From: an uncultured Armatimonadetes bacterium
Lineage (GTDB): Bacteria; Armatimonadota; Fimbriimonadia; Fimbriimonadales; GBS-DC
Assembly (NCBI GenBank): GCA_937139515.1
Contig: CAKZQI010000174.1
Coordinates: 1 to 48,260 of the forward strand
Length of the DNA stretch: 48,260 nucleotides
Direction: 5' to 3'
Both the position numbers and the translations under genes were made by a program. A model generated the notes under the pieces. That model was not told the origin of the DNA. It did no database searches and saw nothing but the letters and a program-made list of their open reading frames with translations. Below, piece by piece: positions 1-48,260 of the stretch (positions within the stretch are counted from its first letter, which is position 1; every line of letters starts with the position of its first letter).

Positions 1-1962
1 CCCATGAGAAAGTGGTTCAACACGAACTACCACTACCTCGTCTCGGACATCCCCGTGAGCCAGTGGTTCGGAACGAACCAGTTCTACTCAGCAACTGAGA
101 TTCCGAAGCCCGCTCAATTCACGCTCCACTGGCGCAAGCCACTGGAAGCCTTCCAGAAGCACATGCAGGGCTATCCTTACCTTATCGGTCCCTACACCTT
201 CCTGCGCCTGAGCCGAGGTGTAGAGATAGAGCAACTGCCTGCAGTACTGGAACAGCTTTTGCCCGTGTATGTAGAAATGCTGAGCGAACTGCAAAACGCT
301 GGGGCAGAATATGTCCACATAGATGAACCCGCCTTTGCGATGGATGTACCAGAAAGCCATGTGCAGGCAATCCAGTCGGCTTACAAGACGCTGGGCACCC
401 AAGCGAAGTTGCTGGTGTTCGCTTACTACGACAGCATAGATTTCCTGCGCGCACTCTATGACACGCCGATTGCAGGGATCGGTTTAGACCTCATCCGAGG
501 CAAGGCGAACCTCAGCCACCTGAGCCAACACGGTTTCCCCAGCGACAAAATCCTGATTGCAGGCGTGGTAGATGGGCAAAATGTGTGGAAGACCGACTTG
601 GCGAAGACCGCCGAGCAGGTGCGCCAACTCCAATCCCAGACGGGAGCCGAGGTCTGGATAGCGAACTCGGCACCGCTGTTCCACCTGCCCGTCACGGTCG
701 CCCCAGAAGAACAGTTAGACCCTGCGCTGAAAGAGCGCATCGCCTTCGCTAAGGAGCGACTGCAAGAACTGCGCCTGCTGAAACAACTCCTGACGGGCGA
801 AGCAGGCGAGGAGGCAAGCGCGTGGAACACCTATCAACACTCCACCGACCCCTGGTACTCGTCTGCGGTTCAAGAGCGCGTAGCGAACCTCCAAGAATCG
901 GACTTCCAGCGCGACCTGCCCTACAAAGAGCGTGTCAAGCTCCAGCGGGAACGCCTACCCCTGCCTCCTCTGCCCACCACGACCATCGGGAGCTTCCCCC
1001 AGACGCCCGAAGTGCGCCAGATGCGCCAAGCCTACCGCTCCAGCAAAATCGCGGCGGAGGAATACGAGCGCTTCATTCAAGAGCAAATCCAAAAAGTAAT
1101 CGCCTTCCAAGAAGAAATCGGGCTGGATGTGCTGGTACACGGCGAGTTTGAGCGCACCGATATGGTGGAGTTCTTTGGCGAAAAGATGGAAGGGATCGCC
1201 TTCACCCAGCAGGGCTGGCTCCTCTCCTACGGCACACGGGTCTATCGCCCGCCGATTATCTACGGCGATGTGTCGCGCCCTCACCCGATGACCGTCAAAG
1301 AAATCACCTACGCCCAATCGCTGACCCAGAAGCCGATGAAGGGCATGCTGACCGGTCCTGTGACGATTATCGCTTGGAGCTTCGTGCGCGAGGACATCCC
1401 CGTAGAGCAGGTCGCCTACCAAATTGCGCTAGCTATCCAAGACGAGGTGCGCGACCTGGAGAACGCAGGCATCAAGGTCATCCAGATCGACGAAGCTGCG
1501 TTCCGCGAGTTGGCACCGCTCAAGCGGGCGCACTGGGACGAGTACTTCCGATGGGCAACGCGCTCGTTCCGACTGGCATCGCGTGCCAAACCCGAAACCC
1601 AGCTCCATACTCACATGTGCTACTCCGAGTTTACGACCGTCCTGCCGTATATTGACCAGATGGACGCCGATGTGATTACGATCGAGGCGACACGCTCCAA
1701 GGGCGAGGTAATCGGCGCCTTTGAACACTACAACTACGAGCGCCAAATCGGTCCAGGGGTGTACGACATTCACTCGCCTGCCATCCCCAGCGTCGAGTCC
1801 ATCCAGCAGATTATTGAGCGGGCGGTGCGGGTGTTCCCCCCAGAGCAGTTCTGGGTGAACCCCGACTGTGGCTTGAAGACGCGCAAATGGGAAGAGGTGG
1901 AGCCTGCCCTGCGCCATATGGTTCAGGCAACCCAGACGATGCGCCAAAAGCTCGCGCCGTAG
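1..1962 (+). CDS. metE: Cobalamin-independent methionine synthase (5-methyltetrahydropteroyltriglutamate--homocysteine methyltransferase), 5' end cut by window edge
   Basis: The ORF is open from base 1. Two Meth_synt halves are present, with characteristic motifs KWFNTNYHY, IDEPA, HTHMCYSEF and NPDCGLKTR. The window starts about 110 codons into a normal MetE. Confidence 0.9.
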   Translation, partial: PMRKWFNTNYHYLVSDIPVSQWFGTNQFYSATEIPKPAQFTLHWRKPLEAFQKHMQGYPYLIGPYTFLRLSRGVEIEQLPAVLEQLLPVYVEMLSELQNAGAEYVHIDEPAFAMDVPESHVQAIQSAYKTLGTQAKLLVFAYYDSIDFLRALYDTPIAGIGLDLIRGKANLSHLSQHGFPSDKILIAGVVDGQNVWKTDLAKTAEQVRQLQSQTGAEVWIANSAPLFHLPVTVAPEEQLDPALKERIAFAKERLQELRLLKQLLTGEAGEEASAWNTYQHSTDPWYSSAVQERVANLQESDFQRDLPYKERVKLQRERLPLPPLPTTTIGSFPQTPEVRQMRQAYRSSKIAAEEYERFIQEQIQKVIAFQEEIGLDVLVHGEFERTDMVEFFGEKMEGIAFTQQGWLLSYGTRVYRPPIIYGDVSRPHPMTVKEITYAQSLTQKPMKGMLTGPVTIIAWSFVREDIPVEQVAYQIALAIQDEVRDLENAGIKVIQIDEAAFRELAPLKRAHWDEYFRWATRSFRLASRAKPETQLHTHMCYSEFTTVLPYIDQMDADVITIEATRSKGEVIGAFEHYNYERQIGPGVYDIHSPAIPSVESIQQIIERAVRVFPPEQFWVNPDCGLKTRKWEEVEPALRHMVQATQTMRQKLAP

Positions 1963-1983
1963 CCGTTCGGGTATTGTATCCCT

Positions 1984-3108
1984 ATGCGACGCTTCGTATG
2001 GCTATGCGGTCTAATCTTGCTGTGGAGTGCGGTGTGGGCACAGCCTGCCGACCGAATTAACGCAGGCGATAAAGTGCGCATCACGGTGGAGGGGGACGCC
2101 TCGCTCTCGCGAGTCTACACGATTGATGCCCAGGGCAACCTCACGATGCCCCTGATCGGCAGCCTGCCCGCCAGCGGGCGCACCCCCACCGAACTGGCAA
2201 CCGAAATCGCCAAACGGCTCCGCGAGGGCAACTTCATCCGCGACCCAAAGGTCTCCGTTGAGATTGTGGAGCAGGCGAAAGCGCTCGTATCGGTGACGGG
2301 CGCTGTGCGTCGGGCGGGTGAGTTTGAACTGCGTGCAGGATGGCGATTGGCAGACGCCCTGCGTGAAGCCGAACCGACCAGCGTGGCAGACCTGAGTGCC
2401 GTACGACTGGAACGACTGGACGGCACACGCCAGACCATCAACCACCTCCGCTTCGTTCAGGAGGGTGATGAGGGAGGCAACCCGCTCCTGCAAGCGGGCG
2501 ACCGAATCTTTGTGCCCTTGTCGCCTGCGGGGCAAAATGTACTGGTGCTGGGAGCGGTGCGTTCTCCGGGAACTTACCCCATCCGTGAAGCGCGCACGCT
2601 CCTTGAGGCGTTGGGGCGCGCCGGCGGGACACTCCCGAATGCAGACACTGTCCAAGTCACCATCCGACGCGCCAACCAAGCCGAGCCGACGCGCATCAAC
2701 CTCAACACCCTCACAGGCGATATAGAACTCCAACCGGGCGACCAGATTACTGTGCCCTATCAGGCGACGCGCCAGTTCGTGGTGGTGCGCGGGGGCGTAC
2801 GCAACCCAGGCTTGGTCAACTATGTGGAGGGCATGACGCTCACCCAAGCGGTTGATGCAGCGGGCGGTCCAATCGCCGAGGCGCGCTTGGAGCGGGTGCT
2901 CATCTTGCGCCCCCAACCGCAGGGCAACCCGCGCCGTATCACGGTGAACCTGCTGGAGGTCGCTCAGGGCACGCGCCCTGATGAACTTATCCAACCGGGC
3001 GACACAGTGGAAGTACCTGCCATCACTCGGCGCACTACCTCGCCCGAAGAGCCGCTTCGGGTGGTGTGGTTGATCCTGAGCATCATCTTCCTCATCACAC
3101 GGCGCTAG
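1984..3108 (+). CDS. Polysaccharide export protein (Wza-like, Poly_export + SLBB repeats)
   Basis: N-terminal signal peptide (LILLWSAVWAQ). Poly_export-like segment GDKVRITVEGD...GNLTMPLIGSLPASGRTPTELATEIAKRL. Three SLBB-like units (GAVRRAGEF, GAVRSPGTY, GGVRNPGLV). C-terminal hydrophobic helix. Confidence 0.8.
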   Translation: MRRFVWLCGLILLWSAVWAQPADRINAGDKVRITVEGDASLSRVYTIDAQGNLTMPLIGSLPASGRTPTELATEIAKRLREGNFIRDPKVSVEIVEQAKALVSVTGAVRRAGEFELRAGWRLADALREAEPTSVADLSAVRLERLDGTRQTINHLRFVQEGDEGGNPLLQAGDRIFVPLSPAGQNVLVLGAVRSPGTYPIREARTLLEALGRAGGTLPNADTVQVTIRRANQAEPTRINLNTLTGDIELQPGDQITVPYQATRQFVVVRGGVRNPGLVNYVEGMTLTQAVDAAGGPIAEARLERVLILRPQPQGNPRRITVNLLEVAQGTRPDELIQPGDTVEVPAITRRTTSPEEPLRVVWLILSIIFLITRR

Positions 3109-3141
3109 TAAGGCTTCAGTGAGTTAGTTATCCTTTGGTTT

Positions 3142-3173
3142 CCCTCTCCCGTGGCGTCGGGGGAGGGTTTATT
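3142..3173 (+). terminator. Putative intrinsic terminator after the export gene
   Basis: The GC hairpin ccctctccc-gtggcgtc-gggggaggg is followed directly by tttatt, about 35 nt after the stop codon. It also belongs to the GC-hairpin repeat family. Confidence 0.45.
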
Positions 3174-3221
3174 CGCGAGGGCTACAATCAACCTCAGATA
3201 GGGGTACGCCTGATTGAGTTT

Positions 3222-3375
3222 CGGCTTGCAAAACGCCTAACCACTTTTAGACGCAGGCGGTAGCACTGAGCAGTAAGTTTCGCCTCAACCCGAACGCCCA
3301 CCTTGTCACCCTGAGCGAAGCGAAGGGTCTGAGCTTTGAGTGGCGTTGAGATTCTTCGCTTCGCTCAGAAGGACA
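3222..3375. repeat. Composite ~155-bp MITE/REP-like element (family 1, long form)
   Basis: Aligns along its length with 37024..37187: ttgagtt..ttgcaaaacgcct..ccacttttaga.gca.gcggtagcac..agcag...acccgaa..gcccacc.tgtcaccctgagcgaagcgaagggtct..gagattcttcgcttcgctcaga.gaca. The 3' part is an imperfect palindrome (ctgagcgaagcgaag / cttcgcttcgctcag). Confidence 0.85.
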
Positions 3376-3409
3376 GAAAGGGGGTGTCAGAATGACGATC
3401 CCCCCACCC

Positions 3410-3482
3410 TGTCACCCTGAGCGTCAGCGAAGGGGCCCTGTCTTGAGTTTCGCTGAGATTCTTCGCTTCGCTCAGAAGAACA
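3410..3482. repeat. Family 1 palindromic element (short form)
   Basis: tgtcaccctgagcgtcagcgaagg...gagattcttcgcttcgctcagaagaaca. It has the same arms as the other copies. Confidence 0.85.
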
Positions 3483-3580
3483 GTGGGAGTCGAGAAGGCT
3501 AACGAACGGGCATCAAAGTAGGGACGGGTTGGCATAATTTTGAACTCAAGGGATGTACTCTTGTCAGGAGAGGGTAGGGG

Positions 3581-5281
3581 GTGAGATCAACCCCGCAGTG
3601 TCGGAAGATAGGCAGAAAGAGCAAAACGAGGCGGATTCTTTCCTTCTCCAACCCTCTAGCCATAGGGTACAATAACCGTGTGAAACTTTTGCGCACTTTC
3701 GGATTGTGGCTCTTGGTGGTGTCCGTCGCTTCTGCCGACCGCACCACCTGGATGAGCCGCGCAGAAACCATCACCGCCAACAGCTTGCAAGCCCACTTAG
3801 AGTTCATCGCCTCTGACGCTCTGGAAGGTCGCGATACGCCCTCGCGCGGATTGGATATCGCTGGACTGTACATCGTGGCACACCTCAAACGCTGGGGGGT
3901 CAAGCCCGGAGGCGAGAACGGCACCTACTTCCAACCGCTCATCTACCGAACGGATACCCTCCGCCCCGACGAGACCCAATTGCGCATCGCTGGGCGCGAG
4001 TTCCGATACGGTACAGACTTCGTGGCGCGCCCTGTCGCACTCAACGGCTCCGCCCCGATGGTCTTCGTCGGCAACGGATGGTCAAACCCCCAAGCAGGTG
4101 TAGACCCCTACGCTAACCTTGAGGTGAAGGGCAAGGTGATGATTGTCGTGGCGGGCTATCCCCGCGAAGTGGTGCAGATGGGCTTAGAACGCGCGGGTGA
4201 GGTAGGGTGGCTCAGCCCCGAACAAAACGCTGAACAGCTGGGCGCGCTCGCTATCGTGCGGATCGATACAACCGATATGGAGCGCTTTGACCGCCTCGCA
4301 CGCCAGTGGTCAACTCGGCGAAGCGTGGAGGGATTGCAAACAACCACTCAAGTACCCACCCTCGTCGCCTCCATGAACTTGCTGAACCTGCTGTTCTCCG
4401 ACGAACCGCTCTCTGCCCAAGAGATTATCCGCCGAGCCGAGGCGCGGGAACCGCTCAGCTCGTTCGCCCTCAATCCGAACAAGAGCCTCCAAATTCAAAT
4501 CAGCGCCGAGACCAAACGCGAGAAAGCGAACACGGTTATCGGTATCGTTGAGGGTTCCGACCCTGTGCTGAAAAACGAGTATGTCTCGCTAGGCGCACAC
4601 TTAGACCATGTGGGCGTTGGACGCGCCGACGCGCAGGGCGACACCATCTACAACGGCGCTGACGACAACGGCTCCGGCTCGGTCGCCCTGCTTGGGATTG
4701 CCGAAGCGCTGGCGAAGGGACCTCGCCCCAAACGCTCGGTGCTGTTCCTTTGGTACGCGGGCGAGGAGAAGGGACTGTTAGGCTCTCGGCTCTTCGTGGA
4801 GCGACCCACCGTGCCGTTAGACCGTATCATCGTGAACATCAACTTAGATATGGTCGGGCGCAGTCTTCAGCAGGGCGACTCGAACCCGCGCAACCGCGAA
4901 CTCTCCAAGCCGAACGAGATTTATGTCATCGGTCCACGCACCGCCAGCCCCGACCTTGGCAAGGTGCTCAACGACATCAACGACAACTACCTACGCTTGA
5001 GCTTGAACCCGATGTACGATGCGTTGAACCACCCTGAACAGCTCTATTTCCGAAGCGACCACTATAGCTTCGTGAGCAAGGGTATTCCCGCCGTTTTCTT
5101 CTTCTCTGGGCTTCACGAGGACTATCACCGCACCACAGACCATGTGGACAAGATAGACTTTGAGAAGATGGAGAAGGTCTCACGCACCGTGTTCGGGCTG
5201 GCTTGGGAGTTAGCCGACGCGCCCGAACGCCCAGCACGCGTGAATGTGCAAGAGCTACTCAGTAAAATAACTACTCAATAA
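3581..5281 (+). CDS. M28 family metallo-aminopeptidase with PA domain (secreted)
   Basis: Zn-ligand motifs HLDHVG, GADDNGSGSVALLGIAEAL, WYAGEEKGLLGS, NLDMVGR and SDHYSF. A GTG at 3581 follows an aggaga SD. An alternative GTG at 3680 would start at the signal peptide VKLLRTFGLWLLVVSVASA. Confidence 0.85.
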   Translation: MRSTPQCRKIGRKSKTRRILSFSNPLAIGYNNRVKLLRTFGLWLLVVSVASADRTTWMSRAETITANSLQAHLEFIASDALEGRDTPSRGLDIAGLYIVAHLKRWGVKPGGENGTYFQPLIYRTDTLRPDETQLRIAGREFRYGTDFVARPVALNGSAPMVFVGNGWSNPQAGVDPYANLEVKGKVMIVVAGYPREVVQMGLERAGEVGWLSPEQNAEQLGALAIVRIDTTDMERFDRLARQWSTRRSVEGLQTTTQVPTLVASMNLLNLLFSDEPLSAQEIIRRAEAREPLSSFALNPNKSLQIQISAETKREKANTVIGIVEGSDPVLKNEYVSLGAHLDHVGVGRADAQGDTIYNGADDNGSGSVALLGIAEALAKGPRPKRSVLFLWYAGEEKGLLGSRLFVERPTVPLDRIIVNINLDMVGRSLQQGDSNPRNRELSKPNEIYVIGPRTASPDLGKVLNDINDNYLRLSLNPMYDALNHPEQLYFRSDHYSFVSKGIPAVFFFSGLHEDYHRTTDHVDKIDFEKMEKVSRTVFGLAWELADAPERPARVNVQELLSKITTQ

Positions 5282-5294
5282 TAAGGTGAGAGCT

Positions 5295-5813
5295 ATGAGC
5301 CAGACGACCCTGACGATGGAACAAGTTGCCGAGGCATTGGAGCGCGCTCTGGAGCGCTTTCACATCCCGTTTGACGCCGAGCGCTTCGCTTGGGAGGGAA
5401 TTATCCCGCGTGAGTACAAAGAGTACACTGGCGAAGCGCGCGGGATGGGCTGGCGCGGTATCACCCGCTTCAGCTTGGGACGCCCCCCGATGATTGACGC
5501 CAAGTTCGCTCTGCGCTACTTTGAGATTGAGCCTGAGGGCTACTCCAGCTTAGAAAAACACACCCATGTCCACCTTGTCGTGGCTTTGCGTGGGCAGGGG
5601 CGCGCACTGGTGGGCAACCGCGTGTTTGAACTCAAACCCCACGACATCGTCTATGTGCCCTCCAGCACGCCCCACCGTTGGCTCAACCCCTACAGCGAGC
5701 CGTTCGGTTTTCTGTGCGTCGTGGATGCCGACCGCGACCGCCCGCGCCCCGTCGCCGAGTCGGAATGGGAAGCCCTCAAAAACAATCCCGAAACAGCGCC
5801 CTATGTTTTTTAA
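5295..5813 (+). CDS. Cupin domain protein
   Basis: Cupin motifs EKHTHVHLVVALRG...ELKPHDIVYVPSSTPHRW. The ATG at 5295 is preceded by aaggtgag. Confidence 0.7.
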   Translation: MSQTTLTMEQVAEALERALERFHIPFDAERFAWEGIIPREYKEYTGEARGMGWRGITRFSLGRPPMIDAKFALRYFEIEPEGYSSLEKHTHVHLVVALRGQGRALVGNRVFELKPHDIVYVPSSTPHRWLNPYSEPFGFLCVVDADRDRPRPVAESEWEALKNNPETAPYVF

Positions 5814-5814
5814 C

Positions 5815-5844
5815 AAACGGCAGGGCTGATAAGCTCTGCCGTTT
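5815..5844 (+). terminator. Weak candidate terminator hairpin
   Basis: 9-bp stem aaacggcag / ctgccgttt with a 12-nt loop just after the cupin stop codon. The downstream tract is A-rich rather than U-rich. Confidence 0.3.
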
Positions 5845-5873
5845 CAAATAAAAAATACACGGAGGTATGACCG

Positions 5874-6254
5874 ATGAAACAAATCGTGTTGCTGTGTGGA
5901 GTTCTGCTACTTGCTGTAGCGTTCACTCAAGCCTACTACGACATCACTGTCGGAGGCAAGTTTATCTTCCGATTGCGAGCGGGAACGGCGACGATGTCGC
6001 TCCAAGAGCGTGCCCGCCAAGTGGAGGAACGCCTGATTGAGATTCTTGGACAACCGGTGCGCTCTGAGCAGATTACCCTGCGCGAAGTGAAGAAAGACTA
6101 TCAGTACGAAATCTATGTGCGCGGGCGACTGCTTATCACGGTACTGCCCGAAGATGGACGCGCCGAGAACACCACCGTAAGCCGAGTGGCGAACCGCTGG
6201 CTGGAACAACTGCGCAGAAACCTACCGCCCGTCAGCGCCAATCCACCTAACTAA
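5874..6254 (+). CDS. Hypothetical secreted protein
   Basis: ATG follows a cggagg SD. Signal peptide MKQIVLLCGVLLLAVAFTQA. No recognisable domain. Confidence 0.6.
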   Translation: MKQIVLLCGVLLLAVAFTQAYYDITVGGKFIFRLRAGTATMSLQERARQVEERLIEILGQPVRSEQITLREVKKDYQYEIYVRGRLLITVLPEDGRAENTTVSRVANRWLEQLRRNLPPVSANPPN

Positions 6255-6302
6255 GCCATAAGGCTTCTGCGAGCAATAATATCCACGGAGGATAACGCAA
6301 CG

Positions 6303-7490
6303 ATGCAAACCGCACTTCACGAGCCTTTGCGCTTAGAGGATTATGTAGTCCATCCAGAGCGGGGGTTCTTACCCCCGCAAGACCCGCTCCCACGCCTCCC
6401 CGACCCCTACTACGAGCCGTGGGAAGCAATTGCGCACGACCTGCCCAAACTGTTAGTGGCAGGACGCGTCCGCAAGGCTGTTAATCAGATACCCTTGCTC
6501 AGCACCGAACGGCTCCACACCGAGGCGGAGTGGCGTCGGGCGATGCTCATCCTATCTTACATCGGGCACGGGTATGTGTGGAATGGGGAGACTCCGCCCG
6601 AGTCCATCCCTGCGAACCTCGCCGGGCCCTGGTACGCCGTCAGCGAGCGGTTGGGGCGACCGCCAGTGCTGTCCTATGCCTCGTACGCTCTGGATAACTG
6701 GCGACGGTTTGACCCCAGCGAGCCAATCGCTTTGGGCAACATCGCCCTGCTCCAGAACTTCTTGGCGGGCTTAGACGAAGAGTGGTTCATCCTCATCCAT
6801 GTGGATATTGAGGCGCGTGCGAGCGATGCCCTGCGAGTCATCCCCCAAGCGTTGGAGCAAGCGGAACGGCGCGACCTGCGCGCCCTCACCCAATCGCTCC
6901 TACAGGTTGCCACGACTTTGGAGGCGATGTACGCCACGCTGGCACGCATGCCCGAAGCCTGCGACCCCTACATCTACTACAACCGCGTGCGCCCCTACAT
7001 TCACGGCTGGAAGAACAACCCCGCCCTCCCCAAAGGCTTAATCTACGAGGGGGTGGAAGCCTACAACGGACAGCCTCAAATGTTTCGGGGTGAGACGGGC
7101 GCGCAGAGCAGTATCGTCCCCACTCTGGATGGACTGCTCGGTATTGAACACGCCGAAGACCCGCTCCGAACCTACCTGATGGAGATGCGGTTCTATATGC
7201 CCCCTGCCCATCGGCGCTTCATCGAGGCGGTAGAGAATCGTTCCCAAGTGCGCCAGTGCGTGCTGGAAAGCGATGATGCCGACCTGCGCCACGCCTACAA
7301 CGCCTGCGTGGAGGGCGTGCATCGGTTCCGTGCGCTCCATCTGGAGTACGCGGCGCAGTACATCTACAAACAGCAAGCCAAGAGCGCCAAAAACCCCACC
7401 AAAGTCGGCACGGGGGGCACGCCATTTATGCGCTACCTCAAGAAACACCGCGACGAAAGCGAACAGCACAAGGTGCAGGTTGGAGGGTGA
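6303..7490 (+). CDS. Indoleamine 2,3-dioxygenase (IDO) family heme dioxygenase
   Basis: The C-terminal half parallels human IDO1 as I recall it: GETGAQSS (GGSAGQSS), YMPPAHRRFI (YMPPAHRNFL), LRHAYNACVEGVHRFRALHLEY ([22 protein letters not shown]), GTGGTPFMRYLK (GTGGTDLMNFLK). Confidence 0.85.
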   Translation: MQTALHEPLRLEDYVVHPERGFLPPQDPLPRLPDPYYEPWEAIAHDLPKLLVAGRVRKAVNQIPLLSTERLHTEAEWRRAMLILSYIGHGYVWNGETPPESIPANLAGPWYAVSERLGRPPVLSYASYALDNWRRFDPSEPIALGNIALLQNFLAGLDEEWFILIHVDIEARASDALRVIPQALEQAERRDLRALTQSLLQVATTLEAMYATLARMPEACDPYIYYNRVRPYIHGWKNNPALPKGLIYEGVEAYNGQPQMFRGETGAQSSIVPTLDGLLGIEHAEDPLRTYLMEMRFYMPPAHRRFIEAVENRSQVRQCVLESDDADLRHAYNACVEGVHRFRALHLEYAAQYIYKQQAKSAKNPTKVGTGGTPFMRYLKKHRDESEQHKVQVGG

Positions 7491-8554
7491 GCTTGAAGCG
7501 CTACGACACCGTCTGCTTGCTTCGCCCGGAAGATATACCGCCCTCCCATTCCAGCCTGCGGGTGATTAGCGCCTTCAATCCAGGGGTTGCGCAGGTGGGC
7601 GAGACGGTCTGGCTTCTGGTGCGCGTCGCCGAAGCGCCCGCCGAAACGCGCCCTGGTTCGGTCGGTCTTCCGCGCTATGTGCCGGGCGAACCTGAACCTG
7701 TCATCGACTGGCTCCCCGACACGGCGATTGAGCCGATTGACCCGCGCGTGGTGCGCCTACGTAAGGGGTATATTCGCCTCACCTTTGTCTCACACCTTCG
7801 GCTGGTGAAGCTGGACGAGAGCGGGAAGCGCGTGGAGTGGATTAGCCCCACCCCCGCCTTCCTGCCTGCAACCGAGTGGGAGACCTTCGGGGTGGAAGAC
7901 CCGCGCATCACTTGGCTGGAGGGAAAATACTACTTCACCTATGTGGCAGTCTCGCCTCATGGCGCCTGCACGGCGCTTGCCTCCACGACCGATTTTGTGC
8001 AGTTCACTCGGCATGGGATTATCTTCCCGCCGGAGAACAAAGATGTGCTGTTGTTCCCAGAGCGTGTCGGGGGCGAGTATGTAGCGCTCCACCGCCCGAA
8101 CCCCAACACCCACTTCCACGCTCCCGAAATGTGGCTCTCCTACTCGCCTGACCTCATCCGTTGGGGGCGACACCAACCCCTGTATGGAGGTGGACGCGCG
8201 TGGGAGGACGATCGCGTCGGGGGCAGCACCGTGCCCGTGCGCATCCCGCAGGGCTGGCTGGAAATCTACCACTCCAACCAGAAGAGCCCGACGGGCACAG
8301 GCGTCGGAACCTACACCGCCAGCGCGATGCTGTTGGATGCCGAGAACCCTGCTCAGGTGTTGGGCGTCTCGCGACAGCCTATCTTAGTCCCCGAAGCCGA
8401 ATTTGAACGACAGGGGTTCGTGCCGAATGTGGTGTTCCCGACGGGTATGGTGCTTCGCGATGACCGCGCCCTCATCTACTACGGCACCGCCGATACCTGC
8501 ACAGGGGTCGTGGAGCTGAGCCTGAAAGAGATTTTAGAAAGCCTCGGTGTTTGA
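7487..8554 (+). CDS. GH130 family glycoside phosphorylase/hydrolase (beta-mannoside type)
   Basis: FNPGVA...LLVRVAE, GVEDPRITWLEGKYYFTYVAVS, NKDVLLFPERVGGEYVALHRP, YYGTADT. The GTG start overlaps the IDO stop codon (GTGA). Confidence 0.8.
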   Translation: MSLKRYDTVCLLRPEDIPPSHSSLRVISAFNPGVAQVGETVWLLVRVAEAPAETRPGSVGLPRYVPGEPEPVIDWLPDTAIEPIDPRVVRLRKGYIRLTFVSHLRLVKLDESGKRVEWISPTPAFLPATEWETFGVEDPRITWLEGKYYFTYVAVSPHGACTALASTTDFVQFTRHGIIFPPENKDVLLFPERVGGEYVALHRPNPNTHFHAPEMWLSYSPDLIRWGRHQPLYGGGRAWEDDRVGGSTVPVRIPQGWLEIYHSNQKSPTGTGVGTYTASAMLLDAENPAQVLGVSRQPILVPEAEFERQGFVPNVVFPTGMVLRDDRALIYYGTADTCTGVVELSLKEILESLGV

Positions 8555-8568
8555 AAGGTGCTGGGAGC

Positions 8569-8598
8569 GGGGGCGTCTTCAAAGGGCTTATCGCCCCC
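8569..8598. terminator. Candidate bidirectional terminator hairpin between convergent genes
   Basis: gggggcg / cgccccc stem with a 16-nt loop, between the GH130 stop (8554) and the gltX stop (8606). No strong U-tract. Confidence 0.3.
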
Positions 8599-8605
8599 TT
8601 CAACT

Positions 8606-10066
8606 TCACCGCGGTATCCACTTCTGAGCGTTGCGCAAGCGTTGGAGAACTCTGCGCTTGCCCAGCACCTCGATCATCTCAAACAGGCTCGGACCAGTGG
8701 TGCGCCCGCTGAGCGCCACACGCACAGGGTGGATGACCTCCGCCGCCTTGACGCCCAGCCACTCTGCCACACCGCGTATCACCTGCTCAATCTGTTCGGT
8801 GTTGAACGGCTCCAGCGCCTCAAACCGTCGGATGAGCTCCTCCAACATCTGGGGGATGTGCGGTTCACTGTACCATTTGCGCACCGCCTTCTCGTCTATC
8901 TTGAGCTGGTCGGTGAAGAAGAAGTCGGTCAGGGCGACCACATCGGACAGCAGTTTCATCTTCTCCTGCTCCAGTGGGATGACCCGCTCGGCGTAGGTGC
9001 GCTGTTCGGGCGTCAACTCCTTCGGCAGTAGCCCCGCCTCTTGCAAGTAGGGGATAGTCAGCTCTATCAACCGCTCCTTCGGCAGTTCGCGTAGGTAGTG
9101 CCCGTTCATCCAGAGCAGTTTCTCGTGGTGGAACACGAACGGGTTATCCGAAACGCGCTCCAAGGAGAACTCGCGAATGATTTCCTCGCGGGTCAGGATT
9201 TCGCGGTCATCGCCGGGGTTCCAACCGCAGAGCGCCAAAAAGTTGAACATCGCTTCGGGGAGGTAGCCCTCACGAATGAACTCCACGAACTGCACTGCGC
9301 CGTGCCGTTTAGAGAGTTTCTGCTTGTCCGCGCCCAACAGCAGGGGCAGATGGGCAAACTGGGGAGTCTCCCAGCCCAGCGCCTTGTACAAGTTCAGGTG
9401 GCGGGGCATACTGGAAATCCACTCATCACCGCGTATCACATGGGTGATTTGCATCAGGTGGTCGTCCACCACATTCGCCAGGTGATAGGTGGGGAAGCCG
9501 TCCGACTTGAGCATCACGAAGTCATCGGTGAGGGCGTTGCGGAACTCGGTATGCCCGTGAATGAGGTCTTCGTAGCTCACCGTGCCCTCTAAGGGCATCG
9601 CAAAGCGTATCACATACGGCAGTCCGTCTGCCTCACGCGCCTTCACTTCGGCGGGGGTGAGCTTGCGACAGCGTCGGTCGTACATCGTCGCAGCGGCGCC
9701 CATCCGCTTCTGCTCGGCACGCATCTGGTCTAACTCTTCAGGCGTGCAGAAGCACTTGTAAGCTTTGCCCTGTTCTACTAGCTCGTGGGCGACTTTGCGA
9801 TAGATTTCCAACCGCTGGGACTGATGATAAGGCGCGTGCGGTCCCCCAACCTCGGGCCCCTCGTCCCAGTCAATCCCCAGCCAGCGGAGTGAGAACAAAA
9901 TGTCCTCTTCCGAACCGGGCACATAGCGGTTTTGGTCGGTGTCCTCAATGCGCACGATGAACTTGCCACCGTGATGGCGCGCAAAAACCCAGTTGAAAAG
10001 TGCAGTGCGAATGTTGCCCACATGGGGCGAACCGGTCGGGCTGGGGGCATAACGAACACGAACCAT
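8606..10066 (-). CDS. gltX: Glutamate--tRNA ligase
   Basis: Class I signature RYAPSPTGSPHVGNIRTALFNW (HIGH-type) and KLSKRHG (KMSKS-type), with full-length GluRS architecture. Confidence 0.95.
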   Translation of the reverse strand: MVRVRYAPSPTGSPHVGNIRTALFNWVFARHHGGKFIVRIEDTDQNRYVPGSEEDILFSLRWLGIDWDEGPEVGGPHAPYHQSQRLEIYRKVAHELVEQGKAYKCFCTPEELDQMRAEQKRMGAAATMYDRRCRKLTPAEVKAREADGLPYVIRFAMPLEGTVSYEDLIHGHTEFRNALTDDFVMLKSDGFPTYHLANVVDDHLMQITHVIRGDEWISSMPRHLNLYKALGWETPQFAHLPLLLGADKQKLSKRHGAVQFVEFIREGYLPEAMFNFLALCGWNPGDDREILTREEIIREFSLERVSDNPFVFHHEKLLWMNGHYLRELPKERLIELTIPYLQEAGLLPKELTPEQRTYAERVIPLEQEKMKLLSDVVALTDFFFTDQLKIDEKAVRKWYSEPHIPQMLEELIRRFEALEPFNTEQIEQVIRGVAEWLGVKAAEVIHPVRVALSGRTTGPSLFEMIEVLGKRRVLQRLRNAQKWIPR

Positions 10067-10084
10067 CAGTTTTCTCTTTCCTCC

Positions 10085-11308
10085 TTAGCGATGAGCGGGC
10101 GCAAGGTCTAATGCTCTCAATGCAGGTTCATAATGTTCTATCAGGTGGTGCACTAACTCGCGCAGGGCCATAGAGAGCTTGCTGGGTTGGTGGGGTACGG
10201 CGATTTGGCGGATAGCGTCCAGCGGGTGGCGCCTGCGCTCGGCGACGGCGCGCATCCACTCCTCGGCTTGCTCCACAGGCAGATGCACCTCGTAGCCGTT
10301 AATCTCAAGGAACGCCAGCACGGCAATCAGCGCAGTCTGAAGGTTGCCTTGTGCGAAGGGGCGGTACTTCAGGTAGCCCCAGAGGAAGCGTGCCGATTGC
10401 AAAATCACATCTCGGCTCTGGCGATAACTGTATTGATAGTAGGTCGCCTCTTCCAAGCGGTCGTAGGCGTAGGCTTGGGGTGCGCCCATCACTTCACTGT
10501 TAATCCAAATCAAATCTTGAAGGGTGAGGTAGCGCCATTCAGAGCTGGGTCCGGGCACAGGCTGGAGCGTCTCGCGCACGGTATCGGGCAGTTGGCTCAG
10601 GCGGACGAGCGAGCGTTCTTGAAGCGCCTGCTCTGCGGGCATCAGCGTCCCACGGTACAACGACACGAGCGCTTCTATCAGGTCAGCGAATGTGCGAGGG
10701 TCGGGAGCGTCGCTGATGTCGCCGAGCAGGTTGGCGAGGTTCGGGGCGCCTTCCGCCTCGCGAACCGCCTCCGCCAGTTGGATGGGGTCAGGCAAATTCT
10801 TAATCCCGTTCGCTTTGGCGAATGCCAACGCCACCATCAGCGCCGTGCTAAGGTTGTACTCACGGAAGGGCTGGAGCGCCACCAGTGCTTTCAGCAGGTC
10901 GTCGGTGCGTTGGGCGAGCGTGCGGTTCGGTTCGGCAAGTGCGCCCGCCAACATAGCACGCTCCAAGCGCTCTTCACTCGCATCGGAGGGGATGAGTGTG
11001 ATGCGCTCATACGCCAGCGCGACATCGCGCCAAGTGGGGTAGCGCAGGGTGAATGTTTGGGCGGAGGCGCGTGCGATGGGTTTGGTGTACTCGCTCAAGC
11101 TCTCCAGCAAGTTGTCGGCGCGCTGGGCACCACTCAGCGCACTGCCAATCGGGCTTTGTACCTCTGTATCAAGGGCGTTCCATCCTTCGCTCAGCATGCG
11201 TAGCGTATGTGCCAGCTCCGTCAGTGTCGGCTCTGGGGTTCCTTCTTTGAGCAGTGCCTCTCGCACCTGCGTCAGCCAACGGTTCAGCGCGTCAGTTGCC
11301 TGTTCCAT
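10085..11308 (-). CDS. Hypothetical protein with two degenerate Doc/Fic-like segments
   Basis: The C-terminal region YLTLQDLIWINSEV...LKYRPFAQGNLQTALIAVLAFLEINGYEV parallels Doc (HIFNDANKRTALNSALLFLRRNG). An earlier segment LQPFREYNLSTALMVALAFAKANGI repeats the pattern. The catalytic His and Lys/Arg are not conserved. Confidence 0.6.
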   Translation of the reverse strand: MEQATDALNRWLTQVREALLKEGTPEPTLTELAHTLRMLSEGWNALDTEVQSPIGSALSGAQRADNLLESLSEYTKPIARASAQTFTLRYPTWRDVALAYERITLIPSDASEERLERAMLAGALAEPNRTLAQRTDDLLKALVALQPFREYNLSTALMVALAFAKANGIKNLPDPIQLAEAVREAEGAPNLANLLGDISDAPDPRTFADLIEALVSLYRGTLMPAEQALQERSLVRLSQLPDTVRETLQPVPGPSSEWRYLTLQDLIWINSEVMGAPQAYAYDRLEEATYYQYSYRQSRDVILQSARFLWGYLKYRPFAQGNLQTALIAVLAFLEINGYEVHLPVEQAEEWMRAVAERRRHPLDAIRQIAVPHQPSKLSMALRELVHHLIEHYEPALRALDLAPAHR

Positions 11309-11426
11309 GCCCCAAGATTCTACCTCACGGCACAGATCGGTGTTCTGAGGGTATTTGAAAATAACTTTCTCAGCGAGACACTGCGCTCACGAGCGTCAGT
11401 TGAGTGCAAGGTCAACAGAGTACTTA

Positions 11427-12182
11427 TCACGACGGCGTCGGCTCAGCCGTCAGCTCCTGTTCCGACTCCTCCGTGAGGCGTAGGAACACCTCCTCCAGCG
11501 TGCTGTGTTCCATCTGGGCATACTGGCGCAGGCTCTCCAGGGTGCCTTCGGTTAGCACGCGCCCTTTGTGCATGATAATCACGCGGTCGCACAGGCGTTC
11601 GGCGGTGTCCAGCTGGTGCGTGCTGACCAAAATCGCACAGCCCTCATCGCGCAGGCGCATCAGGTCACTTTTGAGGGTGTACTGTCCTTTCGGGTCAATG
11701 CCCATCAGTGGTTCATCGCACAGGAACACCTTCGCATCGTGAACCAGCGCGCACATCACCGCCAGCTTCTGCTTCATCCCTTTGGAGAGCGTGCCCGCCA
11801 GCGTGTTCGCCTTGTCCTTGAGTTCGTAGCGTTCCAGCAGTTGCTGGGCGCGCTCTTCGTAGAGGTTGAGCGTGCCGTAGCACATCGCAATCAGCTTCAT
11901 ATGCTCGCGCACGGTGAGCAGTTCGTAGGGGTTGGGCAGTTCGGGGATGAACGCCAGCAGGCGTTTGGCGGAGGTCTCGTCGCGGGCGAGGTCATATTCG
12001 CCCACCTGAATGCGCCCCGAATCGGGTTTCAGAATGCCCGTGATACAGCGCAGGGTGGTCGTCTTGCCCGCACCGTTGGGACCCAACAGCCCCACGATTT
12101 CACCAGGTTCCACGCGGAAGCTAACCCCATCCACCGCGCGGAACCCCTTGAACGACTTGACCAAGTTCTCAATAATCAGCAT
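11427..12182 (-). CDS. ABC transporter ATP-binding protein (ABC-2 exporter type)
   Basis: Walker A GPNGAGKTT, signature LSKGMKQKL, Walker B VFLCDEP, H-loop STHQL. The ATG overlaps the upstream stop codon (TAATG). Confidence 0.9.
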   Translation of the reverse strand: MLIIENLVKSFKGFRAVDGVSFRVEPGEIVGLLGPNGAGKTTTLRCITGILKPDSGRIQVGEYDLARDETSAKRLLAFIPELPNPYELLTVREHMKLIAMCYGTLNLYEERAQQLLERYELKDKANTLAGTLSKGMKQKLAVMCALVHDAKVFLCDEPLMGIDPKGQYTLKSDLMRLRDEGCAILVSTHQLDTAERLCDRVIIMHKGRVLTEGTLESLRQYAQMEHSTLEEVFLRLTEESEQELTAEPTPS

Positions 12183-12910
12183 TACTGTTTCGGCTTACGG
12201 AAAATAGAATCATTTACAGGTACATTATGCTTTACTTCGGTCAGTCGGACAACTGCCTCGATGCCCGCTGCCACTTGGCGTGTAGTGAACGGGTAGAGGA
12301 TTCCATCGATTTGGCGATAGTCCGAAAAGTACATCGTGGCGGGCAGACTTCCCTGCTGGGTGGCAACCACAGTATCGATTCGCAGGAGTCTGAAGTTCTG
12401 GGTGTCGATGTAGAACTTCGTTTCGCCCCCCGTAATGTCTCTCGCTTGGATGACATGCGCGTTCCGATTCTCCACCTTTGCAGTGCCCGCAGTGCGCGGG
12501 TTGCGGAGCAGTCGGCGCCAGTCGTAGTTGGCGGTCGGGTCGGAGTTCATGCGCATCTGGAGCAGTTCGGCGCCTTTCAGTTCGCGCAGCCCCGTCAGCG
12601 GGCTTTTCTCCCAGCCGACCTTGCCGTCGTAGCCCTGTGTAATCTCACCGATACCTTGAATGTTTATCTTGACCGCAACCAGACTCGGCTTCTTGAAGTG
12701 AATCTCCAAAGTACCCTGCATATTCATCGTGGGGTAGGACACCGTGCCTCGCAAGCGAATGGTGCGTATCTTCGCTATCGCCTGTTTGCTCTGAGACACT
12801 TGGGTCATTCGGTCTAAGATTTGCTCGGCGGTCATTTTGCGTTGGGCGGTCAAATCGATTGTCATTAGGCTCAGCGCCATCAACCCCAAAATCGGCAGTC
12901 TCCACTTCAT
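12182..12910 (-). CDS. LolA-fold / outer-membrane lipoprotein-sorting-like secreted protein
   Basis: Signal peptide KWRLPILGLMALSLMTIDLTAQ. Beta-rich sequence typical of LolA-like proteins (IRLRGTVSYP..MQGTLEIHFKKPS...GYDGKVGWEKSP). ATG at 12910 follows a gaggtg SD; the ORF track's GTG at 12919 lies within that SD. Confidence 0.55.
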   Translation of the reverse strand: MKWRLPILGLMALSLMTIDLTAQRKMTAEQILDRMTQVSQSKQAIAKIRTIRLRGTVSYPTMNMQGTLEIHFKKPSLVAVKINIQGIGEITQGYDGKVGWEKSPLTGLRELKGAELLQMRMNSDPTANYDWRRLLRNPRTAGTAKVENRNAHVIQARDITGGETKFYIDTQNFRLLRIDTVVATQQGSLPATMYFSDYRQIDGILYPFTTRQVAAGIEAVVRLTEVKHNVPVNDSIFRKPKQ

Positions 12911-12959
12911 CGTTTGCACCTCGGGTAGATTGTACCCGACAGGGGTATACTACCCGCCG

Positions 12960-14006
12960 ATGAGCCAGATATTAGACCGAGTGATGGAGCAGGCGATTGC
13001 TGAGAAAGTGTTCCCCAGTGCAGTGTGTGCGGTGTTGATGGGCGGGCGCGTACGGTTTCAAGGGGCGTGGGGTAAGCCGAACCCCGAAGCCGACACCTCT
13101 GCCAGCGCTACCACGCTCTATGACCTTGCCTCGCTCACCAAGCCGATAGCGACCACCACGCTCGCGCTGATTGCGCTTGAGGAGGGCTTGCTGAGCCTTG
13201 AGACGCTCATCACGCGCTTTTTCCCGCAAGCCCAGCACTTCAAGGGCGTCACGGTACGCCACCTGCTGACCCACACTTCGGGTTTGCCCGCTTGGCGTCC
13301 TTATTATCGTCAAGCGAAAGGGCACGATGCGGTTATTCAGGCGGTGTTGGAGACCCCACTCATTCGCCAGCCGGGCGCGGGCTACACCTACAGCGATGCG
13401 GGCTACATCTTGATGGGCGCGATTTTGGAGAAGGTTTACGAGCGCACTCAATCCGACCTGTTCCACGAGAAAATCGCCGTACCGCTCGGACTCCAGCACA
13501 CCACTTACAACCCGCCTGTGGAGTGGCGCGACCAGATTGCCCCCACAGGTCACTCCGAATCGCGTGAAGGGGAGATGCTCATCGGTCAAGTGCATGATGA
13601 GAACGCCCACGCAATGGACGGCTTTGCGGGGCACGCGGGGCTGTTCGGCACGCTGGACGACCTCATCCGATTTGTGCGAATGGTGCTGGCGGGCGGGCGA
13701 CCGTTGCTCTCCTACTACAGTGTGCAGGCATTCTTGACGCCCAACGCTGTTGGGACTGGGCAACCACAACACACGCTGGGGCTGTTCGCTCATCCCAACA
13801 CGCTCCTGCCTCGTGGCGACCTGTTTCCCACGCGCTGTGTAGGGCACTCAGGCTTCACGGGCACGGTGATGCTGTTTGACCCCCAAGTGGAGATGGGGCT
13901 AATCCTGCTCACGAACCATGTCTACTACGGACGTGAAAAGGAGGAGTATTTAGAGTATCGCCGTCGCATCCTGAATGTGCTGGCGGGACAGATTGGCGAA
14001 GTTTAG
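12960..14006 (+). CDS. Serine hydrolase, beta-lactamase (class C / PBP4*-like) family
   Basis: SxxK motif ASLTKP, YSDAGY (Y-x-N position) and HSGFTG (KTG position). ATG at 12960 is chosen because the longer ORF (12837) overlaps the divergent upstream gene. Confidence 0.8.
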   Translation: MSQILDRVMEQAIAEKVFPSAVCAVLMGGRVRFQGAWGKPNPEADTSASATTLYDLASLTKPIATTTLALIALEEGLLSLETLITRFFPQAQHFKGVTVRHLLTHTSGLPAWRPYYRQAKGHDAVIQAVLETPLIRQPGAGYTYSDAGYILMGAILEKVYERTQSDLFHEKIAVPLGLQHTTYNPPVEWRDQIAPTGHSESREGEMLIGQVHDENAHAMDGFAGHAGLFGTLDDLIRFVRMVLAGGRPLLSYYSVQAFLTPNAVGTGQPQHTLGLFAHPNTLLPRGDLFPTRCVGHSGFTGTVMLFDPQVEMGLILLTNHVYYGREKEEYLEYRRRILNVLAGQIGEV

Positions 14007-14072
14007 ACGCTTGTGAGCTACACAAGCAGGAATCGGCGCTGAGCGAGCCTATCTATAGGCAGGTGGTGAACC

Positions 14073-15083
14073 ATGTACCGTGCCAAAGCAACCGAACGCC
14101 CTGACCGCTATCGGGTGAAGGTGGATGAGTATATTTTCTATCGGCGCAACGGCTACCTGATTGTGCGCAACTTGCTGGCGCCTGACGAAGTGGACGAACT
14201 GCTCACTTTCGCCAGCGACCTACTGTATGGGCGTGAGCTCCTGCCTGGAATGGAGCCTCCCCCTGCCGATGCGACTGAGGAGCAGCTCTTCTCGCGCTTC
14301 AGCCGTATCCATATGCTCCATCGGGTGCATCCGATTGCCGAGCGCTATTTGCTTCATCCGCGCGTGTTGGATGTGCTGGAAGCGCTCATCGGACCCGATG
14401 TGCTGGCACTCCAGACGATGCTGTTTTTGAACCCGCCGGGCAAGGGCGGTCAGGGTTGGCATCAAGACGCCTACTACATCAGCACCTATCCTGACACCCT
14501 GATCGGGGCGTGGATTGCGCTCGACCGCGCCGACGAGCAGAACGGCTGCCTCTGGGTGGTGCCCGGTTCCCACTGCGAGCCAATCTACCCACCTCACGGT
14601 CTGCGCGGGATTATCCACGCCGACGGTGCGTTTGAAGACCTGCACGAGGTGGAGCATGTGAGCCACTTGGACGACGAGGTCAACACGCTCTCGCAGGTGG
14701 TGCGCAAGTATCCGCCAGCCATCCCTGTGGTGTTGGAGCCGGGCGATGTGGTGTTCTTTGAGGGGCATCTGCTCCATCGCTCGTATCCCAACCGCACCGC
14801 TGACCGCTTCCGCCGTGCGTTCGTGAGCCATTATTGCAACGCGCGTTCGTGGGTGCCTTGGAACCACGGGATGCCCTACGAGGGCGACTGTGCGAACGCT
14901 GAGCATATCTTGGCGCGTGGGCGCACGCACATGCCGTACGCACTGCCTGCTTTTGGCACGCTCTGCGCTGCCTTAGACGCTCAGCAGGAGCCTGCCAATA
15001 CCCCTGCTGAACCGACGCGCATGATGGGCATGGGCGACGAGATGATGGTCGTGGAGCAGGTGTTCACCGACGCCAAGCGTTAG
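14073..15083 (+). CDS. Phytanoyl-CoA dioxygenase (PhyH) family Fe(II)/2-oxoglutarate oxygenase
   Basis: HxD facial triad in GWHQDAYY, distal His in GHLLHRSYPNRT, and Arg in RRAF. aggtgg SD before the ATG. Confidence 0.8.
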   Translation: MYRAKATERPDRYRVKVDEYIFYRRNGYLIVRNLLAPDEVDELLTFASDLLYGRELLPGMEPPPADATEEQLFSRFSRIHMLHRVHPIAERYLLHPRVLDVLEALIGPDVLALQTMLFLNPPGKGGQGWHQDAYYISTYPDTLIGAWIALDRADEQNGCLWVVPGSHCEPIYPPHGLRGIIHADGAFEDLHEVEHVSHLDDEVNTLSQVVRKYPPAIPVVLEPGDVVFFEGHLLHRSYPNRTADRFRRAFVSHYCNARSWVPWNHGMPYEGDCANAEHILARGRTHMPYALPAFGTLCAALDAQQEPANTPAEPTRMMGMGDEMMVVEQVFTDAKR

Positions 15084-18000
15084 GGGCGTACCCCCGACTC
15101 GCTCTCGCTGACCACCACCGCGTGTGAGAGGTCTTCTGTGCCGTTGGCAATCGTACCGTTCAGGCGGGGCACATAGGGCACCACGCGCGTCACGCCCCCT
15201 GTCATCGAGATGCCCAGCCACTCATGCGCCACGGCACTGGTGATGGGGTTGTGGGTCACGATAAGTATCTGAGAATGCTGAGCCATCTCCTTGAGGTGGT
15301 CAGCGAACCGTTGGACATTGCGCCCGTCCAGCGCAGCGTCCACCTCGTCCAAAATCAAGATTGGCGTCGGGCGCACATCGGAGAAGGCGAAGAGCAAGGC
15401 GAGGGCGGTCAGGGCGCGCTCGCCCCCCGAAAGCAGTTCCAGACGCTGACGGCGCTTGCCACGCGGTTGCGCCTCCACCAGCACCCCCGCCGAGAGCGGG
15501 TCGCGCTCGTTGTCCAACAGCAGGTCTGCCGAACCGCCTTCAAACAGGCGCGTGAAGCGCTCTTGGAACGCCATACGCACCGCCTGATAGGTCTCCAAGA
15601 ACTTCTCGCGGGCGCGCTGGTCGATCTCGTGCAGGTTGCGCTCGAGCTGTTGGCAGGTGGTGAGGAGGTCGCATTGTTGGCGCTGGAGCGATTCGTAGCG
15701 TTCGGTGAGCCGTGCGTACTCGTCGGTGGCACCGAGGTTCACCTCGCCCATCTCGTTCAGCGCACGCCGGAGTTTCTCCATCTCAGACCGTGCGACGGGC
15801 GGGCGTTCGGGTAGGGGGGCAGTCGGTTCAGGTAGGGGTTCATCGGGGCATAGGCGCGCCCACGACTCTTGTAAGTCCACCAGCCGAACCTCCATCCGCG
15901 CCAGTTGGAGTTCCACCGTGCGCTCACGCTCCACGATGGTCTGAAGCTCGGCGCGCTGGGCACGGATGCGGTCGGTGATTTGGAAGCTCTGTTCCAGCAG
16001 GGTTTGGCGTTGGGCGCGTTTCTGTTCCAGTTGCAGGCGTGTGGCTTCGGCGCGCGCTTGGGTCTGTTCCAGCTCGGCTTGGAGCGCTTGGCGTTGTTGG
16101 ACAATCTGGGCGCACTCGGCTTCAATGGTGCGCATGCGCTCCTGCAGGGCACTTCGGCGCGACTGCACTTGACGGAGCTGGTTGCGCTCGTGCTGGAGAC
16201 GCCCTTGAAGCGTGTGTGCCTCACGCCGAGCCTGCTCATCCCGACTTTTCAGGTCAGAGAGTCTCTGAAGCCCCGATTGGTGCGCCTCTTCGGTGGCGCT
16301 CAGCTCGGCTTGGAGGGGTTCGGGGTTGGGCACTTCGGATTGCAGGGTGTGGGTGAGCCGTTCGTGTTCGGCGTGTAGGTGCACCAGTTGGTGTTGCAGT
16401 TGTTGCAGTTCGCGTTCGCACAGGCGACGCTCATTCTCGGCGTGGATGCGCGCTTGGGTCGCTTCTTGCAGGCGCGTGCGTGCGGTTTCCAGCGCTTGCA
16501 GATGTCGTTGGTAGGCTTGGTGCGCTTGTTCCAGTGCTTGCTCGGCTTGGGCGACGGTTTCTTGTGCCTGCTGAGCCTGCTGGCGGGCGTGGTCTAACTC
16601 GGCGCGCAGTTTGAGCAAGCTACTGCGCTCGTGTTTGGATTCGCCCCCTGTGATGGCGCCTGACACCTGTACCAGTTCGCCCCCTAAGGTGACGAATCGG
16701 CTGTAGGGGATAGGCTTGCCTGTGCGTCGCAAAGCTCGGAGCAGTTGCACCGCGTCCTCCAAGTTCTGCACGACCAGCACGCGTCCCAGTAGGTGATGCA
16801 CCACGGGCAGATAGCGCGCTTCAGTTTGAATCAGGTCGCTGGCGAGTCCGATGATACCGTAGCGATCGGCCTCACCCCCTTGCTCCCTCTCCGTAAACGG
16901 AGCGGGGGAATGCGCTGGTTCTTCCCCCTCTCTGCTTGCGGAGAGGGGGGCTGGGGGGGAGAGGTTTTCTGAGTTTGCCCTCACCCTTTGCCCCTCTCCC
17001 GACGCTGCGGGAGAGGGGAGTCGTTGGCTCCCTCCCTCTCCCGACGCTGCGGGAGAGGGAGGGCTGGGGTGGGTGAGGGCTAAAACAGACTTCAACAAAT
17101 CCAACGGCAAGAAGGTGAGCCGACCCGACTGCGTGCGCTTGAGCCACTCGACGCCGGCGTTGGCGTCCTTCTCGGTAGGCGTAATTAGCTCGTTCACGGC
17201 GCCACCCAAGGCGGCGCTGATTGCCTTCTGGAAAGGCTCTGGCACACTCAGCACCGCGCCCACAGGTATGAACTCGCCCTGCACCTCACCGCGCTGGACG
17301 GCTTGCAGGAGCGCCCGCACGGGTGGTATTGCGCCCTCCCCTGAGAGCAAGCTCGCCTCCAGCCCCTTCACGCGTGCTATCAGCGTCTCATATCGGCGCA
17401 CCGCTTCCTGAAGCGTGCGTTGCGATTGCTGGTGCTGGCGTTCGCTCTCGCGTGCTAATGCTTGCGCCTGCTCCAGTGCGGTTCGGGCGTGTGCCACCTG
17501 TTGGTGCGCCTCTTCAAAACGGCTCTGAGCGCTCTCCAGTTGGGCTTGAAGCGCCTCCAGTTGGCTTTGATACTCTGTCATCTGTTGCTGGAGCGTTTCC
17601 ACACGCTGGAGGTTCTGGGCATGCTCAGCTTGGCGCCACAGCGCCGATTGGTACGCTCGGTTCAGCTCGGCGCGCTTCTGGGCGAGCCTGTCCACCTCCG
17701 CCTGCGCCTGCTGAATTTGGGGCAGTCGTTGTTCGGTCTCGGCATTCAGGGCTTGGTATGCCGTTTCTAACTCATGCAGGGTGGCTTGGATGGCTACCTC
17801 ACGCTCGGTGAGGTTGGTTTGTTCGTCGCTAAGCGTCTGGCTCAGCTCGTGCAGGGTGCGTTCCCGCTCGTTGAGGGCGGACAGTTGCCCCGTGATGCGC
17901 TCTTCGCTACTCAGAAGCGCCTGCAACACCGAGCGCAGGGTGTCCATCTCCGACTCGAGGGCGCCAATCTGCGTGCCGTACTGGTCGGACTGGCGTTCTA

Positions 18001-18799
18001 GGTCTCCAATTAGCAGGTCAATCTGGATGACCTGTTGGCGCAAGTTTTCGCGCTCGGTGCTAAGCGCGCTCAGCGTCTGATAGGTTTGAAGCCACTCATA
18101 GGCGATGCGCTGGCGTTCCAGTTGGGCGAGTTGGTTTTGCAGTTCGCGGTAGACGAGGGCGCGCTCTGCTTGCTCACGCAGGGGTTCGCGCTGGCGGTCT
18201 AACTCGCGAAGCACATCTTCGACGCGTTGCAGGTGGATACGGGTGGCTTCCAAGTCGCGCAGGGTATCGCGTCGGCGGTTGCGGTAGAGGCTAACGCCTG
18301 CGACCTCTTCCAGCCACTTGCGTCGCTCTTCGGGATTGGCGCTCAGGAAGGCTTCGATTTCGCCTTGACCCACAATCGCATAGCCCCCGCGCCCCAGCCC
18401 CGTGCCTGCGAACAGGTCAGCAACATCCTTGAGGCGCGCAGGCGTTTTATTAATCCAGCACTCCCACTCGCCCGAGCGGTACAGGCGACGCACAATCTGC
18501 ACTTCGTCCGCCTCCAGGGGGAGCCAGCGCGTCTCGTTGTTGAACCAGAGGGCGACCTCGGCTAAGCCCATTGGCTTGTGGGTGCTGGAGCCCTTGAACA
18601 GCACTTCGGTGGGCGTAGAGGCGCGCAAGGTGCGCACATTCGCCTCGCCCAACGCCCACATAATCGCATCAATCAGATTGCTTTTGCCACAGCCGTTGGG
18701 ACCGACCACCGCGCTCAGCGGAGTCGTGAGGGCAATCTCCGTGCGTTGGGCGAAGGTCTTGAATCCGTTCAGCCGTATGCGTGTTAGTACCTGTGCCAT
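15080..18799 (-). CDS. smc: Chromosome partition protein Smc (with repeat-derived insertion in hinge)
   Basis: Walker A GPNGCGKSN, about 900 aa of Q/E/L/R coiled coil, hinge (GRLTFLPLD ... VTLGGELV..GAITGG), signature LSGGERALTALALLFA, Walker B ILILDEVDAALD. Confidence 0.95.
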   Translation of the reverse strand: MAQVLTRIRLNGFKTFAQRTEIALTTPLSAVVGPNGCGKSNLIDAIMWALGEANVRTLRASTPTEVLFKGSSTHKPMGLAEVALWFNNETRWLPLEADEVQIVRRLYRSGEWECWINKTPARLKDVADLFAGTGLGRGGYAIVGQGEIEAFLSANPEERRKWLEEVAGVSLYRNRRRDTLRDLEATRIHLQRVEDVLRELDRQREPLREQAERALVYRELQNQLAQLERQRIAYEWLQTYQTLSALSTERENLRQQVIQIDLLIGDLERQSDQYGTQIGALESEMDTLRSVLQALLSSEERITGQLSALNERERTLHELSQTLSDEQTNLTEREVAIQATLHELETAYQALNAETEQRLPQIQQAQAEVDRLAQKRAELNRAYQSALWRQAEHAQNLQRVETLQQQMTEYQSQLEALQAQLESAQSRFEEAHQQVAHARTALEQAQALARESERQHQQSQRTLQEAVRRYETLIARVKGLEASLLSGEGAIPPVRALLQAVQRGEVQGEFIPVGAVLSVPEPFQKAISAALGGAVNELITPTEKDANAGVEWLKRTQSGRLTFLPLDLLKSVLALTHPSPPSPAASGEGGSQRLPSPAASGEGQRVRANSENLSPPAPLSASREGEEPAHSPAPFTEREQGGEADRYGIIGLASDLIQTEARYLPVVHHLLGRVLVVQNLEDAVQLLRALRRTGKPIPYSRFVTLGGELVQVSGAITGGESKHERSSLLKLRAELDHARQQAQQAQETVAQAEQALEQAHQAYQRHLQALETARTRLQEATQARIHAENERRLCERELQQLQHQLVHLHAEHERLTHTLQSEVPNPEPLQAELSATEEAHQSGLQRLSDLKSRDEQARREAHTLQGRLQHERNQLRQVQSRRSALQERMRTIEAECAQIVQQRQALQAELEQTQARAEATRLQLEQKRAQRQTLLEQSFQITDRIRAQRAELQTIVERERTVELQLARMEVRLVDLQESWARLCPDEPLPEPTAPLPERPPVARSEMEKLRRALNEMGEVNLGATDEYARLTERYESLQRQQCDLLTTCQQLERNLHEIDQRAREKFLETYQAVRMAFQERFTRLFEGGSADLLLDNERDPLSAGVLVEAQPRGKRRQRLELLSGGERALTALALLFAFSDVRPTPILILDEVDAALDGRNVQRFADHLKEMAQHSQILIVTHNPITSAVAHEWLGISMTGGVTRVVPYVPRLNGTIANGTEDLSHAVVVSESESGVRP
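16870..17080. repeat. GC-hairpin repeat array (family 2), in frame inside smc
   Basis: Four modules, each a cctcaccc-type flank plus a short hairpin: ccctctccgtaaacggagcggggg, ccccctctctgcttgcggagagggggg, and cccctctcccgacgctgcgggagagggg twice. The same modules occur at 21811..21994. Confidence 0.9.
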
Positions 18800-18850
18800 C
18801 CCTTGCCTGCTTGGGTATAGGATACCCCAGTGTGTTTGACCGAAGAGCCA

Positions 18851-21205
18851 TCACCACAACCGACTGCTCGCAAGGTAGAGCAAGAGCGCGGTATCGGCAC
18901 GGCTGAGGTTCGCGTCAGGTTGGAAGCGCAAACCGTCGGCATCCAGCGCCTCAGTGCCATCCCAGAGCAGGCTAATCAGCCGTCGCTCGCTCAAGGCGCG
19001 GATAAACGGTAGGTCGGGGTCGTCGGGGGCGACATCGGCGTAGGGCGTGGTGGCGTCTGGGCGCGTTTGCCACGCCGCAGGCTCCAGCAGTGCCATCGTG
19101 CGCACTAACCAGCGCGCAAGATCGCGACGCACAACGGGTGCGTTCGGCTCAAATCGGCGGTTGGGCGTGCGTTCAATCACGCCCAGCAGAAACAGATTCT
19201 GCACGGGAACCGCATAGGGGCTTCCAAACAGCACATCGGTGAACGCCAACCCTTGAAAGCGCTCTTCGGGAAGGTCAGGGCGCAGAGTGCGCAGATGATG
19301 CCACAAAATCCGTGCCGCTTCACCTCGCGTGAGGGCTTGCTGGGGTTCAAAGCGCTCCGAGGGGAAGTAGCCCCGCGCCGACAGGAACTGGATTGCCTCA
19401 AAATGCTCGGTCTGGGGCGTCACATCGGGGAACCAGTAGATATAGACCCCGTGACGAACCAATTTGCGCTGGATGTCCGCCACGCGCAGTCGGCGCAACG
19501 GGATGCCTGTCTGAAGGCTCAGCACCGCAGCGGCGCCCGCTGCCTGCCCCATATTCATCCGCACAGGCTCCATACGCAGAGTGCCGATAGCGACATGGGT
19601 CGCTGAGACACAGGTACTGACCAGCAAACCCTCCACACGCTTGGGCACCAGCACACCGTAGGGCACTTGGTACCACGGCGTGTACTGGAAAATCCAGAAC
19701 TCGCCCTCGCCCATGTGGGGCATTGGCTCCGGCTCTACCCCCTCGGGCACGACCACGCGGCGCACGGCGTGCGAGTCCATCGGGTAGTCGCCAATCGCAA
19801 TCGCGTCGTGCCGAATACGCTCGCGGGCGTACATCACATCGCTCTGATTGAGTATCACCTCACCCTCAATACGGCGCGCCTTGCGCACATACAACACGGG
19901 GGGCAGGTTGTCGCTATCGCGGAACTCGTCCTCCGCTAACCACAAGTTGCGCTGACCGAACACGGTCTGGATATAGTGTAAGTAGCCCAGCACATGGTTT
20001 TTGTAAATCTCATAGATGCGCTGGCGCTCTTCCCAACTGGCGGTTGGGTAGCGGTAGTTGAACTCCTGGAGCGTCGTACCGTGCGGGTGTTGATTGATCT
20101 CAAATTTGTTATTGGGGAATCGTCCGAACTGGGCTGCCCACGACTGCTCCCACCGGGGCGACAGCACATACTCACGGGGATTGTAGTTGGGCGGGGGGGT
20201 CCGCACCTGCTCAGTGGGGTAGTTTTGGACGAGCATCAAGATGGCGTAGCCCGGAATGCGTCGGTCGCCCTGCCCCGTGCTTCCAGGGAGTAGGCGGTCG
20301 TTGAGGCGGTCGTAGTAGATGACGCCCGCGTGAGGCTCTTCGGGCGTTCGTGGTTCGCGCCCGATACGATAGGGAGCGCCTGCCCACGCAGCGATGTCGC
20401 CTTCAGCAGTAGCATCAATCACGATATCGGCGTTGAAGCGCCCCCGACGCGTACCGTCCAGCGTGACAAACTCCACCCCCGTTATGCGATTGCCCTGCTT
20501 GAACACGCGGGTGGGACGCACACCGAAGTAGAGGTCAATGTTCGGCTCGGCATACACCATCTCTTTGATGAGCATGTTGGCGACCCAAGCCTCGTAGTTC
20601 AGACCATTGCGGTAGATGTAGCTGGTTGTATCAGCGCCCTGCGCCTTATAATACGCTTCCACTTTTTGGCGGAACTCTTCAAAAAGCCCGTTGATGCGGG
20701 AGGCTTGGCGCACATCGGTGATAGAGACGCCGTTGACTATCATGCCCCCCAAGCGATTAGTGGGTTCCAGAAGCGCCACCTTGACCCCCATCCGGGCGGC
20801 GGTGATGGCTGCACCCACACCCGAAGCGGTTCCGCCCACGATCACAATCGGGTAGCGCGCCTCGCGAGGCAGTTCACGGTAGGTACGGTCAGTGCGTGCC
20901 ACAGGCTCCGAGGCTCTTCCATCGGGGTAAACTGCTTGAACCGCCAGCGTGTAGGTCTGCCCGGGCGTCAACCCGGTGAAATCGTAGAAGCGCGCCTCGG
21001 CGTCCAGTTCGCGCACCAACTGACCTTCCAAGTAGACACGGTAGGCGGAGGGATTTTCGCCACGCGGAGGGAGCCAAAACAGGGTAATTCGTTCCGTACT
21101 GCGCGGGATGGCTTCTACTGAGCGGGGTACCGCCTGCGCCCAAGCCGAAACTAACGCCAATGCCAGCCAAGAACCCACCAGCCAACTCCTCACTCTCTGC
21201 ATCAT
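18851..21205 (-). CDS. Cell-surface FAD-dependent oxidoreductase (signal peptide + FN3-like + FAD_oxidored + 3 SLH-like repeats)
   Basis: Signal peptide LALALVSAWAQA. FN3-like ITLFWLPP...YRVYLEG...TPGQTYTLAVQAVYPDG. Dinucleotide fold IVIVGGTASGVGAAITAARMGVKVALLE. C-terminal SLH-like units (FPDVTPQTEHFEAIQFLSARGYF, FTDVLFGSPYAVPVQNLFLLGVI, YADVAPDDPDLPFIRALSERRLI). Confidence 0.8.
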   Translation of the reverse strand: MMQRVRSWLVGSWLALALVSAWAQAVPRSVEAIPRSTERITLFWLPPRGENPSAYRVYLEGQLVRELDAEARFYDFTGLTPGQTYTLAVQAVYPDGRASEPVARTDRTYRELPREARYPIVIVGGTASGVGAAITAARMGVKVALLEPTNRLGGMIVNGVSITDVRQASRINGLFEEFRQKVEAYYKAQGADTTSYIYRNGLNYEAWVANMLIKEMVYAEPNIDLYFGVRPTRVFKQGNRITGVEFVTLDGTRRGRFNADIVIDATAEGDIAAWAGAPYRIGREPRTPEEPHAGVIYYDRLNDRLLPGSTGQGDRRIPGYAILMLVQNYPTEQVRTPPPNYNPREYVLSPRWEQSWAAQFGRFPNNKFEINQHPHGTTLQEFNYRYPTASWEERQRIYEIYKNHVLGYLHYIQTVFGQRNLWLAEDEFRDSDNLPPVLYVRKARRIEGEVILNQSDVMYARERIRHDAIAIGDYPMDSHAVRRVVVPEGVEPEPMPHMGEGEFWIFQYTPWYQVPYGVLVPKRVEGLLVSTCVSATHVAIGTLRMEPVRMNMGQAAGAAAVLSLQTGIPLRRLRVADIQRKLVRHGVYIYWFPDVTPQTEHFEAIQFLSARGYFPSERFEPQQALTRGEAARILWHHLRTLRPDLPEERFQGLAFTDVLFGSPYAVPVQNLFLLGVIERTPNRRFEPNAPVVRRDLARWLVRTMALLEPAAWQTRPDATTPYADVAPDDPDLPFIRALSERRLISLLWDGTEALDADGLRFQPDANLSRADTALLLYLASSRLW

Positions 21206-21254
21206 GACGCTAAGGATACCTGGTTAGGGAGTTAGGAGGCAAAAAACTCTATGA

Positions 21255-22238
21255 CTACCTAAGTTGAGCGAGGAGGCGCACGGTATGCCTGCCGTTCTCG
21301 CGCCAGTCCTCGCTGGCATGTAAAATGAGAACGCTGGGGAGCAGAAGATGGATTAGCGAGCTCAGGTCAGTGACCCGTTGAGGCGAGGCGGGGCGCCCAA
21401 ACGCCTTCTGATGGGTGGGCGTGAATGCCTCCACAAGGAGCACTCCCTCAGGAGCAAGCCAACGGATGGCTCGCCGTATCAACTCGCTTGAGTAGTAGAA
21501 GCAGTTCACAATCAGGTTCACAGGATGCTCTGGGCACCACCCCGATTGCTCCAAGTCGGCACACACCCAGTGGGTAGGAGGGCTTTGGGGTGCGTAGCGG
21601 GCTTGGAGTTCCCGTCCGCGTTCAAGGGCGTCCGGGAGGCGGTCTACGGCGATGACCTGCCAACCGAGGTCAGCCAGATAGACTGCCTCGCGCCCACTGC
21701 CACAGCCGAGGTCTAACGCCCTTCCAGGGGGCAGGTGCTGAACGCTCTCTTGAAGGAATGCATTCGGTTCCCAGAGGCGGTAGGTGGGGTGAGCCTTCTC
21801 TTTTTGCTCTGCCTCTGCTCGGCTTGCAGAGAGGTTTTCAAAGTTTGCCCTCACCCCCGACCCTTCTCCCGACGCTGCGGGAGAGGGGAGTTCGACCTCA
21901 CCCCCTAGCCCCCTCTCCGTAAACGGAGAAGGGGAACTTGGTTCGCCCCCCTCTCTGCTTGCGGAGAGGGGGGACGGGGGGGTGAGGTTTTCTAGGGATT
22001 CTCCCTCCAACTCCGCCCATGCCACACGACGCCCCTGCTGAGAAAGCCACGCAAAAGCCTCCACCGCTTTGGGTGTGTCATTCAAAAGCAGGATTGTGTC
22101 GTGAGGAGGTGGCAGCTCGTGCTGGCGCTGGGTAAGGCTCTGCCAAGGGATATAGACCACCGCTTGCCCCACATACGGCTTTCCAACGCTCAAATAGCGC
22201 GTGGGCAACAACATCAAACAAAAGGATACCTGCCACAA
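21255..22238 (-). CDS. Class I SAM-dependent methyltransferase with N-terminal rhodanese-like region and repeat-derived linker
   Basis: Motif I ALDLGCGSGREAVYLADLGWQVIAVD and post-I/II motifs (VNLIVNCFYY, EGVLLVEAF). The N-terminal ~75 aa look rhodanese-like but have no Cys. The start codon is uncertain. Confidence 0.75.
   Translation of the reverse strand: MWQVSFCLMLLPTRYLSVGKPYVGQAVVYIPWQSLTQRQHELPPPHDTILLLNDTPKAVEAFAWLSQQGRRVAWAELEGESLENLTPPSPLSASREGGEPSSPSPFTERGLGGEVELPSPAASGEGSGVRANFENLSASRAEAEQKEKAHPTYRLWEPNAFLQESVQHLPPGRALDLGCGSGREAVYLADLGWQVIAVDRLPDALERGRELQARYAPQSPPTHWVCADLEQSGWCPEHPVNLIVNCFYYSSELIRRAIRWLAPEGVLLVEAFTPTHQKAFGRPASPQRVTDLSSLIHLLLPSVLILHASEDWRENGRHTVRLLAQLR
21811..21994. 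repeat. GC-hairpin repeat array (family 2), in frame inside the methyltransferase gene
   Basis: Modules cccttctcccgacgctgcgggagagggg, ccccctctccgtaaacggagaagggg and cccccctctctgcttgcggagagggggg, plus a degenerate copy (gcctctgctcggcttgcagagagg), with gaggttttc...gtttgccctcaccc flanks as in smc. Confidence 0.9.
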
Positions 22239-22268
22239 GCACTCAGGATTTGTGCCATAATTTGCTCG

Positions 22269-23549
22269 GTGAAGGAGACGCGGGTTAACTACTGGGCAAT
22301 CAGCATCTACTGGCTGGGACTAAGTATCCACTGGGCGGCGTTTTTGAGTATCGTGATGCAGGTGCGCGTCGCCGAGATGGTTCCAGAGCAGGTGCGCGGA
22401 ACCTACCTATTCATCTTAGCCTCGGTGGGCGCGCTCATCTCCACCGTGATAGAGCTCGTCGCAGGACCGATTAGCGACCGCTGTACCTCACGCTGGGGAC
22501 GCAGGCGACCCTTCATCGTCTACGGTACGCTCCTCACTTTGCCGTTCATCCTGCTATTTATGACCACCCAGAACTTTTGGGTGTTGGTGCTCCACTTTGT
22601 GGCAATCCAGCTCTTCCTGAACTGGGCGAACGGTCCGTATCAGGCGGTGATTCCCGACTATGTGCCTGCCCATCGGCACGGTTTGGCATCTGCATATATG
22701 GGGATGATGACCCTAGTGGGCAACTTAGTGGGGCTGGCACTGGCAGGATTGACGCTGAGTGAACCCCCTATACTGCTCAGGGGCTATCCTTTCGGCACGC
22801 GCCTGCTGATTGTGGGTATCGTGCTGGCGGGCGGGTTGCTCATCACGATGCTCTGGACGGTGCTGGAGATGAAAGAACCCCAGTGGCAACCCCGAACCGA
22901 AGACGAAAAGCGGGTCACCCCGCGCCAGATGTTTGACATCAGCATGCGCGACCAGCCCAACTTCCGCTGGGTGGTCTGGTCGCGGTTTGTGTTCAATATG
23001 GGGTTTTTCACGGTGCTGTTCTTTCTGGAGTACTACCTGCGCGACACGATGGGTCTGAAAGAGCAGGCGCCCCTGTACGCCTTCATCGTGATGGTGATTG
23101 CGACGCTGGCAGGGGTGGTGGGCAACTGGGTCGCGGGGGTGATGGCAGACCGCACCAGCAAAAAGCGGGTACTGTACTACACGGCGGGTTTGATGGGCGT
23201 TGGAACCGTGATGTTCATCTTCTCCACGAACTTGAGCTGGGTCTATCTCATAGCGGTGCTGTTCGGCATCGCGTGGGGGGCTTTCTCAGCGGTGGACTGG
23301 GCGCTGGCGAGCAACCTCGTGCCGATTGAAGAGAGCGGACGCTACATGGCAATCTGGCACATCGCCATGACCGTGCCCCAAGTGATTGCGCCCGCCGTCG
23401 GACCAATCGCAGACCTGCTGAACCAGACCTACGGGATGGGCGTCGGATGGCGATGGATTTTTCTGGCGGTGCCAATCTACTTAGTCGTGGCGATGTGGCT
23501 GTTGCGCCATGTGCGCGAGCGCGTGGTTAGCCCCATCTCAGAGCAGTAG
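22269..23549 (+). CDS. MFS-type transporter (12 predicted TM segments)
   Basis: Hydrophobic periodicity throughout, with a loop motif DRCTSRWGRRRPF between TM2 and TM3. GTG at 22269 is chosen because the longer ORF (22101) overlaps the divergent methyltransferase gene. The start is uncertain. Confidence 0.7.
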   Translation: MKETRVNYWAISIYWLGLSIHWAAFLSIVMQVRVAEMVPEQVRGTYLFILASVGALISTVIELVAGPISDRCTSRWGRRRPFIVYGTLLTLPFILLFMTTQNFWVLVLHFVAIQLFLNWANGPYQAVIPDYVPAHRHGLASAYMGMMTLVGNLVGLALAGLTLSEPPILLRGYPFGTRLLIVGIVLAGGLLITMLWTVLEMKEPQWQPRTEDEKRVTPRQMFDISMRDQPNFRWVVWSRFVFNMGFFTVLFFLEYYLRDTMGLKEQAPLYAFIVMVIATLAGVVGNWVAGVMADRTSKKRVLYYTAGLMGVGTVMFIFSTNLSWVYLIAVLFGIAWGAFSAVDWALASNLVPIEESGRYMAIWHIAMTVPQVIAPAVGPIADLLNQTYGMGVGWRWIFLAVPIYLVVAMWLLRHVRERVVSPISEQ

Positions 23550-24551
23550 CATTGCGTCCCCGAAACTCAGGAACCGATAGCCTCTCTCTATCGCCTCGTG
23601 GTAGGCTCGGAGGATTAGCTCGCGCCCCGCGAACGCACTGACCAGCACCAACATCGTCGTGCGGGGCAGGTGGAAGTTCGTAATCATCGCATCCACCACG
23701 CGGAATCGGTAGCCCGGCGTGATGTAAAGCTTCGTTTCAGCGGTGCGAGCTTCTACCTGATGGTCAGCGACCGCTGCGCTTTCCAAAGTGCGCACGCTGG
23801 TGGTGCCCACCGCCACAATCCGCCCGCGAGTCTGGTTGATGAGTTCCGCCGTTTCGGGGCTGAGGGTGTACCACTCACCGTGCATCGGGTGTGCCTCCAC
23901 CTGCTCGGTTTGAAGAGGGCGGAAGGTGTCTATGCTGATATGCAAGGTGATAGTGCCAATTTGAACGCCTTGCTGACGCAAGGTCTCCAGCAGTTGGGGC
24001 GTGAAGTGTAGCCCTGCAGTGGGCGCAGCGGCGGAGCCGGGTTGGCTCGCCAGCACGGTCTGATAGCGCTCTGGGTCGTCCAGATAACGATGGATATAAG
24101 GGGGCAGAGGCACACGCCCAATCCGTGTGAGCAGGGTGTCCACCGACTCGGTGGAGGCATAGAGGCGAACTAAGCGCAGTCCGCCCTCCAGACGCCCCTC
24201 CACCGCGGCTTCCAGACCTTCAGGGAACAGCACGCGTGCGCCTTCAGGGAGCCGCCTGCTGGGGCGCACCAACGCCTGCCAAGTGCCATCGCCCACAGGG
24301 CGCAGGAGGAGCATCTCCACCTGTCCGCCTGTCGGCTTCTGACCCAGCAAACGCCACGCTGAGACGCGCGTGTTGTTCAGGATGAGGGTGTCGCCCGCCC
24401 GAAGGTACTCAGGGAGGTCGTAAAAGTGGCGATGTTCCAGCGTGCCTGTGGCGCGGTGGACGACCAGCATGCGCGCATAGTCGCGGGGTTCTATCGGCTC
24501 TTGCGCTATCCGCTCTTCGGGAAGCTCGTAGTCAAACAGGCTCGCGTCCAT
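23538..24551 (-). CDS. queA: S-adenosylmethionine:tRNA ribosyltransferase-isomerase
   Basis: MDASLFDYELPEERIAQEP N-terminus, PLPPYI and GLHFT motifs, and GTTSVRTLES. ATG at 24551 lies 2 nt after the upstream stop codon; an alternative GTG is at 24578. Confidence 0.9.
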   Translation of the reverse strand: MDASLFDYELPEERIAQEPIEPRDYARMLVVHRATGTLEHRHFYDLPEYLRAGDTLILNNTRVSAWRLLGQKPTGGQVEMLLLRPVGDGTWQALVRPSRRLPEGARVLFPEGLEAAVEGRLEGGLRLVRLYASTESVDTLLTRIGRVPLPPYIHRYLDDPERYQTVLASQPGSAAAPTAGLHFTPQLLETLRQQGVQIGTITLHISIDTFRPLQTEQVEAHPMHGEWYTLSPETAELINQTRGRIVAVGTTSVRTLESAAVADHQVEARTAETKLYITPGYRFRVVDAMITNFHLPRTTMLVLVSAFAGRELILRAYHEAIERGYRFLSFGDAMLLL

Positions 24552-24553
24552 CG

Positions 24554-24787
24554 TCAGCGCGCCCTCATGCTGAGCCACGCGATGAAACTCAGCACCAAAC
24601 TGAGAATGATACTAATCAAAATGCTCGTTCCGAGCGGGAAGTAGAACGAGAAACCATCGCGCTGGATGGCAATATCGCCTGGCAAGCGCCACTGGCGAAC
24701 CCCTAAGCGCTCTAAACCGATCAACAGCAGTCCAATCCCCACCATCGCGAAACCGAGCAACAGAAGCGTTTTGCCGACTGTTCCCAC
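24554..24787 (-). CDS. DUF2905-like small membrane protein
   Basis: 77 aa with two TM helices and the central motif LPGDIAIQRDGFSFYFPLGTSILISI that I associate with DUF2905. Confidence 0.7.
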   Translation of the reverse strand: MGTVGKTLLLLGFAMVGIGLLLIGLERLGVRQWRLPGDIAIQRDGFSFYFPLGTSILISIILSLVLSFIAWLSMRAR

Positions 24788-24839
24788 AACGAGAATTGTA
24801 CCTGAGGGGAGCCGTTAGGCAGGTATAATCGGGGCTGAT

Positions 24840-25673
24840 ATGAGAACGCATGTTTTTACGAAAGGGCTGATTGCCCTGAGTTTGTTGGTCTCGCTGTCTA
24901 CACTGGTGGGCAGTGGGCTTTTGTTCAGTGGGGTGGAGAACCTGCCCGCTTTGGACTACTATCGCCTCTCGTTTTGGCTGGGCATTTTGCTCATCGTGTT
25001 TGGGATTGGGGCGTCGCTGTTTCATATGGCGCACACACAGGGCTGGCGCCCGACGCTCTGGATGCTGGGGTTGTGTGTGGTGTTGGCGGGCGGGGCAGAG
25101 TTAGTCGGCACGCTCATCGGCTTCCCATTCGGAGCCTACGAGTACACCGAGCGCCTCGGACCGAAGTTCGTGGGGCACGTGCCCTACCTGATACCGCCTT
25201 CGTGGTTCATGATGCTCTATCCTGCGTTCCATATTGCCTATCTGTTGGGGGTATCGCGTCGGGCGTTGCCGTTCGTGGTGGCACTGTTGCTGACTTGGTG
25301 GGATGTGGCGATGGACCCTGCGGTCTCCACCGTGATGGGCAATCCGGGCACGGTGGCGTTTGCTTATTGGCTCTGGAAGGAGGAGGGGCAGTTCTACGGA
25401 ATGCCTCTGCAGAACTGGCTGGGGTGGTACGGTGTATCGTTGATGTTGGCGTGGGTCTTTCTGAAAGTGGTGCCCGACTGGCGCCCCTCCCACTCGCTGG
25501 CTCCCTTGGCGATTTGGCTCATTCAGGGGGGCACGATGGCGGGGTTGGCGTTCTGGGTTCAGCGTCCACTGGCAACAGCGATTTGGCTGGCAGGTGCGCT
25601 GGTGGTGACCCTGTTATGCCTGCGGATGGTACGCTCGGAGGTCAACTTGGCGGGCGAGGGAGGTCTCCGATGA
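24840..25673 (+). CDS. cruF: Carotenoid biosynthesis membrane protein (CruF-like carotenoid 1,2-hydratase family, PF04240-like)
   Basis: Multi-TM protein with LTWWDVAMDP and YGMPLQNWLGWY motifs, overlapping the downstream crtI-family gene by ATGA. Confidence 0.65.
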   Translation: MRTHVFTKGLIALSLLVSLSTLVGSGLLFSGVENLPALDYYRLSFWLGILLIVFGIGASLFHMAHTQGWRPTLWMLGLCVVLAGGAELVGTLIGFPFGAYEYTERLGPKFVGHVPYLIPPSWFMMLYPAFHIAYLLGVSRRALPFVVALLLTWWDVAMDPAVSTVMGNPGTVAFAYWLWKEEGQFYGMPLQNWLGWYGVSLMLAWVFLKVVPDWRPSHSLAPLAIWLIQGGTMAGLAFWVQRPLATAIWLAGALVVTLLCLRMVRSEVNLAGEGGLR

Positions 25674-27115
25674 AGCGTGCGATTGTAGTGGGGGCTGGAG
25701 TGGGGGGCTTGGCGACCGCCTGCCGACTCGCTCATCAGGGCTATGAAGTGGTGGTCTTTGAGGCACGCCACCAAGTCGGAGGGCGCTTGGGCGAACTGCG
25801 GCTCAACGGCTATCGCTTTGATATGGGACCTACCCTGCTGATGATGCTGGAACCGCTGGAGCGCCTCTTCCGCGACCTCAACCGACGAATAGAGGACTAC
25901 TTGGAGATTGTGCTGATTGACCCCTCGTACCGTGTCTACTTCGGGGATGGCACGGTGTTTGATTCTACGCCCTGTGTGGCGCGGATGGTGCGTGAAATCA
26001 GCCAGAAGATAGACCCCAGTGAGGTGCCCGGCTACCTGAGCCTGATGGCAGACCTGAGCGCGATGTACCACACGGTGGTGCCCGCATTCGTGCGCAAGCA
26101 GTATTACAGCCTCGCCGACCTGTTTAGCCCCTATCAGGTCAGTCTGCTCGTGCGTCATCGGCTCTTGTCCAATTTGTGGCGTGGCGTGAAGCGGTATGTG
26201 CGCGACCCGCGCCTGCAGATGCTGTTCTCGTTCCAGACGATGTATCTGGGCTTGTCGCCCCAGGATGCGCTCTGGGTGTATGGTGTGTTGACCTATATGG
26301 AGTCCGGTGAGGGTGTGTGGTATCCGCGTGGGGGAATGCATCGCCTGCCGACGGCGCTGGCACAGATTGCCCAAGAGGAGGGTGCCCAAATCCACCTGAA
26401 CACGCCTGTGCGCCAAGTGGTGGTGGAGCAGGGTCGCGCCGTTGGTGTGCAGTTAGCAAGTGGCGAGGTGGTGCGGGCGGATGTGGTGGTGCTGAACACC
26501 GATGCGCCCACCGCCTATCAGCAACTGCTCCCGCCGACTCCGCTGGCGAAGCGTTCGTGGCGCAACTCGTGTAGTGCGCTGATGTTCTACATCGGCTATC
26601 GGGGCACGCTCCCGCACCAACTGCACCACAATGTCTACTTTAGTCAAGATTTTGACCAAAACTTGCGAGAGCTGTTCCGTGAAGGGCGCGTGCCGACCGA
26701 CCCGTCCTTCTACACCTGCCTCTCCAACCGCACTGACCCCGATGACGCGCCTGAGGGCTGTGAGAACCTGTATGTGTTGGTGCCTGTGCCGAACCTAACA
26801 GGCGAAGATGCCCGTGCCAACGTCGAGCGCGTGCTGAACCGAGTGGTTGAGCGCGTCGGGCTGGAGCGCAAGCGGATGGAGTTTGTCCAGACCTACACGC
26901 CCCACGATTGGGGTGCGATGGGCTTGTGGCAAGGCGCCGCGTTCGGAATAGCGCACAACTTCTTCCAGTCCACGGCTTTCCGACCCTCTCCCAAAACCCC
27001 GTTTGAAGGATGCTACTTGGTGGGTGCGAGTACCCAGCCTGGCAACGGCATCCCGATGGTGCTGATTTCTGCCGAACTGGTCGCCGAGCGCGTCGGTGCG
27101 CTGGGACGGAAGTAG
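25670..27115 (+). CDS. Phytoene desaturase family FAD oxidoreductase (CrtI/CrtD)
   Basis: N-terminal beta-alpha-beta fold KRAIVVGAGVGGLATACRLAHQGYEVVVFEARHQVGGR and C-terminal GASTQPGNGIPMV. The ATG overlaps the cruF stop codon. The ORF-track start at 24974 is a frame artefact. Confidence 0.9.
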   Translation: MKRAIVVGAGVGGLATACRLAHQGYEVVVFEARHQVGGRLGELRLNGYRFDMGPTLLMMLEPLERLFRDLNRRIEDYLEIVLIDPSYRVYFGDGTVFDSTPCVARMVREISQKIDPSEVPGYLSLMADLSAMYHTVVPAFVRKQYYSLADLFSPYQVSLLVRHRLLSNLWRGVKRYVRDPRLQMLFSFQTMYLGLSPQDALWVYGVLTYMESGEGVWYPRGGMHRLPTALAQIAQEEGAQIHLNTPVRQVVVEQGRAVGVQLASGEVVRADVVVLNTDAPTAYQQLLPPTPLAKRSWRNSCSALMFYIGYRGTLPHQLHHNVYFSQDFDQNLRELFREGRVPTDPSFYTCLSNRTDPDDAPEGCENLYVLVPVPNLTGEDARANVERVLNRVVERVGLERKRMEFVQTYTPHDWGAMGLWQGAAFGIAHNFFQSTAFRPSPKTPFEGCYLVGASTQPGNGIPMVLISAELVAERVGALGRK

Positions 27116-27134
27116 GGACAGGCAAAGGTGCTAA

Positions 27135-27170
27135 CTGGGAGCGCAGGCGTCCCGCCTGCATCCCCACTAC
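27135..27170. repeat. Short GC hairpin element (family 3)
   Basis: ctgggagcgcaggcg-tcc-cgcctgcatcc parallels ccgggagcgcgggcg-gga-cgcccgcatcc at 48176 and gcaggcg-aga-cgcctgc at 48244. Confidence 0.6.
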
Positions 27171-27206
27171 ATCAGAACGCCCCTTGCTTGTCATCTCGCT
27201 CCCCGC

Positions 27207-27276
27207 TGTATTCTGAGCGTAGCGAAGAATCTCAACGAACACTCAGCACAGCCCCTTCGCTTCGCTCAGCGCGACA
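27207..27276. repeat. Family 1 palindromic element (inverted orientation)
   Basis: tgtattctgagcgtagcgaagaatctc...ccccttcgcttcgctcagcgcgaca. Confidence 0.8.
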
Positions 27277-27357
27277 GGAGCAGAGAATCTGAAAAATTTC
27301 ACGCACCGTTAACCACTGGTATCAACGGAGCGTTGTATAATACCGAAGGAGAACACC

Positions 27358-28887
27358 ATGAGAAAAATCTTCGCATGGAGTGCGGTGTGGTTGCTGATTG
27401 TTGCAGGCTCGGCACAGATAGGGAGCGGCTTGTGGCCCGACGCCTCCGCCCTGCGGAACGCAAGCACGCTAAATGTGCAAATTGTGCGACAGTGGTCGAC
27501 CACCCTCAACTTCCAGACCATCAACATGACCGAGCTGTTCTACAACTCGTGGGAGGTGCGCAACGGCGTGGTGCAGACCGTGCCTGTTCACGCTTTCTTA
27601 GCCGTGCCCTCAGGGAGTGGCACCTTTCCTGCGGTGATTTTGGCGCACGGACTGGGGGGTACAGCCGATGCGAATGTGACGGCACGCTTCGCCGCTACCC
27701 ACGGAGTGATTGCCTTGAGCTACACTGCACCCGGCAATGGCTTATCGGGTGGAGCGCGCTACACGCTGGAACTGCTATTTGACACCTACCCCAACGCTCG
27801 TGGCTCTTGGTTCTGGGCGCACGCGGTGGCAGGGAGCCGAGCGATTACACTCCTGAGCCAACTGCCGAATGTGAACACCACGCGGATTGGGATGGTCGGC
27901 TACAGTGCGGGGGCGATGGCGACGCTGAATGTCAACGGCTTTGACAACCGCCTGCGTGCGGTGGTGGCAATCAGTGGCACGGGCGGGCTACGACGCTCCG
28001 CACAGGATGGCTCGTGGGTCGTCCACCTTCTGGCAGGTGCGGGGCTGACACCGAACGCTCCCCAGTTCCAACGGCTCTGCGACACTGTAGACCCGCTCAA
28101 TCAGGCAGGAAGCCAGCACGCGCCCGTGATGCTGGTCAACGGCGCGCAGGACGAGTTCTTCCCGCTCCCCAGCACGCTTCAGACCTTCAACGCCTTCCCC
28201 GGCACTGCCCATCGCATCGTGATTATCCCGAACTGGGACCATGGGCTGTTCACTCTCAACCTGCCTGCCCCTTACGAGACCTTCAACAACAGCGACTTCG
28301 CTAATCGGCGGGTGGATGCGGCGGTCGCTTTCTGGATTGGGCACCATCTGCGGGGCAGTAGCAACTACCCGAATGTGCCACCGATGCCCACCGCAAGCAT
28401 CTACGATGTGCTCGGCATCACTGCGCTCTCGGGCACGCTCAGCACTTCCTATCAAGTGGTGGAGGTTCACGCTTACTACTCCAACGACCGCTCATGGCTC
28501 TACGGGGGACAGCGACTGCAAGACCGAAACGGTAGCACTTGGTACAAGCTCGCCACCGGTCTGCCGTGGAGCAACTTCAACCCCAGCAACACCGTCTACT
28601 TTAGCGAGTTCCGATTGCGTAATAACACTCTCGCTCCCGAGTTCTGGCTCACGAGTGTGCCTGCCCTGCCTGCAGGGTTCGTTCCGCGCATTCGTCCGAT
28701 GCCGAACCCGCCCCGCACGCCAGGCGATGTGAACGGGGATGGCTGTGTGAACGATGCTGACCTGCTCGCCGTGCTGTTCGCCTTCGGCAATACGGGCACA
28801 GGTCTGCCTGAAGACGACAACGGCGACGGCGTGGTGAACGACGCCGACCTGTTGCGCGTGCTGTTCAACTTCGGGTTCGGGTGCTGA
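27358..28887 (+). CDS. Secreted alpha/beta hydrolase (dienelactone hydrolase/esterase-like) with C-terminal dockerin-like module
   Basis: Signal peptide. Nucleophile elbow MVGYSAGAM. The C-terminus carries two EF-hand-like dockerin repeats, GDVNGDGCVNDADLLAVL and DDNGDGVVNDADLLRVL. Confidence 0.8.
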   Translation: MRKIFAWSAVWLLIVAGSAQIGSGLWPDASALRNASTLNVQIVRQWSTTLNFQTINMTELFYNSWEVRNGVVQTVPVHAFLAVPSGSGTFPAVILAHGLGGTADANVTARFAATHGVIALSYTAPGNGLSGGARYTLELLFDTYPNARGSWFWAHAVAGSRAITLLSQLPNVNTTRIGMVGYSAGAMATLNVNGFDNRLRAVVAISGTGGLRRSAQDGSWVVHLLAGAGLTPNAPQFQRLCDTVDPLNQAGSQHAPVMLVNGAQDEFFPLPSTLQTFNAFPGTAHRIVIIPNWDHGLFTLNLPAPYETFNNSDFANRRVDAAVAFWIGHHLRGSSNYPNVPPMPTASIYDVLGITALSGTLSTSYQVVEVHAYYSNDRSWLYGGQRLQDRNGSTWYKLATGLPWSNFNPSNTVYFSEFRLRNNTLAPEFWLTSVPALPAGFVPRIRPMPNPPRTPGDVNGDGCVNDADLLAVLFAFGNTGTGLPEDDNGDGVVNDADLLRVLFNFGFGC

Positions 28888-28905
28888 GCGGGTAGAATTC
28901 GCCCG

Positions 28906-29997
28906 ATGGCGAAACTGCTGATTACAGGTGGAGCGGGGTTTCTGGGCTATCACCTCGCCCACCACTTCGCACAATACGGCGTACAGATCGCCCTGCTGGA
29001 TGTAGCGCCTTACGACGAGTCGGAGTACTCCACAGGCACCGAGTTTTACAACGCCGATGTGCGCGACCGTGAGGCGGTACGCCAAGTTTTCCAGAAGGCT
29101 CAGCCTCAGTGGGTCATCCACGGCGCCGCCGCTCTGCCCCTTTGGAAGCGTGAGGACATCTTCAGCACGAATGTGCAGGGCACACGCGTCGTGCTGGAAG
29201 AGGCGTTCCGAGCAGGCGTGGAGCGTGTGGCGCATGTGTCCTCTACCGCTGTGTACGGCGTGCCTATCAAACACCCCATAGAAGAGACCGACCCGATGGT
29301 GGGCGTAGGGCCCTACGGCGAGAGCAAAATCCGAGCCGAACAGGTCTGTGAGGAGTTCCGCCAGCAGGGGCACATCGTGCCGATTATCCGCCCCAAGACC
29401 TTCATCGGGCAGGCGCGGTTGGGCGTGTTCCAAATCCTGTACGACTGGGTGGAGTCGGGCGCGCGTATCCCGATGATAGGAAACGGGCGCAATCGCTATC
29501 AACTGCTGGAGGTCACCGACCTCGCCGAAGCCTACTATCGCGCGCTCACGGTGGAACCCGACAAAGCGAACCACACCTTCAACATCGGTGCGGAACGGTT
29601 CCAGACGGTGCGTGAGGACATTCAAGCGCTGTGCGACTTCGCTGGCTCTGGCGCGCGCCCGATGGGCACACCTGCTTGGCTTGTGAAACCCGTCTTGCGC
29701 CTGCTGGAGATACTCAAACTCTCACCGCTTTACAAGTGGGTCTATGCCACTGCCGACAAAGATTCGTTCGTCTCGGTGGAGAAGGCGAAGACGCTGTTGG
29801 GCTGGAGTGCGCGCTACAGCAACGCCGACGCGCTCATTCGTTCCTACGAATGGTACTTAGAGCATGCTTCGGGGCTGGAGGTCGGCACGGGAGTGACCCA
29901 CCGCGTGGCGTGGGAGCAGGGCGCGCTTCGGCTGTTCAAGTGGCTCTTAGGCGGGCGCAAGAAGCCTGCACGCTCCCTGAAAGCCTCGGGTAGGTAG
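28906..29997 (+). CDS. NAD-dependent epimerase/dehydratase (extended SDR)
   Basis: Rossmann motif LLITGGAGFLGYHL and catalytic YGESK. Confidence 0.85.
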   Translation: MAKLLITGGAGFLGYHLAHHFAQYGVQIALLDVAPYDESEYSTGTEFYNADVRDREAVRQVFQKAQPQWVIHGAAALPLWKREDIFSTNVQGTRVVLEEAFRAGVERVAHVSSTAVYGVPIKHPIEETDPMVGVGPYGESKIRAEQVCEEFRQQGHIVPIIRPKTFIGQARLGVFQILYDWVESGARIPMIGNGRNRYQLLEVTDLAEAYYRALTVEPDKANHTFNIGAERFQTVREDIQALCDFAGSGARPMGTPAWLVKPVLRLLEILKLSPLYKWVYATADKDSFVSVEKAKTLLGWSARYSNADALIRSYEWYLEHASGLEVGTGVTHRVAWEQGALRLFKWLLGGRKKPARSLKASGR

Positions 29998-30027
29998 CCC
30001 TTCGGGAGTGTGTCTGCGCTCTGAGTG

Positions 30028-30092
30028 CGTCCTGGCTCTCCGTCTTCTATGCACCTCCAGATTTCGTGGGTGAAGGCAGGAGAGCCAGGACG
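30028..30092. terminator. Long-loop inverted repeat between convergent genes (possible terminator)
   Basis: cgtcctggctctcc (30028-30041) pairs perfectly with ggagagccaggacg (30079-30092), with a 37-nt loop. No U-tract. Confidence 0.3.
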
Positions 30093-30106
30093 GGAGTTAG
30101 CTTCCC

Positions 30107-31126
30107 TTATCTGCGTCTGCGTTGACGAGCGCAGAGGATGCCCACTCCCGATGCCAACAGAAGCAGACTGCTTGGCTCAGGCACAGGCGTAATGGCGAAC
30201 AGCCCGCCGACATCGGTGAAACTGCCGTTCACCACCAGTACGCCGTTGCCCGAGAACGGCTCAAAACCGTTCCCATAGAAAGCGAGGCTCGTGGGGAAGG
30301 GGAACGCACCAGAGAACTGACCAAACGGCTGTGCGGAGGTTCCTCGCAGGAGCGTGAGCGTGCGCTGGGTGGTGGCAATCAGGTCGCCTTCGGTGTCAAA
30401 CACGAAACTCGCCAACCCAGAGCCGTTGCCCCCTGCTAAAGAGAGCGTGTCAATCAGGTTGGCTCCCACGATTGCGCCCGAGCCGTCGTACACAGGCTGG
30501 AAGCGGAACACCTGACCGGGGTTGCCTGCGAAGTTGGGGTCGTTCGTGTCGCCTGCGTAGATGGTTCCATTGCGGAAGGCTAAACCGCCCGCATAGCCGT
30601 TCCCGTAGGCACTAACCAGCTGGTTCACGGCGCCGTTCTGCACGGCGTAGAGGCGGTTGCTGTTCGGTCCATCTGCCCCAATCGCCAGCACTTGGCTTCC
30701 AGCAAGCGCAATCTCGGCTACATTCGGCAGACTACCGACGGGGGCGAGCAGGTTGGCCTGATTGGTGGTAAGGTTCCAGCGAAGCACGGTGTCCAAGTCG
30801 CCGTTTTCTGAGAAGAGCAGGGTGTCGTCATCTTGCCAGACCATTCCCCCGAAGAACTGCCAACTGCTTTGGGAGATTTGGGCGACCACTTGGCGGTTTT
30901 CAACGGCGATGCGGTTGTACACGGTGATACTCCCGCCACCACCAAACTGGTTCGTGGCAACGGCGAGCTTGCCTGAGGGGCTGATGGCGACCACACTGCC
31001 AGACAAGCCGAGCGAGAAGGTTCTGTAGCCGGTTGGGGGCGTGTAGCCCGACACTTGAGCGAGGGCGACCGTGAGGGTCGCAGTATAGAGCGCACCTAAG
31101 CCTAACAAAGTTTGTGTTGTTCGCAT
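30107..31126 (-). CDS. PEP-CTERM-anchored secreted protein, Gly-rich beta-repeat (propeller-like)
   Basis: ATG at 31126 lies 7 nt after AAAGGAGG. Signal peptide LLGLGALYTATLTVALAQ. C-terminal VPEPSSLLLLASGVGILCARQRRRR is the PEP-CTERM sorting signal. The body has repeated beta-strand/Gly-turn units. Confidence 0.85.
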   Translation of the reverse strand: MRTTQTLLGLGALYTATLTVALAQVSGYTPPTGYRTFSLGLSGSVVAISPSGKLAVATNQFGGGGSITVYNRIAVENRQVVAQISQSSWQFFGGMVWQDDDTLLFSENGDLDTVLRWNLTTNQANLLAPVGSLPNVAEIALAGSQVLAIGADGPNSNRLYAVQNGAVNQLVSAYGNGYAGGLAFRNGTIYAGDTNDPNFAGNPGQVFRFQPVYDGSGAIVGANLIDTLSLAGGNGSGLASFVFDTEGDLIATTQRTLTLLRGTSAQPFGQFSGAFPFPTSLAFYGNGFEPFSGNGVLVVNGSFTDVGGLFAITPVPEPSSLLLLASGVGILCARQRRRR

Positions 31127-31150
31127 ACCTGACCTCCTTTCGCGAGCGCG

Positions 31151-31182
31151 AAACAAAATCGCGCCCGACGCTTGTCAGGCGC
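31151..31182 (-). terminator. Intrinsic terminator (expression platform of the riboswitch)
   Basis: On the minus strand: GCGCCUGAC-AAGC-GUCGGGCGC (9 bp including one G-U pair), followed by GAUUUUGUUU, about 25 nt upstream of the ATG. Confidence 0.75.
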
Positions 31183-31372
31183 GTTCAGAGACGAGCGAAC
31201 CTTATGCTCACTCCGACCGCACCCTGTGCTCGCAGGGCGTCCCAATCGGGGACGCGGTCTCGCCGTGGCTGGGCATTCGGGCTTGTCCCCTCTAAGGAGG
31301 CTTACCGTTGCGGCACAGCGCCGGACTTGCACCGGACTTTCCCCACTCTTTCAGCCCCAGCACGACCTGGGG
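31183..31372 (-). promoter_or_regulatory. Cobalamin (B12) riboswitch-like aptamer
   Basis: On the minus strand: CCCCAG-GUCGUG-CUGGGG hairpin, then GGGGAAAGUCCGGUGCAAGUCCGGCGCUGUGCCGCAACGGUAAGCC, then ACAAGCCCGAAUGCCCAGCC. This matches the conserved GGGAA..GGUG..AA.UCC..GC.G..CGCAACGGUAA core and is close to the B12 box (AAGCCCGAAGACCUGCC in the E. coli btuB leader as I recall it). Confidence 0.7.
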
Positions 31373-31409
31373 CGCACACGGCGTGCGTGCTTTCTAAATG
31401 TACCCGATC

Positions 31410-32168
31410 TTACACCTTCCCAAACCGCTTCATCGCCTCAAAGCAGAGGCGGATGGTCTCCAGCGGGGTATGGGCGTAGGTCTCCTGCTCCACGATGTAC
31501 CATTCGGTCCCTCCGACCGTTTCGCAGGCGGTGAAGAACTCGTGCCAGTGGACTTCGCCTTCGCCAATCACGGCGCTATTGTTGGTGCTGGAGAACTCTT
31601 TGCAGTGGACGGTGAAGGCGCGCCCTGGATACTTGTGAACGAACGGCTCGGCGTGCGCTCCGCCATGCAGGGCGTTGCCCGTGTCGATCTGCATCACTAC
31701 CTCAGGCAGAGTGCTGCTGAAAAACACATCCCACGGCAGCTCGCCCGTAGCGGGGTCAGGTTGGAACTCCACCCAGTGGTTGTGATAGCCCGTGCGGAAG
31801 CCGTGAGGGGCTATCTTCTCTGCAATCTCGTTGAACAGCTCCGCAGTACGGCGCCAGTGGTCTAACGAGGCAGTGTACTCAGTGGGAAGCCCCGGCACAA
31901 TCAGGTACCGACATCCCAGCGTGCGGTGGAACTCAAGGGTCGGCTCTAACTGGTCTCCTAATAACTTATCTATCCCGATATGGGTTCCACAACATTCCAA
32001 GCCGTTGTCATCCAACATTTTGCGGAGCTCGCTGGCTTGGAAATCGTAGTAGCCTGCGAACTCCACGCCTGCATAGCCGATTTTGGCGACTTCAGCAAGC
32101 GTCGCAGGCAAATCACGCTTGCAATCGTCGCGCACCGAATAAAGTTGAACGCCTACTTTGACAGCCAT
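31410..32168 (-). CDS. Sugar phosphate isomerase/epimerase (xylose isomerase-like TIM barrel)
   Basis: MAVKVGVQLYSVRD...IGYAGVEFAGY...LGCRYLIVPG...GYHNH...DTGN...EQE pattern typical of AP_endonuc_2 family proteins. Confidence 0.85.
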   Translation of the reverse strand: MAVKVGVQLYSVRDDCKRDLPATLAEVAKIGYAGVEFAGYYDFQASELRKMLDDNGLECCGTHIGIDKLLGDQLEPTLEFHRTLGCRYLIVPGLPTEYTASLDHWRRTAELFNEIAEKIAPHGFRTGYHNHWVEFQPDPATGELPWDVFFSSTLPEVVMQIDTGNALHGGAHAEPFVHKYPGRAFTVHCKEFSSTNNSAVIGEGEVHWHEFFTACETVGGTEWYIVEQETYAHTPLETIRLCFEAMKRFGKV

Positions 32169-32272
32169 CGTTTAGTATCCTCCAGGTCCTTGTTCGTTCA
32201 GCGCATACCGACTCCTGCACCCCCAAAGCAAAAGGTTAGCCCAATCGTCTATACTTTAGGAGGGAAACGACG

Positions 32273-33526
32273 ATGACCCGATACTTTATCTCGGTCTGCC
32301 TGCTCGGTTGGGCACTGAGCGGATGCGGTACAGGCGGAGTGGGCGCGCCCAGCAGCCAAAATCAGCCCATTCAACAGAGGACACCCGTGAAAGTAGAACC
32401 TCAAATTGTGGATGCGAACCTGCGTTTCGGACTTCGGCTCCTGAACGAGCTGGATGCAAATCGTGAGACGCCGAACCTGTTCTTCTCACCCCTCTCGGCA
32501 GGAATTGCGCTGAGTATGGTGCTGAACGGGGCAGGAGGCGAGACCCACACCGAAATTGCCCGCACACTGGGCTACACCAACCTGAACCAACAAACTCTCA
32601 ACGCCGAGAACGAGGGGCTCATCCAGCTCCTGCGCTCGCCCGACCCCGAAGCGACGGTGGATTTAGCGAACGGGCTGTGGGTGCAAAATGGGTTGAACTT
32701 GCGCCTTGAGTTCGTGCGCACCCTGCAAAGCCATTTCAACGCCGTCGCCCAGACGGTGGAATTTGGGGCTGACCCAGAGGGTTCGGCAACTCAAATCAAC
32801 GGATGGGTGAAAGAGCAGACGCGCGGGATGATTGACCGCCTCTTCCAACCCAACGATTTTGACGAACGAACCCGTGCGGTGCTGGTCAACACACTCTACT
32901 TCAAGGGCAAGTGGCAAAGTCCCTTCAACAAGGAGGCGACCCAAGACGAGGACTTCACCTTAGAGGATGGCGACACCAAGTCGGTGCCGATGATGCGCCA
33001 GTTCGGGAAGTTTCCCTATCTGAAGGGGCAGGGCTTCCAAGCGGTGGGGCTTGCGTATGGCAAGGGTGAGCTGATGTTCTACCTCTTTGTGCCTGACACA
33101 GTTCAGGGGCTGAGCGACCTGCGCCAGCGCCTGACCCACGAAAACTGGAAGCGGTGGATGGAGCGTTTCCGAATGACCGACGGCGATGTGGCGATGCCCC
33201 GCTTCAAAATCGACACGAAGTTCCTGCTGAACGCACCCCTCGCCAAGATGGGCATGCCGAGTGCCTTTGATGAAGGGCGGGCGAACTTTGAACGGATGGC
33301 GCACACACCGGGCAATCGCTTGTTCCTCCAAAAGGTGGTTCAGCGGGCAGTGGTGCAGGTAGACGAGGAGGGCACCGAAGCCGCCGCTGCGACGGGCGTT
33401 CAGGTGGGCATCACTTCGGCACCCGTCAACACCTTCACGGTGCGCGCCGACCGTCCGTTTCTGTTCGCGATTGTCCACCAGCCGACGGGCACGGTGCTGT
33501 TTATGGGGATTGTGCGTGAGCCGTAG
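32273..33526 (+). CDS. Serpin family protease inhibitor, lipoprotein
   Basis: Lipobox LLGWALSGC. Serpin motifs NLFFSPLSAGIALSMV and VLVNTLYFKGKWQSPF. Hinge and reactive-centre loop VDEEGTEAAAATGVQVGITSAP, then FTVRADRPFLFAIV and GTVLFMGIV. Confidence 0.9.
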   Translation: MTRYFISVCLLGWALSGCGTGGVGAPSSQNQPIQQRTPVKVEPQIVDANLRFGLRLLNELDANRETPNLFFSPLSAGIALSMVLNGAGGETHTEIARTLGYTNLNQQTLNAENEGLIQLLRSPDPEATVDLANGLWVQNGLNLRLEFVRTLQSHFNAVAQTVEFGADPEGSATQINGWVKEQTRGMIDRLFQPNDFDERTRAVLVNTLYFKGKWQSPFNKEATQDEDFTLEDGDTKSVPMMRQFGKFPYLKGQGFQAVGLAYGKGELMFYLFVPDTVQGLSDLRQRLTHENWKRWMERFRMTDGDVAMPRFKIDTKFLLNAPLAKMGMPSAFDEGRANFERMAHTPGNRLFLQKVVQRAVVQVDEEGTEAAAATGVQVGITSAPVNTFTVRADRPFLFAIVHQPTGTVLFMGIVREP

Positions 33527-33568
33527 GATACAAGAGCAGTTCGTGACTCTATACTGCCTCTGCCACCC

Positions 33569-33596
33569 TTGACAGGGCACAACGATTGGGTATAAT
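33569..33596 (+). promoter_or_regulatory. Consensus sigma70 promoter of tRNA-Ala
   Basis: TTGACA (33569-33574), 16-nt spacer, TATAAT (33591-33596), 12 nt before the tRNA 5' end. Confidence 0.75.
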
Positions 33597-33607
33597 GGGA
33601 ATTGTAA

Positions 33608-33680
<73 letters not shown>

Positions 33681-33834
33681 CATCTCCCTCCTGTGCTTCT
33701 AACCTAATCCCTGTTGATACCCTTTAGTCACCTGAGACTTGGCATTTGCCCTCGTGGGTGAGTTTGTTAGAGGGGGATGCAAACGAATAAGGTGCATTCT
33801 GATTGGGTTAGGTTGTAGAAAGTCTGGCTCCCGG

Positions 33835-33910
33835 GGCAGGATTCGAACCTGCGACCTGGTGGTTAACAGCCACTCGCTCTGCCGACTGAGCTACCCGGGA
33901 ACCTTGTGCC
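33835..33910 (-). tRNA. tRNA-Asn (anticodon GUU)
   Basis: Minus strand TCCCGGGTAGCTCAGTCGGCAGAGCGAGTGGCTGTTAACCACCAGGTCGCAGGTTCGAATCCTGCCCCGGGAGCCA. The anticodon loop is CTGTTAA and CCA is encoded. Confidence 0.95.
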
Positions 33911-33923
33911 CTAATTATACCAT

Positions 33924-33953
33924 ATCCCGTGTGAATGTGTCAAGAGGTTCCGA
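33924..33953 (-). promoter_or_regulatory. Consensus sigma70 promoter of tRNA-Asn
   Basis: On the minus strand: TTGACA (33953-33948), 18-nt spacer, TATAAT (33929-33924), 13 nt before the tRNA 5' end. Confidence 0.7.
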
Positions 33954-33973
33954 GGGAGGGTGAACAATCGTAG

Positions 33974-34020
33974 CACGGGCATCCTGCCCGTGAAGGGTAT
34001 CTTGGGCAAGGATGCCCAAG
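33974..34020. repeat. Pair of short GC hairpins (family 3-like)
   Basis: cacgggca-tcc-tgcccgtg and cttgggca-agga-tgcccaag. Confidence 0.5.
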
Positions 34021-34050
34021 ACACAATTTCACAAACATCCTCAAAACCCC

Positions 34051-34078
34051 TTGACAATGGGGGAAAATAGGGTATAAT
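34051..34078 (+). promoter_or_regulatory. Consensus sigma70 promoter upstream of the speH-metX leader
   Basis: TTGACA (34051-34056), 16-nt spacer, TATAAT (34073-34078). Confidence 0.7.
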
Positions 34079-34084
34079 CCACTT

Positions 34085-34361
34085 TACTTGCGGGGCGTCT
34101 GACGCCCTGCTACCACCACCCAAAAGGGGGGAGGCGAGACGGGCGCTATGTCGCGGTCCAACTCGGTGGGCGAATACGCTGCGGTTCGTTTACCGTTTTG
34201 GATCATCGCCATAGGCGCTTCAGCCCTGCGGGGCACCCGCGTCTGGTACCGAAACCGACCGCGCAAAAACCCACATCGCCTCCGAGTTCGATGTAGCTTC
34301 TGCTACCTCGCACTCGGCTGTAGCTTCGGGCTACAGGACAATCTTTCGTCAGGAGGACACT
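34085..34361 (+). promoter_or_regulatory. Long structured 5' leader, a candidate cis-regulatory RNA of unknown class
   Basis: About 275 nt separate the promoter from the AGGAGG SD. Long-range complementarity: GGAGGCGA...UCGCCUCC and CGCGGUC...GACCGCG. Local hairpins: GGGCGU-CUG-ACGCCC, GUAGC-UUCU-GCUAC and CUGUAGC-UUCGG-GCUACAG just before the SD. Confidence 0.4.
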
Positions 34362-34925
34362 ATGATGAACCGGGTTGGGATGCTGGGGCACCGACCGGCG
34401 CGGTCGCCTCTGGGTGTCTTCGCATGGGTACAGTCGCTGGTATGCAACGCCCGCAACTGGATACTCCGTGCGTTTGCTCCCTCGCGCGCGCAGGCGGCAA
34501 TTCACCCCATTCAGAATCAGTTTGAGTTCGAGATTGCGCCCCCGAGCCTGCGCCAGAACGACGCTCGCTCGCTGGGCACTCACCTGCTCGTGGAGCTCTA
34601 CGGTTGTGAACCGCGCACTCTGGAGCGGGTCGCCTATGTTGAAAATGCGCTGGTGCAAGCCGCGCACTACTCCAACGCGCATATCGTCAGCCACTTCTTC
34701 CATGAGTTTGAACCGTACGGCGTGTCGGGCGTGGTCGTAATTGAAGAATCACACTACACCATCCACACCTGGCCCGAGAAGCGCTACGCGGCGATAGACC
34801 TGTTCTTCTGCTCGGAAACGGTGGACGCCGAACGCGCCCTGCAAGTGTTGGGGGAGGTATTCAAACCCGAGCATGTGGATGTGATGCTCATTCGACGAGG
34901 GGTTCACGACCGTGCCCCAAGTTGA
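34362..34925 (+). CDS. speH: S-adenosylmethionine decarboxylase proenzyme (pyruvoyl, SpeH type) with ~65-aa N-terminal extension
   Basis: Self-cleavage motif GVSGVVVIEESHYTIHTWPE and AAIDLFFC. AGGAGG lies 6 nt before ATGATG. No in-frame ATG/GTG/TTG lies closer to the canonical N-terminus (SLGTHLLVELYGC). Confidence 0.8.
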   Translation: MMNRVGMLGHRPARSPLGVFAWVQSLVCNARNWILRAFAPSRAQAAIHPIQNQFEFEIAPPSLRQNDARSLGTHLLVELYGCEPRTLERVAYVENALVQAAHYSNAHIVSHFFHEFEPYGVSGVVVIEESHYTIHTWPEKRYAAIDLFFCSETVDAERALQVLGEVFKPEHVDVMLIRRGVHDRAPS

Positions 34926-36130
34926 CTAACCACACCGCCCCACCCATGGGCAGTGGAGAATCGAGCGCGGTGGCAAACGAGACCGAGACCCGAATCGGGC
35001 ACCCCTACGCGGTATCGGCGCTCCCCAAGTTGGAGGAGGGTTCCGTCGGTCTCGTTGCCCCGCAACGGCTCGTCTTTCAAGAGGGGCTGACCCTCGCTTC
35101 GGGCGTGCATCTCGCCCCGATTGAGGTCGCCTTTGAAACCTACGGCACCCTCAACCCCACCCGCGACAATGTCGTCTTGGTGTGCCACGCGCTTTCTGGG
35201 GGCGCACACGCTTCAGGCAAACATCACCCCGACGACCGCAAACCCGGCTGGTGGGACCTCTACATCGGTCCCTGTAAAGCACTAGATACCGAGCGGTTCT
35301 TTGTCGTATGCGTGAACGTGTTGGCAAGTCCCTACGGCACGACTTCGCCAATGTCCACAAACCCCGCCACAGGCAAGCCTTATCGGCTGGAGTTCCCCGA
35401 AATCTGCGTCGCTGACTGGGTGGAGTTGGAGCGTCGGGTGCTGGAGCATCTGGGCATACGCCACCTGCATGCGGTGGTCGGTGGCTCCACAGGCGGGATG
35501 CGCGCCTTCGAGTGGGCGGTGCGTTATCCCGATTGGATGGACAAAGCGGTAGTCATCGCTGCGCCCGCACGCTCCAGCCCGATGGTGATTGCGCTCAACC
35601 ATATCCAACGCCAGGCAATCTTGATGGGCTTAGAGTATGGGGGCGAGGAGGGTGCCCAACGCGGGCTGGCACTTGCCCGAATGCTGGCGCACATCTCGTA
35701 TCTCTCGGAAGATGCGCTCTGGCAAAAGTTCGCGCGGGAACCCCACACCGACGCCGAGTATTGGAAGGTGCTTTATCAAATTGAGAGCTACTTGGAGTAC
35801 AAAGCCAGCACCTTCCTCCAGCGTTTTGAACCCTACTGCTACCTTTATATCACGCGGGCGATGGACACCTTTGATTTGGGCACAACCTACGGCGAGGGCG
35901 ACTTGGAGCGAGCGCTCGCCCGTGTGCAAGTGCCGATTTTGCTGGTCAGTTTCACCTCCGACTGGCTGTTCCCACCCTCAGGACAGGACGAGGCGGCGCA
36001 AATCCTGCGCAAGTTGGGCAAATCGGTCATCCACGAGGTCATCGACTCCCCGTGGGGACACGACTCGTTTCTGGTGGAGCGTGTGAAACCCCAACTGAAG
36101 CCGATTTTGAAAGCGTTTATTGAGGAATGA
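34922..36130 (+). CDS. metX: Homoserine O-acetyltransferase
   Basis: Alpha/beta hydrolase with VVLVCHALSG, nucleophile elbow VVGGSTGGMRAFEW, and SDWLFPP...GHDSFL. The TTG start overlaps the speH stop codon; an alternative ATG is at 34946. Confidence 0.85.
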   Translation: MTNHTAPPMGSGESSAVANETETRIGHPYAVSALPKLEEGSVGLVAPQRLVFQEGLTLASGVHLAPIEVAFETYGTLNPTRDNVVLVCHALSGGAHASGKHHPDDRKPGWWDLYIGPCKALDTERFFVVCVNVLASPYGTTSPMSTNPATGKPYRLEFPEICVADWVELERRVLEHLGIRHLHAVVGGSTGGMRAFEWAVRYPDWMDKAVVIAAPARSSPMVIALNHIQRQAILMGLEYGGEEGAQRGLALARMLAHISYLSEDALWQKFAREPHTDAEYWKVLYQIESYLEYKASTFLQRFEPYCYLYITRAMDTFDLGTTYGEGDLERALARVQVPILLVSFTSDWLFPPSGQDEAAQILRKLGKSVIHEVIDSPWGHDSFLVERVKPQLKPILKAFIEE

Positions 36131-36176
36131 GGCGCTTGGGGAGGGGAGAGCCGTTCGTGCCCTCCCCCCCAGAGGA

Positions 36177-36344
36177 TTAGCGTCCCTCGCCTCGTTCGGC
36201 GGCGGGAGCGGCGTTCGTCGGTTGGCGTGGGGGCGCATCGCTGTAGTCGGGGTCACCCGGATACTGTCGGCATCCGCCCAACAGCATCAGCGCCAGAATC
36301 AGCCCGAAAGCCCAAAGAGTGAACCGCTTTGTCTGCACCGTCAT
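36177..36344 (-). CDS. Small putative lipoprotein (55 aa; below the ORF-track cutoff)
   Basis: My minus-strand translation is MTVQTKRFTLWAFGLILALMLLGGCRQYPGDPDYSDAPPRQPTNAAPAAERGEGR, with lipobox LLGGC. An aggaga sequence abuts the ATG, so the GTG at 36338 may be the real start. Confidence 0.4.
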   Translation of the reverse strand: MTVQTKRFTLWAFGLILALMLLGGCRQYPGDPDYSDAPPRQPTNAAPAAERGEGR

Positions 36345-36421
36345 TCTCCTGCGTATTGATAGCGGTAGGCACGCAAGCCACTGGACAGGGTGATAATCTC
36401 AAAGAAGCGCTCGGTACGAAG

Positions 36422-36804
36422 TTAGGAAAAGATAATCCCACCGCTGGAGCGGTTCGGACCAGTGAGGATGGGGTCGTCTTGGCGTCGGGCGTTCGGGGAG
36501 TAGAAGAGACGCAGGTTCTTCACATAGGGTTGCACCTTGAGCATCCACGAGGCGTCGTAGTCAATCCCGTTGCTGGCGTTGGTCTCAGGGTTGTCCTCCA
36601 CGGCAGGGGCGAACCGCTCGTCATAGTCCTGAAGGTACATCATGTGCGCCTTCACAATCTGGTTCACATTGCTGATAGAGGTGGTTTGCGTGCCGAGTCG
36701 CGTGCTTGGGCAAACACAGGGAACAGAATCGCCACCAAGATGGCGATAATCGCTATCACCACCAGCAGCTCAATAAGGGTAAAGCCACTCTTAGCCCGTT
36801 GCAT
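36422..36804 (-). pseudogene. Prepilin-type N-terminal cleavage/methylation domain protein (pseudopilin/DUF1559-like), frameshifted
   Basis: ATG at 36804 lies 10 nt after [46 protein letters not shown] then runs into a stop at 36664. Shifting frame at cgcaaaccacc (~36684) continues [25 protein letters not shown]..., which parallels the intact paralog at 39994. Confidence 0.75.
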
Positions 36805-36884
36805 TGTAGGTAGACCTCCTGCACGAAGTGCATAACCTATATACCCCATCGTTTTGTCAATTCCTGCTGGGCGCAAGGGAAAAG

Positions 36885-37000
36885 AGGATGAGGGTTTTTT
36901 GAACCCCTCACCCACCCCAACCCTCCCCCTAAATGCAGGGGGTAAAATGGTTCCCCACGCTGGCGGGGGGAACCTTAAGGAGGGGGCAAACAACCCCTCC
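36885..37000. repeat. GC-hairpin elements (family 2-like, divergent)
   Basis: cccctcacccaccccaa-ccctccccctaaatgcaggggg and ttccccacgctggcgggggg aa hairpins with cctcaccc-type flanks. Confidence 0.6.
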
Positions 37001-37023
37001 CCAACCCCTGACAGGAGTACACT

Positions 37024-37187
37024 TGTTGAGTTCAAGTTTGCAAAACGCCTGCCACTTTTAGAAGCAAGCGGTAGCACCAAGCAGAGAACTTCGCTTCTAC
37101 CCGAAAAGCCCACCCTGTCACCCTGAGCGAGGCGAAGGGTCTGTGGTTTGGGTTTTGGCGAGATTCTTCGCTTCGCTCAGAATGACA
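37024..37187. repeat. Composite ~160-bp MITE/REP-like element (family 1, long form)
   Basis: Colinear with 3222..3375 (see that entry). Confidence 0.85.
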
Positions 37188-37271
37188 ATAAACGCTTTGT
37201 TCGTGATAACACGGCTCGGTGCTTTGTGTATCCCAGTGCACGGAACTGTGGGTCAAACCAAAAAACCACCC

Positions 37272-37327
37272 TGTCACCCTGAGCGATAGCGAAGGGTCTG
37301 AGATTCTTCGCTTCGCTCAGAACGACA
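37272..37327. repeat. Family 1 palindromic element (minimal form, short loop)
   Basis: tgtcaccctgagcgatagcgaagggtctgagattcttcgcttcgctcagaacgaca. Confidence 0.85.
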
Positions 37328-37405
37328 AACACGCTCACCCGAAAGATAGATAACCCCCAGATAGCATCTGGGGGTAGCGAGTGTCAAAGTGGAGGGATAA
37401 GAAGC

Positions 37406-38437
37406 TTAGGCGCGTCGGCGGCGCAGACCGAGTAGCCCAATCAAGCCAGTGCCCAAAGCCAGCATGCTTGCAGGCTCAGGAATAATCTCAAACTGGAGCT
37501 CATCGAGCCCTTGATTGAGCTGAACCGTGCCCGCGTACACATCGTGGTAGCCGTCCCAAAGCATTCGGTAGTTCACTCGCAGGGTCACGATGTCGCCGAT
37601 GTTGTAGCCCGTTAGGTTCAGGGTAAAGGTGTTGCCGAAGTTGGAGACGGTCTTGGTTGCGGTTCCCTCGTTCACGGCGAAGGTGACCCCATTACTGCCC
37701 GTCTGGACGATGGTGCTATCCACTTGGAAGTTGCCTTCCACGCGCACATCGTCGCGGAAAGGCGAGTTGATAGCACCGAAGAAGGCACCGCCTGTCACCT
37801 GACCGCGCGAAACCGTGCCGTTGAGAACCGTCCAGGAGATGGTGATGGAGGAGTTCAGATTCTTGTTGACTTGAAAACCGGGAGTCACCAGGTCATCATC
37901 GGGCACACCGATGATGCTACCGTAAGGACTGCTTGCCTTGTTGATGGGTGCAGCGTTGTTCGCTTGGGCGCGGATGCGGGTTTCCAGCTCGCCCCCAAAG
38001 GCAGGGCGGTTCGAGAGCTGCTCACTGCGAAACACATGCCCCGAGCCGACCCAAGTGGTGTGGGTGATGACACCGCTGGGGTTATCGCCAGTCAGACCAG
38101 CGAAGCGGTTCGCGGGCAGACGCCAATAGCTTCCTGCTGAGGTTCCGCCCGTGCCCGAGAAGCGTAGCACCAGTCGCCCGAACGGGTCGCCACTGCTGAA
38201 GGCGGTCACATCGCGCCGCCATCGCCATCCGTTGCCTGTACCTAAACCAGAGGTATCACGCAGAACCCACTCAGAAGCAGTATGCGCACCTGAGGTCGGT
38301 CCCGAACTCGAGTAGCTCAAACTAAAGTCCACATTGTTCGGTCCGTCGTTGTTGAACACCAAGAACTGCTGTGCCAAAGCAGTGGTGCTAATCAACGCAC
38401 TGCCTAAACTCAATCCAAGCCATCGTGTCAATCGCAT
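37406..38437 (-). CDS. PEP-CTERM-anchored secreted protein, no recognised domain
   Basis: Signal peptide LGLSLGSALISTTALAQ. C-terminal IPEPASMLALGTGLIGLLGLRRRRA. gggaga SD. Confidence 0.85.
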   Translation of the reverse strand: MRLTRWLGLSLGSALISTTALAQQFLVFNNDGPNNVDFSLSYSSSGPTSGAHTASEWVLRDTSGLGTGNGWRWRRDVTAFSSGDPFGRLVLRFSGTGGTSAGSYWRLPANRFAGLTGDNPSGVITHTTWVGSGHVFRSEQLSNRPAFGGELETRIRAQANNAAPINKASSPYGSIIGVPDDDLVTPGFQVNKNLNSSITISWTVLNGTVSRGQVTGGAFFGAINSPFRDDVRVEGNFQVDSTIVQTGSNGVTFAVNEGTATKTVSNFGNTFTLNLTGYNIGDIVTLRVNYRMLWDGYHDVYAGTVQLNQGLDELQFEIIPEPASMLALGTGLIGLLGLRRRRA

Positions 38438-38456
38438 GGTAGTATCTCCCTATTGT

Positions 38457-38474
38457 GGAGAGCGGTCGCTCTCC
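38457..38474. promoter_or_regulatory. Perfect 8+2+8 palindrome upstream of the PEP-CTERM gene (candidate operator)
   Basis: ggagagcg-gt-cgctctcc sits about 20 nt upstream of the ATG at 38437, next to an AT-rich tattaaaaat stretch on the coding strand. Confidence 0.3.
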
Positions 38475-38574
38475 ATTTTTAATAGACTCAAAAGGTCTTG
38501 CCAACCGGACAGCGAAAAGGAGGTAAAGGGGCAGATTTAACGTAGGCTTAACGGACTGCCAGAGGCACACTTAG

Positions 38575-39046
38575 AGTTTTGAGGTTTGGGGTTCTACGAG
38601 GGATTTGACGCGATTCTTCGCTTCGCTCAGAATGACAGTTTCCCCCCTTTTCACCCTGAGCGATAGCGAAGGGTCTGTGCCTGGGGTTTTGTAGGGATTC
38701 TTCGCTGCGCTCAGAATGACAAAGTGGGGCGCTCAGTGCAATCCCCCACTGTCACCCTGAGCGTCAGCGAAGGGACTCTGTCTTGGGTTTCGTTGAGATT
38801 CTTCGCTGCGCTCAGAATGACAAAGTGGGGCGCTCAGTGCAATCCTCCACTGTCACCCTGAGCGATAGCGAAGGGTCTGTGCCTGGGGTTTTGTAGGGAT
38901 TCTTCGCTGCGCTCAGAATGACAAAGTGGGGCGCTCAGTGCAATCCCCCACTGTCACCCTGAGCGAAGCGAAGGGTCTCTGTCTTGGGTTTCGTTGAGAT
39001 TCTTCGCTGCGCTCAGAATGACAAAGTGGGGCGCTCAGAATGAGAA
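38575..39046. repeat. Tandem array of family 1 palindromic elements (101-bp period, 202-bp higher order)
   Basis: The left arm tcaccctgagcg starts at 38651, 38752, 38853 and 38954, exactly 101 bp apart. The right arm ttcttcgctgcgctcagaatgaca occurs 5 times. Loops alternate between gtctgtgcctggggttttgtaggg and ctctgtcttgggtttcgttgag variants. The linker aagtggggcgctcagtgcaatcc(c/t)ccac is constant. Confidence 0.95.
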
Positions 39047-39124
39047 TAGGGGTCTAACGGGAATGTGAGTATAGCCCGATCTGGGAGCCGATTGAGGCGT
39101 TCGGGCGGGTATAACGAATTGCTC

Positions 39125-39997
39125 ATGCAGACCGTACAACAGGCATCAGAACGCCGTTGGGCTTGGCTGGGGTGGAGCCTCGCTTTTTTTGTGCTTCAAG
39201 CGGGCACACCATTTATCACGCTCCCGCTCCAGTGGGTGAAGATGGGCACGCTGTTCAGCACGCTCCTGCTGATGGCGACCCTGCTGGGGCTGATTTTCAG
39301 CCTCACACGCTTGACTGAGGCGGTCCGGTGGTTGGGGCTGATGATGCTCGTCGGAGGCGCTATCCTCTGGGTGGGCGGATGGTTGCTTCCCCCCGTGCTT
39401 GGGTGGAGCGCACAGAACCGACCCCCGATGGCTCTCTTCGCCCTCTACCAGACGAGCCTGTACTACCTGTTGCTCCTTACAGCGGTGGGGCTGGGTTCCG
39501 TGCTGTCGCGGATTGTGCGTGAGAAGAACCTCTTGGTGCCTGTGGTGCCCTTCGCAGCGATGGTGGATGTGCTGACCGTGCTGGCGCCAGGCGGCTTCGT
39601 CAAGCGGGTGATGGAGCAGGCGCCCGAAGTCGCCGAGCGCGCCAGCGTCGCCGTCACGGCAGTGCCCAGCGCGGTGGAGACTTTTGAGCAGGTGGTGCCG
39701 ATTGTGATTATCGGGGTGGGCGATTTTGTGTTTTTGGCGCTGTATGCCTCGTGCCTGTGGCGGTTTCAACTGCGCGTGCTCCCCACGGCAATCGGGTTGT
39801 TCGTCGTGCTTTGGGTGTACTTGGTGATGGTGATGGTGGACCTCGCCCCGAAACTGCCTGCCCTGCTCCCGATGGCGCTCGTGTTCCTTGCTATCAACTG
39901 GCGCGAGTTTCGTCTAAGCCCTCAGGAGAAGCTCGCCAGCTTGGTGGTGGTGAGTATCGTCATCGGCTTCATCGGCTGGCTCTTCTGGAGGACATGA
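39125..39997 (+). CDS. Presenilin/signal-peptide-peptidase-like GxGD intramembrane aspartyl protease (putative)
   Basis: Polytopic membrane protein. [25 protein letters not shown] parallels presenilin-1 TM6 [35 protein letters not shown] parallels [23 protein letters not shown] parallels the ALPALPISITF PAL motif. The start is uncertain (ATG 39125 or GTG 39065). Confidence 0.6.
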
Positions 39998-40692
39998 GGA
40001 CAAAAGCCTTCACACTGATTGAACTGCTGGTGGTGATTGCGATTATCGCCATCCTGACTGCGATTCTGTTTCCGGTGCTTTCGCAAGCGCGTGAGAGCGC
40101 CCGGCAAAGCGCGTGTGCCCAGAACCTGCGCCAAATCGGGCAGGCGTTCTGGATGTACCTCCAGGATTACGATGAGCGCATGCCCGACCGACGCGACCTC
40201 AAGCGCAACTTGCTGGGCGGATACCGCCCGTGGACAACCTGGCCCCCCTCCGACCCCCGTTGTGGGTGGGCAGGCATCGTTTTGGAACCTTATATGCGCA
40301 ACTGGAATCTCTGGAACTGTCCCAGCGTGACAGGGAGCGCATTAGGGGAGGCCATCCAGGTGCTTCAGCGCGCCGAGCCGACCCTCCAGACCGAAAAGCG
40401 CACGCGCTACTGGATGTGGCGCTTTGATCGCCCTGACGACCCTGTGCCCCCCGATAACTTCTGGGGCAAAACACCCGACCAGGCGGTGGCGGACCTGCAA
40501 GCCAATCCGAGCAACTTCTATGCGCGTCCTGAGGGTGTCAGCGATGTGGAGCTAGCGGTGGACCCCTACTTCCCGCGCACGATTGGCACCGTTGCGCCTG
40601 AACTGCGCGGGCGCGCCGTCCATCGTGGGGGGCGCAACCGCCTGATGCTGGATGGACATATCCGCTGGCTTCGCGACATTCGTACGGACTGA
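39994..40692 (+). CDS. Prepilin-type N-terminal cleavage/methylation domain protein (pseudopilin/DUF1559-like)
   Basis: [51 protein letters not shown]. The ATG overlaps the upstream stop codon (ATGA). Confidence 0.85.
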
Positions 40693-40763
40693 TTACTGGG
40701 TTTGGGTTGCTGAGAGGCATGTGCTTCAACCCGCAAGTGTGGGAAACCGCCAAAGGGCTGTCG

Positions 40764-42587
40764 TCAATACCCCAGCTCAAAGAAGTAGCGGAGCCACTCG
40801 CCAGCGACGGGCGCAGCGATTGCTCCCCCGCCTCCCGCTTCCTCTGCCATCACGCAGATTGCGACGCGTGGGTTGTCGGCAGGGGCAAAGGCGATGAACC
40901 ACGCGTGGGTCTTACCCCCTTTGCGGAACTCGGCAGAACCCGTCTTGCCCGCCACCTGCACTCCGGGCACCCGCCCTGAGCGGGCGGTTCCCCGTTCCAC
41001 CGTGCGCACCATTGCTTCTACGACCGCCTCCCAGTGCTGGGGCGACGCCTCGTAGCGGTGAATCACTTCTGGCTCGGCGTTCTCTAAGACAGTCCCATCG
41101 GGCGCCACGATTTGGCGCATCAGGTGTGGACGATAGATGACCCCCCGATTCGCAATCCCCATCGTGACCACCGCCCACTGAAGGGGCGTGTTGCTCAGAT
41201 AGCCCTGACCAATCCCGTAGTTGAGCGTCTCGCCGCCAAACCAAGGCTGGTTGTAGGTCTGGCGTTTCCATTCCGTGTCGGGCACTAACCCCCTACGCTC
41301 GTGCGGGAGGTCAATCCCCGTGCGTTCGCCCAACCCGAAGGCTCGTGCCAACTCCGCCAAGCGGTTGGGACCTAATCGCTGTGCCAACTGATAGTAAAAC
41401 ACATCGCACGACTGGGCGACCGAGTCGTAAAAGTCTACATACCCGTGCCGTTTCCAACATCGGAAGTAGCGCTGACCCGCTTGATAACCGCCTGCACAGC
41501 GTACCCCTGAGTGCGTGCTGATGAGTCCCGACTTCAGCCCCTCTAAGGCGACAATCGGTTTGAAAATGGAACCGGGCGCGTAAGCCGATTGGATAGCGCG
41601 GTTGTTGAGGGGCGCACGCGGGTCGTTGATGAGTGGTGCCCAGATTTTGGCAGGGATGCGCGGGACGAACAGGTTCGGGTCAAACGAGGGCTGGCTGACC
41701 ATCGCCAACACTTCGCCTGTGCGGGGGTCTATCGCCACCAAAGCGCCCAGATGACCCTGAAGCAGTTCAAACGCCTTCTGCTGGAGGCGCGTATCGATCG
41801 TCAGCACGAGGCGTGCGCCCGGCGTCGGCTCAAACTGTTGCACGGTGCGCACCTTCTTGCCCAGCGGGGTCACTTCCACCTGCTCGCCACCGGGCTTGCC
41901 GTGCAGATACCATTCGTATTGGCGCTCCAGCCCATTTTTACCGACGAAGTCCGTGCCCTCATAGAGGCGCGTACTAATCCAATCGCCTTCTCCCTCTTGC
42001 TGGGCACGCTCAGAATACTCCTTCAGCTCCTCCTGAGAAATCTGCCCGACATAGCCCACGATGTGCGCAAACAGCTTGCCATACGGATAGCGTCGCATCG
42101 CCCGAAGCGAGACCTCCACTTCGGGCAGGTTGTACTGGCTCTCGATGAGGTCAACCGCCTGCTCATATTGCACCCCCTGAAGCACCACCAACGGCACATA
42201 CGGGTTGATGCGCGGGTTGTTGACCATCTCGCTCAGCTCTTCAGGGGTTATGCCAAGGCGTTGTGCGACAAGCGGGATTCGCTCGGGGTTCTGGCGCAGT
42301 TGGTCTGGATAGACGCTAATCACGATTTGGGCGCGGTTGGTGACGACCGTTTTGCCGTTTCGGTCTACAATCAGCCCACGCGGAGGCGGAATTCTCAGCA
42401 AGCGCGTGCGCACCAACTCGGCGCGGGCACTCAACTCCTCACCGTGCAAAATCTGCAAGTACCATAACCGTCCGACCAGCACCATCAGTACCAGCGCCAC
42501 CGCCACAAGTAGCCCGTACTCTTGGGGGGTTATCGGGCGTTTGTCCTCGGCGCGTATGCCCAAGTAGCGTTTCGGTCGTTGTATCAT
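40764..42587 (-). CDS. mrdA: Penicillin-binding protein 2 (peptidoglycan D,D-transpeptidase)
   Basis: N-terminal TM helix and PBP dimerisation domain. SxxK in PGSIFKP. KTGSAEF (KTG). The ATG overlaps the PBP1A stop codon (ATGA). Confidence 0.85.
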   Translation of the reverse strand: MIQRPKRYLGIRAEDKRPITPQEYGLLVAVALVLMVLVGRLWYLQILHGEELSARAELVRTRLLRIPPPRGLIVDRNGKTVVTNRAQIVISVYPDQLRQNPERIPLVAQRLGITPEELSEMVNNPRINPYVPLVVLQGVQYEQAVDLIESQYNLPEVEVSLRAMRRYPYGKLFAHIVGYVGQISQEELKEYSERAQQEGEGDWISTRLYEGTDFVGKNGLERQYEWYLHGKPGGEQVEVTPLGKKVRTVQQFEPTPGARLVLTIDTRLQQKAFELLQGHLGALVAIDPRTGEVLAMVSQPSFDPNLFVPRIPAKIWAPLINDPRAPLNNRAIQSAYAPGSIFKPIVALEGLKSGLISTHSGVRCAGGYQAGQRYFRCWKRHGYVDFYDSVAQSCDVFYYQLAQRLGPNRLAELARAFGLGERTGIDLPHERRGLVPDTEWKRQTYNQPWFGGETLNYGIGQGYLSNTPLQWAVVTMGIANRGVIYRPHLMRQIVAPDGTVLENAEPEVIHRYEASPQHWEAVVEAMVRTVERGTARSGRVPGVQVAGKTGSAEFRKGGKTHAWFIAFAPADNPRVAICVMAEEAGGGGAIAAPVAGEWLRYFFELGY

Positions 42588-44974
42588 CGGTCTCTGACGC
42601 GGTGCTTTCGGCAGGTTCTTTTAGGCTCACTCCCGCGCGTGAAGCGCTTGCGAACCACTTCGGGGCAGTAGTCGGTGGCGCGCTCGCCCGTGTCTGCACA
42701 CACATCCACCGCAACCGTCTCAACAGGTGGTGGAGGGGGTGGAGGGAGCGGAGGGGGAGGGGGAGTGCTCGTGCGAGGCGCACCCTCCGAAGTGCGAGGC
42801 GTTGGGTCGGAACCCCAACGCGCGGAACCGGACTGCGTCGTTTCTATCGGGTTGGAAGACGCTGGCGAGAGGGCTGGCTCAGACGGTTGTGGAGCGCGCA
42901 CCGTGTCGTTCGCAGGGGGTGGAGCCGGCTCGGTGGGAGGCGTCTCTGGAGCAGGAGACGCTTCCGAGGGTGCCGGCGCTTCGGGAGTGGTCGTCTCCGC
43001 CGGGGGAGTGGGTGTCGGCTCGGTTTGCGGAACAGGTTCGGCAGGCTTTGGCGGGTTGATGCGCTGGTCAATCTCCAGCACACGCGCCATCAGGTCTGCC
43101 CAGATACGGGCGCAGACCGTGCCTCCGAACACGCGACGCATCGGGCGATACTCCCACTGACCGGTTTGGGAGTTGTAATGCTCGCTGGCGACCCAAACCA
43201 CCGCCAGATAGTGGTCGGTGTAGCCGACGAACCAGGCGTCGCGGTAGTCGCTGGTGGTGCCCGTTTTCCCGCGAGCGTTGGGGATGCGTGCGGCGGCGCG
43301 CCCCGTGCCGTTCACGACCGCCGTGCGCAAAATCTCGTCCATCCACTGCGCCGACTGCTCAGAAAGCACGCTCGGCACGATTTGCCCTTTCTGGTCAACC
43401 AACACGACGCCGTTGGCATCCACCGCCTTGCGCAGGAGGAACGGCTCCACGCGGTTGCCTCCTGTGGCGAACACGCTGAACGCCTCCGCCAACTCTATCG
43501 GGCGCACCGCCGAGGCTCCCAAAGCGAGGGGCAGAACAGGGTCTAACGGCGACTCGATACCGAAGCGTTCACGGGCATATCGGGCGACCGTTTCGGGACC
43601 CACCAACTGCATCGCCCGAATTGCAGGGATGTTGATGGATGCGGCGAGCGCACGGCTCACGCTCACCGAGCCACGAAATTTGCCGTCGGCGTTCTGAGGA
43701 CGCCACATCTTGCCCCCGCCTGCGGGCATACTCATCGGGCTATCGGAAAGGACGCTGGTCGGAGTGAGTTTGCCCAGTTCAAAAGCGGTTGCGTACACAA
43801 TCGGCTTGAACGCCGAGCCGGGTTGGCGTCGCCCTTGAGTGATGTTGTTGTACTGCGAGCGCCGAAAATCTACCCCACCCACCAGCGCGCGCACATAGCC
43901 CGTGCGCAGGTCTATCAGCACAATCGCCCCTTGATTGACCCCCTGATTGGCGAAGGCGCGAATGCCGCTCTGGAGCGCTTGCTCCGCAGCGCGTTGCATC
44001 TCCATATGGAGCGTGGTGTAGACCTTCAGCCCACCTTGCAAGATGAACTCACGCCCATACATCTCCTCCAGCTGGCGGAGCACATCCATCACGAAGTAGG
44101 GCGCCAAGAAACGCGATTGGGGTCGGTTGCGGGTCAGGCGCAGGGGTTCTTGCTTGGCGACATCGCGCTGGTCCGGGGTGATATAGCCCTCGCGTGCCAT
44201 CAGGTCCAAGGTCAGGTTGCGCTGGCGTATCGCCTCGTCGGGATTGCCGAACGGCTCGTAAGCGGAAGGGCGCTGGGGAAGCGAGGCTAACAGCGCACAC
44301 TCTGCTACGGTGAGCTTGTCCAACGGCTTGTTGAAATAGACCCGCGCCGCCGCTTTGACCCCATACGCGCCGTTGCCATAGTAGACCTGATTGAGATACA
44401 GCTCCAACACGCGCTCTTTGCTCAACCTGCGTTCAATCTCTTGGGCGAGGATAATCTCTTGGATTTTGCGAGAGAAGGTGCGCCGTTGGCTCAGGAACAC
44501 ATTGCGCGCCAGTTGTTGGGTGAGCGTGCTTCCGCCCTGACGAATATCGCCTTCGTTGAGGTTCACCCAGAGGGCGCGTGCGGTACCGCGCCAGTCCACG
44601 CCCCGATGTTGCCAGAAGCGTCGGTCTTCTTTGGCAATCGTGGCGTTGATGAGATGTTTGGGGATTTGGGCGAGCTCAACGGGTTCGCGGTACTCCTCGG
44701 CAATCCGCGCCAGCTGGGTGCCATCGCTGGCGTAAATCAGACTGGCTTGGCGGGGCTGAAAATTCTCAATCACCGTCACCGACGGCATCATCTGGGCGAC
44801 TTGATAGTACAGCACCGCCACGAAAGTGATGCCCCCCAGCATCAGAGTCAAGAAGACCAGGCTCAGGTACGCCAGCAAACGCTTCCACCAGCGACGGCGT
44901 TTGCGCTTCGGTCGCCCTGATACCGTTTCCGCCGAGCCACGCATGGACACAAAAGTATACCTGAGGAAGCGCAC
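42584..44974 (-). CDS. Bifunctional class A penicillin-binding protein (PBP1A family) with Pro-rich C-terminal tail
   Basis: GT51 motifs EDRRFWQHRGVD, GGSTLTQQLARN and RKIQE. Transpeptidase motifs SAFKP and KTGTTSD. About 130 aa of P/T/E/A-rich tail is followed by a Cys-containing terminal module. The start is GTG 44974 or ATG 44944. Confidence 0.9.
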   Translation of the reverse strand: MRFLRYTFVSMRGSAETVSGRPKRKRRRWWKRLLAYLSLVFLTLMLGGITFVAVLYYQVAQMMPSVTVIENFQPRQASLIYASDGTQLARIAEEYREPVELAQIPKHLINATIAKEDRRFWQHRGVDWRGTARALWVNLNEGDIRQGGSTLTQQLARNVFLSQRRTFSRKIQEIILAQEIERRLSKERVLELYLNQVYYGNGAYGVKAAARVYFNKPLDKLTVAECALLASLPQRPSAYEPFGNPDEAIRQRNLTLDLMAREGYITPDQRDVAKQEPLRLTRNRPQSRFLAPYFVMDVLRQLEEMYGREFILQGGLKVYTTLHMEMQRAAEQALQSGIRAFANQGVNQGAIVLIDLRTGYVRALVGGVDFRRSQYNNITQGRRQPGSAFKPIVYATAFELGKLTPTSVLSDSPMSMPAGGGKMWRPQNADGKFRGSVSVSRALAASINIPAIRAMQLVGPETVARYARERFGIESPLDPVLPLALGASAVRPIELAEAFSVFATGGNRVEPFLLRKAVDANGVVLVDQKGQIVPSVLSEQSAQWMDEILRTAVVNGTGRAAARIPNARGKTGTTSDYRDAWFVGYTDHYLAVVWVASEHYNSQTGQWEYRPMRRVFGGTVCARIWADLMARVLEIDQRINPPKPAEPVPQTEPTPTPPAETTTPEAPAPSEASPAPETPPTEPAPPPANDTVRAPQPSEPALSPASSNPIETTQSGSARWGSDPTPRTSEGAPRTSTPPPPPLPPPPPPPVETVAVDVCADTGERATDYCPEVVRKRFTRGSEPKRTCRKHRVRDR

Positions 44975-45021
44975 ACCGCATCACTTCACGGAAGAACCCA
45001 CCAAGCGGGTACAATAACGCT

Positions 45022-46242
45022 ATGACACAGACGCTCAGCTCGGTTTCCTATGCCCATGTCAGCGAGTTAGACCATCAGTACCTTCTCCAAGTGTATCGTC
45101 GGTTCCCCGTGCTAATCGTGCGCGGGCAGGGCGTATGGCTGTATGACGAGCAAGGCAACGCCTACTTAGACTTCTTGTCGGGCATCGCCGTGTGCAGTGT
45201 GGGGCACTGCCACCCGAAGTTCGTCCAGCGCCTTAGCGAACAGGCGGGACGGCTGATTCATGTGAGCAACCTCCTGCTCACTGAACCCCCCGCCCAACTG
45301 GCGAAGCGTCTGTGTGAAGTGTCGGGTATGGAGCGCGTCTTCTTCACCAACAGCGGTGCCGAAGCGTGCGAAGCCACCATCAAGATTGCCCGCAAGTACG
45401 CCAACCATGTCCGCAAAGTGCCCGACTACGAGATTTTGGTCTTAGAAGGCAGTTTTCACGGGCGCACGATGGGCGCAGTCTCGGCGACCGCCCAACCGAA
45501 GTATCAGGAGCCGTTTGCGCCCCTGTTGCCCGGCTTTCGGGTCATCCCTGCCAACGATATCGATGCGCTGCAGACCGCCTTCAACGAGCGCACGGTAGCC
45601 ATCATGCTGGAGCCAATTCAAGGCGAGGGCGGAGTGCGCCCCCTGAGCGACGATTACCTGCGCCGAGTGCGTGAGCTTTGCGACGAGTATCAAGCGCTGA
45701 TGATAGTGGACGAGGTGCAGGCGGGTGTGGGGCGCACAGGCAAGTGGTTCTCGTATCAGCACGCCGATATTCTGCCCGATGTGGTGGCTTCTGCGAAGGG
45801 TTTGGGCGGGGGCTTCCCGATTGGCGCCTGCCTGATGCGGGGCGTCGCCAGCACGGTGCTTCAGCCAGGCGACCACGGTACGACCTATGGGGGCAACCCC
45901 CTCGCCGCCTCAGCAGGCTTAGCCGTGATGGAGATTATTGAGGAGGAGAACCTGTGTGAGAACGCCGAGCGCGTGGGCAACTATTTGGCGAGTCGCCTCC
46001 ACGAACTCCAAGCGCAAGGTGCTCCCATCACCGAAGTGCGCGGGCGTGGGCTGATGCTCGGCGTGCAACTGAGCCTGCCGATTGCCCGAACCGTCGTGCA
46101 GAAGGCGCTGGAACATCGGCTCATCCTGAACGCCACCAGCGACTATGTGCTACGGCTCGTGCCCCCACTCGTGCTGACCGAAGCGGAAGTGGATATTGCG
46201 GTGGATATTCTCAATCAAGTCCTTCAGGAGGTTCAACCATGA
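45022..46242 (+). CDS. argD: Acetylornithine aminotransferase family (class III PLP aminotransferase)
   Basis: FTNSGAEACE, LMIVDEVQAGVGRTGKWF, PLP Lys in ASAKGLGGGFP, and TYGGNPLA. Confidence 0.85.
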   Translation: MTQTLSSVSYAHVSELDHQYLLQVYRRFPVLIVRGQGVWLYDEQGNAYLDFLSGIAVCSVGHCHPKFVQRLSEQAGRLIHVSNLLLTEPPAQLAKRLCEVSGMERVFFTNSGAEACEATIKIARKYANHVRKVPDYEILVLEGSFHGRTMGAVSATAQPKYQEPFAPLLPGFRVIPANDIDALQTAFNERTVAIMLEPIQGEGGVRPLSDDYLRRVRELCDEYQALMIVDEVQAGVGRTGKWFSYQHADILPDVVASAKGLGGGFPIGACLMRGVASTVLQPGDHGTTYGGNPLAASAGLAVMEIIEEENLCENAERVGNYLASRLHELQAQGAPITEVRGRGLMLGVQLSLPIARTVVQKALEHRLILNATSDYVLRLVPPLVLTEAEVDIAVDILNQVLQEVQP

Positions 46243-46556
46243 GCGCATTTCAGGTCATCTTGTTGGTCTATCTGATTATCGTCGCCAGTGGAGGCGTGAT
46301 GGGCTATGTCTCTGCACAGAGCACGGTATCGCTCATCGCAGGTCTGGCAAGCGGTGTGGTGCTGGCGGTTGCACTGGCGCTGACCTATCGGATGCCCCAA
46401 GTTGGTTTTGGGTTAGCCGCGCTGGCTTCGCTGGCGTTGGGAATCTTCTTCACGATGCGATTCTTTGAGACGGGCAAATGGATGCCCGGCGGGATTACGA
46501 TGATACTCAGCGGGCTGAACTTCATCGTGATGGTGGTTGCCCTTCTACGAAAATAA
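46239..46556 (+). CDS. TMEM14/UPF0136-like small membrane protein
   Basis: Four TM helices with [23 protein letters not shown] at the N-terminus. The ATG overlaps the argD stop codon. Confidence 0.65.
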
Positions 46557-46559
46557 GCG

Positions 46560-47363
46560 ATGGCACAGGACAAGATTATCATCACGGGTGCGCGCGAGCA
46601 CAACCTCAAGAACCTGCATGTGGAAATCCCGCGCGACAAGCTGGTCGTGATAACGGGCATCTCCGGTTCGGGCAAGTCCACCTTAGCGTTTGACACGCTG
46701 TTCGCTGAGGGTCAGCGTCGGTATGTGGAGAGTCTCTCGTCCTATGCGCGCCAGTTTCTGGGCGTGATGGACAAGCCCGATGTGGACTCGATAGAGGGTT
46801 TGTCGCCCGCGGTGTCGATTGACCAGAAGTCCACCAGCCACAACCCACGCAGTACGGTAGGCACGGTGACGGAGATTTATGACTACCTGCGCCTGCTCTT
46901 TGCGCGTGCGGGGCGCCCCCACTGCCCCCAGTGTGGCAAGCCGATTACACGCCAGTCGGTGGATGGGATTGTAGACACCGTGATGCGCTTACCGGAGGGC
47001 ACCCGCATCCAAGTGCTGGCGCCGATTGTGCGCGGGCGCAAAGGCGAGTATCGCCATGTGTTTGACGAGGTGCAGAAGCTTGGCTTCGTGCGCGTGCGCG
47101 TGGATGGACAGGTGTACGAACTGCCCGAAGTGCCCCCCTTAGACCGCTACAAACAGCACACGATTGAAGTGGTCGTGGACCGCTTGGTGGTGCGTGCGGG
47201 CGTGCAGTCGCGCCTTGCCGAAGCGGTGGAGACCGCTCTCAAACTGGCAAAGGGGAATGTGACGGTTCACATCGTCGGGCTACCCGAGCGCGCCGCCGTA
47301 TCCGCCGATGAATCGTCCAACGCCTCAACGCACTCTAACACAGCGGAGGGACAACCGAAATGA
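46560..47363 (+). pseudogene. uvrA: uvrA N-terminal fragment (about 240 of ~940 codons) ending in unrelated sequence
   Basis: Colinear with E. coli UvrA from the N-terminus ([78 protein letters not shown]) to about [12 protein letters not shown]. Then 27 unrelated codons and a stop. The zinc modules, signature II and second ABC domain are absent. Confidence 0.75.
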
Positions 47364-48037
47364 ACCAAATCTTGCAAGAGAAAGACCGACAGACTTTACA
47401 GAAGCGATTTGAAAGTTTGCCCAACACGGTCAAACTGGTCGTTTTCACCACCGGCCGCTCGCCCGAGACGAGCGAGTTGCTCTCGATGCTCATCCAAGAG
47501 GTGATTAGCACGGCGCCCAGCAAGCTCGTGATGGAGCAACATAGCATCGAGTTGGAGCCAGCTGTTGCGCAGGAGTACGGGATTTCCCATGCACCAGCAG
47601 TGGTTGTGCGCAGTGAAGCGAAGGATTACGGAATCCGCTATTTGGGCATTCCTGCGGGCTTTGAGTTCGCCTCGTTGGTGGGGGCGATTGAGGATGTCGG
47701 CAAGGGCGACCCCGGTTTGTCGCCTGATAGCCGATTGATGCTGGCGAACCTGAACCGCCCCGTGCATATCCGCGTGTTCGTGACTTACGGTTGTCCTTAC
47801 TGCCCTGCGGCGGTGCGTTTGGCACACAAGCTGGCGATGGCGAATGACCTGATTACCGCCGAAGGGGTCAGCAGTGAAGACTTTCCTGAGTTGGCGAACG
47901 AGTTCGGCGTGATGGCAGTGCCCAAGACGGTGGTGAACGACCGCCATAGCTTTGAGGGGGCACTCCCCGAGCCGCAGTTCGTTCAACAGGTGCTGCGCGG
48001 GGCGAGCACAAGCAGTGGGCTGATTATCGTGCCATAG
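47360..48037 (+). CDS. Protein disulfide oxidoreductase (glutaredoxin-like, two thioredoxin folds; thermophile PDO type)
   Basis: Two Trx-fold halves, with active site [12 protein letters not shown] in the second. Its architecture resembles Pyrococcus/Aquifex PDO. The ATG overlaps the uvrA-fragment stop codon (ATGA). Confidence 0.75.
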
Positions 48038-48039
48038 TC

Positions 48040-48171
48040 CCCCTGAGGGTGTTTGAAAAATCAAAGGACAGGCCCCCTAAGCCCCCTCTCCGTTTACATA
48101 GAGGGGGTTGGGGGTGAGGTCAATATAGATTTCTTAAACCCCCTCCGAACCCCTGAGGGTGTTCGAAAAAT
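48040..48171. repeat. 110-bp direct repeat flanking a family 2 hairpin
   Basis: cccctgagggtgtt(t/c)gaaaaat occurs at 48040 and 48150. Between them lies ccccctctccgtttacatagaggggg-ttgggggtgagg, a family 2 module in inverted orientation. Confidence 0.7.
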
Positions 48172-48175
48172 TACC

Positions 48176-48260
48176 GGGAGCGCGGGCGGGACGCCCGCAT
48201 CCGTGGCATTCGCATCCCTTACCAAGCGGTTCTCAACGACGATGCAGGCGAGACGCCTGC
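48176..48260. repeat. Family 3 short GC hairpins
   Basis: gcgggcg-gga-cgcccgc (48182-48198) and gcaggcg-aga-cgcctgc (48244-48260), which runs into the window edge. Confidence 0.55.

Follow-up and report, generated by a model that had tools for sequence, protein, structure and literature searches.

The closest described counterparts of the repeats reported here are triplex motifs (TMs), known earlier as BoxC and as the PIT elements of Hoyne and Maher (cited in PMC4666352). In the passages of Holder 2015 (NAR 43:10126, PMC4666352) that define them, a TM consists of a pyrimidine block, a loop, a purine block, a spacer of 3 to 5 nt, and a G/T block that mirrors the purine block. The same passages place all of the TMs of Escherichia coli K-12 (23/23) in intergenic DNA with no strand bias, count five sites at which TMs stand as tandem inverted pairs, and link TMs to local genomic instability. 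Palindromic repeats that are read as protein have a precedent in the RPEs of Rickettsia, which, as passages of PMC10969869 and PMC3733652 relate from Ogata et al. 2000 (Science), are elements of ~100 to 150 bp found in the AT-rich, reduced genomes of one genus. REPs also occur inside genes, many of them replication or repair genes (PMC3733652).

We analyzed a window of 48,260 nucleotides, the whole stretch of DNA that begins above, in which a sequence-only reading had claimed that an array of hairpin modules lies in frame, without stops, in the hinge of smc. SMC is a near-universal chromosome-organizing ATPase, and its hinge controls dimerization and DNA handling. The product of the window's smc gene matched TIGR02168 (SMC_prok_B) as a full-length equivalog (839.7 bits against a cutoff of 567) as well as Pfam SMC_N and SMC_hinge, and it has the head, coiled-coil, and hinge architecture of bacterial SMC proteins. 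It differs by a single residue from the recorded SMC protein. The TIGR02168 and SMC_hinge matches are each split into two stretches, with breaks at aa ~571 and ~644, and between these breaks the translated ORF reads exactly ...ALTHPSPPSPAASGEGGSQRLPSPAASGEGQRVRANSENLSPPAPLSASREGEEPAHSPAPFTEREQGGEAD... with 0 stops. The gene and the parts of the array are as follows.

15080..18799, minus strand: smc, an intact ORF of 1239 aa, open across the repeat array
16868..17082, minus strand: whole in-frame array in the hinge connector loop (aa ~574-643), two inverted TM pairs plus a linker, 215 bp
16870..16964, no strand assigned: unit A, an inverted TM pair (inverted repeat with 40-nt arms; TM finder; alignment to E. 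coli TMs)
16872-16906, minus strand: unit A minus-strand TM (TM finder)
16924-16964, plus strand: unit A plus-strand TM, with pyrimidine block CCCCCTCTC, purine block GAGAGGGGGG, linker CTG, and third block GGGGGGAGAGG; mirror perfect
16965..16976, no strand assigned: linker TTTTCTGAGTTT between units A and B (sequence)
16977..17082, no strand assigned: unit B, an inverted TM pair (repeat search, fold, TM finder, E. coli TM alignment)
16979-17017, minus strand: unit B minus-strand TM, CCCTCTCCC-GCAGCGTC-GGGAGAGGG-GCAAA-GGGTGAGGG
17030-17080, plus strand: unit B plus-strand TM, with purine block GGGAGAGGGAGGG and third block GGGTGGGTGAGGG; mirror with A to T changes

Sequence and ORF were thus as the sequence-only reading had described them, and the array resolves into four modules forming two inverted pairs. 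Its inverted repeats span 26 to 40 nt, the hairpin stems of the TMs are 9 to 14 bp long with 0 or 1 mismatch, and the outer stem of unit B is made of its two third blocks paired with each other. These patterns exceed expectation: CCTCTCC-N-GGAGAGG was observed twice against 0.01 expected, CCCTCTCC 13 times against 2.4 expected, and a triplex-motif finder returned 10 matches in the window, with 8 to 9 copies passing it, compared to ~0.2 in Markov-1 simulations. Folding predictions give -141.6 kcal/mol and z = -8.6 for the array as RNA and z = -7.4 for the array as DNA.

A third block rich in G/T(A) was present 1 to 6 nt past the purine block and was mirror symmetric to it, as in class II triplexes (G·G:C, A/T·A:T). 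When we aligned the TM blocks of the window directly with the TM_ECO sequences printed in PMC4666352, they matched, with GGGAGAGGG and GGGTGAGGG(C) in common with the E. coli TMs of Table 1, and units A and B both qualify as tandem inverted ("palindromic") TM pairs. A blastn search of unit B, a short and low-complexity query, against E. coli genomes gave no match. The anatomy of the elements and their identity can be read off these alignments: judged by their blocks, the modules are BoxC/PIT/TM intrastrand triplex motifs, each potentially able to fold into such a triplex. The likeness to BoxC/PIT/TM, as the passages of PMC4666352 portray them, covers the three-block anatomy, the nearly identical core blocks (CCCTCTCCC / GGGAGAGGG / GGGTGAGGG), the occurrence of both solitary units and tandem inverted pairs, a wide distribution that includes cyanobacteria, the lack of an associated transposase (here, among the ORFs of the window), and the hypervariability of the loci among close strains. 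In the same passages, however, the E. coli copies are all intergenic and unbiased, whereas the copies in the window lie mostly in frame in coding sequences; there is no strand bias in E. coli, whereas genic copies of a 20-mer variant are strand biased across phyla; the loops in the window are longer (6 to 10 nt); and the hosts Armatimonadota and Chloroflexota are unnamed in the passages on distribution.

The comparison with RPEs, again as far as the passages cited above describe them, runs along other lines. Both are short palindromic repeats that sit in frame in conserved housekeeping genes whose orthologues lack them, both lengthen the encoded protein at fold-compatible positions, and both are read as tolerated selfish DNA. 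Here, the multicopy palindrome was found in frame in genes for SMC, a methyltransferase, PriA, PBP1C, and PKS, and its inserts occupy fold-compatible spots (the SMC connector; between the domains of the methyltransferase). The two families are nonetheless probably unrelated in sequence and are told apart by composition and architecture, since RPEs lack a triplex-type third block whereas the element in the window is multiphylum, nesting, and array forming. In-frame palindromic repeats are already known from the RPEs of Rickettsia, and the TM-type coding copies add to them.

Other families fit less well. RAYT-mobilized REPs and REPINs (PMC3116915) share an inverted-doublet organization from which a larger hairpin can form and a dispersed, high-copy, occasionally genic occurrence, but their GTAG/CGTC tag is missing from the window elements, whose mirror block in turn lacks a REP counterpart. 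Because no terminal GTAG or CGTC was seen in the aligned copies, CGTC occurring solely within the unit B loop, membership in the REP/RAYT family is unsupported. No transposase or RAYT was found among the ORFs of the window, and no target-site duplication was recognizable at the junctions in smc, in the methyltransferase gene, or in the related smc locus L227, so that a mobility mechanism is without support from any enzyme; the passages of Holder et al. report no mobilizing enzyme for the E. coli TMs either (PMC4666352). In a comparison with MITEs, the inverted ends correspond to the third blocks, and no parent IS was seen. The SDRs (small dispersed repeats) of Nostoc are reportedly very small hairpin repeats that insert into one another or into other repeats and for which no transposase is known, and the present elements resemble them as tiny Nostocales hairpins in nested arrays. 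We know of no description of SDRs as in-frame coding inserts. Rfam returned nothing at the gathering threshold, and its subthreshold matches (mraW at 28.7 bits against a cutoff of 50; many miRNA precursors) were set aside as generic long hairpins. A search of a collection of 5.8 billion proteins with the 71-aa insert peptide gave one match (E = 0.14) and revealed no other in-frame hosts. An intein, a domain insertion, and a terminator were ruled out; the peptide is of low complexity and is disordered in the structural model.

Additional copies of the modules occur elsewhere in the window. The sequence-only reading had placed three copies in intergenic DNA, and all three sites hold up, one as a perfect motif, one as motif-like sequence, and one as a hairpin only.

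21255..22214, minus strand: SAM-dependent (TehB-like) methyltransferase gene with a second in-frame array (ORF; a called gene of 319 aa in the assembly L004)
21847..21989, minus strand: second array, made up of three TMs (unit A and one half of unit B); its in-frame reading is ...ENLTPPSPLSASREGGEPSSPSPFTERGLGGEVELPSPAASGEGSGVRA..., and its orientation and frame agree with those in smc
48082..48117, plus strand: solitary intergenic TM, perfect motif, CCCCCTCTCC-GTTTACAT-AGAGGGGG-TT-GGGGGTGA
36905..36984, no strand assigned: degenerate intergenic motif-like copies, with third block GGGTGGGTGAGGG in common with unit B
3141..3167, plus strand: intergenic hairpin akin to the unit B hairpin, without a third block (sequence)

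The methyltransferase array (21847-21989) is absent from the sequence-only reading. It sits between domains of the protein, with methyltransferase domains matched at aa 152-276, and the closest methyltransferase orthologues (~260 aa) do not have it. Its unit A is 86% identical to unit A of smc, and the GAGGTTTTC...AGTTTG context of the smc linker recurs in the DNA flanking this copy (21840-21995). Within the window, 7 of ~9 TM copies lie inside coding sequences and in frame.

Beyond the window, an exact 20-mer hairpin plus GGGGGTGAGGT was found in more than 106 genome stretches of Nostocales, Chloroflexota, and Fimbriimonadales, and 34 of 97 copies lay in long ORFs. The C-rich strand served as mRNA in 36 of 41 genic copies, compared to a null of 58% (p = 9e-5), although these counts include some orthologous, nonindependent copies, such as those in Nostoc PriA. 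Intergenic copies were oriented 16:13 relative to neighboring genes, which is no bias and which disfavors an effect of the insertion mechanism as the source of the genic bias. Genic copies across phyla were restricted to a few frames, and their Pfam-confirmed in-frame hosts include PriA, PBP1C, PKS, and others, with copies at linkers in unrelated proteins. The strand and the frame of genic copies are nonrandom. Phage were considered as a spreading vector and are unsupported, the 20-mer being present in only two viral contigs.

To place the insert in smc, we turned to orthologues. Most are 1174 aa long and have no insert, the site being empty in most of 120 homologues, and in an SMC that is 80% identical (P0002/L001) the point is occupied instead by a short loop rich in Pro. 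Where extra residues are present at the hinge site, they number +26 in the relative L003, +65 in the window, and +111 in L002, as nested elements. L002 and L003 are 99.3% identical upstream yet differ by a 255-bp indel at this site, and they share 84% identity within unit B; in L227, a single smc gene contains the same composite of ~170 nt in two places. Among the closer Fimbriimonadales, ~15 of ~64 SMCs have hinge-loop expansions that are repeat derived and differ from one another, and at least three unrelated repeat types contribute to them. Copies within one genome are 86% alike, compared to 76% at the orthologous position between species, and the element sequence is 77 to 81% identical between species, far above the conservation of synonymous sites (dS ~1.1). 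In these alignments, the insert is absent from orthologues and the site is hypervariable, bearing out both the lineage-specific insertion and the mobile or expanding repeat that had been suggested. On this evidence, the hinge loop is a recurrent and seemingly permissive insertion site across Fimbriimonadales. The array in relatives may go back either to one insertion in a common ancestor or to separate insertions at a favored target.

The insert maps onto the connector of 3 to 8 residues that joins the hinge halves in the solved structures 5H69 and 1GXL, consistent with the surface loop proposed at the outset. The AlphaFold (AF2) model gives both halves of the hinge scores above 95 and the insert a pLDDT of 48 to 76 with no secondary structure, and its best Foldseek matches are SMC hinges. 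The insert therefore appears, from this model, to form a disordered loop of ~70 residues, rich in Pro, Ser, Gly, and Glu, that leaves the hinge fold intact. If translated, as we infer, it would yield predicted peptides that include LPSPAASGEGQR and EGEEPAHSPAPFTER (tryptic) and ANSENLSPPAPLSASR.

Taken together, we put the probability at roughly 80% that a TM-type array entered the connector loop of the SMC hinge, then grew and shrank, and is tolerated and translated in frame. Under this scenario, the 215-bp segment would comprise four BoxC/PIT/TM elements in two inverted pairs, inserted into the variable connector between the hinge halves in the ancestry of one subclade of Fimbriimonadales. 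Later growth and shrinkage would have come about through slippage, recombination, or additional insertions, including nested ones, an order of events that we reconstruct from the extant arrays. The array would be transcribed and translated within SMC, adding the disordered loop, and selection would tolerate it because the surface connector is permissive, the net length is divisible by three, and only the stop-free frame is used. The insert would then be close to neutral, or at least tolerated.

It is improbable, in our estimation, that the array is instead functional and positively kept, whether as a fast-changing disordered loop that adjusts how SMC dimerizes or contacts DNA, as an mRNA structure that makes ribosomes pause between the hinge halves, or as a DNA-level hot spot of recombination or instability that gives rise to variation. 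The repeated expansion of the hinge loop in related SMCs by unrelated repeat types, the very stable RNA structure, the conservation of the element far above that of synonymous sites, and the tie between TMs and local genomic instability drawn in passages of Holder 2015 (PMC4666352) all speak for such a role. However, most orthologues do without the insert, including the one that is 80% identical, and its content and length vary even between strains that are ~99% identical. Moreover, modules at the linkers of unrelated proteins fit passive tolerance, and recent insertion, or gene conversion from copy to copy, would account for the high conservation just as well.

Tolerated insertion also has to be set against an error of assembly, in which two pieces of smc were fused across a collapsed or chimeric repeat. 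The window comes from a MAG, and hairpin repeats of high GC content are difficult to assemble. The identity between L002 and L003, 99.3% upstream, is down to 94.3% precisely where the array lies, which could reflect chimerism. We nevertheless regard an artifact as very improbable. An identical insert is found in GCA_036725885.1 (L004), an assembly that matches the window at 99.987% identity across 23.7 kb, although the samples of the two assemblies may be related. Related arrays occupy this codon position in MAGs that other projects produced (L002, L003, and L227), and the frame is always preserved, with the used frame the only open one, where an artifact would have a chance of one in three.

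The same reading-frame data bear on whether the insert is present in DNA yet missing from the mature protein, through removal from the mRNA or ribosomal bypassing. There is precedent in the mitochondria of Magnusiomyces, in which GC-rich palindromic "byp" inserts are skipped by ribosomal bypassing, and the hairpins here are very stable. Removal or bypassing would free the length and stop content of the insert from constraint, but the frame is kept in 6 of 6 arrays examined. Furthermore, in four arrays the used frame is the sole stop-free sense frame, the unused frames having 1 to 8 stops each (in the smc array, 0 stops in the used sense frame and 2 and 1 in the others), and genic copies across phyla are limited to a few frames. 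We therefore give this alternative very little weight.

Finally, it is hardly credible that this smc is a decaying or nonfunctional copy whose work is done by a second smc, MukBEF, or MksBEF, as its 1239 codons contain no stops or frameshifts, dN/dS is 0.10 to 0.13 on either flank of the insert at a dS of ~1 (~1.1), orthologue alignments show no variation in the residues of Walker A, Walker B, and the signature or in the hinge Gly residues, and insert-bearing orthologues persist in several lineages. Purifying selection acts on both flanks, and these patterns support a gene that stays open and probably functional despite the insert, as had been supposed.

These observations extend what is known of the family. 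Described as strictly intergenic in E. coli in the passages of PMC4666352, BoxC/PIT/TM elements elsewhere lie in frame in genes as a sizeable minority, and such genic TMs offer a handle on how repeats move and on whether non-B structures matter in vivo. We offer with considerable doubt the broader idea that TM/BoxC elements constitute a cross-phylum class of tiny, transposase-free mobile DNA, spreading via single-stranded hairpin or triplex or via RNA intermediates, whose coding copies recurrently seed disordered loops (the SMC hinge, PriA, PBPs) and whose strand bias reflects a triplex or G-rich constraint on transcription or translation. If this were true, in-frame copies that are polymorphic for presence or absence would be natural reporters of the insertion mechanism. 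For annotation, TM-type inserts account for many of the puzzling low-complexity stretches of the "PSPxxGEG" kind that proteins of MAGs contain. For SMC itself, the 70-residue loop and a dozen other repeat expansions of this loop within a single bacterial order mark a naturally permissive site in the protein, one that could serve for engineering or tagging.

The reading we favor, at a probability of about 0.8, is that TM/BoxC elements (intrastrand triplex motifs) would enter the connector of the SMC hinge, that selection would spare only in-frame, stop-free copies located in loops, and that the array would then change fast through nested insertion, slippage or recombination to give an SMC with a disordered loop. 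The host gene is unambiguously a bacterial smc (TIGR02168, 839.7 bits). The genome is metagenome-assembled and belongs to Fimbriimonadales (Armatimonadota).

15080..18799, minus strand: smc open reading frame (ORF), 1239 codons, matching TIGR02168, SMC_N and SMC_hinge
16868-17082, inside the smc ORF: dense GC-rich hairpin array, recognized from sequence and inverted repeats

The ORF is continuous through the array, which is read in frame as exactly the peptide quoted in the sequence-only reading. TIGR02168 and the Pfam hinge profile each matched the protein in two pieces, with the break at amino acids (aa) ~571 and ~644, and ~70 residues are therefore extra relative to the SMC family. The repeats are not due to chance: the hairpin pattern occurs twice in the window against 0.01 expected, the octamer CCCTCTCC 13 times against 2.4, and the array folds at -141.6 kcal/mol (z = -8.6) as RNA and with z = -7.4 as DNA. 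An adaptive role for such mRNA structure, or for the loop itself, seems unlikely. Over 23.7 kb, 3 substitutions separate the window from a second public assembly (GCA_036725885.1), whose insert is identical; we consider an assembly artifact highly improbable.

On the gene strand, the array runs from unit B through a linker of 12 to 17 nt to unit A, each unit being an inverted pair of modules. A module consists of a pyrimidine arm, a loop of 6 to 10 nt, a complementary purine arm and, 3 to 5 nt further on, a G/T-rich block mirroring that arm. Two examples are as follows.

16924-16964: CCCCCTCTC..GAGAGGGGGG-CTG-GGGGGGAGAGG
17030-17080: GGGAGAGGGAGGG-CTG-GGGTGGGTGAGGG

A finder written for this three-block pattern, with Markov-1 simulations as the null, gave 10 matches in the window compared to ~0.2 in the simulations, including the following.

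In smc: four matches
21847-21989: three matches
48082: one perfect intergenic match
36951: one weak match

A literature text search for the third block brought up Holder et al. 2015 (PMC4666352), and, judged by sequence, the modules are BoxC/PIT/"TM" intrastrand triplex motifs; E. coli copies such as CCCTCTCCCTGTGGGAGAGGGCCGGGGTGAGGGC match those of the window almost letter for letter in all three blocks. The element family itself is known. As described by Holder et al., TMs form a stable triplex in vitro as single-stranded DNA, with none detected in vivo, are found in more than 260 genomes, with cyanobacteria rich in copies, occur singly or as tandem inverted pairs without an associated transposase, and in E. 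coli K-12 are "always located intergenically" (PMC4666352). Among the ORFs of the window, we found no transposase.

Conservation indicates that the smc gene works. The N-terminal and C-terminal parts gave dN/dS values of 0.10 to 0.13 against both insert-free and insert-bearing orthologues, and Walker A, the signature, Walker B, the H-loop and the hinge glycines are invariant in the SMC alignments; a nonfunctional gene copy is very hard to credit. Sequence mapping onto solved hinge structures puts the insert between residues 124/128 of 5H69 and 105/113 of 1GXL, in a short connector joining two pseudo-symmetric hinge halves. An AlphaFold2 model of aa 478-752, from a 33-sequence alignment, reached a mean pLDDT of 85.7, with both hinge halves above 95 and the insert disordered (48 to 76, without secondary structure), and its best Foldseek matches were SMC hinges (E = 2e-15). 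The proposed position in a hinge surface loop thus held up. In four arrays (in smc of the window, in smc of L002 and L003, two strains ~99% identical to each other, and in a methyltransferase gene of the window), the frame in use is the sole stop-free sense frame, the others having 1 to 8 stops. This favors translation of the insert over its being skipped; it is probably translated, with only a very slight chance that it is not.

Most SMC orthologues have 1174 aa, and an 80%-identical one (P0002) lacks the array, having at that position a 13-residue Pro-rich loop, as in more distant relatives; the suspected lineage-specific insertion was thus supported. The smc of L003 carries unit B alone (+26 aa), that of the window B and A (+65 aa), and that of L002 B, A and further elements (+111 aa): a further triplex-type hairpin lodged within a hairpin loop, a hairpin of a different family lodged within unit A, and half a unit more. 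L002 and L003 share 99.3% identity over 11.7 kb upstream, differ by a 255-bp indel at the array and share 84% within unit B, in agreement with the hypervariability of TM loci among E. coli strains that PMC4666352 reports. These length steps, nested elements and indel bear out the idea of a mobile or expanding repeat. Unit A of the window smc is 86% identical to that of the methyltransferase gene in the same genome, compared to only 76% for its L002 counterpart at the orthologous position. Unit identities among smc, the methyltransferase gene and L002/L003 are all far above that of synonymous sites (dS ~1.1), which makes it likely that the elements inserted recently or that gene conversion acted between copies. 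For the elements at the smc site, a single ancestral event and repeated insertion fit the data alike.

L002 and L003 are assemblies of the same species. Their identity is 99.3% as far as the array, 94.3% in the remainder of smc and 97.8% downstream of that; the position of the array is also that of a recombination breakpoint or of a chimeric join in the assembly. The window has the different hairpin family (GTCACCCTGAGCGAAGCGAAGGGTC...GATTCTTCGCTTCGCTCAGAATGAC) too, at 38651-39038 and 3300-3480, as a 101-bp tandem array (3.9 copies) along with two dispersed copies, and its copy in the L002 smc array is read in frame as SMC peptide.

The window holds a second in-frame array.

21255-22214, minus strand: gene for a TehB-like SAM methyltransferase, with the array at 21847-21989

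This array comprises unit A and half of unit B, shares its orientation and frame with the smc array, and lies between the N-terminal domain and the methyltransferase domain. It is missing from the closest orthologues (~260 aa); in others, TM-like inserts occupy a second, different site nearby. Further features of the window were noted.

31266-31357, minus strand: AdoCbl-II (cobalamin) riboswitch (40.2 bits, cut-off 36.5), upstream of a 349-aa ORF (30107-31156, minus) with no Pfam match
32273-33526, plus strand: full-length bacterial serpin (Pfam Serpin, E = 7e-116)
33608-33680 (plus) and 33828-33900 (minus): two tRNA genes after the serpin
42725-42765: GGAGGG-type short tandem repeat at the 3' end of a class A PBP gene (42584-44974, minus)

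By its sequence, the GGAGGG repeat should encode a Pro-rich C-terminal tail of the PBP; the three-block finder detected no triplex motif in it.

Across genomes, we scanned for one exact 20-mer hairpin variant, with one genome per species. Among the matches listed, it occurred in more than 106 stretches, from Nostocales, Chloroflexota, Fimbriimonadales and a few other groups, within a conserved core of ~45 nt (hairpin + nnn + GGGGGTGAGGT); only 2 viral contigs carried it. Of the 97 copies among these matches that could be evaluated, 34 were flanked on both sides by 80 or more stop-free codons. Pfam-confirmed hosts include PriA (Nostoc), PBP1C, polyketide synthase KS-AT linkers, UDP-GlcNAc 2-epimerase and restriction enzymes. 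The C-rich strand was the mRNA strand in 36 genic copies, read as PLSASREG or PSPQAERG, and the opposite strand in 5, again among the matches listed (p = 9e-5 against a null of 58:42 from stop-free frames, some copies being orthologous). Intergenic copies between codirectional ORFs showed no strand bias (16:13 in these matches), so insertion preference is disfavored as the cause; the bias is rather a filter acting on expressed copies. Orientation is thus nonrandom for genic copies of the 20-mer, but the unit B hairpin, which is part of both members of a pair, is unbiased (9:9).

Nostoc and relatives (L006, L008, L017, L018, L022, L091 and L095) carry the motif in frame in the stretch of PriA that separates the DEAD helicase domain from the Cys-rich region; several Nostocales species appear to have it at orthologous positions, which points to an old, retained insertion. 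In L089, an MmeI-family restriction-modification ORF (3393-7061, minus) has two triplex motifs, at aa ~544 and ~719, flanking a DUF559 (Vsr-like endonuclease) domain at aa 592-697; it could be an in-frame, repeat-flanked cassette or two genes joined by read-through.

In-frame palindromic repeats have precedents in Rickettsia RPEs and in REPs located within genes (PMC10969869, PMC3733652). In the literature as far as searchable, we found no description of in-frame coding copies of the TM family, of their strand and frame bias, or of an SMC-hinge hot spot. Two further smc genes also carry repeats in the hinge loop.

L227 (GCA_037445735.1), 3001-6942: smc with a ~170-nt composite (two TM pairs) present twice
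L228 (JGI 3300045922), 3001-6915: smc whose hinge loop has about twelve tandem 36-nt hairpin repeats

The L227 protein (52% identity) has the composite, in frame, at two places, the hinge loop and aa ~1004; no target-site duplication was recognizable at these junctions or at those of the smc and methyltransferase arrays. The L228 repeats (ACGGACAAGAATGTCCGTGCCACAGAAACCCACAAC, read as TDKNVRATETHN repeats) belong to a family unrelated to triplex motifs. Among 120 SMC homologues, the hinge loop measures 10 to 19 aa in ~100 and at least 21 aa in ~15, all of the latter inside the closer Fimbriimonadales group. Given these repeated loop expansions, the hinge connector is a recurrent permissive site, or possibly a preferred insertion target.

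Follow-up and report, generated by a model that had tools for sequence, protein, structure and literature searches.

Introduction

What is understood of vitamin B12 capture at the cell surface by the dedicated binding proteins BtuG, BtuH, BtuJ, and BtuK comes almost entirely from gut Bacteroidota. BtuG2 is a seven-bladed propeller (PMC10404256), and BtuG and BtuK1, two Bacteroides propellers unrelated to one another, both bind B12 (PMC10404256, PMC13616437). The BtuH domain has been solved with B12 bound (7BIZ), and in 8BLW it forms the C-terminal H-domain of BtuG1 (PMC8941943, PMC10404256). Outside Bacteroidota, earlier reports of BtuH homologues were confined to three Firmicutes (PMC8941943, PMC13616437), and a review of September 2026 still gives no others (PMC13616437).

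The locus considered here lies in a window (the whole stretch of DNA that was analyzed, 48,260 nucleotides from an uncultured Armatimonadetes bacterium) and comprises a riboswitch-like leader and one gene, encoding a predicted propeller with a PEP-CTERM tail. It is probably a B12-repressed single-gene unit that supplies an exosortase-sorted surface component of corrinoid scavenging, and we are slightly surer that the protein works in B12 acquisition.

Like BtuG1, the window's family is controlled by a cobalamin riboswitch, and, again as in BtuG1, the system found in relatives of the window places an extracytoplasmic propeller N-terminal to a BtuH-type domain (fused in 8 relatives, encoded by the adjacent gene in others). 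However, BtuG1 has seven blades and a lipoprotein cysteine, where the protein of the window has six blades and a PEP-CTERM anchor; BtuG1 carries its H-domain, which is missing from the window; and BtuG is a surface lipoprotein encoded beside BtuB, which it caps, while no btuB is found beside the window's propeller gene. BtuG2 and BtuK1, both seven-bladed, are likewise surface-exposed propellers of B12-riboswitch loci, binding B12 on a face formed by loops, but they differ from the window's propeller in blade number and share no sequence similarity with it. BtuH2 (BT1956, 7BIZ) has its C-terminal globular B12-binding domain in common with the partner protein of the relatives. It also has PKD/Ig domains and a lipobox, whereas the partner has neither and ends in a GC-type dockerin.

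Cobalamin riboswitches usually control btu, cob, metE, or nrd genes. The leader in the window shares with the riboswitches of clan CL00101 (RF00174, RF01482, RF01689) the core, the B12 box, P1, and the terminator, and, likewise, the 3' strand of its regulatory hairpin overlaps the predicted anti-terminator. Its aptamer, however, is compact, scoring best with RF01689, and its target, a PEP-CTERM propeller, is unlike the usual ones. Like PEP-CTERM/exosortase cargo, the protein has a C-terminal PEP-CTERM motif with a hydrophobic helix and a tail rich in Arg, and, as inferred from the sequence, a signal peptide. PEP-CTERM genes are known to come under riboswitches for c-di-GMP (PMC12530212), but here the riboswitch is one for cobalamin and its target is associated with a domain that binds a vitamin. 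No paper was found connecting cobalamin riboswitches to exosortases or PEP-CTERM cargo.

The leader and its aptamer

When the whole window was scanned with cmscan against 4227 Rfam families, the only riboswitch match was to RF01689 (AdoCbl-II, of clan CL00101), at 31357-31266 on the minus strand. Its 40.2 bits exceed the gathering score of 36.5, with an E-value of 3.2e-06 over the whole window and all 4227 families (2.6e-08 locally). A reading of this DNA made earlier from the sequence alone had recognized an aptamer core and a B12 box here, and both are present on the minus strand. The same sequence-only reading had looked to RF00174 and RF01482; the clan was right but the family was not, RF01689 being the best for the window. 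Some relatives' leaders, unlike the window copy, do score best with RF00174 or RF01482. The elements of the leader are as follows.

31402-31397, minus strand: candidate -10 element TACATT (inferred; TATAAT or TAAAAT at the matching place in relatives)
31383-31261, minus strand: cobalamin-clan riboswitch aptamer (RF01689, with compensatory changes in 16 aligned leaders)
31383-31377 with 31267-31261, minus strand: aptamer P1 helix, CGCCGTG with CACGGCG (compensatory changes in relatives)
31372-31355, minus strand: aptamer hairpin CCCCAG/CTGGGG (compensatory changes in the 16 aligned leaders)
31284-31271, minus strand: B12 box AAGCCCGAATGCCC, with conserved aptamer core (read in the sequence)
31259-31215, minus strand: regulatory three-way junction, in which GACCGC/GCGGTC closes a variable and an invariant hairpin
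31237-31222, minus strand: invariant hairpin CCCTG-CGAGCA-CAGGG, candidate P13 (pairs in 16 of 16 leaders)
31224-31177, minus strand: predicted anti-terminator, GGGTGCG-G-TCGGAG (31224-31211) with CTCTGA-A-CGCGCCT (31190-31177)
31183-31150, minus strand: intrinsic terminator CGCGCCTGAC-AAGC-GTCGGGCGCG, then ATTTTGTTTC (stem at 31183-31160; terminator scan)
31140-31133, minus strand: Shine-Dalgarno sequence AAAGGAGG, ending 6 nt before the ATG at 31126 (read in the sequence)

The aptamer extends beyond the Rfam match and is closed by the P1 helix. Its true start, at 31383, lies about 11 nt outside position 31372, where the feature had been taken to end. P1 and the adjacent CCCCAG/CTGGGG hairpin each have two pairs with compensatory change in the 16 leaders. 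Upstream, TATAAT or TAAAAT stands 15-25 nt before P1 in the leader alignment of the relatives, and the window's TACATT comes directly after the TAA (31412-31410) that ends the gene upstream. A strict scan for sigma-70 promoters found no full one.

The riboswitch accompanies the gene. Of 27 distinct loci, 26 have a cobalamin-clan match with an E-value of 0.0015 or less immediately before the orthologue, and in 21 the match reaches the gathering score; the protein identities covered run from 100% down to about 40%. Since a matching leader recurs with such regularity, chance can be ruled out; orthologues do keep the B12 element, a point that the earlier reading had proposed to check. Conservation is stronger in the leader than in the protein: long runs are invariant in 16 loci whose proteins are 60-79% identical. 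Over these 16 leaders, a structure of 54 pairs is 97.6% paired, with 17 compensatory pairs, compared to 8.9 +/- 1.7 in shuffled and 1-5 in slid controls.

The expression platform

Within the three-way junction, the variable hairpin shows covariation at each of its four pairs in the 16 leaders, and pairing of the closing helix is possible in 99%. The invariant hairpin is inferred, from the invariance of its loop, to be P13 with an L13 kissing loop. The anti-terminator, also an inference, would be incompatible with both the invariant hairpin and the terminator. When nascent transcripts were folded without the 3' arm of the terminator, its 5' arm paired with exactly GGGUGCG in 10 of 16 leaders, and in one more with GUGCG, inside the same sequence (11 of 16, counting the shorter match). 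Over the 13-bp anti-terminator helix, pairing is possible in 97.1% of alignment cells, with compensatory changes in two pairs, but the key seven pairs never vary, so covariation argues neither for nor against them.

The terminator had been described as a 9-bp stem with a U-tract. Only the length needs amendment: the stem has 10 bp, 8 of them G-C pairs, before the U-tract, and it is conserved, with compensatory or wobble changes in relatives. The Shine-Dalgarno sequence noted before the ATG at 31126 is likewise in place, and its AAAGGAGGT does not vary among the 16 aligned leaders. Two further pairings offered by RNAalifold were not adopted: GACC with GGUC after the Shine-Dalgarno sequence, supported by G-U variation only, and GCGG with CCGC downstream of the terminator, missing from the window's subclade. 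The minimum free energy fold of the window's leader pairs the U-tract with the Shine-Dalgarno region, which hints at an extra, translational layer.

On sequence evidence alone, the leader can be taken as a genuine riboswitch of the cobalamin clan whose expression platform is predicted to be of the terminator type. The direction of switching is inferred to be OFF. According to this model, ample intracellular cobalamin would bind the aptamer and stabilize the three-way junction, including CCCUG-CGAGCA-CAGGG. With the strand GGGUGCGGUC held in the junction, the terminator would form and transcription would end short of the gene. Under B12 limitation, GGGUGCG-G-UCGGAG would pair instead with CUCUGA-A-CGCGCCU as an anti-terminator, blocking the terminator, and the gene would be transcribed and then translated from its strong Shine-Dalgarno site.

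The propeller protein

The gene and the protein it encodes have the following features.

31126-30107, minus strand: coding sequence of 339 amino acids, from ATG at 31126 to the stop codon TAA at 30109-30107
Residues 1-23: Sec-type signal peptide, ending ALA-QV (inferred, read from the sequence)
Residues about 27-314: six-bladed beta-propeller (AlphaFold2)
Residues 314-339 (30187-30110, minus strand): PEP-CTERM sorting signal (PF07589, TIGR02595)

The N-terminus, MRTTQTLLGLGALYTATLTVALA-QV, looks by eye like a Sec signal and appears in the AlphaFold2 model as a helix of low confidence; no lipobox cysteine was found in the signal peptide. At the other end, about residues 314-338 match the PEP-CTERM family PF07589 (24.5 bits, cut-off 20.7) and TIGR02595 (20.6 bits, cut-off 16), and the tail reads PVPEPSSLLLLASGVGILCARQRRRR. 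The protein had been called a PEP-CTERM surface protein with a propeller-like fold. Both families bear out the sorting signal, from which a surface location is inferred, and the fold is predicted with high confidence: the AlphaFold2 model (pLDDT 91.8, pTM 0.86) has 24 strands arranged as 6 blades of 4.

In Foldseek searches, the best TM-scores of the model were to the six-bladed Pizza6, Brat NHL, and SMP30. Its structural neighbors are generic propellers, among them enzymes (SMP30/gluconolactonase and luciferin-regenerating enzyme) and WD40 scaffolds. No enzyme family reached its curated cut-off when the protein was searched against Pfam and NCBIfam (E-values up to 1). Loops of the propeller carry the conserved acidic motifs ENGD, GDTNDP, DxEGD, and FEP. 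The family is small, with 86 representatives at an E-value of 0.001 or less among 1.84 billion proteins, and is found mostly in Armatimonadota. Full-length members mostly end in a PEP-CTERM-type tail.

The sequence-only reading had compared the protein with BtuG, and as a claim of kinship this comparison fails. BtuG has seven blades rather than six, and PF16819 gives no match to the window's propeller in Pfam at an E-value of 1 or less (a BtuG1-like protein, P0303, scores 36.3 bits). A profile of the propeller family found nothing relevant among PDB sequences at E-values up to 10, no BtuG chain is among the top 50 Foldseek matches of the model, and hhalign with the G-domain of P0303, a protein recovered through its H-domain, gave a probability of 0.4%. 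The resemblance of the propeller to BtuG is one of role and domain order, not of family membership.

The gene neighborhood

The gene appears to stand alone, as had been supposed: the next gene encodes a convergent NAD-dependent epimerase (28906-29997, plus strand). The metE gene that had been noted in the window is present at 4-1962 on the plus strand, cut off by the window's edge. The window also encodes a Wza-like polysaccharide exporter. A Pfam scan of the ORFs of the window, which is limited to 48 kb, found no exosortase (EpsH/Xrt), nor does the window encode a BtuH-type partner domain.

The propeller gene has no TonB-dependent receptor beside it, either in the window or at 27 related loci, and neither BtuB nor any other transporter is conserved beside it in the window or related loci. 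ABC ATPases recur near some of the loci, but they are generic LptB/LivG-like proteins at varying positions, with no TonB-dependent receptor or btuFCD found, and conserved transporter neighbors were therefore rejected. Also rejected was a tandem propeller paralogue suggested by BLAST clustering: the second gene, downstream in relatives, matches only the C-terminal extension of long forms and is thus a different domain.

A BtuH-type partner in relatives

In 15 of 23 loci a BtuH-homologous domain comes after the propeller, encoded by the following gene or as a fusion; in the other 8, including the window, the propeller gene is alone under the riboswitch. Eight proteins are true fusions, with the propeller preceding the H-domain as in BtuG1. 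(One locus with the fused form, P0031, is known from gene layout only.) In another, L038, a single operon runs from the riboswitch through a gene for cob(I)alamin adenosyltransferase to a propeller-H-domain fusion. H-domain operons in Phycisphaerae-like contigs also lie behind riboswitches, matching RF00174 with 75-83 bits. In Armatimonadetes bacterium DC, the partner gene is unlinked to the propeller gene and has no riboswitch at an E-value of 0.01 or less.

The partner's profile aligns with the H-domain of BtuG1 (8BLW_B, residues 389-658) with an E-value of 4.9e-32 and with BtuH2 (7BIZ_A, residues 221-486) with one of 9.1e-25. The structural model of the partner (pLDDT 93.6) matches by Foldseek, at an E-value of 0.001 or less, only BtuG1/BtuH2 chains of the PDB (E-values of 2.6e-13 for the H-domain of BtuG1, 7.9e-10 for BtuH2 in 7BIZ, and 3.0e-09). 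The protein ends in a GC-type dockerin repeat, which gives it its own anchor.

The B12 contacts of BtuH2 include Asn399, Phe401, and Tyr510 (PMC8941943). Asn399 and Phe401 align with an invariant GNAF of the partner and Tyr510 with a nearly invariant GY, and in all 3 of 8 ligand-contact residues are kept in the partner family (residue list of PMC8941943; an offset of +100 in the numbering was inferred from motifs). Of the others, Trp511, Trp577, and Gln333 have been substituted, Leu578 is aligned to Phe, an aromatic residue, and His476 sits in a Bacteroides-specific insertion missing from the partner family.

Homology of the window's propeller to the first gene of the Phycisphaerae-like operons (about 375 amino acids) was considered and not accepted. 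An hhalign probability of 5% (E-value 0.0075, 172 columns) is suggestive but not significant, and hmmsearch was negative.

Discussion

The linkage or fusion of the propeller to a BtuH homologue, observed in relatives, gives substance to a corrinoid-capture role that had been proposed from the analogy with BtuG. Kinship with BtuG has gone, but the analogy is now supported by the 15 loci with linkage or fusion and by the adenosyltransferase operon. The protein would be exported by its signal peptide, sorted to the surface by the PEP-CTERM/exosortase route, and act there, as a six-bladed propeller, in corrinoid scavenging. Most likely it would bind corrinoid on its conserved loop face or pass corrinoid on with a BtuH-type protein, which the source organism must encode elsewhere, if at all. 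The route of uptake across the outer membrane can only be inferred, as no conserved transporter lies beside the gene. That the propeller itself binds the corrinoid is a serious possibility but not one to be presumed; it is inferred, and there are no binding data.

So far as homology can tell, the only domain related to a demonstrated B12 binder is the relatives' partner, not the propeller. This leaves room for a less probable reading, in which the propeller is a scaffold or adaptor of the scavenging apparatus, made only when B12 is scarce, that docks the BtuH-like binder, for example, or caps or recruits an outer-membrane channel, without binding B12 at all. Propellers are common platforms for protein-protein interaction, WD40 scaffolds are among the top Foldseek matches, and physical interaction would explain fusion and adjacency equally well. 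We nonetheless consider a mere scaffold unlikely, for in the 8 loci where the riboswitch controls the propeller alone, the propeller would be the primary regulated product. Furthermore, the partner in Armatimonadetes bacterium DC is neither linked nor under a riboswitch, the partner has an anchor of its own, the GC-type dockerin, and the propeller modules BtuG and BtuK1 of Bacteroides themselves bind B12 (PMC10404256, PMC13616437).

It is much harder to credit a function that depends on B12 status but has no part in B12 uptake: the protein might be an adhesin or matrix component keeping the cell near B12 producers, or an SMP30/NHL-like enzyme whose product spares a B12-dependent pathway. PEP-CTERM cargo is classically tied to exopolysaccharide and floc formation, and the window does encode a Wza-like polysaccharide exporter; SMP30/gluconolactonase and luciferin-regenerating enzyme are among the structural neighbors, and the acidic loop motifs could bind metal. 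Against this, no enzyme family reached its curated cut-off in Pfam or NCBIfam (E-values up to 1), and this reading leaves unexplained both the repeated pairing, by adjacency or fusion, with a B12-binding domain of the BtuH type and the operon with cobalamin adenosyltransferase. Scarcely tenable is the idea that the riboswitch-like element is a relic, or something other than a transcriptional OFF switch (one acting on translation only, or an ON switch). In the window the Rfam match clears the gathering score by only 3.7 bits, and the pairing of the U-tract with the Shine-Dalgarno region in the minimum free energy fold could be read in this way, but the leader is better conserved than the protein in the 16 loci, the aptamer helices covary, the terminator and its competing helix are conserved, and characterized cobalamin riboswitches are overwhelmingly OFF switches.

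Returning to a B12-repressed component of corrinoid scavenging, one may tentatively go further, with slightly less assurance than for corrinoid binding by the propeller itself. The propeller may be a new corrinoid-binding fold, unrelated to BtuG. With the BtuH-type protein and its dockerin anchor, and perhaps with a third, pseudopilin-like component, it would form an apparatus for B12 capture in Armatimonadota and Planctomycetota that arose independently of the lipoprotein relay of Bacteroides. If this is true, exosortase cargo would for the first time have been given a role in nutrient capture. The compact propeller is a candidate for a new B12-binding scaffold.

BtuH-type domains extend, then, to environmental Armatimonadota and Phycisphaerae-like contigs, many of them from hot-spring or bioreactor metagenomes. 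There they lie behind cobalamin riboswitches (Armatimonadetes bacterium DC being an exception) and are paired with a different, six-bladed propeller. The anchors are different as well, PEP-CTERM/exosortase and GC-type dockerin taking the place of lipidation. These observations point to a B12-scavenging system, previously undescribed, outside gut Bacteroides, and they propose a concrete function for a member of the large and mostly uncharacterized class of PEP-CTERM cargo. The operon may also serve as a marker by which B12 auxotrophy or scavenging could be predicted for uncultured lineages.

A cobalamin riboswitch in the leader

The propeller gene is preceded by a cobalamin-clan riboswitch. A scan of the whole window with all 4227 Rfam families gave three matches above the curated thresholds: two tRNAs and RF01689 (AdoCbl-II, clan CL00101) at 31357-31266 (-), with 40.2 bits against a gathering score of 36.5 (E 3.2e-06). 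The sequence-only reading, whose quoted leader motifs can all be read on the minus strand of 29900-31600, had pointed to RF00174 or RF01482; its assignment to the cobalamin clan stands, but the matching family is a different one. A permissive local Rfam scan found nothing further of note around the leader. The aptamer extends beyond the Rfam match, and the region is laid out as follows.

31383-31377 with 31267-31261 (-): P1 helix, closing the aptamer
31372-31355 (-): hairpin CCCCAG/CTGGGG, covarying (C-G to U-A, A-U to G-C)
Present in 10 leaders: optional insertion hairpin, 6 of 9 pairs covarying
31259-31215 (-): three-way junction 3' of P1, with closing helix GACCGC/GCGGTC
3' of the junction: a short helix, then a variable spacer, then the terminator
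31183-31150 (-): intrinsic terminator, CGCGCCTGAC-AAGC-GTCGGGCGCG followed by ATTTTGTTTC, the sole site in the region by terminator scan
31140-31133 (-): Shine-Dalgarno sequence AAAGGAGG, ending 6 nt before the ATG
31126-30107 (-): propeller open reading frame, 339 aa

Both the terminator and the Shine-Dalgarno sequence before the ATG at 31126 had been proposed from the sequence alone, and both are found. Inside the junction lie a variable hairpin (4 of 4 pairs covarying) and an invariant one, CCCTG-CGAGCA-CAGGG. P1 is CGCCGTG/CACGGCG in the window and GACCGTG/CACGGTC in most relatives; since it differs on both strands, both sides have changed together.

The structure was judged on an alignment of 16 leaders from related loci. 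Its 54 pairs can form in 97.6% of cells, and 17 of them show compensatory changes, against 8.9 +/- 1.7 in shuffled alignments (none of 500 reached 17) and 1-5 in a control where partners were slid by 1-3 columns. The leader is better conserved than the protein, with long invariant runs where the proteins are 60-79% identical.

The riboswitch is also kept in relatives. Amongst 27 distinct loci with enough upstream sequence, 21 have a cobalamin-clan riboswitch at or above the gathering score directly upstream of the propeller gene and five more have a match at E <= 0.0015, so the association with orthologs that the sequence-only reading had proposed to check holds at that level or better in 26 of 27. 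The most distant member, L027 (28% identical), has a weak upstream match (23.4 bits). Riboswitches of other classes were seen in related contigs: one for c-di-AMP (L025 4094-4230, 81.6 bits) and one for TPP upstream of thiC (L034 12385-12517, 70.4 bits).

Predicted switching

Each leader was folded as a nascent transcript might be, cut off immediately upstream of the terminator's 3' arm. The 5' arm (CGCGCCU) then paired with precisely the invariant GGGUGCG in 10 of the 16 folds, and with the GUGCG within it in one more. The pairing extends via G-UCAGGG/CCCUGA-A to a 13-bp helix, possible in 97.1% of cells. Compensatory change affects two of its pairs, including one in the window's own leader (UCGGAG/CUCUGA), while the seven key pairs do not vary among the leaders. 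Three other elements share nucleotides with this helix: the invariant hairpin through its CAGGG, the helix closing the junction through GCGGUC, and the terminator through CGCGCC. Such overlap is the classic layout in which a ligand stabilizes a regulatory hairpin beside the aptamer and so frees the terminator. By inference, cobalamin binding would stabilize the hairpin next to the aptamer, leaving the terminator free to form. In cobalamin riboswitches this hairpin is stabilized by an L5-L13 kissing loop, a role that the strictly invariant CGAGCA loop would fit. Both the anti-terminator and the direction of switching remain predictions.

In the minimum free energy fold of the window leader, the U-tract region GAUUUUGUUUCGC pairs with GCGAAAGGAGGUC (31131-31159, -), which in this model would hide the Shine-Dalgarno site in read-through transcripts. 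Conservation of this pairing in the other leader subclade is not obvious.

Gene neighborhood

4-1962 (+): metE, cobalamin-independent methionine synthase, cut by the window edge, its own leader outside the window
1984-3108 (+): Wza-like polysaccharide export protein (Poly_export and SLBB domains)
6303-7490 (+): indoleamine 2,3-dioxygenase
18851-21205 (-): large FAD-dependent oxidoreductase with fn3 and S-layer-homology domains
27358-28887 (+): secreted alpha/beta-hydrolase, 509 aa (weak S9/S15/DLH matches)
28906-29997 (+): NAD-dependent epimerase
31410-32168 (-): xylose-isomerase-like TIM barrel
32273-33526 (+): full-length serpin
33608-33680 (+) and 33828-33900 (-): tRNA genes, 147 nt apart (Rfam 63.8 and 68.3 bits)

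The propeller gene forms its own transcription unit, as had been claimed, because the epimerase downstream is convergent and a TACATT -10-like box lies 8 nt past the end of the upstream TIM-barrel gene. Between the convergent genes is a perfect 13-bp inverted repeat, GTCCTGGCTCTCC ... GGAGAGCCAGGAC (30029-30091, 37-nt loop, no U-tract), which could terminate transcription in both directions or bind a protein. The metE gene noticed earlier is indeed present, followed by the Wza-like gene, of a kind that usually accompanies PEP-CTERM/exosortase systems. The serpin, the dioxygenase and the oxidoreductase are unusual in bacteria; the serpin keeps its synteny with the propeller locus in L032 and L033, the nearest relatives, and probably in L001.

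A predicted six-bladed propeller of a small family

The protein's tail, PVPEPSSLLLLASGVGILCARQRRRR, matches PF07589 (24.5 bits, cut-off 20.7) and TIGR02595 (20.6 bits, cut-off 16), and its AlphaFold2 model (34-sequence alignment; pLDDT 91.8, pTM 0.86) has 24 beta strands in six four-stranded blades between the putative signal peptide and the PEP-CTERM helix, which bears out both the sorting signal and the propeller-like fold first suspected. Loops between strands 2 and 3 of successive blades carry the conserved motifs SPSG, ENGD, GADGP, GDTNDPxFxGNPGQ, FDxEGD and GFEP. Against the PDB, Foldseek matched more than 1000 generic propellers, the top target-normalized TM-scores all falling to six-bladed ones (Pizza6 0.75, Brat NHL 0.70, SMP30 0.64).

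A word-index search found 34 homologs, the named ones mostly from Armatimonadota (Fimbriimonadales, HR15, DC); a single partial protein is listed under candidate division WOR-3. When 1.84 billion representatives were searched exhaustively with an HMMER profile, only 86 proteins reached E <= 0.001 (34 of them E <= 1e-30), most full-length ones ending in a PEP-CTERM-type tail. Since every related sequence comes from a metagenome assembly, the organism names are those given by the depositors.

A BtuH-like partner in relatives

In relatives, the gene after the propeller gene encodes a secreted protein of about 325 aa without a Pfam domain, whose C-terminus is a double dockerin repeat with Gly-Cys as the last two residues (weak match to the NCBIfam GC-type dockerin model); the same module makes up the C-terminal half of long propeller-family members. 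At E <= 0.001, Foldseek with its AlphaFold2 model (pLDDT 93.6) matched three PDB chains and no others: 8BLW_B (BtuG1 from the BtuB1-BtuG1 complex; E 2.6e-13, 25% identity), and 7BIZ_B and 7BIZ_A, annotated as "B12 binding lipoprotein from B. thetaiotaomicron", that is, BtuH2. The sequence profile (E 4.9e-32 to 8BLW_B residues 389-658, 9.1e-25 to 7BIZ_A residues 221-486) agrees, confirming the partner as a homolog of the BtuG1/BtuH2 B12-binding domain. It is precisely this globular domain at the C-terminus with which BtuH2 binds B12 (PMC8941943), and BtuG1 joins a seven-bladed B12-binding propeller to a BtuH domain of some 250 residues at its C-terminal end, giving two B12 sites (PMC10404256). 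Of the BtuH2 contacts listed in PMC8941943, the partner family keeps Asn399 and Phe401 (GNAF) and Tyr510 (GY); the remaining five are replaced or lie in an insertion that it lacks.

The hydrolase at 27358-28887 has the same double dockerin tail with a final Gly-Cys as the BtuH-like partners, GDVNGDGCVNDADLL...NFGFGC. Hundreds of otherwise unrelated proteins, many from Armatimonadota, share this tail and nothing else, which gives it the look of a surface-anchoring tag used across the phylum (NCBIfam GC-type dockerin).

Every fetched locus was scanned systematically for the H-domain with HMMs. Among the 23 distinct loci with enough downstream sequence, it is fused to the propeller or directly downstream in 15 and missing in 8, among them the window and L032, the relative closest to it (79% identical and syntenic). 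At the H-domain gene of Armatimonadetes bacterium DC, which is unlinked to the propeller gene, no riboswitch was found at E <= 0.01. In eight proteins the two domains are truly fused, with no PEP motif separating them. Elsewhere (L009 3875-5854; P0304, P0307, P0320, P0337) the PEP-CTERM helix reads in frame into the signal peptide of the BtuH-like protein, so gene callers merge the two into a single product of about 600-660 aa that contains an internal PEP motif; such a product may stand for two genes or for a polyprotein that is later processed.

Three Phycisphaerae-like contigs carry H-domain operons led by strong RF00174 riboswitches (75-83 bits). In each, the H-domain gene sits between the gene for a different protein, secreted, beta-rich and about 375 aa long, and a pseudopilin-like gene (about 250-285 aa), the latter also directly following the BtuH-like gene in two other loci.

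L035 3881-5008, first gene; 6148-7005, pseudopilin-like
L036 3890-5008, first gene; 6160-7002, pseudopilin-like
L037 3814-5004, first gene; 6194-7024, pseudopilin-like
L010 5672-6484, pseudopilin-like
P0031 locus, pseudopilin-like

The first-gene proteins have propeller-like repeat motifs and a tail that is either 'IPAPG...RRRRHA' or a dockerin; against the window propeller family their profile match is non-significant (hhalign probability 5%). Four of the five pseudopilin-like loci show a prepilin N-terminal methylation motif, a weak SBP_bac_10 match, or both; the L037 copy has no Pfam match and aligns by eye with the other two. The pseudopilin-like protein may belong to the riboswitch-controlled unit as an additional component.

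Relation to the Bacteroides B12 relay

The sequence-only reading had likened the propeller to BtuG; actual membership of that family is not supported. PF16819, which gives 36.3 bits with a BtuG1-like control, does not match the propeller, and a profile search of PDB sequences gave no match. Aligned by hhalign with the G-domain of a BtuG1-like protein, the family reaches a probability of 0.4%, and no BtuG chain is among the top 50 Foldseek PDB matches. BtuG has seven blades rather than six, a lipobox that is absent here, and BtuB as a neighbor, which the propeller gene lacks. Having failed every BtuG test run, the protein is filed as cobalamin-riboswitch-controlled PEP-CTERM cargo from a propeller family that is new, and not as a BtuG. 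The function assigned to it is a prediction from association, and corrinoid binding by the propeller is inferred; the window does not contain the partner domain. The true fusions, the riboswitch-led Phycisphaerae-like operons, the L038 operon described below and the three retained BtuH2 contacts lend further support to a link with B12.

A full-text literature search found no paper tying cobalamin riboswitches to PEP-CTERM or exosortase cargo, the sole co-occurrence being c-di-GMP riboswitches ahead of PEP-CTERM genes (PMC12530212), and no report of BtuG or BtuH homologs in Armatimonadota or Planctomycetota. A review of September 2026 places BtuH homologs only in Bacteroidota and three Firmicutes (PMC13616437).

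What the system shares with the BtuG/BtuH layer of the Bacteroides B12 relay is an extracytoplasmic unit repressed by a riboswitch (the direction being predicted) and, with BtuG1, a propeller joined to an H-domain in the same order. In one relative (L038 3068-5674), a riboswitch (RF01689, 46.9 bits), a PduO-type cob(I)alamin adenosyltransferase (PF01923) and a propeller-BtuH fusion follow one another in a single operon, which ties the predicted scavenging to cofactor activation.
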